Source: a virus. Taken from it: a DNA stretch of 64,000 nt. The DNA is taken from positions 2,502-66,501 of the IMG/VR virus record IMGVR_UViG_3300044712_002465. One strand, 5' to 3'. The notes beneath the pieces are model-generated. The model searched no databases, had not been told where the DNA came from, and saw only the letters and a program-made list of their open reading frames with translations. A program made the position numbers and the translations under genes. Every line of letters begins with the position of its first letter. Within the stretch, counting starts at the first letter, position 1. Shown here one piece after another: positions 1 through 64,000 of the stretch.

Positions 1-1445
1 GTCGGGCGCGGATCGGCGACCGATCCGGGGCCGGTCCGGACGTTCGACGCGCCGCGCACCGTCGGGGAGGGATCCCCCCACGCGACGACGCCCAGCGCGC
101 CGCGGTAGGGCTCGTGGTCGAGCGCGACCCGGGGGTCCGCGACGCTCGCCGGCGTGTTGGAGCGGGCGGGCGCCATCGACCCGGTGACCGCCGGCGCCGG
201 CGACGCCCACGGGACGACGCCGAACGTCCCGCCCCGGCTGGTGTCACCTCGTCCGATCCGAGGGTCGGCGACGCACGGCGCGCCGGATCCGGGGCGCGTT
301 GCGGCGATCACCGTCTTCGCCGGCTCCTCCCATCCCTGCACCGCGTACTTGTTCCGGTGGGCGTTCGGGTTGCAGTTCAGCCGCGGATCCGCCACCGCGA
401 AGCCACCGTTCGTCCCGCTGCCGGCGACCGTGCGCGCCGGCTCGTCCCAGGGGCGGACGTCGTACTTCGCGAAGACCTCGCGGCGCGGCTGGCCCGGCTC
501 GAGCGGCGTGGACAGGCGGGGGTCCGCGACCGCGGCGGTCCCGGTCGAGGTGCTCACGGAGGCCGTGCCGTTCACGGCGCGCGTCGGCTCGTCCCAGGCC
601 CCGACCGCCATGTGGCCCGGCCGCCCTTTGAACGCCTCCGCGTTCGCCCCGGTCTGCGCGAGAAGCGCCTCGGGAATCGAGGAGGGGAGGTCGCGCCAGT
701 CGCCGCCCGCGGGGATGAGGGCGAGCCGGACCCAGTTCAGCCACGAGATCTTCGGGAGGCGGTGGAGCTCGCCGGCGGAGGCGTCCTCGGGAAGCGGGAG
801 CTGGCCCAGGACCTCGCCGCAGCCCTTCACGCGCTGGAGCGGCGGGCGGTAGATGAAGGCCGGGACGTCCGCCGGCCGGCGGGCGACGAGGAGGAACCGG
901 CGGCGGTGCTGGCCGAGCCCCCCGATCTCGCCGCAGTCGTGGGTCCCCTCGTGGAAGACGTACCCGTAGCGCGCGAGGAGGTCGCGGGCCTGGCGCAGGA
1001 TCTCCGCGCCGCGGCTCATGATCCCGGGGACGTTCTCGATGATGATCGCCGGCGGCGGCTCGTCCCAGGTCTCGCAGATGAGGAAGAGGCCCTGGAGCAC
1101 GAGCCGGTTCAGCGCCTGGTAGTGCTCGCGCTCGGCGCTCTTCGTCGGCAGGAGGCGGCTGTACCCCTTGCACGGCGGCGAGCTGAAGACGCAGTCCGGA
1201 CGGCGCTCGCCGGCGAACGCGCGCAGCTCCGCCGGCGTGAGGGTCGAGAGGTCCGCGCAGAGCGACGGCCCGTCGGAGAGCAGCTCGAAGTCGGCGCAGG
1301 CCTCGGCGTCGAGGTCGATCCCGCCGAGGTTCACGAAGCGGGCGCGGTCGCGGCCGAGCTGGGCCATCGCCTCGAGGAAGCCGCGCGCGCCCGCTCCGAG
1401 GCCGCAGAAGGGAAAGAGGACGGTGAAGTCGCGGGTGGCGGTCAA
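1..1445 (-). CDS. DNA (cytosine-5)-methyltransferase, 3'-truncated by window edge (absent from ORF track)
   Basis: Manual translation from TTG at 1445 (TTGA overlap with upstream stop): MTATRDFTVLFPFCGLGAG (motif I), VFSSPPCKGYS (catalytic PC), IIIENVPG (ENV), GQHRRRFLLV (QxRxR); frame open to window start. Confidence 0.9.
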   Translation of the reverse strand, partial: MTATRDFTVLFPFCGLGAGARGFLEAMAQLGRDRARFVNLGGIDLDAEACADFELLSDGPSLCADLSTLTPAELRAFAGERRPDCVFSSPPCKGYSRLLPTKSAEREHYQALNRLVLQGLFLICETWDEPPPAIIIENVPGIMSRGAEILRQARDLLARYGYVFHEGTHDCGEIGGLGQHRRRFLLVARRPADVPAFIYRPPLQRVKGCGEVLGQLPLPEDASAGELHRLPKISWLNWVRLALIPAGGDWRDLPSSIPEALLAQTGANAEAFKGRPGHMAVGAWDEPTRAVNGTASVSTSTGTAAVADPRLSTPLEPGQPRREVFAKYDVRPWDEPARTVAGSGTNGGFAVADPRLNCNPNAHRNKYAVQGWEEPAKTVIAATRPGSGAPCVADPRIGRGDTSRGGTFGVVPWASPAPAVTGSMAPARSNTPASVADPRVALDHEPYRGALGVVAWGDPSPTVRGASNVRTGPGSVADPRP

Positions 1446-1672
1446 GCTGCGCTCCTCGGGCGATCGGCGGCGCGGAGCGCCCGCACGTCGCGGTAGTACG
1501 CGCGCTGGAAGGCGCGGAAGCAGGGGTACCCCGCCTCGCCGCGGCGGGGCTGCCGGCCGGCGAAGCAGTAGCGGGCGCCCGACGTCGGCTCCTCGCAGAA
1601 GACGCAGCGCCCGGGCAGCGCGCAGGCCTTCGCCGCCTCGAGGCCGTCGGGGTGGGGGAACGCGGGCGCCAC
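1442..1672 (-). CDS. Small Cys-rich (zinc-finger-like) hypothetical protein
   Basis: 76 aa, CVFC...YC...PC; translationally coupled to the MTase. Confidence 0.55.
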   Translation of the reverse strand: MAPAFPHPDGLEAAKACALPGRCVFCEEPTSGARYCFAGRQPRRGEAGYPCFRAFQRAYYRDVRALRAADRPRSAA

Positions 1673-1676
1673 CGGC

Positions 1677-3032
1677 CTACCCCGCCGCCTCGACCCGGGC
1701 GCGCGCCTTCGCCTGCGCCGCCTTCAGCGCGGCGAGCTCCTCCTCGACGACGGCGACGCGGCGGTCGATCGCGGCGTCGAGTGCGTCCCGGCGCTGGATG
1801 AGGTCGTCGAAGGGGATCTCGTCCAGGTCGTCGCCGGCGACGGGGCGCCGCGGCGGCGCGGGCGGCAGCTTCGTGACCTTCGCCGGCGCCGGCGAGCTCG
1901 GGGCGGTGGTCCTCTTCGCCGCCGCGACGCGCGCCTCGCACGCCCTGCGGTCGCCGCAGCAGCCGGTCGAGTTGTCGGACCGCAGGGTCTTCCTGCACTT
2001 CGAGCACAGCTTCGGGGGCATCGTGGTCTCCTTCGCTTGTGAGGGTCTGGGCGGCCGCTCGCCGGCCGCGTAGCGCGCGGGGTTGCAGTAGCCGCTCCAC
2101 CCCGACGTGTTGTTCTTCCGGAGGCTCCGACCGCATCCGCAGCGGCAGGTCGCCTCCGTCATCACCGCGGTGTGCGCCGCCGTCTGGCGCGGCGCTGCGA
2201 GGCGAGCGGCCGATGCATCCGTGCCACCCGTCAGGCCCTGGTGCCCGCCGACGATTCCGACCACCGCGCGCGGCGCCGGGGCGGCGGGAGGGTCGGGGAG
2301 GGGGGTGCCACCGCGGAGCAGCCGCAGCGCGTCCTTCGTCCGCTCCTCGAGCGTCGAGCCCTTCGCCAGGGGCGCCACCAGGACGACGTCGGCGCGCTTG
2401 AACCCGAGTGCGCGGAGCGCAGCCTCGAGGTCGGCGGGGGACGCCGGCGTGGAAGGGGTGCCGCCCTGCTGCGCCGGGGCGGCCGCGGCTGCCGGGGAGC
2501 CAGGTCCGGCCCGGCTCGGCTCGCTGGGGGAAGGCGTCGGCGAGATGTCCCGCGCGGGTTGTTCCTCTTCCTCGACCACAACTTGAGGCGTCGGCGCGGG
2601 GGCGCGCGCGGCGGGCGGCGGCCCGAAGGTGATGGGCTTCCGCGGCGGCGTCGCGCTCGCCGGCGGCCCGCCGATCGGCACGTCAGGCACCTCGCCCGAC
2701 CACAGGCGCGTCGAGACCTCGGTCCGCTTCGTCTCGGGGAGCACCTTCCCCGGCGAGCAGCTCGGGCACGGCCCCGTCGCCTCGGGCCCGATGTAGGCGC
2801 GCCCGCACGCGTCGCACACCGAGGTCGGGACCTTGAGGGCTCGAAGGTCCGCGGCGACGGCGTCGCCCGTCACGCACCCGCCCACCGCGCAGTGCTCGTA
2901 GACGAACGGGCCCGCGCGCATCTTGCCCTTGGCGTCCTCGACGACGCGCCGCTCGAGCTGTCGCCGGCGGCAGGCCCGCGCCGAGAGGCGGCCGAAGCGA
3001 TCGCAGGCGACGAGGTCGTCGACGGGGGACAT
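1677..3032 (-). CDS. Multidomain Zn-finger protein with RuvA C-terminal-like helical domain
   Basis: 451 aa, several CxxC pairs; segment LEAALRALGFKRADV...TLEERTKDALRLL resembles RuvA domain III. Confidence 0.65.
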   Translation of the reverse strand: MSPVDDLVACDRFGRLSARACRRRQLERRVVEDAKGKMRAGPFVYEHCAVGGCVTGDAVAADLRALKVPTSVCDACGRAYIGPEATGPCPSCSPGKVLPETKRTEVSTRLWSGEVPDVPIGGPPASATPPRKPITFGPPPAARAPAPTPQVVVEEEEQPARDISPTPSPSEPSRAGPGSPAAAAAPAQQGGTPSTPASPADLEAALRALGFKRADVVLVAPLAKGSTLEERTKDALRLLRGGTPLPDPPAAPAPRAVVGIVGGHQGLTGGTDASAARLAAPRQTAAHTAVMTEATCRCGCGRSLRKNNTSGWSGYCNPARYAAGERPPRPSQAKETTMPPKLCSKCRKTLRSDNSTGCCGDRRACEARVAAAKRTTAPSSPAPAKVTKLPPAPPRRPVAGDDLDEIPFDDLIQRRDALDAAIDRRVAVVEEELAALKAAQAKARARVEAAG

Positions 3033-3035
3033 GGC

Positions 3036-3239
3036 TCAGGCGCGCCTCTTCCTCGCGCTCTCGCTTCGCTCGATCTCGCGCAGCGCCGTCCGCAGGATCT
3101 CGTCGGCGCAGGCGGAGAAGCTGCGCGGGTACCGGCCGGAAGCGGCGAGGGCCAGGATCCGGTCCATCACCCACCGCGTCGTCGGAACGGAGATCACCAC
3201 CTCGTCGTCGGCGGGCAGCGGCCTGCTCTTGGGCCTCAT
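3036..3239 (-). CDS. Small putative ribbon-helix-helix DNA-binding protein
   Basis: MRPKSRP...VVISVPTT (strand) then two helices; start trimmed to ATG 3239. Confidence 0.5.
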   Translation of the reverse strand: MRPKSRPLPADDEVVISVPTTRWVMDRILALAASGRYPRSFSACADEILRTALREIERSESARKRRA

Positions 3240-3538
3240 CGCGTACCCCCTCCCGGGGCAGCGGGGGGCGCGGAGGGCCCTTCGCAGTCGGGGCAGGGCT
3301 CGCCCGATGGCGCCGCGATCCCGGGTTCGATCTGGTCGTAGGTCGTCACCCAGCCGGTGTCGCCGCACGTCTTGCACCGCGGACCTCCGTCGGAGGTCGC
3401 GGGGGCCGACCCGGTCCCCTTGGGCTCGGACAGCGCCGCCCGAGTGCGATCCGCCCGGAGGTGGGCGAGGTGGTTCACCAGGGCGGCGCGCTCGTGCGGC
3501 GTGACCTCGTGCGATCCGCAGAATTCGTCGAACGTCAT
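3236..3538 (-). CDS. Hypothetical protein with CxxCxxxG zinc motif
   Basis: CKTCGDTG...CPDCEG; ATGA overlaps on both sides. Confidence 0.55.
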   Translation of the reverse strand: MTFDEFCGSHEVTPHERAALVNHLAHLRADRTRAALSEPKGTGSAPATSDGGPRCKTCGDTGWVTTYDQIEPGIAAPSGEPCPDCEGPSAPPAAPGGGTR

Positions 3539-4098
3539 GGGGCGACTCCAGTAGGCGCCACCGCGACCGGGCCGCTGGCCCGGACCGAGCGCTTCAGGCT
3601 CGCGGGCGTCGGCGCGCCGGCCCGGCGGATCGCCGGCGCGGTGCCGAGGGAGGGGATGCGGTTGCAGGTGAACCGGAGCTCGCCGGGGGAGAACGAGACC
3701 GTCCGCACCCCGAGCACGTCGCAGGCCTTCATCGCCGCGGCCGCGGCGGGCAGGGCGTAGGCGCCGGGGTCGAGCCGCGCGGCGCGGGCGGCGAGCGAGT
3801 CGACGGCGGCGCGGAGCCGGCGCGCGTCGTCCAGCGCGGGGCGCTCCGGGGCCGGCGAGCAGGCGGCCACGGCGAGGAACCCGATGAAAACGGCGGCGAT
3901 CAGGGCGGACCCGCACCGGCCGCACGCGATCTGCTTCGGCCAGCGCGGCCGAGGCGTTTGCACCCGGGTGACGGCGCTGCGCTTCCGCCACTCGACGTGT
4001 CCGCAGGCGAGGTCGAAGTAGACGCGGCCTTCGTAGGCGCGCACCTCCCGCACGCCGCGGAGCGGTCCGCGGGGCTTCTGCCCAGGCGCGCGGCTCAC
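3535..4098 (-). CDS. Hypothetical membrane protein
   Basis: GTG start in GTGA overlap; LACGH...CGRC then hydrophobic ALIAAVFIGFLAVAAC. Confidence 0.5.
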   Translation of the reverse strand: MSRAPGQKPRGPLRGVREVRAYEGRVYFDLACGHVEWRKRSAVTRVQTPRPRWPKQIACGRCGSALIAAVFIGFLAVAACSPAPERPALDDARRLRAAVDSLAARAARLDPGAYALPAAAAAMKACDVLGVRTVSFSPGELRFTCNRIPSLGTAPAIRRAGAPTPASLKRSVRASGPVAVAPTGVAP

Positions 4099-4427
4099 GG
4101 TCGAACCTCCTGGACGTCGCAGGCCGCGCCCCACTGGACGATGCGCTCCCCGGGCTCGACGTGGGCCTGCTCCCCGTTCGCCGTCGTCCGGTCCTGCCGC
4201 GACCCGTCGGCGCGCTCGACCGTGTAGTAGAGCGTCGGCACCGTCCGGAACCGCGGCGGGGCCGGCAGCAGGCACGTCATCGGAGACTCGCGAGGGGACC
4301 GGCCTCCCGCGTCGTCGCAGGCGGAACGCCAGGAACGCTCCCACCGGGCGCGCTCGGCGATCTGGCCCGCGATGATGGCCGCGACTCCGACCGCGACGAA
4401 CGCGGCCAGGATGAGCGTGCGGATCAT
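4095..4427 (-). CDS. Hypothetical membrane-anchored protein
   Basis: N-terminal TM MIRTLILAAFVAVGVAAIIAG; 4-nt overlaps. Confidence 0.55.
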   Translation of the reverse strand: MIRTLILAAFVAVGVAAIIAGQIAERARWERSWRSACDDAGGRSPRESPMTCLLPAPPRFRTVPTLYYTVERADGSRQDRTTANGEQAHVEPGERIVQWGAACDVQEVRP

Positions 4428-4624
4428 CGGAGCCTCCGGGCGAGGTCGCAGAGGTCCTCCATCAGGTCCAGCGTCTCGTCCGCCTGGCGCTGGCGCTGGT
4501 GGTCCCGCACGACGCGCGCCGTCGAGGAGCCATCGCCGTAGTTCCCCAGTGTGACGGCGTCCCACGCGAGGGCGATCGGGACCTTCAACGCGGTGGTCGC
4601 GCAGCGTCTCAGGAAGCGCTTCAT
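4424..4624 (-). CDS. Small hypothetical protein
   Basis: MKRFLRRC...; ATGA overlaps on both sides. Confidence 0.5.
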   Translation of the reverse strand: MKRFLRRCATTALKVPIALAWDAVTLGNYGDGSSTARVVRDHQRQRQADETLDLMEDLCDLARRLR

Positions 4625-5106
4625 CGCCCCTCCGTTGCGGCCAGCGCCGCGGCGACGTCCTCGGAGACGCGCCAGTAGCCGAGGGCGCCCCGGCACGGGA
4701 TCGGCTCGACGAGCTCGTGGCGCTCGACGAAGACCAGGCCCCACCGCCCGAACGTCCACTTCGACCGGAGCACCTGGTCGACCTGCGCCTGGGCGAGCTC
4801 GCCGACCACCTGGACGGCGCGGAGCGTGTCGCAGGTGTCGTCCGTGGGCTCGACCTCGACGGCGCCGGCGAGGATCGCGGTGCCCACGATGGCGCCGCGC
4901 GGCGCGGCCGCGGTGAGCCCGGCGACCTCGGCGGAGACGAGCTCGCGCGCGAAGCCCACCGCGTCGTCGGCCCACCCGCGGCTCGCGTGGAGGGCGATCC
5001 GCTGCCCGAGGGCCTTCGCCCACGGGCGCTGGTCGCGGTTCTCGACGTCCTTGAACCCCTTCAGGAGCAGCCACACCCACGGCTGCAGGAAGCTGAGGGC
5101 GAGCAT
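4621..5106 (-). CDS. ASCH domain protein
   Basis: MLALSFLQPWVWLLLKGFKDVENR...IALHAS...PRGAIVG...PIPCRGALGYW, typical phage ASCH signature. Confidence 0.85.
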   Translation of the reverse strand: MLALSFLQPWVWLLLKGFKDVENRDQRPWAKALGQRIALHASRGWADDAVGFARELVSAEVAGLTAAAPRGAIVGTAILAGAVEVEPTDDTCDTLRAVQVVGELAQAQVDQVLRSKWTFGRWGLVFVERHELVEPIPCRGALGYWRVSEDVAAALAATEGR

Positions 5107-6866
5107 CACGCGCCTCCCGTGAAGAACTCGGCGCTTGCCCGCAGCTCGCCGCGCCCCTCCACCAGCTCGAGCGCGCGGAGCCGGCCGAGGTACGTCGAGA
5201 ACGTGCCGGAGACGTGGCTGATCTGGGCGGCCTGGCCGAGCTGCTCGTTCGTGAGGGCGTTCGGGTAGGCCTCGACGAGGGTCCGCAGCATGCGCGCGGC
5301 GCCGCCGCCGAGCTCGTGGATCCAGTACTCGGCGAGCGCCATGCCCTCGGGCAGGGGGTCGTACGCCCCGAGGGCCGCCAGGCCGGCGTCGGTGATCTTC
5401 AGGTGGCCGCGGCCGTCGACCCAGCCCTGCGACCGGGCGCGGCCGAGGTAGGTGGAGAACGTCCCGGAGCGGGAGGAGACGCCAGCGCGGACCCCGAGCT
5501 GCGCGTTCGTGAGGCCCTGGGGGCGCTGGGCGAGGGCGATGAGCATGCGGCGCAGGCCGGAGTTGCCCACCGCGGCGTCGCCGGCGCCCTCGGCCAGCCG
5601 CTCGGGGGCGGCGCGGGCGGGGATCGGCGCCGGGATCGGGCGGCGCGTCGGCGGGGCCACCGCCGCGGCCGAGCGCGGGAAGGGGACGAACGGCGCCGCC
5701 GGGCGCGGCGCGGGGGGCGGCTCGCCGGGGCGGGCGGCGCGCTCGATCTCGTGCCGGAGCTCCGCCGCGCTCATGGTCAGCCGGGAGGCGATGCCCTCGG
5801 CGCGCTCGACCAGCTTCACGAGGCGGTCGACCTGCGCGTCCTTCAGGACCGGGACCTCGACCCGCTTCTCCTTCGCCGGCGCCGGAGCGGCGGCCGCCGG
5901 CTTCTTGGCGAGCTCGCGCTCCAGCTCGACGATGCGCCTCCGGAGCGCCTTCGGGTCGTCCTTCTCGGCCGAGGCGACGACCTCGGCCAGGTCGCTGCGC
6001 AGCGCGGCGACGTCCATCGGGGTGAGCTTCCCGGCCGCGGCCGCCGCCCGCCCGACCTGGGGGGTCGCCGAGGCGTCGAACGTGGTCTTCCGGCCGAGGT
6101 GGATCCGGCTGAACGTCCGGAGCCAGGACGGGCTCCACAGGTACGCCTCGCCCACCGCCAGCCCGGGCAGCTCGCCGACCAGCTTCCGGTCCGCGTTCGC
6201 CTCCTTCACCCACCCCTCGAGCGCCTTCCGCTCGTGCTCCCCGTTCACCTGGAGGACGACGAGGCACTCGGTCTGGGAGAGGACCTCCTTGTTCACGGAC
6301 TGCGGGCGCTGCGTGATCATCGTGCAGCCGATCCCGTAGTTCCGGCCCAGGCGGACGATGTCCTCGAACGCGCCGAGCATCTGGCGCTCGTCAGCCTCCG
6401 GAACCTGCGGGACGAGCTTCTGCGCCTCCTCGAGGAAGAGGTGCATCGGCGAGCGCTGAGCCTTCTTGCGGTGGAAGAGCTCCTCGGCGAAGGCCGCGGC
6501 GAACCGCTTCCGCTCGCCCTTCCGGAAGCCCGAGACGTCGAGGACGACGGAGGCCCGCTTCTCGACGACGAGCTGGGCGATCCGCGGCCCGGCCTCCGGC
6601 GTGAGCGGCAGGTCGCCATGCTCCCCGCCGAAGACGTAGATGTCCTTCCCGCCGGCGGGGCGGCCGTCAGCACCGAGGCGGAGCGAGAACCAGTTCCCGA
6701 CGGGGTCGATGGCGACGACCTGGGCGCCGGCGTCGAGCATCTGCTCGGCGAGGAGCTGGGCGCCGTAGGTCTTCCCGCCGCCCTTGCGCGCGATGAACGC
6801 CAGGGTCTGGGTGACCGCGTCGAGCGGCAGGGCGAGGTCCTTGGCGATGCGGAGCTGCTTCGGCAC
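5106..6866 (-). CDS. HerA/FtsK-like (DUF87) ATPase with tandem C-terminal winged-HTH domains
   Basis: Walker A ARKGGGKT, AIDPVG, Walker B LFLEEAQ, RLGRNYG, ITQRPQ; GAGGAGG RBS before GTG 6866. Confidence 0.85.
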   Translation of the reverse strand: MPKQLRIAKDLALPLDAVTQTLAFIARKGGGKTYGAQLLAEQMLDAGAQVVAIDPVGNWFSLRLGADGRPAGGKDIYVFGGEHGDLPLTPEAGPRIAQLVVEKRASVVLDVSGFRKGERKRFAAAFAEELFHRKKAQRSPMHLFLEEAQKLVPQVPEADERQMLGAFEDIVRLGRNYGIGCTMITQRPQSVNKEVLSQTECLVVLQVNGEHERKALEGWVKEANADRKLVGELPGLAVGEAYLWSPSWLRTFSRIHLGRKTTFDASATPQVGRAAAAAGKLTPMDVAALRSDLAEVVASAEKDDPKALRRRIVELERELAKKPAAAAPAPAKEKRVEVPVLKDAQVDRLVKLVERAEGIASRLTMSAAELRHEIERAARPGEPPPAPRPAAPFVPFPRSAAAVAPPTRRPIPAPIPARAAPERLAEGAGDAAVGNSGLRRMLIALAQRPQGLTNAQLGVRAGVSSRSGTFSTYLGRARSQGWVDGRGHLKITDAGLAALGAYDPLPEGMALAEYWIHELGGGAARMLRTLVEAYPNALTNEQLGQAAQISHVSGTFSTYLGRLRALELVEGRGELRASAEFFTGGA

Positions 6867-6897
6867 GTTCACCTCCTCGAGGTGGATGACGGCGGCT

Positions 6898-7164
6898 TCA
6901 GGGGGCACGGGGCGGCTCCTCGCGGACGACGATGAGGACCGGGACGCCGGGGTTGCTGCGGCAGGCCTTGCACTGGGAGATCGAGCGGAGCTTCCGGCCG
7001 ACCCGCCGGAGCCCGAAGGCCTTCAGCGGCTTCGTGAGGCCGCACTTCGTGCAGATCTGGGTGATGAAGACCTCCTCGCCGTCCTCCGTGAAGAGGCGGC
7101 AGGGGATCGGCTGCGCGGCGGCGCGCCGGGGCGCGGTCGTGCTGGACGCGGCGAGCTGCGTCAT
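6898..7164 (-). CDS. Small zinc-finger protein
   Basis: CTKCGLTKPLKAF...SQCKAC. Confidence 0.6.
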   Translation of the reverse strand: MTQLAASSTTAPRRAAAQPIPCRLFTEDGEEVFITQICTKCGLTKPLKAFGLRRVGRKLRSISQCKACRSNPGVPVLIVVREEPPRAP

Positions 7165-8039
7165 GGCGCGCGCCTCCCGGGCCCGGCTCTCCGGAGGTCC
7201 GCCTCCGCTGCCTTCCTCGCTGCCCGCTCGTCCTCGAGCACACGGACGACGCCGCACACGCGCGCCTCGGAGGAGGCGAGCTTTGCGCGGAGGGCCCCGA
7301 CCTCGGCGTCGACGCGGCTCAGCTCCGCCTCGTTGGCGAGCCTGCACTCTCGTTCGGTCCGGACCTGGGCCTCGGCGGTGGCGAGCGCACCGCGGGCCTC
7401 CTCCAGCATCCGCTCCAGGGAACGAACGAGGGCGACGGTGCGCGCACCTTCGACGCGCGCGTCGTTCGCCTCGTCGCGCGCGCGGCGGCGGCCCTGGCTC
7501 GCGTCCTCGAAGGCCCTCGCCATCGTCTCCTCGCGGGTGATCGCCGCCTGCGCCTCATTCCGAGCGGCGGCGAGGGCGGCGAAGACGAGCCGCGTCGCCC
7601 ACGCAGGCGGGCGGATCCCCTCGTTGGCGAGCGCCTCCCAGTGCGCGAGCTGCTCGGGCGTGGGCGACGCGCCCGGGGCCCCGACCGTGTCCTTCTCGAC
7701 GGCCCCCCTCGCAGCCTCTCGGGCGTTCTCGACGATCCGCCCGATCTCCTCCAGTGGCCTCCGGTGAGGAGGCACCAGAGGCACGGTCCCGACGTCGGTG
7801 GGCATCGGGCCGGTCATCAGCGCGACGGCGACCGGGGCCAGCCGCGCGTCCTCGCGCGCCGGGTCCTGGGCCAGCGGCGCGACGTCCGGATGGGAGGCGA
7901 CCAGGTCGACGAGCGCGGGCACGGCGTCGAGCAGCCGGCGCACGTCGCGCCCGGGCAGCCCGCCCTGCTCCAGCCACGCGAGGCCGAGCCGCTTCAGATC
8001 GGCGAGTTCTCCGGGCTTCGTGGGGTCGAGCGTCGCCAT
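7161..8039 (-). CDS. Coiled-coil hypothetical protein
   Basis: ATG 8039 with GGAGG RBS; Ala/Glu/Arg-rich C-terminus. Confidence 0.55.
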   Translation of the reverse strand: MATLDPTKPGELADLKRLGLAWLEQGGLPGRDVRRLLDAVPALVDLVASHPDVAPLAQDPAREDARLAPVAVALMTGPMPTDVGTVPLVPPHRRPLEEIGRIVENAREAARGAVEKDTVGAPGASPTPEQLAHWEALANEGIRPPAWATRLVFAALAAARNEAQAAITREETMARAFEDASQGRRRARDEANDARVEGARTVALVRSLERMLEEARGALATAEAQVRTERECRLANEAELSRVDAEVGALRAKLASSEARVCGVVRVLEDERAARKAAEADLRRAGPGRRAP

Positions 8040-8377
8040 CACCGCACCTCCTGCGCCCATCGGATGAGCAGGTCCTCGTGGTGGAAGACCGGCACCTCGT
8101 ACGACCGCGCCAGCTCGACCTCGCGGTCCGCGCCGGTCGAGGGGCCCGGCAGCCGGAGGAGCGCGTCGCAGCGTCGGAGCCAGGCAAAGTCCAGCTCCAT
8201 CCACTCCTCGTAGGCGCGGGGACGCACGAGGTGGAGGTGGTGCGAGAGGTGCGGGACGTAGGGCCACAGCCCGGCGTCGAGGAGGCGGTTCCCGGCCTGG
8301 ACCGCGCGCGCGACGTTCAGCTCGACGAGCTCGGCGTCGGGGGCGGTGTAGGGGCCGGCGACGTAGACGTGCTTCAC
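8039..8377 (-). CDS. DUF4406/DUF1937 nucleoside 2-deoxyribosyltransferase-like protein
   Basis: VYVAGPYT...WLRRCDALLRLPGPSTGADREVELA. Confidence 0.8.
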   Translation of the reverse strand: MKHVYVAGPYTAPDAELVELNVARAVQAGNRLLDAGLWPYVPHLSHHLHLVRPRAYEEWMELDFAWLRRCDALLRLPGPSTGADREVELARSYEVPVFHHEDLLIRWAQEVR

Positions 8378-8781
8378 CGGGCGCCTCCCGCGAGCGCGCG
8401 CACTTGGTCGGCGAGCGCGGGGCGCGGCCGCGCGCGCACCGCCTGGACGAGCCGCTCGCAGGTCGCGAGGTCCATGCGCGAGATGTGCGCAGCCTCGCGC
8501 GAGAGCCCGAGCACCTCCGCCATCCACCGGTACGCCGCCCTCCGCTTCATCAGCCCGGACTTCCACAACTCGTCGAAGGCCTCGTGCGCCCGGATCCGGG
8601 CGGCCTTGGTCTCCGCGTTCGCCGGCGTCCCCAGGGGCTCGCCGGTCCCCTGGTGCGCTCCGTGCGTCCCCTGGCACGCGGGCCAGCGCGAGCAGCCGTA
8701 GAACTTCCGGTTCAGCTTCGCGGTGAAGCGGAGCACCATCGGCGCGCCGCAGTCGGCGCACATGGGGGCCGGTCTACCCAT
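8374..8781 (-). CDS. DUF3268-like zinc-finger protein
   Basis: CADCGAPMVLR...FYGCSRWPAC...PLGTPANAETKAARIRAHEAFDELW...HI. Confidence 0.75.
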   Translation of the reverse strand: MGRPAPMCADCGAPMVLRFTAKLNRKFYGCSRWPACQGTHGAHQGTGEPLGTPANAETKAARIRAHEAFDELWKSGLMKRRAAYRWMAEVLGLSREAAHISRMDLATCERLVQAVRARPRPALADQVRALAGGAR

Positions 8782-9667
8782 GGCGGGCCTCCGCGGCGGC
8801 GTCCGGGATGAGCATCCGCCGCGGCAACTCGCGGACGCGAAGGCGCTCGGGCCACTCGGCGGGGTCCGACCCCTTCCGGTCGGTGAGCCCCATCCGCCAC
8901 GCCCAGACCTCGCCGTTGGGCGACCGGTCCGCCGCAGTGAGCCGCTCCGGGTGGGCCATCAGCTCGGCCGGAGCGGTCCGCTCCTCGCTCACCACGTACG
9001 CCCCGAGCTGCTTCACGAACGGATTGCAGCGCGCGGCGCGGCACCGCTCGATGAGCCTCTCGATCCACTCCAGGGCGCACGGGCGAGCGCCCGGGCCGCT
9101 CTCTCCGCCGATCGCCGCCACGTCGATGCCGCTGAGGTCGACGTCGCCCAGGTCCTCGAGGAGCGGCTCGAACGACACCATGTGGCCGGCCGCGGGGATG
9201 TCCCGGAGCACCTCGATGTCGCCGCGGCGGGCGCGCGTCCCGACGGAGACCCCGAGCGTCACGTGGTCGGGGTTCTTCGCGTACCACTCGGACGCCCGGG
9301 CCTTGAAGAAGGCGCGCATCCTCGCGGCTCGCTTCGTCAGGATGACGTAGCGGTGCTGGCGGGCCAGCATCATCACCATGAGGACGTCCCAGATGTACGC
9401 GTCGGGGAACGCGTCGTGGAAGAGGTCCGACATCGAGTTGACGAAGATGGTCCGCGGCTTGCGCCAGTGGAGCGGGAGGTCGAGGGCGTCGGGCACTAGG
9501 CGCGGATCGAAGCCCTGCTCGTAGGCGTGGCCGGGGATCCCGCGCCACCGCTCGGCGAAGGTGCGGGCGTAGCACCTCGCGCACTCAGGAGCGCACGGGG
9601 TGCATCCGCGCGTCGGGTTCCAGCTCGCCCCGCCGGAGAGCCACTCGATCGAGCTGGTCGCGCTCAC
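8774..9667 (-). CDS. Phage Gp37/Gp68 (DUF5131) radical-SAM-like protein
   Basis: SSIEW...WNPTRGCTPCAPECARCYA...IFVNSMSDLFH...ILTKR...SFEPLL...GGESG...FVKQLG. Confidence 0.92.
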   Translation of the reverse strand: MSATSSIEWLSGGASWNPTRGCTPCAPECARCYARTFAERWRGIPGHAYEQGFDPRLVPDALDLPLHWRKPRTIFVNSMSDLFHDAFPDAYIWDVLMVMMLARQHRYVILTKRAARMRAFFKARASEWYAKNPDHVTLGVSVGTRARRGDIEVLRDIPAAGHMVSFEPLLEDLGDVDLSGIDVAAIGGESGPGARPCALEWIERLIERCRAARCNPFVKQLGAYVVSEERTAPAELMAHPERLTAADRSPNGEVWAWRMGLTDRKGSDPAEWPERLRVRELPRRMLIPDAAAEARHG

Positions 9668-9879
9668 AGGAGCCCCCGATCCCGCGCCCACCAGGTCGCG
9701 ACGATGACCGTGCCCTCGGCGCCCTTCTCCGCGTCCGCGTCGATGTCGCCGCCCTTCTCGATCGCGGACTTCGGAAGCCAGTACTCGACGCCGTCGATCT
9801 CGAGGAGCAGGGCCTTGTCGCCGTTGTGCTTCACCAGGTCGACCTCTAGCTCCGTGGTCTCTTCGTCGCTGAGGGCCAT
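9664..9879 (-). CDS. Small acidic beta-rich phage protein
   Basis: KALLLEIDGVEYWLPKS...WWARDRGL; RBS AGGAG. Confidence 0.65.
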   Translation of the reverse strand: MALSDEETTELEVDLVKHNGDKALLLEIDGVEYWLPKSAIEKGGDIDADAEKGAEGTVIVATWWARDRGLL

Positions 9880-9888
9880 CGCGCGCTC

Positions 9889-10434
9889 CTAGAACTCGCC
9901 GTGGGGCGCGGGGGCGACGGGCGCGACCTCGCCGCTCGCCGCGGCGGGCTGGGGATCGGCGTCGGAGACGCCCTCGACCACCAGGTTGGCGGGGTCGTCG
10001 TCGCCCGGGAGGTCGGGCAGCTCCTGCTCGTCCCCCACGCCCTCGGTCTCCGGGAGCGGGTCGGCCGGCGACGTGGCGGCGGCCGCGGGGGCCGGATCGG
10101 GCGTGCCCGGGGGCGGAAGCGCCAGCGGGCCGCTGCGGTACCCGGAGAACGAGAGGAACTGCTCGATGCCGCGCCGGATCGCCGTCTCGGTCGTCGGCGT
10201 GCAGCAGAACACCGCGGCGCCGTTGTACCGCTGCACCAGCGCCGGGTGCTCGAGGTCGAGCCCGACCACCTTCTGCGTGGCGGCATCGCGCTTCAGGCCC
10301 GGGACCGTCACCTGGACCATGTCCTGCCCGAGCCACCTCACGTCCTCCACGAACCCGGGGATCTGCCGGTGCCCGAACAGCTCGAGGCAGGCCCACGTTC
10401 CCTTCGTCGCCTTCTCCGTCGCCGCGTTCTCCAT
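9889..10434 (-). CDS. Conserved phage hypothetical protein with acidic tail
   Basis: WACLELFGHRQIPGFVE motif; GGAGGAGG RBS. Confidence 0.65.
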   Translation of the reverse strand: MENAATEKATKGTWACLELFGHRQIPGFVEDVRWLGQDMVQVTVPGLKRDAATQKVVGLDLEHPALVQRYNGAAVFCCTPTTETAIRRGIEQFLSFSGYRSGPLALPPPGTPDPAPAAAATSPADPLPETEGVGDEQELPDLPGDDDPANLVVEGVSDADPQPAAASGEVAPVAPAPHGEF

Positions 10435-10522
10435 CCCGTCCTCCTCCTGCTCGTGAACGGCCGCGCCCGGCCCGAACCCACCCAACCCGCACCACTCGGC
10501 GAGCCGGACGCGGCCAACCTCG

Positions 10523-11149
10523 TCAGCCCAGCAACCCGGGCACCCACCTCTTGAACTCGCGCGGGAAGCCCCACGCGCCCTGGCGCGCGACGCGATCCCC
10601 GAATCGAATGAGGAGCGCGGCGTGCAGCACCTGGAGCGCTCCGAATCCGTTGTCGGAGTGGATGTCGTGCCAGGCGACGTCCCAGCGCGCCCCGCGGGGC
10701 GGCTCCCAGGTCAGGGCGTCGTCGAGGTGCAGAGTGACGCGCGGGTCCGCGGCGAACTCCACGCCGACCGTCCGCATGATCCCCTCGTCGATCTCGATGA
10801 CGTCGACGTGCTCCACCCGCGGGGACGCGAGGAGCCCGCGCACGACGCAGCCCAGGCCGAGGCCGGTGACGAGCACGCGGCCGCGGGCGTTGAGCCAGAT
10901 CGGGAGGTGCCGCCGAAGCTCGACCGCACCGTCCTCCATCACCACGTCCCCGCCGACATGCACGTTCGCGTCGGAGAACCGGCGAAGCGCGGTGATCTCC
11001 GGCCAGACGTGAGTCCCGAACCAGGCTATCCGCGGGCCGCCCTCGGCAGGCGCCTGCTGCCGGAGGATCTGCCACCGCCCGAACCGCTGGGAGGGGAGCT
11101 TCGCCGGAACGCGCGCCGCCTCGAGGAGCGCTAGGGTTTCGGTCCTCAT
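10523..11149 (-). CDS. Class I SAM-dependent methyltransferase (spermidine-synthase-like fold)
   Basis: GRVLVTGLGLG...VDVIEID...DALTW...WDVAWHDI. Confidence 0.8.
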   Translation of the reverse strand: MRTETLALLEAARVPAKLPSQRFGRWQILRQQAPAEGGPRIAWFGTHVWPEITALRRFSDANVHVGGDVVMEDGAVELRRHLPIWLNARGRVLVTGLGLGCVVRGLLASPRVEHVDVIEIDEGIMRTVGVEFAADPRVTLHLDDALTWEPPRGARWDVAWHDIHSDNGFGALQVLHAALLIRFGDRVARQGAWGFPREFKRWVPGLLG

Positions 11150-11865
11150 GGCTTGCGCCCTCCGAGGGCAGCGCCGAGCGCCGCCGGCGCGTCGAGGACC
11201 ATCGCCAGCGCCATCGTCATCGGCAGGGTGTTCCCGGAGTGCTTCTGGTCGATCGCGTGCTGGAGCGCGCGGAGCGAGCGCGGCGACAGCCGCCGGTACG
11301 TCTCGGCGAGGACGGGGAAGTACTCCTGGGGGTCCCACGCGTCCCGCTTGCCCGCGGCCGCGGAGCCCTCGCAGGCGCGTCGGTCGGCCGACTGGGTGGC
11401 GATGCAGGCCCAGGGGCGGAAGTCGTAGATCCGGCAGCGCCGGTCGAAGGAGAGGAGCGGACAGGGGAAGGTGCCGAGCTCGGCCACGAGGCGGCCGGCC
11501 GCGACCCGGGCCGAGACGTCCTCGAGCTGCCGGAACACGACGCCGGCGACGTCGCGTGCGAGCTCGGGCGTCAGGTCGATCAGCTCGACGATCGCGGCCG
11601 CGTCCGACGGCGTGACGTGCGCCATGTCGTGCGTGCAGCAGCACGCGGACGTGCACCGCCCGCAGTCGACCGTGAGGGGGAGGGCGCGGCGCGCCTGCTC
11701 CGTGGCCCGCTCGAAGTCGTCGCGGACCTCGAGATAGGCCAGGGTGGGAGCGGACCGCGGGGGCAGGGGAGCACGGGGAGTGCCTGACCCTGCCCCCGGG
11801 TCCTTCCGCGCCGCCGCCGGGGGGTGCGACGATGCGGATCCTGCGAAAACTGCGCGGCTGCTCAT
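11146..11865 (-). CDS. YkgJ-family CxxCxxCC cysteine-cluster protein
   Basis: CGRCTSACCC...CPLL...RCRIYDFRPWAC. Confidence 0.8.
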   Translation of the reverse strand: MSSRAVFAGSASSHPPAAARKDPGAGSGTPRAPLPPRSAPTLAYLEVRDDFERATEQARRALPLTVDCGRCTSACCCTHDMAHVTPSDAAAIVELIDLTPELARDVAGVVFRQLEDVSARVAAGRLVAELGTFPCPLLSFDRRCRIYDFRPWACIATQSADRRACEGSAAAGKRDAWDPQEYFPVLAETYRRLSPRSLRALQHAIDQKHSGNTLPMTMALAMVLDAPAALGAALGGRKP

Positions 11866-12200
11866 GGCTCCTCCAGGCGCGCGAGCTGCGCGCGGAGGTC
11901 GGCGGCGCGCCGGAGCTGCGCGTCCACCTGGTGGGTGCTCCAGCCGCCGTTGCGGGACTCGGCCGCCCATCGCTCGAGGAGCGCGGCCTCGTCCTGGAGC
12001 GTCTTGACGAGCTCGGTGACGACGCGGGCGACGTCGTTCCAGGACTTCTCCGCCTCGCGCTCGAGCTCCTTGGCCCGGACCTCCGAGATCGCGGCGTCCG
12101 CGGCGACCTTGCAGCTCGCGTGGCGCACGAGGGCGCGGCCGATCTTCTTCGGGAGCCGCGCCGTGCTGATCGCCACGGCGGGCGGGACCTGGTCAGGCAC
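11862..12200 (-). CDS. Hypothetical protein
   Basis: Coupled ORF with GGAGG RBS; helical. Confidence 0.5.
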   Translation of the reverse strand: MPDQVPPAVAISTARLPKKIGRALVRHASCKVAADAAISEVRAKELEREAEKSWNDVARVVTELVKTLQDEAALLERWAAESRNGGWSTHQVDAQLRRAADLRAQLARLEEP

Positions 12201-12480
12201 CGGACACCTCCACGGACGTGCGCATCGGCGGCAGCTCCTCCTTGAACCTGGCGGCGGCGTCCTCGGCGAACGCGTCGAGGTCGCGGAGCACCTCGTCGTC
12301 GCCGGCGTCGAGGATGACGGTCCGGAGCCCGAGGCTGATGGCGGTCGCCGCCGCGTAGACGGCCATCACGGCCGCCCGCGAGTCGCTGCCGGCGGTGGCG
12401 GTCGTGATGCCCTGGGAGCCCATGAGCCGGGCGAGCTCGTACACCTCTTCGGCGGGGCCCTCGCGGCGGGGGTCACCCAC
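12193..12480 (-). CDS. Hypothetical protein
   Basis: GTG 12480 after GGAGG; overlaps neighbours by 8 nt. Confidence 0.45.
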   Translation of the reverse strand: MGDPRREGPAEEVYELARLMGSQGITTATAGSDSRAAVMAVYAAATAISLGLRTVILDAGDDEVLRDLDAFAEDAAARFKEELPPMRTSVEVSGA

Positions 12481-12970
12481 GGCGGACCTCCCGCGCGAGG
12501 AAGCGCTTCGCCGCGGCGATGACCTTCGGCGGGTGGGCCGTGCAGATGAGGTGCGCCGGGTCCGCCCACGCGCAGCCCTCGCCGAAGCCGCCCACGCAGG
12601 CGTCGTCCTGGGTGCAGCCGCAGAGCATGCAGACGCCGCCCCCCTCGGCGAGGGCGAGCGCGAGGACCGTCGAGCAGACGCCGCACGAGCAGCCCGGAAC
12701 GTGGTCCTTGATCGGGATGGTTCCGTCCTCGCGCCAGGTCGAGACGAGGTCGATCGCGGCCTCGTAGAAGAGGGGCGCCTGCGCGGCGACGCGGGCGCGC
12801 TCGAACGCGGCGCTGCCCTCCAGCCCCGACGCCGCGCCGAAGTCGGCGAGCATCGTGCGTCCCTGGCTTTCGCCGGCGAGGACGATCCCAAGCCGGCCTG
12901 GCCTGAAGATCCACCGTTCGCCGTCGCCGAGGACCACCGCCAGGTTCTTCTTCCGCGCGGGCCTACCCAT
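12473..12970 (-). CDS. Cys-rich hypothetical protein
   Basis: CMLCGCTQDDACVGG...CAW...LICTAH motif. Confidence 0.6.
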   Translation of the reverse strand: MGRPARKKNLAVVLGDGERWIFRPGRLGIVLAGESQGRTMLADFGAASGLEGSAAFERARVAAQAPLFYEAAIDLVSTWREDGTIPIKDHVPGCSCGVCSTVLALALAEGGGVCMLCGCTQDDACVGGFGEGCAWADPAHLICTAHPPKVIAAAKRFLAREVRRG

Positions 12971-13181
12971 GATCCACCTCCTGGAGCGCCTTCTCGACCT
13001 TCTGGTACGCGGAGCGCGCGGCGACGTAGTGCCGGTCCGGCATCACGCCGCTGAGCGAGAAGAGGATCGCGGCGAGCTCGGCGCGCTCGAGCTTCACGCG
13101 GACGGGGCCCGCCGGCGCCGCGGCAGTGGCGGGCGAGGGGCTTGCGGCAGCGGGCTGCCGGGCGCCGGCGGGGACCGTCAC
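12963..13181 (-). CDS. Small hypothetical protein
   Basis: Coupled 72-aa ORF. Confidence 0.45.
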   Translation of the reverse strand: MTVPAGARQPAAASPSPATAAAPAGPVRVKLERAELAAILFSLSGVMPDRHYVAARSAYQKVEKALQEVDHG

Positions 13182-13666
13182 GACCGCACCTGGAGTCCGA
13201 GCGCGCCGCCGATGGCCTCGCGGAGCTTAGAGTTGATGAGCGTGTCGACCTGCTCCCTGATCGCCTCCTTCGCGCGCTTCAGCTCGGCCCCGACCTCGTT
13301 CCCGAGCGCCTTCGACACCGCCTCCTCGACCATCTTCTGGACGGGCGTCTTCCGGTCGTAGCTGTCGTGCCTGTCGAGCTGGCTCGAGATCGCCTTGCTC
13401 ACGCGCTGCCGCAGCGTCAGCTTCTCGCCGTTCGGGTTGCCGTAGCCGTCGGTCGGCTGCCAGCCCTCCGCCATCACAGCGGAGACCTCGGCCGCGATCC
13501 GCTCCCGCGTGAGGTCGAGGACGGCGGCGTCGATGGCCTCCTTGATCGCGCCGCGGACCGCGTCGTTGATCCGCTCCTGCGCGTCCTCCCGGACGGCAGC
13601 GGCGACCTGGTCGACGAGCTGCTGGACGCCGTAGCCCGTCAGCTTGATCTCGACGGTGGCGCTCAC
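13178..13666 (-). CDS. Helical phage hypothetical protein
   Basis: GTGA overlap; TDGYGNPNGEKLTL motif; strong GC3 bias. Confidence 0.6.
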   Translation of the reverse strand: MSATVEIKLTGYGVQQLVDQVAAAVREDAQERINDAVRGAIKEAIDAAVLDLTRERIAAEVSAVMAEGWQPTDGYGNPNGEKLTLRQRVSKAISSQLDRHDSYDRKTPVQKMVEEAVSKALGNEVGAELKRAKEAIREQVDTLINSKLREAIGGALGLQVRS

Positions 13667-14268
13667 GACCGCTTCTCCCCGCGGTTCGGGGCGGGCAGCG
13701 CCTTCGGGCCGCGCGGCGTGACGTCGATCTCCTGGGCCCGCGCCTTCACCTTGCCCGTGAGGGCGCCGTCGCCGGCGTTCTCGAGGATCACGTTGGCCCC
13801 GCCGATCTCGAGCCAGTCGCGGAGGGCGACGTCCTTGCCCTCGGCCTCGAACTTCGCCTTCCCGAGCCGGCGGGAGATCCCGTTCGTCGCGGTGAAGAAG
13901 ACGGAGAACCCCGAGCCGCTGCCCGGCTCGACGCAGTAGGTCCCGAGCGGCGTGACCGCCACCAGGTTGTCGCCCTTCTTCTTCCACTCGAGGGGCGGCG
14001 GCGCGGGCTTCTTCCCGTCGGCCTTGCCGTCCGCCTTCGCCTCGGGCTTCTTCCCGTCCTTCGGCGTGGTGAGCGGAAGCTGGGGCTGGGCGTGCTGACG
14101 GCCCTCGATGAGGTCGAGCAGCTCGTCCCGCCTCCCCTCCTTCTTCTCGATCAGGCCCTTCAGCCGCTTGGCCTCGGCCTTCTTCTCGTCCTTCAGCTTC
14201 GCGATGTCCCGCTCGACCTTGACGAGGTCGTTCGAGTACTCCTGCGCCAGCTCGGGGTTGGGCTTCAT
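13663..14268 (-). CDS. Lys-rich hypothetical protein
   Basis: MKPNPELAQEY..., GGAG RBS, N-terminal coiled coil. Confidence 0.6.
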   Translation of the reverse strand: MKPNPELAQEYSNDLVKVERDIAKLKDEKKAEAKRLKGLIEKKEGRRDELLDLIEGRQHAQPQLPLTTPKDGKKPEAKADGKADGKKPAPPPLEWKKKGDNLVAVTPLGTYCVEPGSGSGFSVFFTATNGISRRLGKAKFEAEGKDVALRDWLEIGGANVILENAGDGALTGKVKARAQEIDVTPRGPKALPAPNRGEKRS

Positions 14269-14651
14269 GGGGTCTCCGTGGTGTTGGGGGTGGTGGTGCG
14301 GCGCTCGCGCTCGGCGAGCATCGCGTCGGCGATCTCGTAGGCGTTGACCGCGACGATCTCCTTGGGCGGGTACCCGGCCTTGAGCGCGTCGGCGTCGCAC
14401 CAGTGGGGCGCGCTGGCGAGGATCCCCTGCATCGCCATCGCGGCGAGGCGGTCCCGCTGGCGCAGCGGGTGCTCGCCGCACCAGTCGTCGGGGCTCACGG
14501 GAGGCCACCACGCGACCGGGCCACCGGCGAGGCTCTGCTCGGCCGAGATGTAGCGCTTCGGTTCGCGCCGGCACTGAAAGTCGCGCGACCCTCCGTCCTC
14601 GTTCGTGGAGTAGTCGAAGAACGGGCACGTCTTGCAGGTCGCGTCAGGCAC
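14265..14651 (-). CDS. Hypothetical protein (CxxC...WCGEH plus RDxxAxxAMQG motif)
   Basis: TCKTC...CRREP...WPPVSPDDWCGEH; RDRLAAMAMQGILA...AYEIADAMLAER, a common phage motif. Confidence 0.7.
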   Translation of the reverse strand: MPDATCKTCPFFDYSTNEDGGSRDFQCRREPKRYISAEQSLAGGPVAWWPPVSPDDWCGEHPLRQRDRLAAMAMQGILASAPHWCDADALKAGYPPKEIVAVNAYEIADAMLAERERRTTTPNTTETP

Positions 14652-15018
14652 GGGAGGCCTCCTCGGCCGCGACGGGCGGCGTCAGCTCGTCGACCGCGGC
14701 CCGGAGCCGCGCGAGCAGCTCGTCGGCGTGGTGGATCGCGAGCCGGATCGCGTCGTTCCTCGTGCGGCTGACGGGATCCACGATGACCTCGTGCGTGGTG
14801 TGGCCCGCGCACTTGGTGCACCCCTCGCAGTTCGCGAGGTCGCGGCTCCCGTGGATCACGTGGTGGACGAGCGACTTCTCGACCCGGAACACCGTGTCGC
14901 CCTCGTCGGTCCAGCCGAGGTGAGCCACGATCCGGGCGCGGAAGTCCTCCCCGCTCCCGTCGGGAAGCGCGAGCGTGCGGCTCTCGCTCCAGACCCGCAG
15001 CAGATCGCCCTTAGGCAC
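14644..15018 (-). CDS. Hypothetical protein
   Basis: Coupled ORF with GGAGG RBS. Confidence 0.5.
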   Translation of the reverse strand: MPKGDLLRVWSESRTLALPDGSGEDFRARIVAHLGWTDEGDTVFRVEKSLVHHVIHGSRDLANCEGCTKCAGHTTHEVIVDPVSRTRNDAIRLAIHHADELLARLRAAVDELTPPVAAEEASRA

Positions 15019-15250
15019 GGCCCACCTCCCGGACGCCGGCGATCTCTGCCGCGGCGATGTTCATCCCGTCCCGGAAGTGCTGCAGGTAGGCGGGGACGAC
15101 CTCGAGGCGGGCGCCTGCCGTCACGCCGGCGAACCCCATGGCGGCGGACATCACGTCGTCGACATCGTGGCCGGCGTCGATGAGCTTCTGCAGCGCGCGA
15201 ACGACCGCGGTGACGACCGCGTCCTCGCGCCCGTCGGCGACGACCTTCAC
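15011..15250 (-). CDS. Small hypothetical protein
   Basis: GTG in GTGA overlap, GGAGG RBS. Confidence 0.5.
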   Translation of the reverse strand: MKVVADGREDAVVTAVVRALQKLIDAGHDVDDVMSAAMGFAGVTAGARLEVVPAYLQHFRDGMNIAAAEIAGVREVGRA

Positions 15251-15570
15251 GGCCTCACCTCCGCCAGCGCGGCGCTGTCCCGCGCGAGGATCGCTCGCGC
15301 GACGGCGCGAAGCAGACGCTCGTCGAGCGTGCAGAGGAGATCGTCGATCTTCGCCTTGCCGCGTCCGTTCCACAGGTCGAACGCGACCTGGAGGATGAGG
15401 TGCTCGCCCGAGGAGAGCGGCGAACCCTTGTCGATGTACTGGCACGCGAGGCGGGTGGGGCCCTCGGGCGTCCAGAGGCCGCGGTCGAGGCGTGGGTCCC
15501 GGCTCGCGAGGTGCGCGGCCTCGAGCAGATCCAGGATCGCGGCGCACCGAGCGCGCTCGCTACGCCACAT
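15247..15570 (-). CDS. Hypothetical protein
   Basis: PLSSGEHLILQVAFDLWNG...LD motif. Confidence 0.6.
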   Translation of the reverse strand: MWRSERARCAAILDLLEAAHLASRDPRLDRGLWTPEGPTRLACQYIDKGSPLSSGEHLILQVAFDLWNGRGKAKIDDLLCTLDERLLRAVARAILARDSAALAEVRP

Positions 15571-16078
15571 GGGACACCTCCGCCGGCATGTCCATCCGGA
15601 ACCCGCCGCCGAGCACCGCGTTGAGGACGGAGAGGCACGCCTCGATCTCGTGGGACGCGAGCTCGCGGCGGCGCGCCTCGTCGGTCAGCCCGACGCGGAA
15701 GACCATAGACCCGTGCCGCGGTCCGTAGCCGTAGGCGTGGTCCTCGCGCTGGTCGTACCAGCGGTCGTAGTCCTTCGTGCCGAAGTACTCCTTCTGGAGG
15801 CGGCCGCCGCCCGCCGCGATCTCGCTCATGGCATCGCGCACGGCATCGCCACGCTGGCCCGAGTTGCAGGCGCCCTCCTGCCAGATCAGCTTCCTCGCGA
15901 GATCGAAGACGTCGGGCGGGACGCCCCGGCGCGCCGCCTCGAGCGCGATCTCGGCCTTCTTCTGCTCCCCCTCGATCCGGGCGAGCTCGGCGCGGTTGCG
16001 GAGGACCTCCTGGGATTTCTCGGTGGCGAGCTGGTCGATGTGCTGCACGAGCAGCGCCATGGTGGTCGGGAGAGCCAT
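15560..16078 (-). CDS. Hypothetical protein
   Basis: YFGTKDYDRWYDQREDHAYGYGPRHGSMVFRVGL; start trimmed from the 1038-aa shadow ORF. Confidence 0.65.
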   Translation of the reverse strand: MALPTTMALLVQHIDQLATEKSQEVLRNRAELARIEGEQKKAEIALEAARRGVPPDVFDLARKLIWQEGACNSGQRGDAVRDAMSEIAAGGGRLQKEYFGTKDYDRWYDQREDHAYGYGPRHGSMVFRVGLTDEARRRELASHEIEACLSVLNAVLGGGFRMDMPAEVSHVA

Positions 16079-16080
16079 GG

Positions 16081-17400
16081 CTAGGCCGCCTCCGCGGGCG
16101 CCGGGTCGGCCACCACGCCGTCGCTGATGACGATCCCCGTGCCGCCGCCGTCGGAGACGATCTCCAGCAGCACCTGGAAGTCGTGCTTCGCCGCGACCTC
16201 CTCGACGAGCTTCATGGACTTGGCGTCGAGCAGCGAGGCGTCCCGGATCGTCATCACCCGCAGCTTCGGGTTCGCCGCCATCCCGATCGCGAGGGAGACG
16301 CGGAGCTGCTCCGACGCGCTGGCCTGCTCGATCGGGAGCCCGTTGAGGAGCACGCCGGCGTCGTTGAACGACAGGCCGTCCACCGGGAACGCCGCCTCGG
16401 CGAGGGCCTTCGCCTTCTGCTCGTCGATCCCGTCGATCTCGTCCGAGAGCTTCTTCGCGGCCGCCTCCGCCTGCGCGAGCTCGGCGGCGAGGGCCTTGCG
16501 CTGCTTCCTCGCCCGGACCTTCTCGTTCACGCCCTCGACATCCCGCATCTTCGCGGCGAGCGCGGTCAGGTCGGGGTCGACCAACCCCTCGACCTTCGCC
16601 GCGAGCGCCTTGCCCGCGGCGCGGGCCTCCTCGAGCGCCTCGTCCGCGGCTCGGCTCGCCTCCTCGGCGCGCTCGAGGGCTGCCCGGGCCCGCGAGACCT
16701 CGGCGGCGGCCTGCTCGGCCTCGCGCTTCCGAGCGGCGAAGACGTCCTTCGCGCGCTGGAGCGCGGCCCGCTCCATGTCGTTCGCGGCCTTCTGCTTCTG
16801 GAGCGCCTGCGACTCTTCGAGGAGCGCGGCCGTGCTCACCGGCTCGTCCGGCGCCTCGACCTCGGGGACGGCGCGGAGCCGCGCCTCGATCTGCGTCACC
16901 TGGGCGTTCGCGCCGCGGCGCGCCTCGTAGGCCTTCAGCCGCTTCGCGTCGAGGGTCGAGAAGTCGAGCCCCACGAGCCTGCGGAGCTGCTCCGCCTGCT
17001 CCTTCGGCTTCAGCCGCGTGAAGGCGAGCGGGTCGAAGGTGAGCTTCCCGATGAGGGCGTCCAGGATCTGCTGGGGCTTGCTCAGCGGGGTCCCGTCGAG
17101 CGCGCGCACTTCGAGCTCGGTGCGGGTCTCGGTGCCCGACCGCCACCACCGGCGCTCCGCGACGAGCCCCTGCAGGCCCTCCGTGAGCGTCACCTGGACG
17201 CGGCCCTTCTTCTCGCCGCGGCGGAGCGGCTCGGCGGGGCAGAGATCCTTCCCCCCGAGCGCCATCGCGATCGCGTTGAGGACCGAGGTCTTCCCGGCGT
17301 TGTTCGGCCCCTCGATCCGGACGACCTGCTTCCCGTCCAGCGCCAGGTGGACGAGCCGCACCCGCATCACGTTCTCGACTTCCAGTCCCGAGATCCTCAT
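16081..17400 (-). CDS. SMC/RecF-like AAA ATPase with coiled coil
   Basis: Walker A GPNNAGKTS, long coiled coil, ABC signature QASASEQ, IRDASLLD. Confidence 0.88.
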   Translation of the reverse strand: MRISGLEVENVMRVRLVHLALDGKQVVRIEGPNNAGKTSVLNAIAMALGGKDLCPAEPLRRGEKKGRVQVTLTEGLQGLVAERRWWRSGTETRTELEVRALDGTPLSKPQQILDALIGKLTFDPLAFTRLKPKEQAEQLRRLVGLDFSTLDAKRLKAYEARRGANAQVTQIEARLRAVPEVEAPDEPVSTAALLEESQALQKQKAANDMERAALQRAKDVFAARKREAEQAAAEVSRARAALERAEEASRAADEALEEARAAGKALAAKVEGLVDPDLTALAAKMRDVEGVNEKVRARKQRKALAAELAQAEAAAKKLSDEIDGIDEQKAKALAEAAFPVDGLSFNDAGVLLNGLPIEQASASEQLRVSLAIGMAANPKLRVMTIRDASLLDAKSMKLVEEVAAKHDFQVLLEIVSDGGGTGIVISDGVVADPAPAEAA

Positions 17401-17436
17401 GGCGTTCCCCGTGCTCTCCGCGTGGTGGTGCTGCCG

Positions 17437-18501
17437 CTACTCGAAGTCGCCCTTCGCCTGCCGCTTCGCCCCCCCGCCGCCCGCCGAGGCCGCCGGTGCC
17501 GCGGGCGGCTTCGCCTCGCGCTCCTTGCGCGCCTTCTCCTCCTCGGCGGTCTCCCACTGGACGTCCTCGCCCTCGCCGCCCTGGGGGGCCGCGCCGGCGT
17601 CGGGCTGCTCGCCGGCGGGCGGATCCCCCACGCCGAGCGCGCCCGCGACCTCGGACGCGGTGTCGCCGCCCTCGTCCTCGGGGACCACGCCGAGGTCGAG
17701 CTCGATCGGAGCGGTCGAGACGACCGTCTTCCCGGTCTCGTCGATGACGGCCTCGCGAGCGGCCTGCTCCTGCAGCTGGCGAGCGGCCTCCGTCTTGCCG
17801 GCGGGCAGAAGGTTCCAGAGCTTGCGCAGGCAGGACTTCACCGCCATCGCGTCGAAGTCGCCCTTCCAGGGGCCGGTGAGCTTCCCCTGCCGGTCGGTCG
17901 GCGCTCGCTTGTCGCGAAACGCCTCGGCGTCCTTCTTCGACATCGCGGCGATCTGGACCTCGCCGCCCTCGAGGCGGGCCGCCGCGAAGTAGCCGACCAC
18001 CTCGCCGCGGTCGGAGAAGATCCCGCCGTCCGCGCCGGGCTCGAACTCGAACTTCGTGATCGACGTGCCCTCGGCGTCGTACCGCAGCGTGAAGCGGTCC
18101 TTCGCGCGGACCTCCGTGGCGATGACCGACGGGACGAGACCCGTCTCCCGCGCCTTCTGGATCTGCGCGCGGTAGTCGATGATGTAGGTGCACTCGTACC
18201 CGCTGATCTTCTTGTTCCAGCGCGGCACCAGCCACATCCGGCGCTGCGGCAGCGCGCTGTCGGGCTCGAGGTCGAGCTCGGCGCACCGCATGAGGGCGAC
18301 GAGCAGCGACGGCGGGGTGCACTTCGCGAGCAGCGGCTGCCGCGCGAGGGCGCCGTGCGCGAGCTTCACGAGCCGGTCGGGGTTGAAGTGCTTCCCGGCG
18401 ACGAGGGCGAAGGCCTCGCGGCGCGACTCGATGAGCTTCGCGAGGTGCGCCGTCGCCTGCTTCTCGTCGGTCCTCTGGATCGCGGTGTTCTGGTTCGTCA
18501 T
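17437..18501 (-). CDS. recT: RecT-family ssDNA annealing protein
   Basis: LAKCTPPSLL...LVPRWN...IIDYR...GPW...FDAMAVKSCLRKLWNLLP; adjacent to YqaJ. Confidence 0.9.
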   Translation of the reverse strand: MTNQNTAIQRTDEKQATAHLAKLIESRREAFALVAGKHFNPDRLVKLAHGALARQPLLAKCTPPSLLVALMRCAELDLEPDSALPQRRMWLVPRWNKKISGYECTYIIDYRAQIQKARETGLVPSVIATEVRAKDRFTLRYDAEGTSITKFEFEPGADGGIFSDRGEVVGYFAAARLEGGEVQIAAMSKKDAEAFRDKRAPTDRQGKLTGPWKGDFDAMAVKSCLRKLWNLLPAGKTEAARQLQEQAAREAVIDETGKTVVSTAPIELDLGVVPEDEGGDTASEVAGALGVGDPPAGEQPDAGAAPQGGEGEDVQWETAEEEKARKEREAKPPAAPAASAGGGGAKRQAKGDFE

Positions 18502-18504
18502 GGC

Positions 18505-19614
18505 CTACCGCCTCTCCTTCGGGAGCAGCTTCCGCGCTCCCTTCCTGGTGGTGATGGTGCGGGTGAACTCGACGATGTCCTTCGCCTGGACCTGGAAGCC
18601 GTGGCGCTGCGCGTAGAGCGCGAGCAGCCCCTCCCAGTCGGTGACCGCGGCGACGGAGTCCCGGTCCTTCTTCCACGTCACGGTGATGGCGCCGGAGACG
18701 ATCCCGGTGGCCTCACCGATCGCGGTCTGGACGTGGAGCTTCCACTTCTCCTCCTCGGCCAGCCACGCCTCGCGGCTCTTCTTCGACTCGAGCCACTTCG
18801 TGATCGCCTCGGCCTGCTCCTCGTTGGCGAGGACGAGCGTCTCGTTCTTCGGCTCGGGGAAGCGGAGCTTCAGCCAGGCGCGCGCGCGGTCGGAGGGCTC
18901 GATCGGCGGCAGCTCGTTGCCGACGATGTACCGCTCCCAGACCATCTCGGCCCGCTCCCGCAGCGTGGCGATGACCTTCGGGTTCGGTTCGACCGGGTAC
19001 CACCGCAGCTTCGAGAGGCCGAACTGAGCCACGAGGTCCCATGCGTCGTAGCGGTGGACGCCGAGGTAGTGCTGGACCTGGACGTAGTAGGCCTTCGGAA
19101 CTCGGATCGGCTGCCCGGGCTCGGACCACTGGTCCCGGCCCCACTCGACCGTCTTCACCTCGGCGCCCTTCTTCCGACCGACCACCAGGCCGTCGGGATG
19201 GGCGCCCAGGAACGGCTTGGCCGCGTCGCGGATGAAGGGGCCCTTCACGACCTCCTGCCCGGTGCGGCGCGCGTACTCCTGCAGGATCGGATCCTCGAAG
19301 AGGTTCCCGAACCGCATGCGCTCGGTCGCCTTGAACACCGGGATGAGCCCGCGCTTCTCGGCGACCACGTCCCAGAGGTTCCGGTAAGTGGAGAAGCCGC
19401 AGATCGCGGCGGCGTCGGTTCCGCCGATGGACGTGCGGCGCTCCTCGGCGAAGGCCTGCTCCTCGGGCGAGAGCTGCGCCTCGGCCTCGACCGGCTGCCC
19501 GCGCAAGCCTTCGGGCAGGGCGAGCAGCTCGAGCAGGTCGTCGTCGGAGAGTGCCTCGTTCGCGATGGCGGGCGCGCTGGTAGAGGTGATGGCGGTGGGT
19601 TCCATGGCGTTCAC
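18505..19614 (-). CDS. YqaJ-like (lambda-exonuclease family) recombination nuclease
   Basis: RRTSIGGTDAAAICG...GNLFE...GAHPDGL...AEVKT...YYVQVQHYLGV. Confidence 0.92.
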   Translation of the reverse strand: MNAMEPTAITSTSAPAIANEALSDDDLLELLALPEGLRGQPVEAEAQLSPEEQAFAEERRTSIGGTDAAAICGFSTYRNLWDVVAEKRGLIPVFKATERMRFGNLFEDPILQEYARRTGQEVVKGPFIRDAAKPFLGAHPDGLVVGRKKGAEVKTVEWGRDQWSEPGQPIRVPKAYYVQVQHYLGVHRYDAWDLVAQFGLSKLRWYPVEPNPKVIATLRERAEMVWERYIVGNELPPIEPSDRARAWLKLRFPEPKNETLVLANEEQAEAITKWLESKKSREAWLAEEEKWKLHVQTAIGEATGIVSGAITVTWKKDRDSVAAVTDWEGLLALYAQRHGFQVQAKDIVEFTRTITTRKGARKLLPKERR

Positions 19615-19947
19615 CTGGTGGCGAGGGAGAGACTGACGGCGGCGCCGGGCGGAAGGGATCGCGCCACCGCCCCACGAGCCGCCGGCTCATCCGGACGGTC
19701 GAGGCGAGAGGAAGCGACGTCGCGCGAGGCGCACGCGTCGCCGATGAGGGCGCCCGGGAGGAGCGGCTCGGCGCCGCACTCGGGGCAGAGGAGGGGGCTT
19801 CCCACCCCCGTGGCCGGTGCGCCGCCCGCCGGCTCGGACGTCGTCCCCGCCCGCGGGGAGGTGGCGCGGGCGAGGCGCGGCGTTGCACAGCACCTGATGC
19901 AGGGACCGTCGGCGAGGCGCTCGGCGCCCGCGCAGAGGGGGCACGGG

Positions 19948-20280
19948 TTAGACATCGAGGCTCGCCTCCTCCCGCGTGTCGGGCCGTCCGTCCTCTCCGT
20001 CGTCGCTGGCGAGGTCGGAGGCGCGCTCGATCGCGTCGTCGATGAGCCGCTCGTCGTCCGCGGCCACCTCGACGAGCTCGGGGCGGTCGACGCCGCCCGG
20101 GCGGTCCTCGACGACCTCGAGCACCTCGACCGTGGCGTCCTCGTCGCCCGGGACCCAGCGCGACTCCGGGGTGAGCTGGGCGGGGCGCGGCGTGCCGAGC
20201 ATCACGGTGCACTCGACCTTGAAGGCCTCTTCCGTCTCCGGGTGCTCCCAGCCCATCCGGACGGTGAAGGTGGCGGACAT
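19948..20280 (-). CDS. Acidic hypothetical protein
   Basis: 110 aa with good codon bias in early operon. Confidence 0.55.
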   Translation of the reverse strand: MSATFTVRMGWEHPETEEAFKVECTVMLGTPRPAQLTPESRWVPGDEDATVEVLEVVEDRPGGVDRPELVEVAADDERLIDDAIERASDLASDDGEDGRPDTREEASLDV

Positions 20281-20283
20281 GGG

Positions 20284-20535
20284 CTACGTCCCCTCCGCGA
20301 ACACCGCGGCGAGCTGCGCGTCGATGTCGGCGACGACGTCGCCCTCGCGCTCGACGCGGCAGACCTCGAACCGCGGCAGGTAGTGGTGCTCCCGGCCCTC
20401 GACCGTCACGTCCACGCCCCTCGGGAAGGGGAAGACGCGGACGGCGGTGATGCGCCCGAGGATGCCGGCGAGCCCGGTCTCGAGGATGACGTCGCCGGGA
20501 GCGAGCTCGGACGCCTGGACGGTCGTCTCACGCAT
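20284..20535 (-). CDS. Small SH3-like hypothetical protein
   Basis: VQASELAPGDVI motif; GGAGG RBS. Confidence 0.55.
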   Translation of the reverse strand: MRETTVQASELAPGDVILETGLAGILGRITAVRVFPFPRGVDVTVEGREHHYLPRFEVCRVEREGDVVADIDAQLAAVFAEGT

Positions 20536-20968
20536 GGCAGGCCTCCCCGCGGGCGGCCGCGAGCGCCTTCTGCGCGCGCGCGATGCGGTCCACCGCCTCC
20601 TCGGTCCCGAAGGTCCCCGGGGCGGTCGCCACCTCGACCAGGTCGGCCAGCGCCGTGTACAGGCGCGGCGAGGAGGTCATCAGGTGCGCGGTGGCGAGCG
20701 CCTCGTCGCGGCCCGCCTCGATCTCCCGCGCCTCCTGCTCCTCGGCGTATCCGGGCTCGCCGCGGCGGGCGTTCGCCTTCGCCTTCGTCTCGAGGTACTC
20801 GAGCCGGCCCTGGGCGACGCGGTTGACGACCGCGATCGACCTGCCGCCGGCGATGATCTCGAACCCGACCTGCCCGTACGGTGCCGGCTCGCTGTACGGC
20901 GCCGGCGCCCACTTCGTCTCGACCTGCGTCCCCGTGCTCGCCATCGCGACCCCCGTCGCGGCGTCCAT
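20528..20968 (-). CDS. First gene of leftward early operon, hypothetical
   Basis: ATG shortly after left operator pair; AHLMTSSPRLYTAL resembles the phage ANARLIAAAPEL motif. Confidence 0.6.
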   Translation of the reverse strand: MDAATGVAMASTGTQVETKWAPAPYSEPAPYGQVGFEIIAGGRSIAVVNRVAQGRLEYLETKAKANARRGEPGYAEEQEAREIEAGRDEALATAHLMTSSPRLYTALADLVEVATAPGTFGTEEAVDRIARAQKALAAARGEACHA

Positions 20969-20977
20969 CGCCGATGC

Positions 20978-21018
20978 GTGGTGTCTATTCCACATTCAAT
21001 CGGTGGCGTCAACACCAC
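20978..21018 (-). promoter_or_regulatory. Left operator/promoter (OL/PL): two 16-bp GTGG-N8-CCAC operators
   Basis: Minus strand GTGGTGTTGACGCCAC-N9-GTGGAATAGACACCAC, containing -35 TTGACG; inverted copy of 21835-21875. Confidence 0.85.
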
Positions 21019-21063
21019 GCACAAGGGGTCGCGATAACCCCACGGCTTCATTGGGAGACGAGA

Positions 21064-21261
21064 TCAGCGACGGCGGTCGTGCCGGCGACGGTCCGACCGG
21101 AGCTGCCGGAGCTCGGGCGCCAGGTCGTCGATCGTGTCGAGCAGGTACTCGGCCCCGTAGTGCGGGTGGTGACCGCGGGCAGCGAGCAGAGCGAGGCGCG
21201 CGGCGTGCTCGAGGCGCTCAGCGCAATGGGCAACCCGCTCCCTCAGCTTCGTTGTCTTCAT
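21064..21261 (-). CDS. Small hypothetical protein in immunity region
   Basis: MKTTKLRERV..., GGGGG purine tract upstream, AT-richer leader. Confidence 0.4.
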   Translation of the reverse strand: MKTTKLRERVAHCAERLEHAARLALLAARGHHPHYGAEYLLDTIDDLAPELRQLRSDRRRHDRRR

Positions 21262-21470
21262 CGGTATGTTTCCCCCGATGATCACTATTAGCAAACACCT
21301 TGCCGACAGTGAGCAACGCACTTCACGCGCGGTATGGGCTGCATTGAGGCGCGGTCCTAGCCGACGTGTGGCTGATCCGACACGGTCGTGGCGTGGACGC
21401 TACAGCCGATCTGCGGCCCGTGGCCGTGTGTCGCGGCCACGATATCGGGCGTGCGCGGCCGGTCGGCCGA

Positions 21471-21782
21471 TCAGCGCTTGTGGGAGCTCGCGAGCTTCTT
21501 GAACGCCTGATAGCGCTCGGCCTCGTCCCAAGAGACCCACGGCCACGGCTCCGGCGCGCGCGCCTCGTGCGCCATCGCTCCGAAGTGCTCCACCACGAAC
21601 CGCTCGTTCCGGTACTCGGTCAGCCGGTGGGAAAACGACCCGTGGTCCAGCTCGCAGACCTGCTCGAACCGCTTCCGCATGTTCGGCGGCGTCGTGGGCG
21701 CCTGGAGGTACTCCTCGACGTTCCGGACGATGTCGCGATACCGGAACCGGAGCGGTCCAGATGGCAGCTTGCGGGGCTTCAT
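21471..21782 (-). CDS. Putative CI-position repressor (divergent HTH, no S24 peptidase)
   Basis: Lies between operator pairs, divergent from XRE gene; RKRFEQVCELDHGSFSHRLT fits an HTH pattern. Confidence 0.55.
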   Translation of the reverse strand: MKPRKLPSGPLRFRYRDIVRNVEEYLQAPTTPPNMRKRFEQVCELDHGSFSHRLTEYRNERFVVEHFGAMAHEARAPEPWPWVSWDEAERYQAFKKLASSHKR

Positions 21783-21834
21783 GGGGTCCGCCCGCGAGCA
21801 TAGCGATTCCGAGCGGATAGGCCGCGGCGAATAC

Positions 21835-21875
21835 GTGGTGTTGACACCACCGAAGCGAGGTGGAATACACACCAC
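21835..21875 (+). promoter_or_regulatory. Right operator/promoter (OR/PR): two 16-bp operators
   Basis: GTGGTGTTGACACCAC-N9-GTGGAATACACACCAC with perfect TTGACA at 21841; ATG 2 nt downstream. Confidence 0.85.
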
Positions 21876-21877
21876 TC

Positions 21878-22126
21878 ATGTCGCGAAAGCGCTCTGATCC
21901 CGCCAACGTCCTCGCAGACCCCGCCGACGTTCTCGCCCAGCGCACGCGTGAGCTTCGCGAGAAGAAGGGTCTCTCGCAGGAAGAGCTCGCCGCGAAAGCG
22001 GACCTCGACCGCGCTGATCTCTCTCGGATCGAGACCGCGAAGGCCCTCAACGTCGGAACCAAGAAGCTGAAGCGCCTCGCCACCGCCCTCGGCGTCGGCA
22101 TCTCGGATCTGCTGGCCGGCGCGTAG
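21878..22126 (+). CDS. XRE-family HTH regulator (Cro position)
   Basis: RELREKKGLSQEELAAKADLDRADLSRIE...LKRLATALGV. Confidence 0.92.
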   Translation: MSRKRSDPANVLADPADVLAQRTRELREKKGLSQEELAAKADLDRADLSRIETAKALNVGTKKLKRLATALGVGISDLLAGA

Positions 22127-22222
22127 CGCGCCGAGGAGGGGAACGCCCATGCTCTTCATGCGCTTGAGCTTGGCCGCAGCCTCACAGCGAACGACAGCGA
22201 ACGCGGTTCGCGGAGGACTGCC

Positions 22223-22696
22223 GTGATGCCGCGCCCCGAGCAGGAGAGGTGGGATTTCGAGACGGTCCCCACGCACCAGTCCTACAGCCGGGAGTACTGG
22301 GTGAAGGCTGGGCGAGCACTGCACCGCCTCGTGCGCGAGGTGGCGCAGACCTCTCCGGGGAAGCAGGGGGCGGGCCTCGCCGAGGATGTGGCGGCGAACG
22401 CGACCCAGTTCTCGGAGGCGCTGAAGCCCAACGGCGTGAAGCGCTTCGCGGTCGAGTGGCTGCCGCGGATGATCCACGCCGACCCGGACAACCGCATCTT
22501 GAAGTTCCTCTGCGCGCTGCGCGGCGAGGAGCCGAAGCCGAAGCCCCTGAAGAACCCGCGCGAGGTGCTCCGCCGCGTCGTCGAGCGCCTCGAGTCGAAG
22601 GGCGCGATGGGGCACGAGCTGCTGCGCGAGGAGTTCGGCGCCGATGCCGACGAGATCGTTCGGAGCGCGCAGGCAGCGACGGAGGACGACGCGTGA
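22223..22696 (+). CDS. Hypothetical protein (CII position)
   Basis: GGAGG RBS, 157 aa, lies after Cro-like gene. Confidence 0.6.
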   Translation: MMPRPEQERWDFETVPTHQSYSREYWVKAGRALHRLVREVAQTSPGKQGAGLAEDVAANATQFSEALKPNGVKRFAVEWLPRMIHADPDNRILKFLCALRGEEPKPKPLKNPREVLRRVVERLESKGAMGHELLREEFGADADEIVRSAQAATEDDA

Positions 22697-22790
22697 AGCG
22701 CGCGCTGGAGCTCGTCGTTGCAGTGGCCTGCCTCCTGGTCGTGGTCGTGCTGTCGCCGGCTTCTGCGAGAGCAGCGAGGGAGGACGAGCC

Positions 22791-23279
22791 TTGACCCGCG
22801 AGCAGGACGCGAAGCTGTCGGCGTCGCCGAAGCGCGAGCACGCACGTCGCCGCGGCCACGATGGTGACGAGGCCGCCGCTCCGCAACAGGCGAGCGAGCG
22901 GCGCCGTGGGGGCGCGCCGCGTGGGTCTGCGACTTCGCGCCTGGCTTCTCCTCGGGAGGACGCCATGCGCCAGGCCGGGGAAAGCCCGGCCACCCTTCCG
23001 CGCGCCGGCGCCGGAGACGGTGCGCCCGCGCCCGCGCCCGCGACCGCCTCTTCCGCTCTCCCGAGCGACCGGCGTGGCGCGAATCCTCTCCCCACCGAGG
23101 GCGTCGCGTACCTGGTCGAGGTCGGGGTCACGGACGCGATCTCCGCGAAGTGGAAGCTAAAGGGCGGCGACACGAGCCGGGCGGCGGTGCTGCTCCGCCG
23201 CGCCCAGGCCGCGCTCTGCCGTGCCGAGGTGAGGGTGCTCGATCTCGCGCGCGAGGCTCGGGCGAGGGGAGGGCGGTGA
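22791..23279 (+). CDS. Hypothetical protein
   Basis: TTG start with GGAGG RBS; ends 1 nt before the initiator. Confidence 0.4.
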   Translation: MTREQDAKLSASPKREHARRRGHDGDEAAAPQQASERRRGGAPRGSATSRLASPREDAMRQAGESPATLPRAGAGDGAPAPAPATASSALPSDRRGANPLPTEGVAYLVEVGVTDAISAKWKLKGGDTSRAAVLLRRAQAALCRAEVRVLDLAREARARGGR

Positions 23280-23280
23280 C

Positions 23281-24342
23281 GTGCGCGACTACGGGATCAT
23301 CACGCCGCAGTTCTGGACGGGGACCACCGGCCGCCAGATCCGCGAGCTCGGCAGCGACGCGCGCGTGGTGGCCGCCTACCTCCTCACGAGCCCCCACGCG
23401 AACATGCTGGGGCTCTACCACCTCCCGCTGGCGTACCTCGTGACCGAGACGGGCGTCTCGAGCGAAGGGGCTTTGAAGGCCCTCGCCGGCCTGAGCGATC
23501 TCGGGTTCGCCGAGTACGACGAGGGAGAGGAGACCGTTTGGGTGCCTGAGATGGCACGGTTCCAGATCGCGGACGAGCTCCAGCCCAAGGACCACCGGTG
23601 CAAGGGCGTCCTGAAGAAGCTCGCAACCTTCAGAAAGTCGCGTTTCTACGCGCCCTTCCTCGACAGATACCGGGTGGCCTTCCACCTCGACGGGGCGCCT
23701 CCTCCGGAGCCTCAGGCACAAGGGGCATCGAAGGGCCTTCCAAGGCCCTCACAAGCCCCTATGAAGCCAGGATCAGATCAGGATCAGGATCAGAGCAGGA
23801 GCATGGGGGCTTCGGCTCCTGCTGAAGGGGCTTCATCTCGACCGGCTCAGCGGGACCGCATCCCGGCCCCGACGCCCATCCGCTCCTCCCCCACCGACGT
23901 GCTCGCCGCCTTCCGCGAGGGCCTCGCAGACCGGCTCGCGATCACCTCCATGAACCCCCTTCCGCTCGCCCGGGCCGAGCGCGCGCGCGGGATGCGGAAG
24001 GACATCGAGCGGCTCGGCCTCGAGCACGCCGTCGAGCTCTGCGCCGAGAAGGTGACCGCGTCGGGCAAGGCGCCTCCGCGCTTCGCGGACTACTTCGTCG
24101 AGTTCCTCGCCGAGCAGGAGGCGCCGATCGATCGCGGGGCTGGAGAGAACCCGAAGCCGGGCGATCCGGACTTCAACGACCCGTCCGCCTGGCGCGACTA
24201 CGGCGAGTACCTGAACCGCACCGACGGGAAGACCTGGGAGGAGGCGACCGGCCTGAAACGCCCGCCGCCGTACGTCCCGCCGAAGACGCCCGAGGAGGAG
24301 GAGGCCGCGCGCCGCGCCGCCGCCGGAGGATCCAAGGCGTGA
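23281..24342 (+). CDS. Phage replication initiator
   Basis: MRDYGIITPQFWTG...YLLTSPHANMLGLYHLP N-terminus; DQDQDQ linker; directly upstream of DnaB. Confidence 0.85.
   Translation: MRDYGIITPQFWTGTTGRQIRELGSDARVVAAYLLTSPHANMLGLYHLPLAYLVTETGVSSEGALKALAGLSDLGFAEYDEGEETVWVPEMARFQIADELQPKDHRCKGVLKKLATFRKSRFYAPFLDRYRVAFHLDGAPPPEPQAQGASKGLPRPSQAPMKPGSDQDQDQSRSMGASAPAEGASSRPAQRDRIPAPTPIRSSPTDVLAAFREGLADRLAITSMNPLPLARAERARGMRKDIERLGLEHAVELCAEKVTASGKAPPRFADYFVEFLAEQEAPIDRGAGENPKPGDPDFNDPSAWRDYGEYLNRTDGKTWEEATGLKRPPPYVPPKTPEEEEAARRAAAGGSKA
23700..23840 (+). repeat. Putative replication origin iterons inside initiator gene
   Basis: Clustered AAGGGGC/AAGGGCC/AAGGCCC/AAGCCCC units (also at 23463-23482) and GGATCA repeats in an AT-richer stretch. 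Confidence 0.6.
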
Positions 24343-25799
24343 AGCTCAACGGCACCGACGTCACCGCGTTCCAGCTCGAGATGAGCCTCGTCGGCGCGAT
24401 CCTCGCGCGCGGCGACGCGATCTGGGATCTGCCGGCGGGCTTCACGTCCGGGATCCTCGACAACGCCGAGCTCCGCCAGGCGCTGGTCGGGATCGAGCGG
24501 CTCGCCCGCGCGAAGAAGCTCCCCAGCGGACCGGTCGACCGGAACCTCGTCATCGCCGAGGGCGGCCTCTCGGACGGCGCCCGCGCGCTGCTCCAGAGCG
24601 CCGAGTGGGCCGGCGAGGACGTCGCGCTCCACGGATCCGGCGTGAAGGACTACGCGACCGCGCTCCTCGACCGCCACCGCCGCGCGAAGACCCGCGTCGC
24701 GCTGGTCTCCGCCCTCGAGCAGCTCGACGCCGGCGCCGCCACCGACACCGTCGTCGGAGGTCTGACGACCCAGCTCATCGACGTCGAGCACCACGACAAG
24801 CCGGAGGTGATCTCGTACCGCGAAGCGGCGTGGGAGACGCTCGACACCGTCGGCGGCGTGAAGGAGGGCAGGGTCAAGCGGCTCCGAACCTGCTTCCCGG
24901 AGATCGACCGGATCCTGCGCATCCGCCCCGGCAACCTGATCATCGTCGGCGCACGCTCAAAGGTCGGCAAGACCACGTTCGCGCGCCAGGTCGCCGACGC
25001 CGTCGCGATGCAGCGGAAGCACGTTCTCTTCCACTCGCTCGAGATGTCCGTCGCCGAGGTCGTCGTCCTCGACGTCTCGCGTGAGCTCTCGATCGACTCG
25101 ACCGAGTTCTTCGAGGACGGGCACAACTTCTCGGGCGAGCAGTGGAACGCGATCCAGGGCGCGCTGGACCGCCGCGTCCCCGATGGCACGAGCGGGTTCC
25201 TCCACGCGAACCACTACCACCACTCGCTCGGCGCGATCCTGCGCATCTCCGAGCGGATGCATCGAAAGCACGGGCTCGCCCTGGTCGTGGTGGACTACCT
25301 GCAGCTCGTGCAGCTCGAGCTCGGGCGCCACGCGACGCGCGAGCAGGTCGTCGCCACGATCTCGCGGGCGCTGAAGGCCTTCGCCCAGCGGACGGGCGTT
25401 CCCGTTCTGGCGCTCGCGCAGCTCAACCGCGATGCCGCGAAGCGAGGCGAGAAGCCGTGGCGCCCTCCGCGTCGCAAGAAGGCGAAGGGCCCGAAGCAGG
25501 ACCCGATGGCCCTGCCGGGGGTCGAGCCTCCGCCCGCGCCGCCAGAGGAGCCCGAGACCCCGCCCGAGGACGAGCCCTCGCCGCCGCCTCAGCTCCACGA
25601 TCTGCGCGAGTCGGGCGCCCTCGAGCAGGACGCGAACGCGGTCTGCTTCATCCACCACCCGTACGACCTCGCGATCAACCCCGAGAAGCGCGAGCACGGC
25701 CCTTTCAGCTTCATCGTCGCGGCGCAGCGCCTCGGGCCGAAGGGTACCGTGAAGCTCTGGGCGGACCGGAAGTACTCCCGGTTCCAGGAGGTGGACTGA
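24339..25799 (+). CDS. dnaB: Replicative DNA helicase (DnaB family)
   Basis: GARSKVGKT, FHSLEM, VVVDYLQLV, LAQLNR, DLRESGALEQDA. Confidence 0.95.
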   Translation: MKLNGTDVTAFQLEMSLVGAILARGDAIWDLPAGFTSGILDNAELRQALVGIERLARAKKLPSGPVDRNLVIAEGGLSDGARALLQSAEWAGEDVALHGSGVKDYATALLDRHRRAKTRVALVSALEQLDAGAATDTVVGGLTTQLIDVEHHDKPEVISYREAAWETLDTVGGVKEGRVKRLRTCFPEIDRILRIRPGNLIIVGARSKVGKTTFARQVADAVAMQRKHVLFHSLEMSVAEVVVLDVSRELSIDSTEFFEDGHNFSGEQWNAIQGALDRRVPDGTSGFLHANHYHHSLGAILRISERMHRKHGLALVVVDYLQLVQLELGRHATREQVVATISRALKAFAQRTGVPVLALAQLNRDAAKRGEKPWRPPRRKKAKGPKQDPMALPGVEPPPAPPEEPETPPEDEPSPPPQLHDLRESGALEQDANAVCFIHHPYDLAINPEKREHGPFSFIVAAQRLGPKGTVKLWADRKYSRFQEVD

Positions 25800-25800
25800 G

Positions 25801-25995
25801 ATGGCGCTCCCCATCGGCGAGGTCCTGGCGCTGCTCTTCCTGGCGGGGCTGGCGGCCGCGGCGCTCGTGGTCGCGTTCCGCGCGACGCGCTCCGCCGGCG
25901 CGCCTCGGGACCTCCGGATCGAGCCCGCGGATGGGCGCGAGCTGACGAACGTGGACGCGCGCAGGCTGCGGCGCGCGCTCGGGAGGCTCGGGTGA
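25801..25995 (+). CDS. Small membrane protein
   Basis: One TM; GGAGG RBS. Confidence 0.45.
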   Translation: MALPIGEVLALLFLAGLAAAALVVAFRATRSAGAPRDLRIEPADGRELTNVDARRLRRALGRLG

Positions 25996-26216
25996 ACGCC
26001 GCGTGGCAGGGGAAGTACTTCGCGCACCGGGCGGCCCGTGGCCTGCCTCCTGGGAACCTGGTGCCGGTCCTCGTTCGGCTTCCGCCGGAGGTCATGGCGG
26101 AGCTGCGCGATCTCGTTCATCGCACGCGCGTCCGCCAATCCGACTACCTGCGCGAGGCCGTCGCCGACCTCGTGCGGAAGTACCGCCCCACCACTCCGCC
26201 CCCGGAGGCCACGTGA
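25992..26216 (+). CDS. Ribbon-helix-helix DNA-binding protein
   Basis: VLVRLPPEVMAELRDLVHRTRVRQSDYLREAVADLVRKY. Confidence 0.75.
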   Translation: MNAAWQGKYFAHRAARGLPPGNLVPVLVRLPPEVMAELRDLVHRTRVRQSDYLREAVADLVRKYRPTTPPPEAT

Positions 26217-26746
26217 TCGTCATCGGCATCGACCCCTCGCTGCGCAACACCGGCATCGCCGTCGTCGACGTCGCCGGCGACAGCGAGCGGATCATCGCGA
26301 CCTCCGTGCTCCAGACCAAGGCAAGGAAGGGAGTCCTCGTCGGCACCGACGACGCTCGGTGCGTCTGCGAGATCGCGGACGGGCTGAACGCGGCGATCGC
26401 CGCCCACGACCCCGTCGCGATCGTCGTCGAGGCGCCCGTCGGCGCGAAGGCGGCCCGCGCCGCGCGAGCCCTAGGCCTCGCCATCGCGACCGTCATCACC
26501 GCCACGCGGCTGCGCGGGCTGCCGCTCATCCAGGTCCAGCCCATCGACGTGAAGCTCGCCACCGTCGGCCGGAAGAAGGCCGACAAGGACGACGTCATCC
26601 TCGCGATCGAGCAGCGCTACCCCGACGTTCCGTGGCCCGACGACCAGGACGTCTGGGAGCACGTGGCCGACGCCATCGGCGCCGTGATCGCGGGGCTCCA
26701 GACCGAGACGATCCGGGCCGCCCGGAAGATGGCGAGCGCCGCATGA
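26213..26746 (+). CDS. ruvC: RuvC-like Holliday junction resolvase
   Basis: VIGIDPSLRNTGIAVV...IVVE...VKLATVGRKKADKDDV...HVADAIG. Confidence 0.9.
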   Translation: MIVIGIDPSLRNTGIAVVDVAGDSERIIATSVLQTKARKGVLVGTDDARCVCEIADGLNAAIAAHDPVAIVVEAPVGAKAARAARALGLAIATVITATRLRGLPLIQVQPIDVKLATVGRKKADKDDVILAIEQRYPDVPWPDDQDVWEHVADAIGAVIAGLQTETIRAARKMASAA

Positions 26747-26972
26747 ACACCCCCGTCGCGGTGCTCACCATCCTGCCCCAGCGTCCCGACGACGCCGGCG
26801 GCCACGCCGCGGTCGTTTCCCGCGAACTCGTCGAGCCCCTTCGCCAGGAGCTGCTCCGCCAGCTCGAGTTCGGACCTGCGGTGCTGCGCATCGAGCTGCA
26901 CCTCGTCCGCTCCGCCCCAGGGGGATCGGGCGGGGCTGGACGCGGCGGCCCGATCCGTGGTCGGTCGGAAGC

Positions 26973-27968
26973 ATGGCCGAGCAGGATGCGCTCGCCCCCG
27001 TCCAGCCGCCCAGCGCCGTCGCCGCGCCGCTCGGGCTCGACGAGGACGGGGCGCGCCGGCTCCGGGACGCCTTCTTCTCCGGCCGCGGCGAGAACACCCG
27101 GCGCGCGTACGAGGCGGGGATCGCCGACTTCGCGGCGTTCCTCTCGCACCGGGCGGGCCGCCCGATCGATCCCGTGATGGCGCTGCGCGAACTCCTGGCC
27201 GCCGGCCCGGGCCCGGCGAACCTCCTCGGCCTCGAGTGGCGGACCGACCTCCTCGCCCGCCACCTCGCCCCCAGCACGGTCGCGCTCCGGCTCGCCGCGA
27301 TCCGCGCGGCCGTGAAGCTCGCGCGCACGCTCGGCATGGTCGCGTGGTCCCTCGAGATCCCCGGGGTGAAGGTCCACCGGTACCGCGACACCGCTGGGCC
27401 GGGGGTCGAGGGCGTGCGCGCCATCGCGGATGCAGCCCGCGCACGGGACGGCGCCGTTGGGGCGCGGGACCGCGCGCTCCTGGCGCTGCTCTTCCTGCGC
27501 GGGCTCCGCCGCGGCGAGACGGTGTCGCTCGACCTCGAGCACGTCGACCTGGAGCGCGGGCGCGTCAGCGTCCTCGGCAAGGGCCAGCTCGAGCGCGAGT
27601 GGTTCGACCTGGCGCCCGAGGCGGTCGAGGCGCTGCGGTCCTGGATCGCGATGCGCCCGGAGGTCCCGACGCGGGCGCTGCTCATCGGCTGGAGCGCCGT
27701 GACGCGCGCGCCGGGCGGGCGGCTCACCGGCCGCGGGGTCGCGAAGATCGTCGCGCGATACGGCCTCGAGGCGGCGGTCGGGCGCGTCCGGCCGCACGGT
27801 CTGCGGCACGCCGCGGCGACCGCGTTACTCGACCTCGGGCTCACCTGGCAGGAGGTCGCCGGGTTCACCCGCCACAAGGACCCCTCGACGCTCCGGCACT
27901 ACGACGACAACCGCGCGCGGCGAGGGACGAAAGCGGGGAGGAAGCTCGCGAAGCTCGTCCGGCTCTGA
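26973..27968 (+). CDS. Tyrosine recombinase (Xer/Cre-like resolvase type)
   Basis: NTRRAY; RDRALL..GLRRGE; GKG; HGLRH; RH...TLRHY. Confidence 0.93.
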   Translation: MAEQDALAPVQPPSAVAAPLGLDEDGARRLRDAFFSGRGENTRRAYEAGIADFAAFLSHRAGRPIDPVMALRELLAAGPGPANLLGLEWRTDLLARHLAPSTVALRLAAIRAAVKLARTLGMVAWSLEIPGVKVHRYRDTAGPGVEGVRAIADAARARDGAVGARDRALLALLFLRGLRRGETVSLDLEHVDLERGRVSVLGKGQLEREWFDLAPEAVEALRSWIAMRPEVPTRALLIGWSAVTRAPGGRLTGRGVAKIVARYGLEAAVGRVRPHGLRHAAATALLDLGLTWQEVAGFTRHKDPSTLRHYDDNRARRGTKAGRKLAKLVRL

Positions 27969-28036
27969 GCCCCGCCGGCGCACGGTTCCGCAAGTCCGCA
28001 TTACCGGCCCCGCTCGGAGGGGCCACGGAAGGCCCC

Positions 28037-28813
28037 ATGAACCCCACCGACTTCCCCCAGGCGAACCACACGTGGGCGAAGCCCGCCGACCTGACGGACG
28101 AGCAGTGCCGCGGGCTGCGGGCGTTCCGCGGACTCGACCCGGACGGCTTCCCGGTCTCGATCTCGAGGTGGGAGCCGACCCCCGAGGAGCGGGCGCGCCT
28201 CGCCGCGGGCGGGCCGGTGTGGCTCTGGATCTTCGGGCTGGGCCATCCGGTCGTGAGCCTCAGCGGCGAGGCGCCCTGGCCCGAGGAGGCGCGCACCGCC
28301 GCGCCGGCCGCCGCCGAGCTGCGGCGCGAGGAGCCTGCCCGCGCGGCCGCGCCGCCGCCCTCCGCGCCCTTCGAGGTCTTCGAGGCCGCGATCGCCGAGG
28401 CCAAGCGCACGGGCGGGCCCGTCGAGGTGGACCTGCTCGACGGTGCGACCGGGGATCGGTTCGTGCTGGTCGTCGAGCCCTGGCGCCCGCCGGACGCGAC
28501 GGCGCCGCTGAAGCCGTGGGCGGGGCCCGGGCCCGACCCGATCCTCGACCTGGGCGACGAGGGCGACGCGCCCGGGCCCGAGATCGAGATCGGCCCGCTG
28601 CCGCCGCACCTGAAGGGCTGCACGCCGGCCGGCTGCGCGCCGGGCTGCGCCTGGCGCGGCGAGGACTCCGCCGTGGTCATCGCGCGCGCCCGCGCGCCGC
28701 TCCCGCCCGGGCCCGCCGGCGGGGGCCTCTCCGCCGACCGCATCCGGGCCGACGGGGGAGCGCCCGAGGCGCGTGCCGCGGTGCGCCCCGAAGGCAACGG
28801 TCGGTTCGCGTGA
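28037..28813 (+). CDS. Phage hypothetical protein
   Basis: MNPTDFPQAN...ISRWEPTPEERARLAAGGPVWLWI...HP motif. Confidence 0.6.
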   Translation: MNPTDFPQANHTWAKPADLTDEQCRGLRAFRGLDPDGFPVSISRWEPTPEERARLAAGGPVWLWIFGLGHPVVSLSGEAPWPEEARTAAPAAAELRREEPARAAAPPPSAPFEVFEAAIAEAKRTGGPVEVDLLDGATGDRFVLVVEPWRPPDATAPLKPWAGPGPDPILDLGDEGDAPGPEIEIGPLPPHLKGCTPAGCAPGCAWRGEDSAVVIARARAPLPPGPAGGGLSADRIRADGGAPEARAAVRPEGNGRFA

Positions 28814-29143
28814 TGCTCGCGCCCGTCGTCGCGCGCGAGCTGGGCCGGATCCACCATCGCTGTGGGGTGGTGGTCATCGTCGTGACCGATTCCGCCACCG
28901 GAAGCGCCTGGAGCGCGCCGCTGGTGCCTCTCGTCGACCAGTTCCTCGAGGAGGTGCGCGCGGCTCCCCTCCGGCGTTTCGCGCCGCCGCCCCCCACCGT
29001 CTGGCGCGCGGAGCCTCCGCGGGTGCGCTGGGGGCGGGGCCGGCCCCGTCGGCGCCTCCTCGCGCGCGGCGGGCGCCCGGCGCGTCACTCCTCGTGGTAC
29101 GGCGGGCGACTCCGGCGGCGGAGCGGATACGCCCCATCCGGCA

Positions 29144-29187
29144 CCTACGTTTAACGGTTGACGAGGCCCGACCGTAAACGGTAGGAT
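29144..29187 (+). promoter_or_regulatory. Sigma70-type promoter with overlapping inverted repeat (TA operator)
   Basis: TTGACG(29158)-N18-TAGGAT(29182); imperfect IR CCTACGTTTAACGGT / ACCGTAAACGGTAGG. Confidence 0.7.
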
Positions 29188-29194
29188 GATTTTC

Positions 29195-29569
29195 ATGACG
29201 ATGACGCCCATGCCGACGACGGTGCTGTGGATGGAGACCTTCCGCGAGTGGTACGCGGCGCTCACCCCCGAGCAGGCGGAAGCGGTCGACTTCTCCACCG
29301 GGCTACTCGCGCAGTACGGCCCGCACCTGGAGATGCCGCACGCGAAGAAGGTCACCGACGCGAAGGAGGCCATCATCGAGCTGCGCCCCTCCACGCGGGC
29401 GTTCGCGATCAGGGTGTTCTACGCGTTCAACCCGCGGCGCGAGGCGGTGCTCATCATCGGCAGCGCCAAGAAGGGCGTCGCGGACGAGGGTCCCTGGACC
29501 GCGAAGATGGCGAAGCAGGCGGGGAAGCTCTGGGACGCCTACCTCCGGGCGAACGGGTGGCGGAGGTAG
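29195..29569 (+). CDS. RelE/HigB (Gp49-like) toxin
   Basis: FREWYAAL...GPHLEMPHAKKV...IIELR...IRVFYAFNPRREAVLIIG..K. Confidence 0.88.
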   Translation: MTMTPMPTTVLWMETFREWYAALTPEQAEAVDFSTGLLAQYGPHLEMPHAKKVTDAKEAIIELRPSTRAFAIRVFYAFNPRREAVLIIGSAKKGVADEGPWTAKMAKQAGKLWDAYLRANGWRR

Positions 29570-29636
29570 GGCTCGGCCCGGGGCGCTGGACCAGCGCCCC
29601 CGGGCCGGTTACCGTATGACGTAGGAGGCCAGGATC

Positions 29637-30131
29637 ATGGAGACGGGACGGTTCGAGGACATCCGCCGCAGCTCGCCGGAGCAGGTGAAGGAGCACGCCC
29701 GCTGGGCGCCCTACGCGGTGAACGGGGCGACGCTCGCCGAGCTGCGCCAGCTCGTGGGCAAGACGCAGGAGGAGATGGGTCAGGCGATGGGCGTCAGCGG
29801 CGTGGAGGTCGGTCGCTTCGAGAAGCGGAACGACGTCCAGCTCTCGACGCTCAACCGCTACATCGCGGCGCTCGGGGGCGAGCTCGACGTCTTCGCCCGG
29901 TTCGGCGAGAAGCTCGTGCCCCTGAAGGTCGGGCCCACCGCGGACGTCATCGTCAGCAAGAGCGCGAACCTGTACACGCTGGAGCAGAGTGGAGCCTTCA
30001 ACGAGGCGAAGGTCGGCGGCCGGGGCGGCGCCGTGCACGCGCGCAGCTCGAGCGAGTCGGGGCGCGTCACGGCGAAGAAGGCCGGAGGGGCGGCCCAGCC
30101 GAAGCGGCGCGCGGCGAAGCGGGCGAGGTGA
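29637..30131 (+). CDS. HigA-like XRE antitoxin with basic C-terminal tail
   Basis: LAELRQLVGKTQEEMGQAMGVS...DVQLSTLNRYIAALGGELDVFARF. Confidence 0.88.
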   Translation: METGRFEDIRRSSPEQVKEHARWAPYAVNGATLAELRQLVGKTQEEMGQAMGVSGVEVGRFEKRNDVQLSTLNRYIAALGGELDVFARFGEKLVPLKVGPTADVIVSKSANLYTLEQSGAFNEAKVGGRGGAVHARSSSESGRVTAKKAGGAAQPKRRAAKRAR

Positions 30132-30133
30132 CC

Positions 30134-30508
30134 ATGGCCGCCGAGGGCACGCCGATCGCCCCGAAGACCATCGCCATCTGGAAGGCGATGGTGGACCAGG
30201 TCGTGCAGCTCGGTGACCTGGCGGATCGGGCGGCCGACGTCCTGCCGCCTGACGAGGCTCAGCGGACGCGCGAGCTTCTCTCCGACGTGCTCGTGACCCT
30301 CGCCACGCAGGCGGTGCCCCAGCTCCTCGCCGAGCGGGAGGAAATGCTCGAGATGCTGCGGGAGGTCGAGTGGAGTAAGCCGGTCGGGGTCGACGGATGC
30401 ATCGACGCATGCCCGGCATGCCTGGGCCAGAAGCCGTGGCGCAACGAGCGCGGCGACACCGGCGGAGGCCACGCCCCCGACTGCCGCCTCGCCGCGTTCC
30501 TCCGGTGA
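30134..30508 (+). CDS. Hypothetical protein with CPxC...GHxxDC zinc motif
   Basis: MLREVEW...CPAC...GHAPDCRLAAFL. Confidence 0.6.
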   Translation: MAAEGTPIAPKTIAIWKAMVDQVVQLGDLADRAADVLPPDEAQRTRELLSDVLVTLATQAVPQLLAEREEMLEMLREVEWSKPVGVDGCIDACPACLGQKPWRNERGDTGGGHAPDCRLAAFLR

Positions 30509-30753
30509 GCCCCGCGCCCGTCGGCGCCGTCGTCCGGCTCTACTACGACCCCGCCGCGGGAGGTTCGGCCGTCGTCGCCGGCGACGACCTGGTAACCACC
30601 ACTGGCCGCACCTACCACGTTCTCTCCGCCCGCCTGCAGCGCCGCGGTCGCGCCGGCCGCGTTCGCCTGGTCTGCGTCGTTCAGCGCGCGCCGCTCGGGC
30701 CCGGGCGCATGCACCCGCTCCGCTGGTACCGGCGGGACCGCCGCCACCCGTGA
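30505..30753 (+). CDS. Small hypothetical protein
   Basis: GTGA overlaps on both sides. Confidence 0.45.
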   Translation: MSPAPVGAVVRLYYDPAAGGSAVVAGDDLVTTTGRTYHVLSARLQRRGRAGRVRLVCVVQRAPLGPGRMHPLRWYRRDRRHP

Positions 30754-31070
30754 GCGCCTACGTCGACGGCCTTTTCCGCCTCGAGGCGCGCGACCCCGCA
30801 GCGCGCCGGGTCGGCGCTCGCAACGGCCACCGCTGGGCGCACCTGTACGCGGACACCGAGGGCGAGCTGCACGCGTTCGCCGCGCGGATCGGGATGCGGC
30901 GCGCGTGGGCGCAGGTCTCGCGCCGCGGGACGCCGCACTACGACCTGACGCCCGGGCGCCGCGCCCGCGCGGTCGCCGCCGGCGCCGTCGAGCTGGACCG
31001 CCGCGCGGCGGCGGCTCTGCGGACGCGGCTGCGCGGCTGCGCGCCGGTTCCTGCGGACCTGGACAGGTAG
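30750..31070 (+). CDS. DUF4031 domain protein
   Basis: YVD...WAHLYADTEGELHAFAARIGMRRAW...HYDLT...RARAVAAGAVE. Confidence 0.88.
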   Translation: MSAYVDGLFRLEARDPAARRVGARNGHRWAHLYADTEGELHAFAARIGMRRAWAQVSRRGTPHYDLTPGRRARAVAAGAVELDRRAAAALRTRLRGCAPVPADLDR

Positions 31071-31118
31071 TGCAGACGCAACTAAGCTCGCCGCCATCAC
31101 CCATCGTGAGAGTCGGAG

Positions 31119-31439
31119 GTGGCCGTGCGGCCCGCGGACGAACCGCTGCTGAAGTGGCTCGCTGACCTGCAGGATGCGGCCGAGGAGCGCGCGAAGGCGT
31201 GGGGGCATGACGTTCCTCCCACAGGGACTCCAGCTCCCGGCGAGGACGCCGTGCGCGCCGTCATCCGCGACGCGTTCCTCCGCATCGGCCGCAACTCCGA
31301 GCTGATCCGGGCCACGATGCACACGAACCCCCTGGTGGCTCCGCGCCCGCGCGACGGTGCCTCCTGCACCTGCCAGAGCGGCAGGCAGAACCCGGGCCCG
31401 AACCACGCGAAGGACTGCCCGCTGCACAGGGATGGATGA
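31119..31439 (+). CDS. Hypothetical protein with C-terminal CxC...HxxDC
   Basis: 106 aa; CTC...NHAKDCPLH. Confidence 0.5.
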   Translation: MAVRPADEPLLKWLADLQDAAEERAKAWGHDVPPTGTPAPGEDAVRAVIRDAFLRIGRNSELIRATMHTNPLVAPRPRDGASCTCQSGRQNPGPNHAKDCPLHRDG

Positions 31440-31656
31440 ACCCAACCTGGCGGGATCACACGAACTGGGGGAGAATGTAGCCCACGCCGCGCGCTGAACG
31501 GGGTGAGCGCCGCTGGCCTGATGGGAAGCCGCTGATGCAGTCGCCCGCGCGCGCCCGCCGCCGCCGACCCCGCCCGCCCCGTCGCCCCCGCTGGCACCTT
31601 CCCCGCGCTGCCGCCCAGGCCGCTCCGCCTCCACCGCCGCCGAGCTCCGTCACCAC

Positions 31657-32166
31657 GTGACCGGCGACCCGCGCGCGTTCCGGCCCCACTGGCAGCTCAC
31701 CACGGCGCCGGCGTCGCTCGGCACGGCGTTCACCTGCGTGCGCATGCGCTGCACCGGGGTCCGGGCCTGGCAGTGCATCCAGCGCCAGCGCCTCGCCGAG
31801 GCGCAGACGACGCGGGACACCGAGCGCGGCCAGGCGCCCGACAACCCCGAGTGCCTCGCGTGCCCCCAGGGTCAGGACATCCGCGACCGGCTCGACCCGG
31901 AACACCACGAGTTCGAGGGCGGCGTGGGGCCTCACGGTCTCCGCCCTCGCCCGCGCACGCTGCGAGACGACGCCCCGCCGGCTCCTGCACCTGCCGAAGG
32001 ACTCCCGCAGCCGACCGCCCCCGCGCTGGACACGCCCGCGCCGGCCGTGCCAACGGCGCCGAGAGAGCCCCGGAGGCGCAGGAAACCCGCGACACCCCTG
32101 GCACCCGAGGCTCAGCGGCGCAAGAGGCGTCGCCGGAAGGCGCGAGTTTCTGGACGCGGTCGCTGA
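31657..32166 (+). CDS. Cys-rich protein upstream of terminase (candidate late regulator)
   Basis: CVRMRC...QCIQRQ...CLACPQG; basic C-terminus. Confidence 0.45.
   Translation: MTGDPRAFRPHWQLTTAPASLGTAFTCVRMRCTGVRAWQCIQRQRLAEAQTTRDTERGQAPDNPECLACPQGQDIRDRLDPEHHEFEGGVGPHGLRPRPRTLRDDAPPAPAPAEGLPQPTAPALDTPAPAVPTAPREPRRRRKPATPLAPEAQRRKRRRRKARVSGRGR
32027..32056 (+). promoter_or_regulatory. Putative late promoter 1 (terminase operon)
   Basis: TGGACA-N12-CCGTGCCAACGG. Confidence 0.65.
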
Positions 32167-32730
32167 GTGGAACGACCTCCGATGGACCCGACGAAGGAGA
32201 CGGCGAGCGCAGAGGAGGCGGCTGCCGGCGCAGCGCCGGAGCCCGTGGGCGCTCCGCCGGCGACGAAGCGCGGGAGAGGCGGGCGGCCTCCGAAGTTCGA
32301 CCCGGCCATCGGCAGGAGGCTCGTCGCGTCGCTGAGGAAGGGGAACTACATCGAGGCCGCCGCCGCGTCCATCGGGGTCTCGAAGCAGACCGTCTACGAG
32401 TGGCTCCGCGCCGGCGCGCGCGCGAAGAGCGGCGCGCTGCACGACTTCGCGGCCGCGGCGGAGAAGGCCCAGGGCGAGGCGGAGGTCGCGGACCTCGGCC
32501 GGATGGGGAGGCTCGCGGGGAAGGGGAACTTCAAGGCCATCGCGTGGCGCCTCGAGCACCGCAACCCGCGCCGCTACGGGCGCCAGGTCCAGCTCATCGT
32601 CACGAAGGCGATCGACGACTACCTCGCGTTCCTGAAGGCGAACCTCCCCGCGGACGTCTTCGATCACGTGATCGCGGTGACGATGACCTGGGACCCGGAC
32701 GCCACGGCGGCCGCGCCGAGGGAGCCGTAG
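32167..32730 (+). CDS. Terminase small subunit (HTH type)
   Basis: GRPPKFD...GNYIEAAAASIGVSKQTVYEWL...AIAWRLEHRNPRRYG; directly upstream of TerL. Confidence 0.8.
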   Translation: MERPPMDPTKETASAEEAAAGAAPEPVGAPPATKRGRGGRPPKFDPAIGRRLVASLRKGNYIEAAAASIGVSKQTVYEWLRAGARAKSGALHDFAAAAEKAQGEAEVADLGRMGRLAGKGNFKAIAWRLEHRNPRRYGRQVQLIVTKAIDDYLAFLKANLPADVFDHVIAVTMTWDPDATAAAPREP

Positions 32731-32733
32731 CCC

Positions 32734-34500
32734 ATGCCGGTCTCGTCGGTCCTCTTCCGCGATGCGGCGCGGCGTCATCACGTCGCCCGCCCTCCGGCGC
32801 TCGCCGCGGTCCCGGTGCCCGACGAGCTCGCGGCCGACCACCTCCGAGACTTCGCCCGGGCGGCGTGGCCGTACCTCGAGCCGACGACCCCGCTCCGCTG
32901 GGGCTGGGCGCTCGACGCGATCTGCGAGCACCTCGAGGCGGTCAGCCGCGGCTGGATCCGCGACCTCATCATCAACGTCCCGCCGGGCATGGCGAAGAGC
33001 CTCACGGCGACGGTCTTCTGGCCCGCGTGGGAATGGATCGACCACCCGGAGCGCCGGTGGGTGTTCGCCGCGCACTCGATGGGCCTGGCGCTGCGCGACG
33101 CGGTGAAGTGCCGGACCCTCATCGAGTCGACCTGGTACCAGAGCCACTTCACGCGCGGTGCCTGGCTCCTCTCCGACGACCAGAACGCGAAGAGCTACTA
33201 CGCGAACACGAAGACGGGCTTCCGGATGTGCACGTCTCCTGACGCTCGCACCACCGGTCACCGCGGTGACCGGATCGTCATCGACGACCCGATCGACGCG
33301 AGGATCGCCGTCTACTCGAAGGCGGAGCGCGACGCGGTTCTGGCGTGGTGGGACAACACGATGTCGAACCGGCTCAACGACCAGGAGACCGGCGCGCGCG
33401 TGATCATCATGCAGCGGCTCCACGAGGACGACCTCTCGGGGCACCTCATCCGGAAGGGCGGCTGGACGCACCTGCGCCTGCCGATGGAGTTCGAGCCGGC
33501 CACCAGGTGCGTGACGTACGTCCGGAAGCCCGATCCGCCCTCGCCGGCGCCGGCGAAGAGCACCTCGGAGGTCGTCCTCGAGGGCGTCGCTCAGGTCCTC
33601 GCCGGCGAGGAGCCCGCCGCTGCGCCCCCTGCACCTGCCCTGGGGCCGCCCGAGACGTTCTGGCAGGACCCGCGCACCGCGCCCGGCGAGCTGCTCTTCC
33701 CCGAGCGCTTCCCGCGCCACCGCGTCGAGGAGGAGAAGAAGGGCGGCTCCGCGCGCTACGCCGGCCAGTACCAGCAGCGGCCCATGCCCGCCGAGGGCGG
33801 TCTCTTCAAGCGGAGCTGGTGGCGGTACTGGCGGTTCGCCCACGAGGACCCGATCCCCGCCCTCGAGGACCGCACGGTCGTGCTCCCGGATCACTTCGAC
33901 GACGTGACCGGCTCGTGGGACTGCGCGTTCAAGAAGACGTCGGACAGCGACAAGGTCGCCGGCGGGACGTGGGGTCGTCTCGGAGCGAGCAAGTTCCTCC
34001 TCGAGCTGTTCTGGGAGCGCGCCAGCTTCACGGACACCGTGCGCGAGGTGCGCGCCCAGGCGGACCGCCGGCCCGAGTACCTCGAGATCCTCATCGAGGA
34101 CAAGGCGAACGGGCCGGCCGTGATCAACGTGCTTTACCAGGAGGTCTCCCGCCTCATCGCCGTCGATCCCGAGGGCGGCAAGGAGGCGCGCGCCGCGGCG
34201 ACCTCGCCCGAGGTCGAGGCGGGGAACGTCTACCTGCCGCTCCACGCGCCGTGGCGGGACGCCTACGTCGAGGAGCACGCGGCGTTCCCGCGCGGCTCGA
34301 AGGACGACGCGGTCGACCAGCAGAGCCAGTTCCTGATCCGCGTGAAGACCCGCGCCAAGCCCGCCGGGCACGACGAGATGCCGGATCAGGACTACCCCCA
34401 GTCGCGCGTCGCCGCCTTCACCGCGTCGACGGCCCACGACGAAGAAGACGATGACCTGGACGACGAGCTCGGCGACTCCGCCGGCGGCCGGAGGATCTAG
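32734..34500 (+). CDS. Terminase large subunit
   Basis: IINVPPGMAKS, TGHRGDRIVIDDP, IMQRLHEDDL, GQYQQRP, SWDCAFK, IEDKANG, FPRGSKDDAVD. Confidence 0.95.
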   Translation: MPVSSVLFRDAARRHHVARPPALAAVPVPDELAADHLRDFARAAWPYLEPTTPLRWGWALDAICEHLEAVSRGWIRDLIINVPPGMAKSLTATVFWPAWEWIDHPERRWVFAAHSMGLALRDAVKCRTLIESTWYQSHFTRGAWLLSDDQNAKSYYANTKTGFRMCTSPDARTTGHRGDRIVIDDPIDARIAVYSKAERDAVLAWWDNTMSNRLNDQETGARVIIMQRLHEDDLSGHLIRKGGWTHLRLPMEFEPATRCVTYVRKPDPPSPAPAKSTSEVVLEGVAQVLAGEEPAAAPPAPALGPPETFWQDPRTAPGELLFPERFPRHRVEEEKKGGSARYAGQYQQRPMPAEGGLFKRSWWRYWRFAHEDPIPALEDRTVVLPDHFDDVTGSWDCAFKKTSDSDKVAGGTWGRLGASKFLLELFWERASFTDTVREVRAQADRRPEYLEILIEDKANGPAVINVLYQEVSRLIAVDPEGGKEARAAATSPEVEAGNVYLPLHAPWRDAYVEEHAAFPRGSKDDAVDQQSQFLIRVKTRAKPAGHDEMPDQDYPQSRVAAFTASTAHDEEDDDLDDELGDSAGGRRI

Positions 34501-36192
34501 ATGGCACCCACGCGCAAGAATAAGACCACCACCTCCGCTCCCGCCGTGAAGACGAAGCCCAAGGGCGAGGGCCTTCCCCAGGTGCTGGTCTCGGAGATCC
34601 CGCCCGTCTCGGTCTCCGACCACCTGAACCTCGGAGCGGTGAAGACCGCCCTGAGCCAGCTCGAGGACGGGAAGTTTCAGGCGGCCGCCGACCTCGTCGA
34701 GGCGATGTGGCGGGACGACCGGATCCCCGGCGTCGTCGAGACGCGCGTCGAGGCCCTGCACGGCCTGGAGCTCCGCTTCGATCCCCCGGAGGGCGAGGAG
34801 AAGAACGCGCAGGCGATCGAGATCGGCGAGCTCGCCGAGAGGTCGTGGCCGACCTGGCTGCCGGAGGAGGTCGCGTCGGATCTCCGCCGCTGGGGCCTGA
34901 TGCTCAACCTCGGCATCGGGCGCGTCCGGTGGGACACGAGCGGGGAGACCTGGGAGCCCCGCGTCGAGGTCTTCCACCCGCGGAACGCGAGGTGGTCGTC
35001 GCTCGAAGGCGGGTACCGGATCGCCACCCAGGAGGGCGAGTGGCTGATCCAGCGCGACGAGCGCGGCATCGTCGCGAAGGCGCCGGACGGGACGGAGGAG
35101 CGGAACGGGTGGATGGTCTACACGCCGTTCGGGTGGAAGCGCGGCTGGATGCGCGCGCTCGTGCGCTCGCTCTCGATCCTGTGGCTCTTCCGCCAGTGGG
35201 CGCTGCGCGACTGGTCCTCCCACTCGGAGGCGCACGGGACCCCGTCGAAGAAGGCCTTCGTACCGAACGGAACGAAGGTCCCCGACAAGCGGAAGTTCCT
35301 CCGGGACGTGGCGCTCCTCGTGCGGCGCTCCGCGATCCTCCTCGAGCGCGGCACCGAGAACGGGCAGGAGAAGAAGCCCGGGTTCGACGTGGAGCTCCTC
35401 GAGGCCGCGGCCGACTCCCACCAGGTGTTCGAGAAGCTGAAGGCCGCGTGCGACACGGACATCGCGATCCGCGTGAAGGGGCAGAACCTCACGACGGAGG
35501 TGAAGGGCGGCGCGTACGCGGCCACCCAGTCCCACCGCGAGATCGACGGTGAGAAACTGCGCTTCGACGCCGCCACGCTGGGGACGTGCGCGCACGATCA
35601 ACTCGTCGCGCCCTGGACCGAGTTCAACTTCGCCGCGCGCGAGCTCGCGCCGTGGCCGAAGTGGGACACCGAGCCGACCGAGGACCTCAAGGTCGCGGCC
35701 GAGGCCCTCGACAAACTCGGCGACGCCACCCAGAAGCTCTGGAATTCGGGGTACCCCCTGGACCTCGGGAAGATGGCCGAGCGCTTCGACGTCCCGGTGC
35801 AGGAAGGCGCCGAGATGCCCACCGAGCCTCCCGCGCCCAAGGTCGTCGCGGTGCCCGCGCCTGGCTCTCCGCCGCCTCGGGGCGGGGGCGCCGCCGCGCG
35901 CGCCCTCGCCGGCATGGTCGCGGTCGCCGGCCTCCCCATCGGCGCCATCGAGGGCCAGACCTACGCCGACGACCTGGTCGAGGAGCACGGCGCGGCCGGC
36001 GTCGCCGCCCTCAAGCCCGACGTCGATCAGCTCCTCGGCATCGTGAAGGCCTCCGCGAGCTGGGAGGACCTCCGCGCCCGCCTCGTCGAGGCCTACGGCG
36101 ACATGAAGCCCGAGAAGCTGCAGGGGGTCGTGCGCGACGCCCTCATCCTCGCCGAGCTGAACGGCCGGCTCTCCGCGTCCGAGGACGAGTAG
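34501..36192 (+). CDS. Portal protein (DUF935/Mu gp29-like)
   Basis: RDWSSHSEAHGTP...GQNLTTE...GAYAATQSHREI; follows TerL. Confidence 0.85.
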   Translation: MAPTRKNKTTTSAPAVKTKPKGEGLPQVLVSEIPPVSVSDHLNLGAVKTALSQLEDGKFQAAADLVEAMWRDDRIPGVVETRVEALHGLELRFDPPEGEEKNAQAIEIGELAERSWPTWLPEEVASDLRRWGLMLNLGIGRVRWDTSGETWEPRVEVFHPRNARWSSLEGGYRIATQEGEWLIQRDERGIVAKAPDGTEERNGWMVYTPFGWKRGWMRALVRSLSILWLFRQWALRDWSSHSEAHGTPSKKAFVPNGTKVPDKRKFLRDVALLVRRSAILLERGTENGQEKKPGFDVELLEAAADSHQVFEKLKAACDTDIAIRVKGQNLTTEVKGGAYAATQSHREIDGEKLRFDAATLGTCAHDQLVAPWTEFNFAARELAPWPKWDTEPTEDLKVAAEALDKLGDATQKLWNSGYPLDLGKMAERFDVPVQEGAEMPTEPPAPKVVAVPAPGSPPPRGGGAAARALAGMVAVAGLPIGAIEGQTYADDLVEEHGAAGVAALKPDVDQLLGIVKASASWEDLRARLVEAYGDMKPEKLQGVVRDALILAELNGRLSASEDE

Positions 36193-36195
36193 CCG

Positions 36196-37653
36196 ATGCC
36201 GGCCCCCGCGCGCCCCGCCGCGGCTCCGGGCTCCTTCCGCGAGGCGGTGGAGTGGTTCCGCTCCCGCGTCCCGATGACGGACCCCGACTTCAAGGCGCTC
36301 GAGGGCGCGTCCCACCAGCGCGCCTTCACGATCGCCAACGTCGGCCAGCTCCAGGTCGTCACCGACGTGTGGAAGGCCCTCGACGACGCCATCGCGAAGG
36401 GCACCTCATTCGACGCCTTCAAGAAGGCCGTCTCCGACAAGCTCACGGCGGAGTGGGGCGGCGCGAACCCCGCGCGCGTCGAGCTGATCTTCCGGAACGG
36501 CGTGCAGAGCGCCTACAACCGAGGGCGCTGGCAGCAGATGATGAACCCCGAGGTCACTCGGACGCGGCCGTTCATCAAGAGCACCCCGATCCTCGACCTC
36601 CGCACCTCGAAGCTCTGCCGCCGGATCGGGGTCGTCGTCCTCCCCGCCAGCGATCCGTACTGGGAGACGCACTGGCCTCCGCTCCACCACGCCTGCAGGC
36701 GCACCTGCGTCTCGCTCACGCGGGAGCAGGCCTTCGCCCAGGGCATCACGTCCGGCGATCCGGTCGCGACGCCCTCGCAGGAAGGCTTCGGCCAGGCGCC
36801 GAGCCGCGGCGAGTGGCAGCCGGACCTGACGAAGTACCCCGCGCCGCTCGCCCTCGAGGCGACGCGGAAGGCCAACGCGGCGAACCAGGCCTTCTCGCCC
36901 CAGGTCACTCCCGCGCCGGCGCCGATCACGCCCGCCACGACGTACACGTGGTCGCCGGCGCCGACGGTGAACCGCGCGCTGGAGCAGCTCCGCGCCTTCG
37001 GTCCCGTGCCCCTCGAGGGCGAGGCCTACAAGAAGGCGGCCCGGCACGGACGCGCAGCGTTCGTCCTGTCGCGGACCACGGTGGAGGGTCGGGCGATCCG
37101 GATGGCGGACCGCGTCGCCTACCTGAACCAGGTGGGCGAGACGATGGCGGACCTCGCGAACCGCTTCCCCGCGGTCGCCCGAGCGATCCGCGAGGACGTC
37201 GTCTTCCTGCCCGGGCCCTCGAAGTCGAACGGCTCGGCGAGCTACGCGATGAACGCGAGGACGGGGCAGCGCACCACCGCGTATCACCTCTCGTTCGGTC
37301 CTCTCGCGGAGGAGGGCTACGCGAAGCGGATGGCGGATCACGAGGCGCGAACGGGCGCGCGCTGGACCGTCGGCGGGGGCACGGTCCGGTCGACCACGCG
37401 CCACGAGCTCGCCCACCTGGTCGAGTTCACGAAGGACGTGGACCTCCCGCGGCTGATGGACGCGATTCGGCAGGCCGCGGGCGTGCTGGGCGAGCGGGCG
37501 TGGATCCGCACGAACATCTCCGAGTACGCGACGGCGAAGGAGTCCGAGACCTGGGCGGAGCTCGTGTCGATGGTCACGGATCCGGCATACCGGGCGGGCT
37601 CGTTGCCCGCCCCGATCGAGCGGTTCATACTCGACACGCTGGGGACCCCATGA
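36196..37653 (+). CDS. MuF minor head protein fused to C-terminal HExxH metallopeptidase-like domain
   Basis: EAVEWFRSR...AFTIA...IFRNGVQSAYNRGR...WPPLHHACR (MuF); HELAH...ISEYAT...ETWAE. Confidence 0.85.
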   Translation: MPAPARPAAAPGSFREAVEWFRSRVPMTDPDFKALEGASHQRAFTIANVGQLQVVTDVWKALDDAIAKGTSFDAFKKAVSDKLTAEWGGANPARVELIFRNGVQSAYNRGRWQQMMNPEVTRTRPFIKSTPILDLRTSKLCRRIGVVVLPASDPYWETHWPPLHHACRRTCVSLTREQAFAQGITSGDPVATPSQEGFGQAPSRGEWQPDLTKYPAPLALEATRKANAANQAFSPQVTPAPAPITPATTYTWSPAPTVNRALEQLRAFGPVPLEGEAYKKAARHGRAAFVLSRTTVEGRAIRMADRVAYLNQVGETMADLANRFPAVARAIREDVVFLPGPSKSNGSASYAMNARTGQRTTAYHLSFGPLAEEGYAKRMADHEARTGARWTVGGGTVRSTTRHELAHLVEFTKDVDLPRLMDAIRQAAGVLGERAWIRTNISEYATAKESETWAELVSMVTDPAYRAGSLPAPIERFILDTLGTP

Positions 37654-37877
37654 GCGCGCCGCTCCTCGCCGACCTGTGCTCCCGCTGCCGCCACCTGAGC
37701 GGCGTGGTGCCTCTCTCCCGCCCGAGCGACGCCGGCGAGATCGTGTCGGGCGAGGCGGAGGTCGCCGGCGCGTGCGCGGCCTTCCCGAACGGGATCCCGG
37801 ACGCGATCGCCGAGGGCGACGTCGAGCACCGCGAGCCGTACCCGGGCGACCGGGGCATCCGGTTCGAGCCCGCGTAG
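37650..37877 (+). CDS. Small Cys-containing protein after MuF (candidate immunity)
   Basis: CSRCRH...CAAFPNGIPDAI...H..PYPGDRGIRFE; ATGA overlap. Confidence 0.7.
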   Translation: MSAPLLADLCSRCRHLSGVVPLSRPSDAGEIVSGEAEVAGACAAFPNGIPDAIAEGDVEHREPYPGDRGIRFEPA

Positions 37878-37888
37878 CCCGCCCCCGA

Positions 37889-37918
37889 TTGCGCTCCTCG
37901 CCGCGCCCGTGCCAACGG
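37889..37918 (+). promoter_or_regulatory. Putative late promoter 2
   Basis: TTGCGC-N12-CCGTGCCAACGG, GTG start at 37925. Confidence 0.7.
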
Positions 37919-37924
37919 CGGCGG

Positions 37925-38269
37925 GTGGACGACTCCTACGACGCGCCGGATCCAGACGGCATCGAGATCGGCGACGACCACCAGGTGAAGTACTTCTGCT
38001 GGGCGCCGGACCGCGAGCTGAACCCGCAGTGGGCGAACACGCCCGACGTCGAGCGCGCGGGCTGCATGATCTGGCACAAGCGCCCCGACAATGGGAAGCA
38101 GTGCGCTGGCGCCATCCACTTCGACGTGCCGGGCGCCGAGCACCTCGCTCCCGCGGACCACCGCTGGCAGGTGCAGTCGTTCGACCCCCTGACCATCAGC
38201 CCGAGCGTCCTGTGCATGCGCTGCGGCGACCACGGGTTCATCCGCGGCGGGCGGTGGATCCGGGCCTGA
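37925..38269 (+). CDS. DUF6527-like protein
   Basis: RWQV...PLTISPSVLCMRCGDHGFIRGGRWI. Confidence 0.7.
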   Translation: MDDSYDAPDPDGIEIGDDHQVKYFCWAPDRELNPQWANTPDVERAGCMIWHKRPDNGKQCAGAIHFDVPGAEHLAPADHRWQVQSFDPLTISPSVLCMRCGDHGFIRGGRWIRA

Positions 38270-38387
38270 CCGAAGAAGAAGGGCCGCCCTCGAGGACGGC
38301 CCCTGCTGAGCCACCGGCCCACCCGGCTCCCAGCGCGAGGCCCGACGGTAGCACGGTGCGCGGCGGGGCCGCACGAACGCCGCCGGC

Positions 38388-38417
38388 TTGACGACCGTCC
38401 GGGGGCCGTGCCAACGG
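38388..38417 (+). promoter_or_regulatory. Putative late promoter 3 (head-tail operon)
   Basis: TTGACG-N12-CCGTGCCAACGG, ATG at 38424. Confidence 0.75.
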
Positions 38418-38423
38418 CGGTCG

Positions 38424-39665
38424 ATGAAGAGGTTCGGGGCCGCATCCCTGTTCGCGAAGCTGACCGCCTCCGCCACCGGCAAGGTCGGCGAGCTGCACAT
38501 CTACGACGTCATCGGCAAGGACTTCTGGGGCGAGGGCATCTCCGCCTCCGACGTCATCCAGGCGCTCAAGGAGTGCGAGGGCGCCACCGAGCTGGTCGTC
38601 CGCATCAACAGCCCGGGCGGGAGCGTCTGGGAGGGGCTCGCCATCCATGGCCTCCTGAAGGCCTTCCCCGCGCCGAAGACCGTGCACGTGGACGGCCTCG
38701 CTGCGTCGATGGCGTCGCTGCTGGCGATGGTCGGCGACCGGATCGTCACCGGCAAGAGCGCGCTGTGGATGATCCACGAGCCCCGCACGCCCCGCATCGA
38801 GCGCGGCACCATCGAGGACCACGTCAAGACGGCCGACTGGCTCGGGAAGCTGCGCGACGGCGTGTGCGACATGTACTGCGGCCGCACGAAGCGCGCCCGC
38901 GCCGAGATGCTGGAGTGGATGGCCGCCGAGACGTGGATGAGCGCGGCCGAGGCGAAGGAACGCGGCTTCACCGACGAGATCTCCGAGCAGGCGGCGACCG
39001 GCGCGGCCGCCGCCTTCACCCCCGCCGCCGTCCAGGTCCTCTCCGTCTTCGCGAAGACGCCCGAGCTCGTGCGCGCGGCCGCCGTCGCGAGCACCGCCCA
39101 CCCGCCGCCGCCGGCGGCACCGAAGGAGCCCGTCATGCTCAAGTTCCTCATCGCCGCCCTCGGCCTCGCCGAGACCGCCTCGGAGGCCGACGTCCAGGCC
39201 GCCATCACGAAGCGCCTCGAGTCCGGGCGCGTCGCCGGCGAGCAGCTCGTCGCCCTGGTCGCCGTCACCGGCAAGACCACCGCCGAGGACGCGAAGGGCG
39301 TCATCGCCGGGTGGAAGGCGGGCGCCGAGCAGGTCCCCGCGCTCCAGGCCAAGGTCGGCGAGCTCGAGAAGAAGGCCGCCGGCGAGAAGCTCGAGCAGCT
39401 CATCGCGAAGGGCAAGGCGGACGGCAAGCTCTCCCCCGGCATGGAGGCCTGGGCCAAGGGGCAGACGGCCGAGGCGCTCGCCGCGTTCCTCGAGGTCGCG
39501 CCGAAGCTCGCCCCGACCCGCGAGGTCAAGGAGACGAAGCCGCCCGCCGGCGGCGCCGTCGAGGGCAGCGCGGCCGAGATCGCGCGGCAGTGCGGCGTCA
39601 GCCCGGAGGCGCTCTCCACCTTCCGCGAGAACCCGAACCCCACCGACACCGCGGCGACCAAGTAG
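38424..39665 (+). CDS. ClpP-like head maturation protease fused to scaffold domain
   Basis: RINSPGGSV, DGLAASMAS, MIHEP, ETWMSAAEAKERGFTDEI; Ala/Lys-rich helical C-terminus. Confidence 0.92.
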   Translation: MKRFGAASLFAKLTASATGKVGELHIYDVIGKDFWGEGISASDVIQALKECEGATELVVRINSPGGSVWEGLAIHGLLKAFPAPKTVHVDGLAASMASLLAMVGDRIVTGKSALWMIHEPRTPRIERGTIEDHVKTADWLGKLRDGVCDMYCGRTKRARAEMLEWMAAETWMSAAEAKERGFTDEISEQAATGAAAAFTPAAVQVLSVFAKTPELVRAAAVASTAHPPPPAAPKEPVMLKFLIAALGLAETASEADVQAAITKRLESGRVAGEQLVALVAVTGKTTAEDAKGVIAGWKAGAEQVPALQAKVGELEKKAAGEKLEQLIAKGKADGKLSPGMEAWAKGQTAEALAAFLEVAPKLAPTREVKETKPPAGGAVEGSAAEIARQCGVSPEALSTFRENPNPTDTAATK

Positions 39666-39686
39666 CGCCGCGAAAGGACCGCGACC

Positions 39687-40109
39687 ATGGCCGCTCTGAC
39701 CGCCGCGAAGCCGAACCCCTCCCGCGTCTCCAGCGGGCCCCTCTCGACCGACATCCACGCGCCGATGGCGACCGGGGTGACGATCTACGCGGGCGCCCTC
39801 GTCTCCGTCGCGGCGACCGGGTACGCCCGCCCCGCCCGCACCAGCACCACCGACCTCGTGCTCGGCGTCGCCCAGGAGACCAAGGCGAACGCCGGCGCGG
39901 ACGGCGCCGCGAGCATCGCCGTCAAGCGCGGCGTCTACAAGTTCGCCAACAGCGCCGCGGGCGACGCGATCTCCGCCGCCCACGTCGGCCGCGACGTCTT
40001 CATCGTCGACGACCAGACCGTCGCCGCCACGAACGGCACCAACACCCGGGTCCGCGCGGGCAAGTGCGTGGGCGTCGACTCCGACGGCGTCTGGGTGGAG
40101 ACCTACTAG
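39687..40109 (+). CDS. Capsid cement/decoration protein
   Basis: IYAGALV...GYARPA...VFIVDDQTV...GVWV; lies between protease and MCP. Confidence 0.75.
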   Translation: MAALTAAKPNPSRVSSGPLSTDIHAPMATGVTIYAGALVSVAATGYARPARTSTTDLVLGVAQETKANAGADGAASIAVKRGVYKFANSAAGDAISAAHVGRDVFIVDDQTVAATNGTNTRVRAGKCVGVDSDGVWVETY

Positions 40110-40136
40110 CGCCGCCGGCGCTCTGGGAGAACCGAC

Positions 40137-41060
40137 ATGATCCTCGACCCGACCAACCTGTCCGCCCTCCGCGACAGCATCAACACCCGCTTCCAGGCGG
40201 GCTTCCGCCGGCCGACGCCGATCTGGCCGACGCTCGCCATGCTCGTCCCCTCGAAGACCTCGATCGAGTCCTACGCGTGGACCGAGGACGTGCCCCGGTT
40301 CCGCGAGTGGGTCGGCGAGCGCGCCGCGCACGACCTGCAGGGCCGCGGGGCGCAGATCGTGAACAAGAAGTTCGAGGGGACGCTGAAGATCCCCCGCGAG
40401 AAGATCGAGGACGACCAGTACGGCCTCTACGGCAACCACGCCGAGCTCCTCGGCGTGCAGGCCCGCAAGCTCCCCGACGACCTCATCGTCGACCTGGTCA
40501 AGGGCGGGAAGACCGCGACCTGCTTCGACGGCCAGTACTTCTTCGACACGGACCACCCGGTCCACATCGAGAGCCCGGGCCTCGGCACCTGGTCGAACCT
40601 CCACGCGGCGAAGCCGATCGCCACGGGCACCCTCGCCACCGACCGCGCCAACTTCGAGTCGGTCCGCACCGCGATGAAGGGCATCAAGCTCGGCCGGTCC
40701 GCGCGCGTCGCCGGCGTGACGCCGACCGTCCTCGTCTGCGGCACCGACCTCGAGGGGCCGGCGAAGCGCCTCGTGGTCGCCGAGAAGGACCCGTCGGGCG
40801 CCACCAACGTCAACGCCGGCTCCTGCCGCGTGCTCGTCATCCCCGAGCTCGACGAGACCGGCGTCTGGTACCTGCTCGACGACACCCTCCCGGTGAAGCC
40901 GTTCGTCTGGCAGGAGCGCACCTCGGTCGAGTGGACCGCGAAGTTCGACCCGAACGACGACAACGTCTTCAAGCTCGACGAGTTCCTCTTCGGCGGGCGC
41001 ATGCGCGGCAACGCGGGGTACGGCCTCCCGTTCCTGATCGCCCGCGCCGAGCCGACGTAG
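40137..41060 (+). CDS. Major capsid protein (Mu gpT family)
   Basis: PRFREWVGER...NKKFEGT...IEDDQYGLY...CFDGQYFFDTDHP...WYLLD...KPFVWQER...RGNAGYG. Confidence 0.93.
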   Translation: MILDPTNLSALRDSINTRFQAGFRRPTPIWPTLAMLVPSKTSIESYAWTEDVPRFREWVGERAAHDLQGRGAQIVNKKFEGTLKIPREKIEDDQYGLYGNHAELLGVQARKLPDDLIVDLVKGGKTATCFDGQYFFDTDHPVHIESPGLGTWSNLHAAKPIATGTLATDRANFESVRTAMKGIKLGRSARVAGVTPTVLVCGTDLEGPAKRLVVAEKDPSGATNVNAGSCRVLVIPELDETGVWYLLDDTLPVKPFVWQERTSVEWTAKFDPNDDNVFKLDEFLFGGRMRGNAGYGLPFLIARAEPT

Positions 41061-41141
41061 TCGGCCCGCGTGACCACCTCGCCGGGCGGCCGCTCCCCCA
41101 GGACCGCCCGGCTCCTCCCCGACCTCCTCCTGGAGACGACG

Positions 41142-41381
41142 ATGGCCGAGAAGACGACGAAGGTGCTCGTGAAGGTCCCGATGACCCACCCGTTCTCGCA
41201 CTACCGGCGGGCGGGCCTGGCCCTGTCGAAGGGCGACAACGTCGTCGAGGTCACGGACGAGCAGCTCAAGGCGCTGAAGGGCGACCGGCAGCTCCTCGTC
41301 GGCGCGCCGCCGGCGGAGGCGCCGAAGCCGCCGACCCAGGGCGGCCAGGGCGGGCAGGGCGGCCAGGGGGCCGCGCGCTAG
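41142..41381 (+). CDS. HI1506-like small head-associated protein
   Basis: YRRAGL...EQLKALKGDRQLLV. Confidence 0.7.
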   Translation: MAEKTTKVLVKVPMTHPFSHYRRAGLALSKGDNVVEVTDEQLKALKGDRQLLVGAPPAEAPKPPTQGGQGGQGGQGAAR

Positions 41382-41393
41382 CTCGAGGCGGCC

Positions 41394-41828
41394 GTGGCCT
41401 ATGCGACGCCGAACGACCTGAGCGCCTTCGGGAGGGCCGGACAGGCCCTCTCCGGTCTCGATCCGTCCGGCGTCGAGGCGCAGCTCGAGGCGGCGTCGAA
41501 GCTCGCGGACGGCTACATCGCGAACCGCGTCACCCTCCCACTCTCCGCGCCGTACCCCATCGAGCTCGTGCAGGCGGTCTGCAAGATCGCCGCGTACGAG
41601 CTCCTGGGGAACCGCGGTCTCGACCCCGACACCGAGCAGGACCTCTCGAAGAGCCGCTCCGAGTCCATCGCCTGGCTCCGCGACGTCCAGAGCCGCTCCG
41701 CGAACCCGGCGTGGGCGGACGGCGCCTCGGGCGCGTCGGGCTACGACGACGGCGGCGTGGTGGTCCCGGTCCTCGACGAGGAGACCGGCCTCTCGACGGT
41801 CGAGGCCCCCACGCTGAGGGGGATCTAG
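41394..41828 (+). CDS. Head-tail adaptor (Mu gp36/DUF1320)
   Basis: MAYATPNDL...ASKLADGYI...LPL...CKIAAYEL...IAWLRDV. Confidence 0.85.
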   Translation: MAYATPNDLSAFGRAGQALSGLDPSGVEAQLEAASKLADGYIANRVTLPLSAPYPIELVQAVCKIAAYELLGNRGLDPDTEQDLSKSRSESIAWLRDVQSRSANPAWADGASGASGYDDGGVVVPVLDEETGLSTVEAPTLRGI

Positions 41829-41831
41829 CCC

Positions 41832-42380
41832 ATGGCCGTGAGGGGCGACTTCGGCGGGCTCCAGGACCTGCAGCGTCGGGTCGCGGCGTTCGGGGACGGG
41901 ACGCTGATGCGCCGCGTCTCGAAGGTCTGCGCCGAGGAGGCGCGCACCCAGGTCTCGGTGAGCTTCGAGCGCGGCGTCGACCCGTCCGACAGCCCGTGGG
42001 CGCCGCTCACCTCGAGGACGGGCCATCCGCTCCGCGACACCGGGCGGTTCATGTCCTCGTTCACGACGCTCTCGGAGCGGGACTTCTTCGGCGTCTCGAC
42101 CGACTTCGTGGGCGCCAAGGTCCACCAGTACGGGGCCGTCATCAAGCCGAAGACGGCCGGGGCCCTCTTCTTCGAGGTCGAGGGCGGCATGGTGTTCATG
42201 GGCAAGCGCGGGCGACGCCTGAAGCGTCCGCGCGCGTTCAAGTCCTGGGTGATCACGAAGCAGGTGACGATCCCGCGCCGCCAGTACGTCCCCGAGGGCA
42301 GCGTGCCGACGCGATGGGGGAACGCCATCAACGCGGCCGCGACCGCCGAGATGGTCGAGTTCATGGGGGGGGACTTCTGA
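41832..42380 (+). CDS. Virion morphogenesis protein (Mu gpG / tail completion)
   Basis: DPSDSPWAPL...LRDTGR...AKVHQYG...VTIPRRQY. Confidence 0.85.
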   Translation: MAVRGDFGGLQDLQRRVAAFGDGTLMRRVSKVCAEEARTQVSVSFERGVDPSDSPWAPLTSRTGHPLRDTGRFMSSFTTLSERDFFGVSTDFVGAKVHQYGAVIKPKTAGALFFEVEGGMVFMGKRGRRLKRPRAFKSWVITKQVTIPRRQYVPEGSVPTRWGNAINAAATAEMVEFMGGDF

Positions 42381-42862
42381 TGGCCCTCATGGACGTCCTC
42401 GAGAAGATGCAGGAGCACCTGGCCCAGCTCTCGCCCGGCACGGTGGTGAAGTTCGGGCACGCGGCGATCCCGGAGAACGACCCGCCGCCGCGCGTCGTCC
42501 TGGCGCCCGTCGACAGCGCGTTCAAGCCCCCCTCCCAGCGGTACGTGACCGGGCCCGGCAAGCCCCGCGCCCTCTACACGGAGGCGCAGGACGTCGTCGC
42601 GCACTGCTGGGGCGCCGACGACCGCAAGGCGGAGGCCATCCGGAACGCGGTCATCGTCGCGGGCCGCCGGACGATGCCCCCCAGCGACTTCCTGCTCACC
42701 GCCGGCGGCAGCGAGCGGAAGCCCGACAAGCTCACGCACGCCGGCGTCGTGCGCCTCCTCCGGTTCACCGTCAACCTGCCCGTGCTCGAGCCCGCCAGCC
42801 CGAGCGCCGCCGTGACCGGCATCGACGCCGGCGACGTCGCCCCCACCAGCAGCGCCCCCTGA
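42380..42862 (+). CDS. Putative tail terminator/completion protein
   Basis: TGATG overlap; position before sheath. Confidence 0.6.
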   Translation: MALMDVLEKMQEHLAQLSPGTVVKFGHAAIPENDPPPRVVLAPVDSAFKPPSQRYVTGPGKPRALYTEAQDVVAHCWGADDRKAEAIRNAVIVAGRRTMPPSDFLLTAGGSERKPDKLTHAGVVRLLRFTVNLPVLEPASPSAAVTGIDAGDVAPTSSAP

Positions 42863-42864
42863 GG

Positions 42865-43065
42865 ATGCCCATGGACGATCGCAAGCCCTTCGAGACCTGG
42901 GTCGAGGCCAAGAAGCCCCCCGCGTGGCTGGCCGCGGCCGCGCGCGCGATGCGGGGCTGGCCCATCGGCCGCGAGGTGACGGAGCAGGAGTTCGACGACG
43001 CCCTCGAGGCCGCCGGCCAGGTCGCCATCGGTTACGAGCTCACCCCCTCCACGAAGAGGAGCTGA
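42865..43065 (+). CDS. Small conserved phage protein before sheath
   Basis: WLAAAARAMRGW..GREVTEQEFDDAL. Confidence 0.65.
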   Translation: MPMDDRKPFETWVEAKKPPAWLAAAARAMRGWPIGREVTEQEFDDALEAAGQVAIGYELTPSTKRS

Positions 43066-43068
43066 TCC

Positions 43069-44496
43069 ATGCCTCCGATCCCCGACGCAACCGTCACCGT
43101 CCTCGACGGCGCCAACGGCCTCGCCGCCGACCGCGGCGACCGCATCCAGGTGAAGATCGGCACGAGCTCGGCGGGGACGGCGAACGTCCTCGAGTCCATC
43201 TCCGCCGTCGGTGACCTCGTCTCGAAGTTCGGCCAGGGCCCGCTCGTCGAGTCGGCCGCCATGGTCCTGTCCGAGGCGGGCGGCCCGATCTACTGCATGA
43301 AGGTCGCCGGCAGCGTCGCCGGGACGGCGGCCGCGCCCGTCGCCACGAAGACCGGCACCGCGACCCTCGCCGTGGGCGGCGCGCCGTACGACGCCTACGA
43401 GGTGGTCGTGAAGATCGTGCGGGGCGGGGCGACCCTCATCGCCGGGACCGCCACGTTCAAGTACTCGCTCGACGGCGGCCGGACCTACTCCGGCGAGCTC
43501 GCCGTCCCGACCTCGGGCATCTACGCGATCCCGAACAGCAACCTGACCCTGACCTGGACCTACACCTCCGGGACCGCCTTCGTCGCTGACGACCAGTGGA
43601 CCTCCGCGTGCACCGCGCCGGGCTACTCGACGAGCGACCTCGCGACGACGATCACCGCGCTCCTCGCCGACCCCCGGACGTGGTTCCTCGCGCACGTCGT
43701 CGGGATCCCGACCGACCTCGCCGGCGCCCGCGCGCTCTTCGCCGCCCTCGCCACCCACATGGCGACCGCGGCCGCGTCGTACCGGTTCGCCCGGGCGCTG
43801 ATGGAGGCGCCGTTCGACACGGACGCGAACCTGCTCGCCAACACCACGGGCTTCGGCGACCTCGCCGACCTCCGGGTGGCGGTGGGCGCCGGGCCGGCGA
43901 ACATCATCAGCCCCGTCTCGGGCCGGTCGTACAAGCGCAACGCGGCGTGGCGCGCCGCGGCCCGCGCGCAGAAGCTGGCGCCGTCGCAGGACCTCGGCGA
44001 GGTCGCCGCCGGCCCGGTGCCGGGCATCGTCTCGCTCGGGCGCGACGAGCAGGCCACCCCGGGGCTCGACGCGGGCCGGTTCATCACGCTGCGCACGATC
44101 ATCAACCGGTCGGGCTACTACCTCACGCGTGGCCGCCTCTTCGCCCCCGCGGGCTCGGACTACACGCTCCTGCAGGACGGCCGCGTGATGGACATCGCGT
44201 GCTCCGTCGCGCGGGACCGGGCGCTCGCGTTCCTGAACAGCCGCTTCGCCACGAACCCCGACGGCACCATCGAGGACACCGCGGCGAAGGGCGTCGAGGC
44301 GGTCATCGACGACGACCTGCGCAACCAGATCGTCCGCAAGGGCGACGCCGTCGACTGCTCGGTCGCGGTGGACCGCACCATCAACATGGTCACCACCGGC
44401 ACCCTGAAGGTGAGGGTCCGCATCCAGCGGTTCGCCTACGCGAGCGCGATCGAGCTCGAGCTCGGCTTCAAGTCGACCGCCCTCGCGGCGGCCTAA
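43069..44496 (+). CDS. Tail sheath protein (DUF2586-like)
   Basis: 475 aa; FKYSLDGG...LDAGRFITLR...GSDYTLLQDGRVMD; precedes tube. Confidence 0.85.
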   Translation: MPPIPDATVTVLDGANGLAADRGDRIQVKIGTSSAGTANVLESISAVGDLVSKFGQGPLVESAAMVLSEAGGPIYCMKVAGSVAGTAAAPVATKTGTATLAVGGAPYDAYEVVVKIVRGGATLIAGTATFKYSLDGGRTYSGELAVPTSGIYAIPNSNLTLTWTYTSGTAFVADDQWTSACTAPGYSTSDLATTITALLADPRTWFLAHVVGIPTDLAGARALFAALATHMATAAASYRFARALMEAPFDTDANLLANTTGFGDLADLRVAVGAGPANIISPVSGRSYKRNAAWRAAARAQKLAPSQDLGEVAAGPVPGIVSLGRDEQATPGLDAGRFITLRTIINRSGYYLTRGRLFAPAGSDYTLLQDGRVMDIACSVARDRALAFLNSRFATNPDGTIEDTAAKGVEAVIDDDLRNQIVRKGDAVDCSVAVDRTINMVTTGTLKVRVRIQRFAYASAIELELGFKSTALAAA

Positions 44497-44511
44497 GGGA
44501 GGCACGCCACC

Positions 44512-45048
44512 ATGAACCCGACCGGTCTCGCGGAACCCCTGATCAACGGCGTCCAGTACGACTACTCCTCCCTGGAGGTGAAGGTCCGCGGGAAGCCCAT
44601 CCTCGGACGCGCCTTCACCGCGGTCTCGTACAAGGAGTCGCTCAAGCCCGGGAAGGTCCGGGCCGGACACCCCCAGGCGCTGGGGCGCACGCGCGGCGAG
44701 TACGACGCCGAGGGGTCCCTCGAGGTGCCCAAGACGCACCTCCACACGTTCCTGAAGGAGCTCTGCGGCGAGGCCGCGGTGCAGGGCATGGCCGCGGGCG
44801 CGATCGCCGGCTCCGTCTCCGCCGGGAACGTCACGATCGGCTACCTCGAGTCGTCCTTCCTGCTGACCGTCTCCTACGGCGACATCGGCCAGGCCTCGCA
44901 GGAGGACACGCTCGTCGGCTGCAAGATCACGGACATCGACGAGAACCACAAGGCCGGCCCCGATGGACTCATGGTGAGCCTCTCGCTCGACATCGCCTAC
45001 ATCCTCCGCAACAAGCTGCCGCCGATGGGCAGCGCGATGATCCGCTGA
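44512..45048 (+). CDS. Tail tube protein
   Basis: PLINGVQYDYSSLEV...GRTRGEYDAEGSL...DTLVGCKIT. Confidence 0.82.
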   Translation: MNPTGLAEPLINGVQYDYSSLEVKVRGKPILGRAFTAVSYKESLKPGKVRAGHPQALGRTRGEYDAEGSLEVPKTHLHTFLKELCGEAAVQGMAAGAIAGSVSAGNVTIGYLESSFLLTVSYGDIGQASQEDTLVGCKITDIDENHKAGPDGLMVSLSLDIAYILRNKLPPMGSAMIR

Positions 45049-45073
45049 ACCACCCGCTGAGAAAGGCCCCCCC

Positions 45074-45391
45074 ATGCTGACGAAGGAGCAGGTCGCAGAG
45101 CTGAAGGCGGCGAACCCCGGAGTGGAGCTCGCCCGCGTGGTCGTCCAGGGCGTCGAGGTGGTCCTGAAGGCGCCCTCGCGCGCGCAGTACAAGCGCTTCA
45201 TCAAGATCGGGCGGCAGGAGGGCATGCGCATGGAGGCGGCCGAGGACCTCTGCCGCGACTGCGTCGTCTTCCCCGGGCCCGAGGAGCTGCCGAAGCTCTT
45301 CGAGCAGAAGGTCGCCCTGTCGATGACGCTCGCCGGCGAGCTGTCCGAGATGGCCGGCGCCGCGGAGGAGGTCGAGCGCACTTTCTTGTAG
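45074..45391 (+). CDS. Tail assembly chaperone (gpG-like)
   Basis: Between tube and tape measure; followed by an open -1 frame to 45540. Confidence 0.75.
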   Translation: MLTKEQVAELKAANPGVELARVVVQGVEVVLKAPSRAQYKRFIKIGRQEGMRMEAAEDLCRDCVVFPGPEELPKLFEQKVALSMTLAGELSEMAGAAEEVERTFL

Positions 45392-45536
45392 GCGCCCGCG
45401 ACGCGGCGCTCGCCGATCCCCTCGAGGCGACCGACGCGTTGCTGGCGCTCTTCAGGGGCGGTGAGGAGGAAGAGGCGCGGGTCGGGGCGGCCATCCTCGC
45501 CGCCGGCATCGAGGCTCTCCGGAGGACGACGGGATC

Positions 45537-47186
45537 ATGAGCGGCAAGCGCCTCCAGTGGATCTTCGACCTGGTCGACCGGATGTCTCCGCAGTCGCGGA
45601 AGATGTCCAGAGCGCTCAGCCAGGTGGAGACGCGCCTCGAGCGGATCGACAAGGCGATCAAGCGGGCGGAGACCTCCGGAACCTTCAAGGGGGTCGCGAC
45701 CGGCGCCGACAAGGCGCGGTCCGCGGTCGAGCGCCTGGCGAAGGCGACGGAGCGCGCCCAGGCTGCCGCGTCCGCCGGCGGCGCCGGATCTCACCGGCGC
45801 CGAGGCATGTTCGGAGGGTGGCCCGGCAACATCCTCGGAACCTACTTCGGCGCCCAGATGGCGTGGAGCATGGCGAAGGGGCTCGGCTCCGTCGTCCTCG
45901 GCCCGCCTGCGAAGTTCATGCAGCAGGCCCTCGAAGCCGGCAGCTACACGGAGACGAACCGGATCGCGTTCCGGACGATCCTCGGCAGCGACACGAAGGC
46001 CGACGCCACGATGAAGGAGGCCGTCGCGTTCGCGGCGAAGACGCCGTTCACCACGAAGCAGACGATCGGCTGGTACAAGGACCTCCTCACCGGCGGCTTC
46101 AAGGCGAACGAGATCAGCCCCGTGCTGCAGGGCGTCGGCGACCTCGCGGCGCTGCGCGACTTCAACCCCGAGGTCCTCGAGCGCGTCCTCCTCGCCTTCC
46201 GCCAGATCAAGGCGAAGGGCGTGCTCCAGGGCGAGGAGCTCAGCCAGCAGCTCGCCGAGGCGGGCGTTCCCGTCGGCAAGGTCTACGAGAAGCTCTCGAA
46301 GCTGTACAAGATGCCCGTCCCCGAGGTGCTCAAGGCGATCACCGCGCGGCGCGTCTCCGCCGACACCGGCGTCTGGGCGGTCCTCGAGACGCTGAAGGAG
46401 CTCTCGGGCGGCAAGCTCGGCAACCTCATGGACCAGTTCTCGAGGACGCTCCCGGGGCTCTGGTCGACCCTCAAGTCGAGGCCGTTCGAGCTGCTCATGG
46501 GCATCGAGAAGTCGCCCGCGTTCGCGAAGTGGAAGGTCGCGCTTCAGAACGCGGTCGACGTCCTCGATCCCGAGTCCGCGTCGGGCCAGCGGATCATCAC
46601 GCGCGCGATGCAGATGTTCGACCGGATCACGGGCGGACTCGTCGACCGCTTCCAGAACAAGGACGCGGTCGAGGCGTGGGTGAACCGCCTGATCGACGGC
46701 TTCGAGCGGATGATCCCCGCCGCGGGGCGCCTCGCCGACACGACCGGCCGGATCGCCGCGAACCTCGACAAGGTCGGGACGGCCATGGACCTGTGGAGCT
46801 CCCCGGTCGACTTCATCGGGGGGAAGTGGCTCGTCGACCTCCGCCGCGCCAAGTCGGGCGGGGTGGAGACCGGCGAACGAGGCATGCGGTTCGCGCGGTA
46901 CCGCCAGCTCCTCGAGGCCGGCGGCTTCCTGGGCGGTGCGGAGGAGGCCGAGCTGGAGCAGCTCCGGCGCGAGTTCGGCGGCGGTGCGAGCTCGACGGCC
47001 AGGCCCACCCACAAGCGCGGCGCGGCCGTGGCAGGACCCGACAAGCTCTCCGCCACGATCCACGTGAACGTGCCGGGCGCCACCGCGGCGGACGCGGCGG
47101 CCGTGAAGGCGGCGGCGCGCGCGGGCGCGATGGAGGCGCTCGCCATGTTCGGCGACCAGCTCGCCCTCGAGGTCGGCGTCGGATGA
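45537..47186 (+). CDS. Tape measure protein
   Basis: FAAKTPF...QIKAKGVLQGEELSQQLAEAG...TLPGLWSTLK tape-measure domain. Confidence 0.88.
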   Translation: MSGKRLQWIFDLVDRMSPQSRKMSRALSQVETRLERIDKAIKRAETSGTFKGVATGADKARSAVERLAKATERAQAAASAGGAGSHRRRGMFGGWPGNILGTYFGAQMAWSMAKGLGSVVLGPPAKFMQQALEAGSYTETNRIAFRTILGSDTKADATMKEAVAFAAKTPFTTKQTIGWYKDLLTGGFKANEISPVLQGVGDLAALRDFNPEVLERVLLAFRQIKAKGVLQGEELSQQLAEAGVPVGKVYEKLSKLYKMPVPEVLKAITARRVSADTGVWAVLETLKELSGGKLGNLMDQFSRTLPGLWSTLKSRPFELLMGIEKSPAFAKWKVALQNAVDVLDPESASGQRIITRAMQMFDRITGGLVDRFQNKDAVEAWVNRLIDGFERMIPAAGRLADTTGRIAANLDKVGTAMDLWSSPVDFIGGKWLVDLRRAKSGGVETGERGMRFARYRQLLEAGGFLGGAEEAELEQLRREFGGGASSTARPTHKRGAAVAGPDKLSATIHVNVPGATAADAAAVKAAARAGAMEALAMFGDQLALEVGVG

Positions 47187-47830
47187 GCAACGCGCTCGCC
47201 AGGGCCATGGCCCGGTACACGTTCTGGGACCTCGCGCCGGACGGGGCGTTCGAGGACGCCGACTCGGGCCCGGGCTGGGCGCGGCCCGGCCCCTGGGAGT
47301 CGGTCCGCCTCGCCGACGTCGACCTCCCTGGGAAGTGCACGGTCCGATCGGGGAAGGGGAGGAAGCTCGAGGTCCACCAGGCGCAGGGCGCGAACGTCGA
47401 GCAGCTCAACGACCTCGGCGCCGAGACCGACGAGGTCCTCATCGTCTGCCAGATGTGGATGCCGGCGCACCTCGAGCGCTACGCCGACCTGGTGAAGGCC
47501 ATCGAGGTGAAGGGCGGGCCCCGGGGCAAGCCGCGCGCCCTGAAGATCGACCACCCCGGCCTCGCGCTCCTGGGCATCGACTCGATCTACGTCACGCACA
47601 TCACCGTCCCCGAGCCGGTGGGGAAGGGCGTGATGGAGTTCTCGGTCCGCGGGAGCGAGTTCAAGCCGGCGACCGGCCAGCCCGCGCTCCTGCCGAGCGG
47701 ACCCGGGATCGCCACCGTGCCCACGGCGATCAAGGTCGGGTCGGCAGCGACGTCCACCCTGGCGACTCCCGATCACGCGGCCGGCTCCACGCTCGCCAAC
47801 CGTCCACGCGTCACCGAGGTGAAGCCGTGA
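47183..47830 (+). CDS. Tail tube initiator / baseplate-associated protein
   Basis: ATGA overlap with TMP; LPGKCTV...IDHPGLALLGI. Confidence 0.6.
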   Translation: MSNALARAMARYTFWDLAPDGAFEDADSGPGWARPGPWESVRLADVDLPGKCTVRSGKGRKLEVHQAQGANVEQLNDLGAETDEVLIVCQMWMPAHLERYADLVKAIEVKGGPRGKPRALKIDHPGLALLGIDSIYVTHITVPEPVGKGVMEFSVRGSEFKPATGQPALLPSGPGIATVPTAIKVGSAATSTLATPDHAAGSTLANRPRVTEVKP

Positions 47831-48987
47831 GCCTCGTCCTCGCGAACGGCGAGCCGGTCGAGTCCGGGACGATCCGCCTCCCGCGCGTGGGCGCCTGGCA
47901 CGCGGACCTGGTGGTGCTGCGGGAGACCGCCGAGGCCATCGAGGGCCGAGTCGAGATCCGCATCGGCGAGGCGCTCTCGTTCGTGGGCACCGCGCGGCGG
48001 TCGGGCCCGGATCGCGGCGTCGTCCACGTGCGTGTCGTCGGCGGCGCCGGCGGGCTCGCGACGGAGCTCGGGCCGAAGGCCTACCAGGGCGTTCCGCTGC
48101 AGCTCCCTCTCCAGGACCTGGCGGGGGAGACGGGGGAGATGCTGTCGCCGGCGAGCTCGCCGGACCTCCTCGGCATCGTGCTGCCGTACTGGGCGCGCCC
48201 CGCCGGGCCGGCCGGCCGCGCCCTCGTGGCGCTCCTCGCCGCGGCTTCGGACGGCGCATGGCGCGTGCTGGCGGACGGGACGCTCTGGGTAGGGCGTGAG
48301 ACCTGGCCGCCCGCCGTCCTCGACGGCCTCGAGTACTCGACGCTCTCCCAGGCGCCCCAGTTCGGCACGGCGGAGATCGCCGCCCTCGACCCGCGCGTCT
48401 TCCCGGGCGAGACCCTCTCCGGCCGGCGCGTGTCCGTGGTGGAGCACCGCTTCTCGCCGGCGGGCATCCGGACGACCCTGCAGCTCGAGGACGCCTCGCT
48501 GGGGATCCTCGACCGCGTGAAGGAGGCGATCGGCGCCTACGTCCGCACCCTGTTCGCCCGGATCGACTTCTTCGCGGGCTACTGGTGCCGCGTGGTGGCC
48601 CAGAACGCGGACGGCAGCCTGGAGCTTCTCCCGGACGACGCCCGGATCCCGGGGCACTCGAACGTGCCGATCCGCTACCCGATCCCGGGGATGAAGCTCA
48701 GCGTCGCGCCGGGCGCGCGCGCCCTCCTCGAGTTCGCCGCCGGCGACCCCTCGAAGCCCTTCGTCTCGGCGTTCGAGTCGGGGACCGCGACGAAGCTCGA
48801 GGTGACGGCCACCGAGGTCGACGTCACCGCCCCCACGGTGAACGTGACCGCCACCACCGTCACGGTGAACGGCGGCCTCTTCCCCGTGGCGAAGGAGGGG
48901 AGCCCGCTCACGGGCACCGCCGGCCCCTTCGCGCTCAGCGGGACCGTCGCCGTGGGCGGCGGCTCCGCGGGAGTGAGGGTGCCCTGA
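47827..48987 (+). CDS. Baseplate hub-spike fusion protein
   Basis: PRVGAWHADL...WRVLADGTLWVG hub-like N-terminus; OB-fold-like segment and beta-repeat C-terminus (EVTATEVDVTAPTVNVTATTV). Confidence 0.65.
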   Translation: MSLVLANGEPVESGTIRLPRVGAWHADLVVLRETAEAIEGRVEIRIGEALSFVGTARRSGPDRGVVHVRVVGGAGGLATELGPKAYQGVPLQLPLQDLAGETGEMLSPASSPDLLGIVLPYWARPAGPAGRALVALLAAASDGAWRVLADGTLWVGRETWPPAVLDGLEYSTLSQAPQFGTAEIAALDPRVFPGETLSGRRVSVVEHRFSPAGIRTTLQLEDASLGILDRVKEAIGAYVRTLFARIDFFAGYWCRVVAQNADGSLELLPDDARIPGHSNVPIRYPIPGMKLSVAPGARALLEFAAGDPSKPFVSAFESGTATKLEVTATEVDVTAPTVNVTATTVTVNGGLFPVAKEGSPLTGTAGPFALSGTVAVGGGSAGVRVP

Positions 48988-49499
48988 TGCCCCGCCCCGA
49001 CGCCGGCGCCACCGACTGCTCCTCGGGCCTCGCGAAGCTGGTCTATGACCAGTGGCTCGGGGACACGACCCGCAACGGGCTGCAGGGGAACGCGGTCCCG
49101 GCCGACTGGCACGACATGGTGAAGTCCATCGCGTACGCCTACGCGAAGGGCGTCGCGGACGCGCTCCAGCACCAGGCGCGCGCGACGATCAACATAACGG
49201 CGGGCGGGCCGGGCAGCGCGGCGGTCAGCTCCGGGTCTAACATCTCGGGCGCCTCGATCCAGGCCAACGCTACGCTGGGGGTGCGCGTCGCGCGGCTCAC
49301 CTTCGCCACCGCGATGCCGGACACGGACTACGTCCCGGTGGTGACCCGCCAGTACCCGATCGGCAGCGTGGTGAGGCAGCTCTTCATCGTCACCAAGACC
49401 ACCACCTATTTCGAGGTCGCGTCGATGGGGACCGACGCCGGCGCGTGGACGAACGTCGACGAGGTCACGCAGCAGTTCGGCGTGATCGTGGACAGGTGA
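48987..49499 (+). CDS. Baseplate/tail-associated protein
   Basis: TGATG overlap; LTFATAMPDTDYVP fibre-like motif. Confidence 0.55.
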   Translation: MPRPDAGATDCSSGLAKLVYDQWLGDTTRNGLQGNAVPADWHDMVKSIAYAYAKGVADALQHQARATINITAGGPGSAAVSSGSNISGASIQANATLGVRVARLTFATAMPDTDYVPVVTRQYPIGSVVRQLFIVTKTTTYFEVASMGTDAGAWTNVDEVTQQFGVIVDR

Positions 49500-49503
49500 G
49501 CTC

Positions 49504-49890
49504 ATGGCGGACTTCGGCACCGACCTCTCAGCGATCGCAGGCCTCGACCCCGGGTTCACGCTCGTGTCGGGCCGCCGCGCTCTCGCCGAGGCGTCTCTTC
49601 GCCGCCTCACGACCCAGCGCGGGACGCTCTTCTACGCGCCGAACTACGGGACCGACGTCCGGGAGCTGCTCCTCGCTCGGCTCGACAGCGCGAAGCTCGC
49701 GGCATGGCGCTCGCGCATCGAGGCCGAGCTGCTCCAGGACGACCGGATCCTCGAGGTCGAGGCGGAGCTCACGCTGGATGCCGCAGCCGAGCGGCTGACG
49801 CTCGCCGTGCACGCGACCGACGGCGACGGACCGTTCAAGTTCACGCTGGCCGTCGACCGGGTCACGGCCGCGCTGCTGGGGGTGGGGTGA
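49504..49890 (+). CDS. Baseplate wedge protein (gp25/gpW-like)
   Basis: RRLTTQRGTLFYAPNYGTDV...ELLQDDRI. Confidence 0.8.
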   Translation: MADFGTDLSAIAGLDPGFTLVSGRRALAEASLRRLTTQRGTLFYAPNYGTDVRELLLARLDSAKLAAWRSRIEAELLQDDRILEVEAELTLDAAAERLTLAVHATDGDGPFKFTLAVDRVTAALLGVG

Positions 49891-49894
49891 GCGC

Positions 49895-51016
49895 ATGGCG
49901 ACCTTCGAGGAGCTGACGACCCCGACGACCGACGCGGAGGAGCTGAACGCCGCCCTGACCGAGCTCACCGCGCGCGGGTTCCCCGTCACGTCGTGGCGCG
50001 AGGGCGACGTCGCGCGGACCATCGTCCAGAACGACGCGCGGGCGCTCTCCGAGTACAGCACGCTGCGCCAGGCCATCGCCGCGGGAACCCTGCTCCGCGC
50101 CGCCCTCTCGCTCGGCCTTACCGAGTGGATCACCCTCCGCGCGAAGGAGGGATTCAACCTCGACCGGAACCTCGCCGTCGCCACGAAGGGCACGGTGAGG
50201 CTCACCGCGGCGGCCGAGGCCGGCCCCTACACGATCACCCCGGGCCAGCTCCGGTTCGCCTCCAGCAGCGGCCTCCGGTTCCAGAGCTCGAACACGGCGA
50301 ACGTGACCCTGGCGAAAGGCGGGACGCTCGACCTCGAGGTCCAGGCGGAGAGCCCGGGCGCGGCCTACAACGTCGCGAACGGGACGATCACGACCATGCT
50401 GACGCCCCTCGCCGGCGTCACGTGCTCGAACCCGAACCCTGGGAGCGGCACCTGGATCACCACGTCCGGGGTGGACCAGGAGTCGAACGCCTCGCTCGTC
50501 GCGCGCTGCGAGGCGCGGTGGCCCGAGTCCGGGTTCGGCTCGCCGGGCGCGTCCTACGAGCTCTGGGCGCGCACCGCCGACGCGACCATCACCCGCACGA
50601 AGGTCTCCGCCTCGGGCACGGTCGCCGGGCGGATCGACGTCTACGTCGCCGGCGCGGCCGGCCCGGTGGGCGCCGGCGCGGTCGCGGCGGCCCAGGCCTA
50701 CATCACCCCGCGGGCGCCGCTCGGGATCGCTCCGGTGGTCTCGAACGTGACCGCCACGGTCCTCTCCATCACCGCGACGCTCTACGGGAAGGCCCAGTAC
50801 GAGACCGCCGCCCTCGCCGCCGCGACCGCCGCGATCCAGGCGCTCGTCGCCGGCACCGCCATCGCCGGGACCATCTACGGCGCCGCCAAGATCGAGGCGC
50901 TCATGCTGCCCGAGGGCGTCGAGAACGCCGTGATCTCGGTCGGCGGCGGCGACACCGTGCTCACCGCGGGGCACGTCGCGACCCTCACCCTCTCGCTCTC
51001 CTGGGTCAACACGTAG
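49895..51016 (+). CDS. Baseplate J/gp47 protein
   Basis: VQAESPGAAYNV...GVDQESNASLVAR...YELWA...GRIDVYV. Confidence 0.88.
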   Translation: MATFEELTTPTTDAEELNAALTELTARGFPVTSWREGDVARTIVQNDARALSEYSTLRQAIAAGTLLRAALSLGLTEWITLRAKEGFNLDRNLAVATKGTVRLTAAAEAGPYTITPGQLRFASSSGLRFQSSNTANVTLAKGGTLDLEVQAESPGAAYNVANGTITTMLTPLAGVTCSNPNPGSGTWITTSGVDQESNASLVARCEARWPESGFGSPGASYELWARTADATITRTKVSASGTVAGRIDVYVAGAAGPVGAGAVAAAQAYITPRAPLGIAPVVSNVTATVLSITATLYGKAQYETAALAAATAAIQALVAGTAIAGTIYGAAKIEALMLPEGVENAVISVGGGDTVLTAGHVATLTLSLSWVNT

Positions 51017-51019
51017 GCC

Positions 51020-52330
51020 ATGCCGAACTTCGAGACCTACCAGACGGTGGACCTCGCGCCCGGTTGGCTCCAGGACCAGTGGGGCCGCGCGTTCCTCGGC
51101 GCTCTTGGCGCGCGGAAGGACGCGCACGTCGCGCTCCTCAAGGAGGCGGCGAAGTGCGGCATGCCGAGCCTCTGCCCCGTCGACGCCCTGGCGCTGCTCG
51201 GCGCGGAGCGGGGCATCGATCGGGGCCCGGCCGAGACCGAGGCGTCGTACCGAGGTCGCGTGCGGGCCGCGTGGGACACCTGGCGCTGGGCGGGAACGCC
51301 CTTCGGCCTCCTGGCCGCGTTCTACTGGGCGGGCTACCGCCCGACCTCGGGCAAGGTGGTCCTGCAGACGCAGGGCGACGCCGTCGCCGGCGGGAAGCAG
51401 TACGCGCTCCGCGACGACTTCGACCCCGTCCTCCACGATCCGAGCCTGCCGCCCGCCATCCGGACGAACCTTCTTCTGCGCTCGCAGGAGTTCAACGACG
51501 CCGCGTGGGGAAAGGCGAACGTCTCGACCACCCCGGACTCGACAGCAGCGCCGGACGGTTCGACGACTGCCGAAACCCTGACGAAGACAGCGAACGCGTT
51601 TGCTTCCGCCTACCAGACCTCGATCGTGGTGGACCAGGGGCAGACCTACACGGTCTCGGCGTACGTGAAAGCCGGGACGCTGGGGAGCGCCTCGCTTCGG
51701 ATCATCTCGGGAGCGAACGACGCGTCCCGAGTGGTCGACCTTGCCGGCGGAGCGATCATCCCGGGCGGGTCGAACAGCGGATTCGTCGCCGCGACCGCGA
51801 CCTCGGTCGGCAGCGGTTGGTGGCGCATCACCATGAGCGTGACGGCCGCCGCGGCGACAATGGCCGTCTACCTCTACCCCGGCGACCTTCGCGATGCCGT
51901 GGCCGGGTCGATCTACGGGTGGGGCGCGCAGCTCGAGACCGGCTCCAGCGCGACCGCGTACATCCCGACGGCGGGCACGACCGCGTGGGTGGACGACATC
52001 TCGCCGCTCGTGATCACCGACCTCGGCGTCGTCCACCTGGGCGGCGCGCCCGCCGAGCTCTGGCAGGACTTCGCCGTGCTCTTCGTGAACCCGCTCCCGC
52101 CCGCGTGGATCCCGACCCCGCCCGCGGACGGGTCGATCGAGGTCGACGGGATCCGCTCGCTCATCACCCGGTGGAAGCCGGGGCACGAGCGGTGCGTGAA
52201 GCTCGCGGTCGCCGGTGGACGCCTCCTCGGGTACCCCGTCGACGACACGTTCAACACCTACGCCGGGCAGACGATCGCGCAGGTCGGCGGCTCCGGCATC
52301 GCGGCGACGTGGACGCCGCCGGCAGGATAG
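51020..52330 (+). CDS. Baseplate wedge (P2 gpI-like) protein with inserted CBM-like domain
   Basis: DALALLGAERGI...ETEASYRGRV...WKPGHERC flanking RTNLLLRSQEF...WGAQLETGSSATAYIPT. Confidence 0.7.
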   Translation: MPNFETYQTVDLAPGWLQDQWGRAFLGALGARKDAHVALLKEAAKCGMPSLCPVDALALLGAERGIDRGPAETEASYRGRVRAAWDTWRWAGTPFGLLAAFYWAGYRPTSGKVVLQTQGDAVAGGKQYALRDDFDPVLHDPSLPPAIRTNLLLRSQEFNDAAWGKANVSTTPDSTAAPDGSTTAETLTKTANAFASAYQTSIVVDQGQTYTVSAYVKAGTLGSASLRIISGANDASRVVDLAGGAIIPGGSNSGFVAATATSVGSGWWRITMSVTAAAATMAVYLYPGDLRDAVAGSIYGWGAQLETGSSATAYIPTAGTTAWVDDISPLVITDLGVVHLGGAPAELWQDFAVLFVNPLPPAWIPTPPADGSIEVDGIRSLITRWKPGHERCVKLAVAGGRLLGYPVDDTFNTYAGQTIAQVGGSGIAATWTPPAG

Positions 52331-52339
52331 GAGAGGACC

Positions 52340-53155
52340 ATGGGCACCCCGTACACCGGCAACGACGCGACGATCACGGCGCACTCGGCCGCCACGGCGA
52401 CGCTCCCCGACGACACCGACCTGATCCAGTCGGAGACGTTCAAGATCGCGTACCGGAAGCTCCTCGACTACCTCGACTTCCTCCAGGCGCACGCCGCGCT
52501 CCTGAACGAGCTCGCCGTGTTCACGGCCGGGATGCAGATCAGCGCGGGCGACCTCGAGCTGACGCATGCCGCGATCCAGGCGATCCTCAAGGCCGGTGGT
52601 GGAGCGCTGCAGATCGGTACGAAGGCCGGGAACGCCTCCGACGTCGAGGTGGTCGTCAACGGCGTGGTGCGCCTCGCTGCGCTCGCCGCCGGAAACCTGG
52701 ACGCGAAGAGCCAGCGCATCATCAACGTGACCGACCCGACGGGCTCGCAGGACGCGGTCACGAAGACGTACGTGGACTCTCGGGCGGTGACGTCGATCGG
52801 GGGGGCGATCTCGTTCGGAACGGGCTGGAGCGACTCCACCCCAACGCCCTCGACGCTCGTTCGCGTGGGCAAGCTCGTGATGCTCGCCATGCCTGGCGTC
52901 GCGGCGGGTGGCGGATCGGTGTGGTCGTCCATCGCGACGCTCGCCGCGGGGTTCCGGCCCTACGCCCAAATCCAGGCCGCGTGCCAGATCCGAGACGTGA
53001 GCGCCTTCGCGGTCTACGAGGGCAACGCCACCATCGCTGTGGACGGTACCGTGTTGGTCCAGAACTACGTCAGCGGGAGTGGCGCGATCCAGGTCCCGTT
53101 CGCGATCGGAAACGGAGACATGGCCTGGATCTACGCGACGTTCCTCGCGGCCTAG
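52340..53155 (+). CDS. Short tail fibre protein
   Basis: RIINVTDPTGSQDAVTKTYVD fibre motif; C-terminal IATLAAGFRP receptor-binding-type domain. Confidence 0.75.
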   Translation: MGTPYTGNDATITAHSAATATLPDDTDLIQSETFKIAYRKLLDYLDFLQAHAALLNELAVFTAGMQISAGDLELTHAAIQAILKAGGGALQIGTKAGNASDVEVVVNGVVRLAALAAGNLDAKSQRIINVTDPTGSQDAVTKTYVDSRAVTSIGGAISFGTGWSDSTPTPSTLVRVGKLVMLAMPGVAAGGGSVWSSIATLAAGFRPYAQIQAACQIRDVSAFAVYEGNATIAVDGTVLVQNYVSGSGAIQVPFAIGNGDMAWIYATFLAA

Positions 53156-53448
53156 TAGCAGGTCGCGGACGACCGGTGGACCGCCGCGGTCCAGGCTCCG
53201 GACGCGTCCGGGCGCGCGAGCTGAACGATCGCCCAGCACGCCGGCGCGCCGTCGACGAGCACGCGCTCCCAGGAGCACCAGGCGTCCGTCGAGGACGCGC
53301 TGCCCTGGCCCGTCGGACTCCTGCACGTGTAGGTCGTACCGGCCACGGACCACAGGTCCTCGAGGCGAGGCCAGTCGGGCGCCGACTCCGAAGACCCGCC
53401 ACACGCCATCAGCGCCGCCGCCGCCATGCTCACGAGCACTCTCTTCAT
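53152..53448 (-). CDS. Lipoprotein moron (candidate superinfection exclusion)
   Basis: MKRVLVSMAAAALMA-C lipobox; opposite strand; upstream TTCACC-N17-TACCGT. Confidence 0.65.
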   Translation of the reverse strand: MKRVLVSMAAAALMACGGSSESAPDWPRLEDLWSVAGTTYTCRSPTGQGSASSTDAWCSWERVLVDGAPACWAIVQLARPDASGAWTAAVHRSSATCY

Positions 53449-53521
53449 GCCCTGGGACGGTAGCAGCACACGCGCGCGGGGTGAACCGTACGCACGGTCG
53501 CAACCCCGGGAGGCACCGGGC

Positions 53522-53812
53522 CTATCCCTTTCGGGCCCGGATGATCTCCCTCATCTCGGTGAGGATCTCGTACAGCCGAGCCTTCTTCTCGCGGGGCGCC
53601 GCGCGCCACCAGGCGAGCACCTCAGGAGCGAGCTCGTAGAACTCGCGCATCAGCTCCTCGACCCGTTGCGCCTCGGGGAGCAGCTGCTCCACGCGCAAGC
53701 CGGCGAACGCTGGCGGACCTTCGCCGCCGGCGCCGCGGGCGTCCGCACCGCAGAGGCGGCAGCGCAGGACACCGTCGGCCAGCTCGGCTGAGCACGCGGG
53801 GCAGCGGACCAC
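53522..53812 (-). CDS. Zinc-ribbon protein moron
   Basis: RCPACSAEL...CRLCG then helical domain; extended -10 TGGTAGGGT 7 nt upstream. Confidence 0.55.
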   Translation of the reverse strand: MVRCPACSAELADGVLRCRLCGADARGAGGEGPPAFAGLRVEQLLPEAQRVEELMREFYELAPEVLAWWRAAPREKKARLYEILTEMREIIRARKG

Positions 53813-53847
53813 GGGGCGAACCCTACCACCGACGGGTGGTCGGCCGC

Positions 53848-53877
53848 TTGCCACGCTCGGGGATCCCGTGCCAACGG
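53848..53877 (+). promoter_or_regulatory. Putative late promoter 4 (lysis/exported-fibre operon)
   Basis: TTGCCA-N12-CCGTGCCAACGG, GTG at 53883. Confidence 0.75.
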
Positions 53878-53882
53878 TGGCC

Positions 53883-54488
53883 GTGAGCCCCTTCCCCTGG
53901 TTCCCGATCGAGACGAACCCAGCGAAGAGAGGGGACTTCGCCGCTGGTCGGCGCCTGACCGCGGTCGACACGATCGTCCTGCACACGACCGAGGGCGGGA
54001 CCATCGCGGGGGCCAAGGAGTGGTGGGACCGCGAGGACGTGGTCGCCTCCGCCCACTTCATCATCGACGGGAAGCGGATCGTCCAGTGCGTCGCCGAGGG
54101 CGACACGGCGTACCACTGCGGCAACGGCAAGATGCACCGCCGTTCCGTCGGCGTCGAGGTCGTGGGGCACTGCGCCAACCCCGCGATGTGGACGGACGCG
54201 GTGGTGAAGCAGCTCGTCGAGCTCTGCGCCTACCTGGTCCGGAACCACCAGATCCCGATCCTCCACCAGGCGGGCCCGGGGATCTGCGGCCACTGCGACG
54301 TGCCGGATCCCTACCGCCCGGGCCTGTACGGGGGAGCGAGCCACCACACGGATCCGGGGAAGCACTTCCCCTGGGACCGCTTCCTGCTCGAGCTGCGCGC
54401 CGCCGACGCGCGCCTCCGGGCGGCGGCCGCCCCGTCCCCGAAGCCCCCGCCCGCGGCCGGGACCCCGCCGCCGAAGGAGACCCCATGA
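53883..54488 (+). CDS. Endolysin, N-acetylmuramoyl-L-alanine amidase (Amidase_2)
   Basis: IVLHTT...SAHFII...AYHCG...SVGVE...GHCDV...HTDPG..FPW. Confidence 0.92.
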   Translation: MSPFPWFPIETNPAKRGDFAAGRRLTAVDTIVLHTTEGGTIAGAKEWWDREDVVASAHFIIDGKRIVQCVAEGDTAYHCGNGKMHRRSVGVEVVGHCANPAMWTDAVVKQLVELCAYLVRNHQIPILHQAGPGICGHCDVPDPYRPGLYGGASHHTDPGKHFPWDRFLLELRAADARLRAAAAPSPKPPPAAGTPPPKETP

Positions 54489-55495
54489 AGCGCTGGATCA
54501 TCACCGCGACCCTCGCGGTCGCCATCGCGATCCCGCTCCTCGCGTTCGCCCAGGACGTGACGGGCGATCCGATGCTCGACTCGCTGATGAAGTACGTCCC
54601 GGCGAAGGCGCTGCCCTACGTCGCCGGGCTCTGGATCGTCCTCTTCTACCTCGTCGCCCCCATCGTCAAGGCGAAGGTCGGCGGGTCGAGCCTCGTCGGC
54701 CGGCTGGCGGTGAAGGCGGCCGAGTGGATCACCCAGGACAGCCACCGGCCCCCGCCGCTCAAGGTGGTCAAGGGCGGCGCGGAGTCTCCGCCCAAGGGCG
54801 CGGTGAGCACCGCCGTCGCGATCCTCGTGGCCGTGACCTGCACCCTCGTCCTCGTGTTCGTGACCCTGCTCCCGTCGAGGGCGTTCGGGCAGGACCGCGC
54901 CGAGATGGAGGCGCTCGAGCGGCGCGTCCTCTCGCTCGAGTCCTGCTACCAGCAGCCGGACGCGGCCGCCGTCGCGCGCTGCTTCGACCGCGGCATCAAC
55001 GGGCGCATCCTCGTCGCCCAGGCCGACACGAGCGCCGCGGCGCCCGCGCCCGAGGTCGCCCCGGCCGCGGCCCCGGCGGAGAGCGCGCCCCCGCCGGCCG
55101 CGCCGCCCGCGGAGACCCCCGCGCCGGCAGCTCCGGCCCCGCGTCTCGAGGTGCGGGTGACCTCCGATCTCTCCCTGCACCCCAACGTCTCCATCGCGGC
55201 GTTCGGCTACGACATCACCCACCGGCAGTGGATCGGCGGCGTGCAGATCACCGGCCTCTACGTCCTGACCTCCAAGCGCCTCCTCGACGCCGGCATCGGG
55301 TTCGGCGGGTCGCTCAAGCTCGGTACCGGGGCGACGGGCACCGACACGGGCCTGTCCGGAACGCTCAACGGGACGATCGTGTCGCCGCGCCTCGCCGCGG
55401 GGGGCGTGAACCTCCACGCGGCCGTCATCGGGGGCCGGCAGTTCGGGCCCGTCGCCGCGTGGCTCGCCTACGTGGCTCCCACCGTGGAGTTCTAG
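54485..55495 (+). CDS. Membrane protein: holin-like N-terminus plus C-terminal beta-barrel-like domain
   Basis: Signal peptide AFA-Q, TM, second signal-like segment AFG-Q, Pro/Ala linker, amphipathic strands ending in Phe. Confidence 0.6.
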   Translation: MKRWIITATLAVAIAIPLLAFAQDVTGDPMLDSLMKYVPAKALPYVAGLWIVLFYLVAPIVKAKVGGSSLVGRLAVKAAEWITQDSHRPPPLKVVKGGAESPPKGAVSTAVAILVAVTCTLVLVFVTLLPSRAFGQDRAEMEALERRVLSLESCYQQPDAAAVARCFDRGINGRILVAQADTSAAAPAPEVAPAAAPAESAPPPAAPPAETPAPAAPAPRLEVRVTSDLSLHPNVSIAAFGYDITHRQWIGGVQITGLYVLTSKRLLDAGIGFGGSLKLGTGATGTDTGLSGTLNGTIVSPRLAAGGVNLHAAVIGGRQFGPVAAWLAYVAPTVEF

Positions 55496-55498
55496 ACG

Positions 55499-55834
55499 GT
55501 GGACGCCTCCACCCTCGCCACCGTCACCAGCGCGGCCCCTGACCCCGGGGCCGTCGTCGCCGTCGTTGGCGCCTTGCTGGTGGTCCTCGGAGGAGCCCTC
55601 GGGTTCCCGTGGTGGTGGAGGCCGGCGGTGCAGATCGCCGGGGCGGCTTGGCGGGGACGGCGCGCGCTCGCGCTGGTGAAGCCCGAGCCCGGCCCGGATC
55701 CGGTCTCCGACGGCGGCACCGCGGATGATCGCCTGATCCGTCCCTCCGCCGCTCCGGCGCCGCACTACGAGGTCACGGACCCGCTCCGGCCGATCGAGCC
55801 GGGCGGCGGGCCCACCGGAGGGATGGGCGGATGA
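55499..55834 (+). CDS. Single-TM membrane protein
   Basis: AVVAVVGALLVVLGGALGFPWWW. Confidence 0.55.
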   Translation: MDASTLATVTSAAPDPGAVVAVVGALLVVLGGALGFPWWWRPAVQIAGAAWRGRRALALVKPEPGPDPVSDGGTADDRLIRPSAAPAPHYEVTDPLRPIEPGGGPTGGMGG

Positions 55835-56241
55835 CGCGCCTCCTCGCGGCCGTCCTCCTCCTCGCCGGGTGCGCGCCGCGCGTCGCCACGCGCGCCGAGC
55901 TCGACCGCTCGCCGGTCGGGCAGTTCGGGATCGTGCGGCCGCCGCCCATCGGGTGCTCCGAGACGTCGGGCCCGCCGTGGAACGCCGCGCGCTGGGTCTC
56001 GATCTGGGACGGTGACGGCGGCTGGGGCTACTGCTCCGTCGACCTCGTCAGCCCGCACCGCGTCCGGTGCCTCTTCGACCACTGCGAGCGCCTCGAGTCG
56101 GGGGCGTGGCGGTGCGGCGCGCCGGAGCGCGCGTTCCATTCCTTCAACGGCTGGGCGGCGGCGGGCCTGGGGCTTCACCTCGGGGCCGGTGCGGCGGAAG
56201 GTCCGCCGCCGCCCTCTTCCTCCGCGACGAGGCGCCCATGA
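55831..56241 (+). CDS. Cys-rich lipoprotein
   Basis: MTRLLAAVLLLAG-C lipobox. Confidence 0.6.
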   Translation: MTRLLAAVLLLAGCAPRVATRAELDRSPVGQFGIVRPPPIGCSETSGPPWNAARWVSIWDGDGGWGYCSVDLVSPHRVRCLFDHCERLESGAWRCGAPERAFHSFNGWAAAGLGLHLGAGAAEGPPPPSSSATRRP

Positions 56242-56504
56242 AGTTCAACCCGCGCTCGTTCCTGGTCGGCGTTCTCGCCGCGATCATCCCCACGATCGGC
56301 GCGGCCTGGGCGTTCGCCACCCTCGCCGCCGACCACGTCCTCAAGCCCCACCTCGAGGGCGCGCGGGTGCGCATCGGCGTCATGTGCACGCTCGCCGACG
56401 TCCAGAACCGGAAGCTGAAGGCGATCTGCGAAAAGACCCAGGCCGCCTGCGACGCCTCGATGGACGAGGCGCTCGTGGCCGCGTGCCACGAGGCCACGAA
56501 GTAG
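56238..56504 (+). CDS. Small membrane protein (holin/spanin candidate)
   Basis: FLVGVLAAIIPTIGAAWAFA; four Cys in C-terminal part. Confidence 0.55.
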   Translation: MKFNPRSFLVGVLAAIIPTIGAAWAFATLAADHVLKPHLEGARVRIGVMCTLADVQNRKLKAICEKTQAACDASMDEALVAACHEATK

Positions 56505-56514
56505 GGAGGACGCG

Positions 56515-56811
56515 ATGGGCGCAGTCATCGAAGCGAGGCGACACCGGGCGATGGCGATGCGAACCGCCCTCGGTCTCGCCCTTCTCATCGCCGCGTGCGC
56601 CGCGCCACGCCCGGTCGCCCGCTCGACCAGGCCGCCGGAGTGGGAGCCCTGCGCCGCGCGGTGCCGCGTCATCTACGCCCAGGAGATGCCGGGAGCGCAC
56701 CTCAACGCCGCCGGGCAGTGCGTGTGCATGCCCGAGATCGTCCACCTCCGCGCGACGCTCCGCGCGGTCAGCACCGTCGCGACGCCTCCGGTCGCGACCC
56801 CCTCGAAGTGA
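56515..56811 (+). CDS. Small Cys-rich lipoprotein
   Basis: MRTALGLALLIAA-C lipobox; CAARC...CVC. Confidence 0.55.
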   Translation: MGAVIEARRHRAMAMRTALGLALLIAACAAPRPVARSTRPPEWEPCAARCRVIYAQEMPGAHLNAAGQCVCMPEIVHLRATLRAVSTVATPPVATPSK

Positions 56812-56825
56812 AGGAGCCACACGCC

Positions 56826-57500
56826 ATGATCAAGACGTTCCGCGCCATCGCCCTCGTCGCCGCCTTCCTCGTCGCCACGCCCGCGCTCGCCGCGTCGGGC
56901 AAGTCGCAGACGCTCCGCAACTCCATCCCGAACCAGATCTTCCGCTCCGTCGCGTGGACGCCCCCGGCCACGCTCGAGCTCCACCTCGAGTCGACGTGCT
57001 CGGACGGCGCGGGCGGGCTCGGCGTGGAGGTCGATCCGGCCTACGCCTACACCCACCAGGTGCTCAACCCGGGCGCGACGAACTGGGGCATCAACGGGAC
57101 CAACGGGAACGCCACCGCGGGCGCCCTGTCGAACATCACCGCGATCACGTTCCCGACCGTCACCGGGACGAACTGGACCGTCCGCTGCGTGTCCATCCGG
57201 ACCGGCACGACCCGCCACTACTGGGGCGACGTGAACGGCTCGCCGCAGACCGTGACCGTGGGCTCCACCGCCAGTTTCGCCACGAACGCGCTCACCATCA
57301 CCGAGGCCGCGGCGGGGATGCCGAGCTTCGACGAGATGCAGGCGGTGCTCGGGCGTCCGATCGAGACCCTCGCCGACCTCCTCGCCTTCTACGACGAGGC
57401 GGACAGGCTCGCCCGGCTCGAGGCCATGAGCGAGGACGAGGCGGTGTCCTCGGTGCTGGACCCGACCCCCGACGTCGACACCTGGTCCGCGCAGCAGTAG
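56826..57500 (+). CDS. Signal-peptide-bearing phage fibre-associated structural protein
   Basis: MIKTFRAIALVAAFLVATPALA-A; core AWTPPATL...VEV...Y...SNITAITFPT...W...TVTVG..ASF...ALTITE resembles a widespread small phage tail/fibre protein family. Confidence 0.7.
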   Translation: MIKTFRAIALVAAFLVATPALAASGKSQTLRNSIPNQIFRSVAWTPPATLELHLESTCSDGAGGLGVEVDPAYAYTHQVLNPGATNWGINGTNGNATAGALSNITAITFPTVTGTNWTVRCVSIRTGTTRHYWGDVNGSPQTVTVGSTASFATNALTITEAAAGMPSFDEMQAVLGRPIETLADLLAFYDEADRLARLEAMSEDEAVSSVLDPTPDVDTWSAQQ

Positions 57501-57512
57501 CCCGGAGCTCGC

Positions 57513-59795
57513 ATGCGCCGCCTCTTCCTCGTCGCCGCCCTGGCGATGGCCTGGGGCGGCGCTGCCTATGGGCAGTCCACGTATTTCGGGATGACCATCC
57601 CGACGACGCACCCGCGCCTTTGGTACAACGGCGCCTCCGACCCCCGGTACATCGAGGCGGCCGCGCGGGCGAGCAGCATCACGCTCAACGGCGACCCGTA
57701 CTACGCCGGCGAGTACCAGGACTACGCGCTCAAGGGGATGCTCCAGGGCAACGCCTCGTACTGCACCACCGCCGCGAACTGGGCGATGGCCGAAGCGCAG
57801 GCGCACGGACCCGGCGGCGGCGGCGCCGACATGGACTACGCCCGCTGGGACGGGCAGTTCGTGATCTTCATCTGGGACTGGTGCAACGGGCAGTTCACGG
57901 GCGCTGCGCGGACCACGTTCATCTCGAACATGAACTCGTGGTTGGACTTCCAGCAGACGAGCGGCTGCACACTCGACACGATGGTGCAGGGCAACTACTT
58001 CTGGGGTGCGCTCCGCAACCACCTGATGTGGGGCCTCGCAAGCTACGAGGAGAACACGACGAAGGCGCAGCAGTTCATCGCCGCGGCCATCACTCAGCGT
58101 TACCGCAACGACTTCCTCCCGTTCGACAAGAATCTGAACCAGGGCGGCCTCGCCATCGAGGGCTCGGAGTACGGGCCCTACCTCGCCGGCTACGCGACGC
58201 CCGCCTTCGACGCGGCGGCTGTCTTCGGGATCCCCGGGATCTGGGACGAGGCGAACTTCTGGAAGGAGCATGTGTACGGGACGATCTACATGACGCTCCC
58301 GACGACCTGGGCAAGCAACCCGGGCGGCTGGTACTTCTTCCCGCACTCCGACGTGGGCGGGGCCTTCGCCAACGGCTCGGGCATCAACCGGGACATGAGC
58401 GGGCCCATCGATCCGAACCGCGGCACGAACTACGGCATCTTCATGACGTACGCCGCGCGGCAGTGGAACGCGAGTCCGATCGGCCAGCACGCGGCGCAGT
58501 GGCTCAAGCAGACCGGCCAGCCACGCGAGGGGTGGATGTCGCTCTACGACCCCGGCACCCTCACCACGGCCTCGTTCTCGACGCTCCCGCTGGACTACTA
58601 CGCCGCTGGGCAGAAGTGGCTGTTCGCGAAGGACTCCTGGGCGTCCGGTGCGACGGCGGTGTTTCTCCAGGGCGGCGATCGGGCGATGCAGTTCTCCTGC
58701 GGCCACGGGCACGTCGATTGGGGCAACTGGCAGATGTGGCGGAACGGTCGGTGGCTCTCCCGCGAGACGACGGACTACAACGGATTCATCCCGTCGTTCG
58801 ATCCGCCGCTGGACGGCACCACCTTCGAGGACACGGAGCACTCCGTCGCGCACAACGTCCTCTGGGTCCAGGGGCAGGCCGAGCTATACGGCGGGTACGA
58901 CTACTTCGACCCGCGCGGCACGGCCACGACGACGCGCCTGGAGTCGAAGCCCGCGTACACGTTCCAGGCGACCGATTTCATCTCGCTCAAGACGCAGAAC
59001 AACGGGTGGAGCACGCCCAACGCACACATGACCGGCTGGGTGCGGGAGTTCGTCTTCTTCCGCGGCCTCGGGACCCTCGTGATCATGGACCGCATCCAGA
59101 GCGACCACACGACGGACCGAAAGTCGGTCGTCATCCACACGGAGGGAAACCCGACGGTGCTCTCCGCGCGCCCCGGCCTCACGTACACCACTGGTACCGA
59201 GGCGATGGACGCCTGGGTCTGGGCGGTGCCCTCCACGTCGGTAACGATGCGAAAGGTCTTCGAGAAGGAGGAGCGCGAGTTCTACCCAGGACCTCCGCCA
59301 CCGGGAGCGCCCACGGGGCGCGGGCACAACCCCGGCCACGGGCAGTACCGCGTCGAGATCGACACCACGCCCGGCGTGACGCAGAGCTACATCGTGCAGG
59401 TCATCCAGGGGCGCGCCGCCGCCGGCTCCGCGCTCAGCCCGACCATCGTGGACAACGGCGCGAGCTTCACAGTCACCTTGGACGGGAGCAACGCCGTGAC
59501 GTTCGTGAAGGGCGCGGCGTCGAGCGGCGGAACCATCACCGCGACCGGCACCTCGTCGTCGCTCACGTCCGCGCGTCAGGCGTTCTCGGTCACCGCCGCC
59601 GGCCCCTCGTGGGACGCGGAGGTGCCCGGCACCGTGGCGACCTCCGCCACCATCTCGGCCGCCGCGACCGTGACGGCCACCCTCGGAGCGCGGACTCCGC
59701 TCTCGGCGTCGCTCACCGCCTCGGCGTCGTTCGACCCCACGATGCTCGTCTCGACCCGCGCGACCGGCGCCTGCGGTGTCCCGCTGGGTCACTAG
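57513..59795 (+). CDS. Secreted heparinase II/III-like polysaccharide lyase with C-terminal stalk repeats
   Basis: Signal peptide AYG-Q; THPRLW, GGLAIEGSEYG, GHGHVDWGNW, HNVL, REFVF...LVIMDRI. Confidence 0.7.
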   Translation: MRRLFLVAALAMAWGGAAYGQSTYFGMTIPTTHPRLWYNGASDPRYIEAAARASSITLNGDPYYAGEYQDYALKGMLQGNASYCTTAANWAMAEAQAHGPGGGGADMDYARWDGQFVIFIWDWCNGQFTGAARTTFISNMNSWLDFQQTSGCTLDTMVQGNYFWGALRNHLMWGLASYEENTTKAQQFIAAAITQRYRNDFLPFDKNLNQGGLAIEGSEYGPYLAGYATPAFDAAAVFGIPGIWDEANFWKEHVYGTIYMTLPTTWASNPGGWYFFPHSDVGGAFANGSGINRDMSGPIDPNRGTNYGIFMTYAARQWNASPIGQHAAQWLKQTGQPREGWMSLYDPGTLTTASFSTLPLDYYAAGQKWLFAKDSWASGATAVFLQGGDRAMQFSCGHGHVDWGNWQMWRNGRWLSRETTDYNGFIPSFDPPLDGTTFEDTEHSVAHNVLWVQGQAELYGGYDYFDPRGTATTTRLESKPAYTFQATDFISLKTQNNGWSTPNAHMTGWVREFVFFRGLGTLVIMDRIQSDHTTDRKSVVIHTEGNPTVLSARPGLTYTTGTEAMDAWVWAVPSTSVTMRKVFEKEEREFYPGPPPPGAPTGRGHNPGHGQYRVEIDTTPGVTQSYIVQVIQGRAAAGSALSPTIVDNGASFTVTLDGSNAVTFVKGAASSGGTITATGTSSSLTSARQAFSVTAAGPSWDAEVPGTVATSATISAAATVTATLGARTPLSASLTASASFDPTMLVSTRATGACGVPLGH

Positions 59796-59801
59796 GTCCC
59801 C

Positions 59802-62800
59802 ATGCGCCGAGCCCTCCTCGCCACCGTGCTGCTCGCCGGGCCCCTCGCGGCGCTCGCCGACTCGACCGTCACGCTCGACACGACGGCGCACGGTGCGGGC
59901 GGGAACACCTGGATCCGGTCCACGGTCGATCTCGCTTCGTCGAACGGCGTGCTGACCTCGCCCGTGTTCTCCACTGGCGGCGGCCGCCGCATGATCGTGT
60001 TGGCCGTGATGCTCGACGACAACGCGAGCACGAATCCGTCGCTGGACGCGGTCGCCTGGACGACGACCACGCCACCTGGCGCGACGGCGTTCACGCGGCT
60101 GCACCTGTACACGCCGCAGTCGACCAACGCGATCGACTTCTGGGGCGCCTGGACGGCGGAGGCGGTGTCGAGCGTCTCCGTGACGTTCACTCCGGGCGGG
60201 ACCGTCACGGCGGCAGCGGAGCTGCTCGACGTCTACGCGCTCGTCGGCGCGAAGCACACGGCCACCATGAGCGACTCGGTGGGGGCGACGATGGGGGCGG
60301 TGGGGGCGCTCGCCACGAACATCACGCCGACCTCCGCCCAGTCCCTCATCCTCGGAGGGGTGCTCGAGCTCTACTCCGCAGTCGCGCTGACGGCGACGAG
60401 CGCGATCGGCACCTACGATGACACCTGGCCGTCCACGTACCATCGGTATGCCTACGGGCGAGTCACGACGCACGGGACGGGCGCCGTCTCCTTCGGGTCC
60501 ACGACCGGAACCGTCGCTCAGACCATGGAGGCGGCGATCGAGATCCTGCCGGAGATCGTCTCCACCCAGGTCGCGAGCATCACGGCTCCGGCGTCGGTGT
60601 CCGCGGCGCTGTCCGTGAGCGTGCCCCTCTCGGCGAGCATCACGGGCCAGGCGACGATGACTCCGGAGATGGCGATCTCCTCCTCGTCCGTGGCGCTGCA
60701 GGCGAACATCACGGCGCCGGCGTCGGTCTCCGCCACCCTCTCGGTGTCGCATCCGCTCTCGGCCTCCGTGGCCGCGTCCGCGACCGTCGCCGCCGGCCTG
60801 TCGAACCCGGCGACCCCGCCCACGATCCGCGCGGGGTTCCCGGTCATCGCCAACCACGCGACGGCCGCTGCGCCCTACACGATCACCACCGCGGCCTTCA
60901 GCGCGAACGCCGGGGACGTCCTCGTAGCGTTCGCGCAGGCGTACACGCTGCCGGTCCTGCAGGGGTCCTCGCTGCGCTGGCTTCCGCGCGTGACCACCCG
61001 GAACAACGACTACGCGGGCGGGGTCGGGCACCGCTACCAGCAGACGACCATGTGGACCGCCGTTGTGCCCCCGGGCGGCGTGACGGGCGAGACGGTGAGC
61101 TTCAACGTCCCGACGACGCAGGAGTGGGGCTACGCGGTTACGGACACGCCGGCGCAGATCCAGGTGTTCGCCTTCGACAACGCCGGCGGCGTCGGGTACG
61201 TGCGGTGGCGCGGCGCCGAGGGCAACCTCGGCGTCATCACCGCCGGGATGACGATGCGCGCGCGAGGGGGTGGGAGCCTCCTCCTCGCCGGCGGCTCGCT
61301 CTGGGGCGGCGCGTGGGGCGCGGGCGCCGGGTCCAGCCTCGCCGGCGCCGTCACCAACTCCATGGGCGTGCTCTCGCGCGTCTCGACCGGCGCCGGGACC
61401 TTCGAGCTCAACACCGACAGCACGGCGCAGTTCTTCTGCTTCGCCGGGATCGAGATCCTCCCCGCGGGCGCGACGCCCCCGACGAAGAGGCTCCTCGCGC
61501 TCGGCGACTCGGGCGTGGAGAGCAACGACTCCGAGAACCCGTGGGCGCCGCTGACCACCGAGGCGCTCGGGACCGAGTGGGAGCTGTACGGCGGCGGCGT
61601 CTGGTGGGCCTACTCGGAGCACGTCCGCGCGCGCTGGACGGACATGTGGTCGCACGCGCCGCCGTTCGACATGGTGGTCTACCGGGTCGGGTGGAACGAC
61701 ATCACCTACCACGGTGCCCTGAACCAGACCGACTGGCTCTCCACGCTCACCTCGATCTCGACGGCCTCCCCGACGGGCAACCGCGGTTACATCGCCATGA
61801 GCCTGAAGGCGGAGAGCTGGTACGGCTACAGCGCCGGCTCCGACGCCGCGGACGCCTGGATGCGCTCGAACGCGCCCGCCGGGACGCACTTCTACGCGTG
61901 GGACGCCGCCCTCGGCACCACGACCCAGGTGCAGGCGTGCCTCTCGCCCGACGCGACGCACTGGAGCGACGTGTGCAACACCCAGATCGCGAACGAGCTG
62001 GTCACCGAGATCACCTCGATCATGGCCTCTCCGGTGCTCGGCGCGTCGCTCTCGGGGACCGCCACCGTCGGCGCCACGCTCTCGATCTCGACCCCCTCCG
62101 TCGCGCTCTCGGCGAGCATCGACGGACAGGCGACCGTCGCGGGGCCGCTCTCCGCGGCCACCCCGCTCTCCGCGACCATCTCCGGGCAGGCCACGCTCGA
62201 CTGCGGCATGGGGGCGTGCTCGGGGATGGGGGCGACCGTCTCGGGCCAGAGCTCCATCACCGCGACGCTGTCGGTGTCGACTCCGTTGGGCGCGCAGCTC
62301 GCGGGGACGGCCGCCGTGGGGGCTGGGGCGTCCGTGGCGACGCCTCTCGCGGCGACGGTCGATGGGCGGGCCGCCGTCGACGCGTCGCTGACGGGAGGCT
62401 CCGTCACCGTCCTGGACGCGGCCGTGGCCGGCGCGGGCTCCGTGTCGGCGGACCTCTCGGTGACGACGCCCGCCGGCGCCGCCGTCGCCGGGACCTCGAG
62501 CGTGGCGGCGAACCTCGGGGTGACGACGCCGGCGGGGGCCGGGATCCAGGGGACCGCCAGCGTCGCCGCCGAGCTGACCATCACCGGGAACGTCGCCCTC
62601 GCGGCCGACATCCAGGGGCAGGCGACCGTCTCCGCCGCGGCGGAGACGCAGGGGAGCGGCCTCTCCGCCGCGATCGGCGGCACGAGCTCGGTCGCCGCGA
62701 CGCTGTCGGTGAGCGTCCCCCTCGGCGCCACGCTGCAGGGTACGTCCTCGGTCCAGGCGGCGCTTCCGCGGGACCTCGCCCACGCGCCGCGGATCAAGCT

Positions 62801-62840
62801 CTCGACGCCGCGCCCGGCCATCACGATCCAAGGGAGGTAG
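59802..62840 (+). CDS. Large secreted fibre-like protein with SGNH/GDSL-like domain and Ala/Ser/Thr repeats
   Basis: Signal peptide ALA-D; LLALGDS...GWND...PDATHW; ~19-22 aa repeats such as PLSASITGQATV. Confidence 0.75.
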   Translation: MRRALLATVLLAGPLAALADSTVTLDTTAHGAGGNTWIRSTVDLASSNGVLTSPVFSTGGGRRMIVLAVMLDDNASTNPSLDAVAWTTTTPPGATAFTRLHLYTPQSTNAIDFWGAWTAEAVSSVSVTFTPGGTVTAAAELLDVYALVGAKHTATMSDSVGATMGAVGALATNITPTSAQSLILGGVLELYSAVALTATSAIGTYDDTWPSTYHRYAYGRVTTHGTGAVSFGSTTGTVAQTMEAAIEILPEIVSTQVASITAPASVSAALSVSVPLSASITGQATMTPEMAISSSSVALQANITAPASVSATLSVSHPLSASVAASATVAAGLSNPATPPTIRAGFPVIANHATAAAPYTITTAAFSANAGDVLVAFAQAYTLPVLQGSSLRWLPRVTTRNNDYAGGVGHRYQQTTMWTAVVPPGGVTGETVSFNVPTTQEWGYAVTDTPAQIQVFAFDNAGGVGYVRWRGAEGNLGVITAGMTMRARGGGSLLLAGGSLWGGAWGAGAGSSLAGAVTNSMGVLSRVSTGAGTFELNTDSTAQFFCFAGIEILPAGATPPTKRLLALGDSGVESNDSENPWAPLTTEALGTEWELYGGGVWWAYSEHVRARWTDMWSHAPPFDMVVYRVGWNDITYHGALNQTDWLSTLTSISTASPTGNRGYIAMSLKAESWYGYSAGSDAADAWMRSNAPAGTHFYAWDAALGTTTQVQACLSPDATHWSDVCNTQIANELVTEITSIMASPVLGASLSGTATVGATLSISTPSVALSASIDGQATVAGPLSAATPLSATISGQATLDCGMGACSGMGATVSGQSSITATLSVSTPLGAQLAGTAAVGAGASVATPLAATVDGRAAVDASLTGGSVTVLDAAVAGAGSVSADLSVTTPAGAAVAGTSSVAANLGVTTPAGAGIQGTASVAAELTITGNVALAADIQGQATVSAAAETQGSGLSAAIGGTSSVAATLSVSVPLGATLQGTSSVQAALPRDLAHAPRIKLSTPRPAITIQGR
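62030..62770 (+). repeat. Tandem ~19-22 codon stalk repeats (also 60570-60800 and 59630-59740)
   Basis: (P/A)L(S/G/A)A(S/T)(I/V/L)xG(Q/T)(A/S)(T/S)VxAxLSVxT repeated about a dozen times. Confidence 0.8.
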
Positions 62841-62844
62841 CCGC

Positions 62845-63369
62845 ATGCGCCGCTTCGCCCTCGCCGTGGTCCTCGCCCTCTCCGCCGGCTCGGCGCGCGC
62901 CGCCGACACGTACGTGTTCCCCACGCTCCGGGTGGCGCGCGGCTACCAGGGCCCGATCGTCGTGGACGTGACGTGGTCGGACGGCACCCCGCGCCCGGTC
63001 GCGCCGATCGTGGGAGTGCTGACGGTCTATCGCTCGAGCTCGACGCCCGGGAGCACCGGAGCCGTCCTGCTCCAGAAGGCGATCGACCCGGCGGGCGGGA
63101 CGGAGCCGGCGAACCGGATGGTGATCAACGTCTCATCCGCGGACCTCTCGGCCCCCGGGACCTACTACGCCGAGATCCAGCTCGTCGAGGCCCTCGCCAC
63201 CGACATGCTGCACGGCCTGGTGACCATCGAGGGCCAGAGGGTCCCGGGCGGCATCGGCCTGCTCGAGGAGGCGCCGGAGGGCGAGGTCGGCGGCGCGGTG
63301 GCGTTCGCGACGCCTCCCGAGGCGGCTCGGCGCTGGGCCGGCGGCGGGCCCACGGGTGGCATGGGGTAG
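62845..63369 (+). CDS. Signal-peptide-bearing BppU-N-like adaptor protein
   Basis: MRRFALAVVLALSAGSARA-A; VINVSSADLSAPGTYYAEIQL...HGLVTI. Confidence 0.6.
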   Translation: MRRFALAVVLALSAGSARAADTYVFPTLRVARGYQGPIVVDVTWSDGTPRPVAPIVGVLTVYRSSSTPGSTGAVLLQKAIDPAGGTEPANRMVINVSSADLSAPGTYYAEIQLVEALATDMLHGLVTIEGQRVPGGIGLLEEAPEGEVGGAVAFATPPEAARRWAGGGPTGGMG

Positions 63370-63458
63370 CCCCTCAGGTCGTCCCTGGTACCCGGGACAC
63401 ACTTAGAGTGGAGTCGGCGCTAGTATCCCACCCGCACGCAACGTGCGGGGAGAGGCCC

Positions 63459-63659
63459 ATGAACGACGAGGCGGTGACGCTCATGCGAGAGATCGAGTGG
63501 GCGGGGAGCGCGTGGGCGCCGATGTGTCCGAAGTGCCGGCGGCTCCGGGGCGAGGGCCACGCCCGCGACTGCACGCTCGCCGCGTTCATCAAGGTGTCGG
63601 GAACCGAGCCCCTCCAGGTCGTCATGGACGACCTCGGCTGCCCCGTGGTCCACGACTGA
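63459..63659 (+). CDS. Small zinc-binding protein, paralog of 30134-30508 C-terminus
   Basis: GGGGAG RBS; LMREIEW...CPKC...GHARDCTLAAF. Confidence 0.55.
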   Translation: MNDEAVTLMREIEWAGSAWAPMCPKCRRLRGEGHARDCTLAAFIKVSGTEPLQVVMDDLGCPVVHD

Positions 63660-63956
63660 CGTCCCGGGGCCCGGAGCCGACCGGCCGCGCCAGCGCCCGC
63701 AGGAGCCGCGCGGCGTCGCCCGGGCGAGCGCTGGGGTGGGGGAGCGCCGGAAAACGCACGGCGCGGGCAGGGAGGGCCGCTCCTGACGATCCTGGCGAGG
63801 TGGCTCGGTCGCGTCGTGCCTGCCCGTCGGTTGCCCGAAGATCCCTGGCGAGCGGTGCGATCCGTGGAAGGCGTGGACGGGGCGCGCGGAGTCGAACACC
63901 AATCTCTACGCACCCTTGGCGATCCTAAGCGACCGGCGCGAACCGCCCCCTCCGTT

Positions 63957-63998
63957 TTCACACGGCTGGGGTCGCAGGTTCGAAACCTGCAGCGCCCA
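63957..63998 (+). other. 3' half of tRNA-Val(CAC): probable attR core
   Basis: TTCACAC loop, GGCTG, GGGTC, T-arm GCAGG-TTCGAAA-CCTGC, acceptor AGCGCCC-A; the expected 5' stem CAGCC and D-arm are absent. Confidence 0.85.
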
Positions 63999-64000
63999 CT

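Follow-up and report, generated by a model that had tools for sequence, protein, structure and literature searches.

The four genes that close the plus-strand run of this phage genome probably form a chain-like-fibre cassette of the GP4/Bcep22 type, redirected to the cell envelope. A first-pass annotation of the window (the whole stretch of 64,000 nt analysed here) had described four tightly packed plus-strand ORFs, here named P1 to P4, as an undescribed exported fibre system. The ORFs are present, with gaps of 12, 6 and 4 nt between them, and they make up a same-strand module of phage-fibre components with polysaccharide-degrading heads behind the lysis genes. A full-text literature search found no printed description of such an exported fibre module, yet the system is a variant of a described kind of chain-like fibre rather than wholly undescribed, because its 'stalk' looks like the docking rope of the GP4/VP1/A1002 architecture. 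According to the available text of PMC13730344, the chain-like fibres of the podophages GP4 (J Mol Biol 2023;435:168258, cited therein), VP1 and A1002 consist of Gp80 dimers strung on a rope protein. By computation, families and folds were assigned to the parts, the repeat was mapped, Gp80 was seen to co-occur with periodic proteins, docking was predicted, and signal peptides turned out to recur.

The genome is that of a temperate soil phage of 66 kb. Its contig ends carry an identical 127-nt terminal repeat and its completeness is rated at 100%, so we regard it as complete and circular. Profile matches identify a Mu-type head and portal, a tape measure, Baseplate_J and a gpI-like protein; the nearest TerL among cultured phages is that of Myxococcus phage Mx4 (43% identity). 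The contig-end repeat, in which neither ARAGORN nor Rfam called an RNA gene, is the presumed attP, and an integrase (PF00589; contig 279-821, minus strand) lies across the junction from it. The plus-strand run is opened by an endolysin that has neither a hydrophobic N-terminus nor a signal peptide by N-terminal analysis; promoter scans at 53848, where a late-motif promoter had earlier been proposed, gave nothing either way. A gene of opposite orientation lies nearby, at 53152-53469. Behind the endolysin come nine envelope-targeted ORFs in a row, with P1 to P4 last. The other five, none of which matches a Pfam family at E < 0.3, may act as holin or spanins. The features of the region are as follows.

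53868..54488, + strand: endolysin, N-acetylmuramoyl-L-alanine amidase (Amidase_2, E 2.7e-22; 20 PHROG families, mostly endolysin/amidase)
54485..56811, + strand: lysis-region block of five envelope-targeted ORFs (N-terminal analysis)
54485-55495, + strand: lysis-region ORF, predicted signal peptide and two more TM segments, C-terminus ...VEF
55499-55834, + strand: lysis-region ORF, one TM segment
55831-56241, + strand: lysis-region ORF, lipobox LAGC
56238-56504, + strand: lysis-region ORF, predicted signal peptide or anchor
56551-56811, + strand: lysis-region ORF, lipobox IAAC
56826..57500, + strand: P1, 224 aa, predicted exported Gp80-type fibre monomer
56826-56891, + strand: P1 predicted signal peptide, aa 1-22 (N-terminal analysis)
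56901-57302, + strand: P1 Gp80 domain, aa 26-159 (PF23140)
57303-57497, + strand: P1 acidic C-terminal extension, aa 160-224
57513..59795, + strand: P2, 760 aa, polysaccharide lyase ending in a short rope tail, predicted to be exported
57513-57572, + strand: P2 predicted signal peptide, aa 1-20 (N-terminal analysis)
57573-59624, + strand: P2 (alpha/alpha)-toroid plus beta-sandwich lyase, aa ~21-704 (by fold)
59625-59792, + strand: P2 repeat tail, aa 705-760, aligning to the P3 repeats
59802..62840, + strand: P3, 1012 aa, rope carrier bearing an SGNH-like esterase, predicted to be exported
59802-59858, + strand: P3 predicted signal peptide, aa 1-19 (N-terminal analysis)
59859-60551, + strand: P3 N-domain, aa 20-250, aligning to the extra domain of P0048
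60567-60806, + strand: P3 rope 1, aa 256-335, 20-residue period
60825-61466, + strand: P3 middle domain, aa 342-555
61479-62024, + strand: P3 SGNH-like domain, aa 560-741 (homologue match; GDS/GxND/DxxH)
62034-62771, + strand: P3 rope 2, aa 745-990, 20-residue period
62772-62837, + strand: P3 Arg/Pro-rich tail, aa 991-1012
62845..63369, + strand: P4, 174 aa, small beta-sandwich at the adaptor's place in the gene order, predicted to be exported
62845-62901, + strand: P4 predicted signal peptide, aa 1-19 (N-terminal analysis)
62902-63366, + strand: P4 mature part, C-terminal GGGPTGGMG
63874..64000, no strand: contig-end repeat, 127 nt, same as the contig start, with a tRNA-3'-end-like stretch inside

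Could these genes be lysogenic-conversion cargo? On that account they would be morons, that is, secreted or surface polysaccharide-degrading enzymes expressed from the prophage for exopolysaccharide remodelling, nutrition, predation or receptor masking, with Gp80 and the rope as a borrowed scaffold and no role in the virion. The cassette does occupy the classic place of cargo genes, as the final block before the presumed attP and the integrase, and its content varies between two sister phages while the flanks are conserved. The relatives of P2 include chromosomal secreted lyases, e.g. of Arenimonas and Dokdonella, and a signal-peptide-bearing Gp80 protein (P0055) stands alone, with no fibre genes, in what looks by eye like an integrase-bearing element (L005). 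However, the cassette shares its strand with the lysis genes at gaps of 4-14 nt; no promoter or terminator of its own was found in a sigma-70 consensus scan, which is weak for a genome of 72% GC; the opposite-orientation gene at 53152-53469 looks more moron-like than the cassette; and, in the available text of PMC13730344, it is virions that have the bead-and-rope architecture. We consider the cargo account unlikely and prefer a fibre cassette addressed to the envelope.

Signal peptides had been claimed for all four proteins, and each indeed begins with a canonical tripartite N-terminus at the sites first quoted. By our own heuristic (n-, h- and c-regions plus a small-residue site at -3/-1), the n-region of P1 to P4 has a charge of +2 and lacks acidic residues, the h-region is 14-19 residues long and uncharged, and the predicted cleavage sites are ALA-A (P1), AYG-Q (P2), ALA-D (P3) and ARA-A (P4). 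This is the pattern of a Sec type-I signal peptide, and the boundary is backed by homologue alignments. The window scan took in 54 GC3-supported ORFs, with each candidate start tried; P4 and four small ORFs failed its GC filter and were scored separately. Four of the 54 were flagged, all within 56238-62840, and none of the 46 ORFs upstream of 54489, so the clustering of signal peptides at the module is far beyond chance. Most of the P2 homologues examined carry a signal peptide or a lipobox. Judged from these N-termini, P1 to P4 would be exported and cleaved. Tailed-phage parts are not normally made outside the cytoplasm, yet that is where this fibre seems to be assembled, given the export signal on all four of its parts.

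The resemblance of the first gene to a phage fibre protein proved specific: aa 26-159 of P1 match positions 2-128 of the 128-position Gp80 profile PF23140 (E 5.6e-14, 53 bits, cut-off 27). We found 70 relatives of P1. By hand classification, 22 of 70 Gp80 representatives, the query counted, bear a signal peptide (the count takes in P0109, whose hydrophobic segment sits ~75 residues in), and the Gp80 tree requires at least five gains or losses of it. The predicted cleavage site of P1 aligns exactly with Met1 of the signal-less Gp80 forms of ~135 aa. A Cys pair (C58/C121 in P1) is found in 13 of 69 rows, 12 of them signal-peptide forms, and the clade of P1 (starred) comprises six signal-peptide rows and one without. 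Two fusions also occur: P0048 (signal peptide, Gp80, domain), whose extra domain aligns to P3 residues 21-218 (E 3e-6), and P0044 (signal peptide, domain, Gp80). In 202 cultured-phage records, matches to a signal-peptide-bearing query begin at residue 33 or later, a weak hint that cultured Gp80 forms lack a signal peptide.

Might these N-termini be transient membrane tethers, or pro-peptides cut by another protease, on ordinary cytoplasmic virion fibres? At four loci (L007, L017, L018 and L019) a signal-peptide-like Gp80 lies amid structural genes read as signal-less, the L007 rope included; bead export is therefore not always paired with string export. P3 and P4 keep their signal peptides in the sister phage. 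For gp41, the Gp80-like protein on virions of phage A1002, the map lacks the first ~30 residues, which the authors suggest is due to proteolysis (PMC13730344, available text). On the other side stand the canonical n/h/c layout with AXA-type sites, the coincidence of the predicted cleavage site with Met1 of the signal-less forms, the near confinement of the Cys pair to signal-peptide forms, the exported cellular relatives of P2 and the lipoproteins and membrane proteins encoded next door; the signal peptide of P1 itself argues against its assembly in the cytoplasm. Cytoplasmic fibres are thus a very doubtful explanation, and we continue with the envelope-addressed cassette.

The Ala/Ser/Thr repeat had been said to be common to P2 and P3. 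P2 residues 698-760 do align with two stretches of P3, 249-294 (E 3e-6) and 766-806 (E 6e-6), and P3 is the sole strongly periodic ORF of the genome (excess 0.38 at lag 20). In each 20-residue unit, hydrophobics alternate and a Pro or Gly makes a turn. Do other Gp80 proteins have such partners? A same-strand ORF with a lag of 19-22 or 38-42 accompanies 57 of 87 non-redundant Gp80 loci, many of which are close relatives, 29 having one common 305-aa rope class. Where at least 4 kb lies downstream, 38 of 41 loci have a 20/40-residue-periodic protein nearby; among 2151 ORFs scored, 98 were strongly periodic, 74 of them at these lags. Gp80 is paired with a periodic protein also in Bcep22 (gp60/gp61), Itty13 (gp16/gp15), L007, L008 and L009. 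P3 has no detectable homology to the Bcep22 rope gp61 (BLASTP E 0.79), so the link between the two is drawn from period and context. The gene order is that of GP4-type cassettes, namely monomer, then rope or enzyme, then small protein. The sister phage L001 retains P4, the P3 core and a lyase, and its repeats have a 22-residue period; its 215-aa exported protein did not register as Gp80 (hhalign probability 7%).

The complex prediction proposed at first pass as a check supports docking as a prediction. Two copies of P1(23-165) with P3(256-335) gave ipSAE values of 0.76, 0.77 and 0.76, the best control reaching 0.01. Of 80 solved complexes 58 attain this mark, as do 2 of 110 mismatched pairs; this calibration holds only roughly because the P1-P3 prediction ran on our own alignment. 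Contacts agreed by at least 92% between runs, with a partner pLDDT of 50-52 that makes the fold of the P3 stretch itself uncertain, and in the predicted complex P3 294-318 is touched by both P1 copies through P1 residues 119-164. The pass may come from resemblance to the solved GP4, VP1 or A1002 fibres, and it is evidence of likeness rather than of binding. Beta-spiral shafts, too, have alternating hydrophobics and a Pro/Gly turn. What was first read as a self-standing stalk is most likely not one and looks like a docking rope for P1 dimers. It is highly improbable that the repeats build a trimeric shaft standing by itself, like the stalks of classic fibres, with P1 an unrelated accessory. The 20-residue units would suit such a shaft, but periodic proteins accompany Gp80, docking of the P1 dimer is predicted on a single repeat-sized stretch with controls near zero, and the monomer model leaves the P2 tail disordered (as a trimer-only shaft might also be).

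The enzyme heads fared unequally: the lyase of P2 was confirmed at fold level (see below), whereas the SGNH-like esterase of P3 is moderately supported from its sequence. The only homologue of P3, P0037, matches Lipase_GDSL_2 (PF13472) over the whole profile with E 1.8e-5 and 25.7 bits, under the cut-off of 32.9; P3 itself has no Pfam match. The GDSG, GWND/GSND and DxxHW blocks are conserved in both proteins, and the Atlas feature score is 0.91, with that family set common to 16 of 30 matches.

For P4, the proposed identity as a BppU-N adaptor was not upheld. No Pfam family matched up to E 5, BppU_N (PF10651) included, and the lead that exists is a weak one: a single neighbouring Atlas cluster (score 0.85), 18% of whose members have BppU_N. 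The structural neighbours of P4 in the Atlas are small viral proteins that align from residue ~19 onward, and its one homologue, 76% identical, comes from the sister phage. P4 holds the place in the gene order that the Gp77 fibre-tail adaptor has in GP4-type cassettes, where the last gene is Gp77 (Bcep22 gp63, E 3e-25; Itty13 gp14, E 1e-22; L007, E 6e-10). As a candidate Gp77, P4 was rejected: its family aligned to Gp77 with a probability of 0.1%, and Gp77 (PF23148) had no match at E <= 1 across the whole record.

How might such a fibre be built? P1 would be the bead, and P2, with its lyase, and P3, with the SGNH-like esterase and two further domains, would be the strings. P1 dimers would be seated by beta-strand augmentation on the repeats as docking sites, roughly 4 plus 12 on P3 and about 2 on P2, while P4, a small beta-sandwich, is encoded where such cassettes have the fibre-tail adaptor. 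As to timing, substrate and final destination, we infer that the cassette would be transcribed late in infection together with the lysis genes, that each protein would be exported by Sec and lose its signal peptide, and that the fibre would assemble in the periplasm and be released when the envelope is breached. Lyase and esterase could then strip an acetylated acidic exopolysaccharide, and mounting on released virions might proceed via P4 and the Arg/Pro-rich C-terminal tail of P3. We tentatively envisage extracytoplasmic arming, in which a periplasm-built, receptor-degrading fibre meets the virion only at envelope breach, or else a free secreted 'fibre-zyme'. If true, extracytoplasmic arming would be a widespread, overlooked assembly route for the host-recognition parts of tailed phages, because signal-peptide Gp80 makes up about a third of the family representatives and has arisen several times.

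Like the cassettes of GP4 (Ralstonia), VP1 (Vibrio), A1002 (Pseudomonas) and Bcep22/Itty13, the present one encodes, close together, a monomer of Gp80 type (PF23140) and a partner built with ~20-residue repeats, docks a dimer on a single repeat (here a prediction) and is closed by a small protein; as in Bcep22, whose gp62 is annotated as pectin lyase-like, an enzyme gene lies within it. Unlike GP4-type cassettes, all four components have a predicted signal peptide, the ropes, fused to lyase and esterase, are neither separate proteins nor part of a nozzle, the Gp77 adaptor is absent, a Mu-type head and Baseplate_J baseplate take the place of a podovirus nozzle, and the cassette lies behind the lysis genes rather than among the structural ones. 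Depolymerases carried on virions as tailspikes or fibres, which are cytoplasmic and usually trimeric (review PMC6116005), likewise place a polysaccharide lyase and SGNH-type esterase heads on a fibre-like carrier, but without the signal peptides and the bead-on-rope carrier seen here. The accessible text of PMC6116005 describes Sec-exported or SAR endolysins, e.g. Lys44 of Oenococcus phage fOg44, as late proteins that pass through Sec before lysis. This phage would similarly use Sec for late proteins; in contrast to those systems, the signals sit on parts of a fibre and on enzymes that degrade exopolysaccharide, and the endolysin has none.

The AF2 model of P2 (pLDDT 79, pTM 0.83; tail pLDDT ~27, disordered when modelled alone) has as top Foldseek matches in the PDB heparinase II (3e7j, E 5.9e-23, TM 0.57) and the Atu3025 alginate lyase, and its fold is that of a heparinase II/PL15-like lyase. 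P2 itself scores under the cut-off of 24 against PF07940 (E 0.12, 12 bits), a family annotated, by precomputed assignment, on 8 of 35 P2 homologues with the query counted. H398, Y220, Y227 and R168 are invariant across the family alignment and are candidate catalytic residues. In fold (aa 21-704), invariant residues and exported relatives, P2 resembles the cellular lyases PL21 heparinase II, PL15 Atu3025 and PL17 Alg17c. The homologues examined end in '...GP(V/A/S)W(Q/G/E)' or run into unrelated domains, whereas fibre-type repeats follow the lyase only in P2 and the L001 lyase among the homologues examined. Few viral models have a fold of the heparinase II type: BFVD gave 10 matches at E <= 0.001, and five of the 10 are named ODV-E66 or envelope protein of the occlusion-derived virus and come from viruses of insects and crustaceans.

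Folding and assembly of tailed-phage structural proteins are taken to be cytoplasmic. Could a fibre also be built from exported parts? The first-pass annotation had described four closely packed plus-strand genes that each open with a signal peptide, and the ORF coordinates together with an analysis of the N-termini bear this out:

56826–57500, + strand: P1, 224 aa, fibre monomer of the Gp80 family
57513–59795, + strand: P2, 760 aa, lyase-like protein with a repeat tail
59802–62840, + strand: P3, 1012 aa, SGNH-like protein with two repeat regions
62845–63369, + strand: P4, 174 aa, small protein closing the cassette

The gaps P1–P2, P2–P3 and P3–P4 measure 12, 6 and 4 nt. Each N-terminus combines a pair of basic residues, 14–19 uncharged residues in a row and a small-residue site, with cleavage predicted at ALA-A in P1, AYG-Q in P2, ALA-D in P3 and ARA-A in P4. 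We scanned 54 GC3-supported ORFs with a signal-peptide heuristic of our own making, testing each possible start. Four of the 54 were flagged, all inside 56238–62840; upstream of 54489 the scan flagged 0 of 46. Its GC filter excluded P4 and four small ORFs, whose N-termini were scored separately. The endolysin has no signal peptide; from there to 63369, nine out of nine ORFs begin with a signal peptide, a lipobox (LAGC, IAAC) or a membrane segment. Judged from these sequences, genuine export of P1–P4 is probable.

Directly after the endolysin lies a 336-aa ORF (54485–55495) with a signal peptide, two further membrane segments, a coiled-coil-like stretch, a long Pro/Ala linker and a beta-rich C-terminal portion of ~130 residues that ends ...VEF. 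Its copy in a sister phage (locus L001, within 6424–7737) ends ...TLEF. We take the terminal aromatic residue to recall outer-membrane beta-barrels; the ORF could encode an unusual envelope-spanning lysis protein, or be two genes. A C-terminal motif, GGGPTGGMG(G), is common to the membrane protein encoded at 55499–55834 (motif at 55808–55834) and P4 (63340–63366). The sister phage keeps both copies, as GGGSTGGMS and GGGPTGGMG, and the motif may be a shared recognition tag.

What are the four proteins? P1 matches the whole PF23140 profile ('podophage GP4 fiber I protein gp80', E 5.6e-14) and has no close relatives in cultured phages or IMG/VR. PDB sequence searches with P1, P2, P3 and P4 returned nothing significant. 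For P2 we found 34 relatives, eight of them annotated with PF07940, and a model built from their alignment (pLDDT 79, pTM 0.83) shows an (alpha/alpha) toroid plus beta-sandwich, with the final 56 residues disordered. Structurally the model comes closest to heparinase II, to Atu3025, an alginate lyase of PL15, and to lyases of PL17 (E down to 5.9e-23). Among the P2 relatives whose N-termini were read, most open with either a lipobox or a signal peptide, and the shorter relatives stop where the repeat tail of P2 starts. A search of 5.8 billion proteins yielded a single homologue each for P3 (P0037) and P4 (76% identical), both in the same sister phage. P3 and P0037 share a 400-residue core with GDS, GxND and DxxH blocks; P0037 matches the GDSL profile below threshold, and the neighbours of P3 in Atlas, the structure-neighbour resource used, agree. 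Because the predicted model of P3 is unusable (pLDDT 28.7), its two non-SGNH domains are left unnamed; a 275-aa protein from another locus, L023, was tried as a relative of the N-terminal one and rejected (E 1.6). P4 matched no Pfam family. In Atlas it neighbours small beta-sandwich proteins of viruses, whose alignment to P4 starts at residue ~19, leaving out the signal peptide.

The Ala/Ser/Thr repeats had at first been read as a stalk common to two of the genes. That they are shared holds, the tail of P2 being homologous to the P3 repeats (E 3e-6); the stalk role gives way to the likelier one of a rope, to which their period, Gp80 neighbours, a docking prediction and a domain fusion all point. 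In a 2026 cryo-EM report on phage A1002, the chain-like fibres of GP4, VP1 and A1002 are described as Gp80-like dimers strung on a rope-like polypeptide, each dimer building an augmented beta-sheet with the rope, which in GP4 is a separate protein (PMC13730344). The A1002 map lacks ~30 N-terminal residues of the virion-bound, Gp80-like gp41, for which the same report suggests proteolysis. The P3 repeats keep a clean 20-residue period, with four units at aa 256–335 and ~12 at aa 745–990. A protein of the same period adjoins Gp80 in the cultured phages Bcep22 (gp61) and Itty13 (gp15), and others of 559, 567 and 1136 aa lie near Gp80 in three MAG loci (L007–L009) where the surrounding genes resemble phage structural ones. 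A same-strand ORF with ~20-residue periodicity is present in 57 of 87 non-redundant Gp80 loci, a set still partly redundant in that 29 of the 87 share one 305-aa rope class, and in 38 of the 41 loci that reach at least 4 kb downstream. These rope ORFs form more than ten length classes, from ~200 to 1137 aa, and control proteins give periodicity peaks at lags other than those of the ropes. Related loci were searched with single proteins as queries; Gp80 turned up in just 3 of 400 surveyed genomes of one class, not enough to compare gene contexts there. P3 is the sole strongly periodic ORF of this phage genome, so that docking sites for P1 would lie on signal-peptide-bearing proteins only.

Complex prediction with two copies of P1 and P3 residues 256–335 gave ipSAE values of 0.76, 0.77 and 0.76, the best of three controls reaching 0.01; with the mark applied to this score, 58 of 80 solved complexes pass, as do 2 of 110 mismatched pairs. 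Between runs, contacts agree by at least 92%, with partner pLDDT at 50–52, and both P1 copies are predicted to hold 25 residues of P3 (294–318) via their C-terminal strands. The prediction shows likeness to the known architecture, and memory of solved fibres may contribute to it. Two Gp80 family members, P0048 and P0044, are fusions with a second domain, which in P0048 can be aligned to the N-domain of P3 (E 3e-6). Speaking against the rope reading, homology between the Bcep22 rope and P3 was not detectable (E 0.79). Hydrophobic and Gly/Pro phase profiles across ropes were too noisy for comparison. That the Ala/Ser/Thr repeats are a rope docking P1 dimers is, in our estimate, likely.

Is export peculiar to this phage? 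A full HMMER search gave 70 Gp80 representatives including the query, and by hand classification of N-termini 22 of the 70 have either a lipobox or a signal peptide. Aligned with one another, the representatives show predicted cleavage exactly at the start of the ~135-aa Gp80 forms. The tree comprises 69 rows, the 975-aa outlier P0060 having been left out, and on it the signal-peptide trait requires at least eight changes, five of them forced by well-supported branches. Shuffling the trait raised the mean to 18.6 changes, with none of 500 shuffles as low as observed; the trait is thus clustered, yet was gained or lost several times. P1 sits in a well-supported group of six signal-peptide rows and one without. 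A Cys pair (C58 and C121 of P1) occurs in 13 of 69 rows, 12 of these 13 being signal-peptide forms; its association with the automatic signal-peptide call of our script, looser than the hand classification and flagging 27 rows, has a Fisher p of 1.9e-5, a value that ignores relatedness. Such a pair would fit an oxidising compartment.

Short Cys-rich loops were seen in exported members as well, namely CGMGACSGMG in P3 (aa 800–810, 62199–62231), CGGGSCSGLG in P0048, and CCTG(S/T)GTGNC in the Gp80 homologue P0064 and a 215-aa exported protein of L001 (9146–9793). They may be disulfide-bonded knots. The last motif is all that the 215-aa protein and P0064 have in common (E 3e-7 over 23 residues).

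The cassettes of Bcep22, Itty13 and L007 close with a small PF23148 protein ('GP4 fiber-tail adaptor gp77'). P4 occupies this gene position, and the rope ahead of it terminates in an Arg- and Pro-rich tail (...PRDLAHAPRIKLSTPRPAITIQGR); similar basic tails end the ropes of L001, Bcep22 and Itty13. Profile comparison gave no support for P4 as Gp77, and the whole phage genome contains no Gp77 match; it is by position only that an adaptor role is suggested for P4. In the same place the sister phage encodes the exported protein of 215 aa and a lipoprotein, followed by the P3 homologue, two more exported proteins (one of ~490 aa, the other a lyase and beta-helix protein of ~1500 aa) and the P4 homologue; last comes a gene that by eye resembles an integrase. 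The ~1500-aa protein bears 22-residue repeats and a C-terminal tail of P3's kind. The 215-aa protein was considered as a Gp80 and rejected (profile probability 7%).

L023, an IMG/VR viral contig, encodes another exported Gp80 module (1238–6718). Its signal-peptide Gp80 (E 1e-9 to P1) stands beside an Fn3 protein with a signal peptide, an apiosidase-like glycosidase (PF13204, E 4.6e-66; twin-arginine-type signal RRRDFIK), two further exported proteins and a 20/40-periodic protein; on the other strand alongside, genes for a lipoprotein and an amidase-like protein were read. The periodic ORF and the tail of the gene before it overlap in different frames, and the two are possibly a frameshifted fusion. 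At L007, L017, L018 and L019, a signal-peptide Gp80 lies amid structural genes without signal peptides. The L007 cassette (10001–13495, Methylobacter MAG) sets a signal-peptide Gp80, a rope and Gp77 (PF23148, E 6.4e-10) within an ordinary structural block; its rope, with a lectin-like N-terminal half and 20-residue repeats, has no signal peptide, so that here the bead seems to be exported and the string not.

The window comprises bases 2502–66501 of a 66,501-base virus record. Since the 127 bases at the record's start and end are identical (63874–64000 in the window), and the record is rated in its collection as 100% complete with direct terminal repeats, it represents a complete phage genome of ~66.4 kb, assembled as a circle. 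G+C is 70–76%. Among the encoded proteins are a Mu-type portal, a major head protein of Mu type, a tape measure and a Baseplate_J protein; the nearest cultured large terminase, at 43% identity, is that of Myxococcus phage Mx4, and a myxobacterial or another high-GC Gram-negative host is only a lead. A tyrosine integrase (contig 279–821, minus strand) lies just beyond the contig junction from the window's end, the contig start showing a hairpin, then a T-run, then this gene. The final ~50 bases of the window, within the 127-nt repeat, resemble a tRNA 3' end, a stretch at which ARAGORN and Rfam report no RNA gene; we presume this terminal-repeat region to be attP. Because of the integrase across the junction and the tRNA-like end, the cassette is the last block of the late region, with lysis genes on one side and the presumed attP and integrase on the other. 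PADLOC families gave no match but DrmB on the small ORF at 56238 (E 0.0054, chance level), and a sigma-70 consensus scan, weak for a 72% GC genome, found no promoter or terminator sites. A perfect palindrome, ACCACCGACGGGTGGT, stands at 53825–53840, 28 nt before the endolysin start; an exact copy of it occurs nowhere else in the window. A lipoprotein gene that follows the tail-fibre gene and precedes the endolysin (53152–53469, minus strand, lipobox LMAC) matches no Pfam family and has a minus-strand counterpart in the sister phage (L001 4861–5196). Its layout is moron-like, and it may serve superinfection exclusion.

On balance we favour reading the whole as an exported chain-like fibre. Strand and spacing suggest that the cassette would be transcribed late, jointly with the lysis genes; P1–P4, going by their sequences, would pass through Sec and then lose their signal peptides. 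As prediction and context indicate, P1 dimers would be strung on the P3 and P2 ropes, and lysis would free the fibres. From fold only, lyase and esterase would attack an acetylated acidic exopolysaccharide, the fibre acting free or using the P3 tail and P4 to dock on virions. The cassette could alternatively be cargo for the lysogen. Its place at attP, its varying content and a cellular origin of P2 favour this; its tight coupling to the lysis genes counts against it, and we rate this reading unlikely. Less probable again, set against their tripartite layout and the predicted cleavage sites, is that the N-termini of P1–P4 are not export signals. That the repeats form a P1-independent trimeric shaft is very improbable, with the Gp80 neighbours and docking prediction on the other side.

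Chain-like fibres as such are already known, from three podophages. Our literature search returned no relevant title on an exported tail fibre or depolymerase. Judged largely from titles, it also turned up no chain-like fibre that combines signal peptides on all components, ropes fused to enzymes and a place behind the lysis genes of a baseplate phage, and no prior report of signal peptides in about a third of Gp80 representatives. The cassette, with about one third of the Gp80 family, suggests that export through Sec is routine for at least one class of fibre part. If true, the place and time at which host-recognition gear is assembled would shift, periplasmic or post-lysis assembly becoming possible, and the recruitment of secreted, disulfide-bearing cellular enzymes as fibre heads would be explained; the product would be a modular, enzyme-displaying bead-on-rope scaffold. 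A Gp80 gene with a nearby 20-residue-periodic protein also offers a simple genomic rule by which to find chain-like fibres, so far represented by three cryo-EM structures.

A small Cys-rich ORF after P4 (~63459–63659) contains ...CPKCRRLRGEGHARDCTLAAF..., and a 42-nt stretch in it (63549–63590) is 83% identical to the site at 30461–30502; the phage may thus carry two paralogous small zinc-ribbon-like genes.
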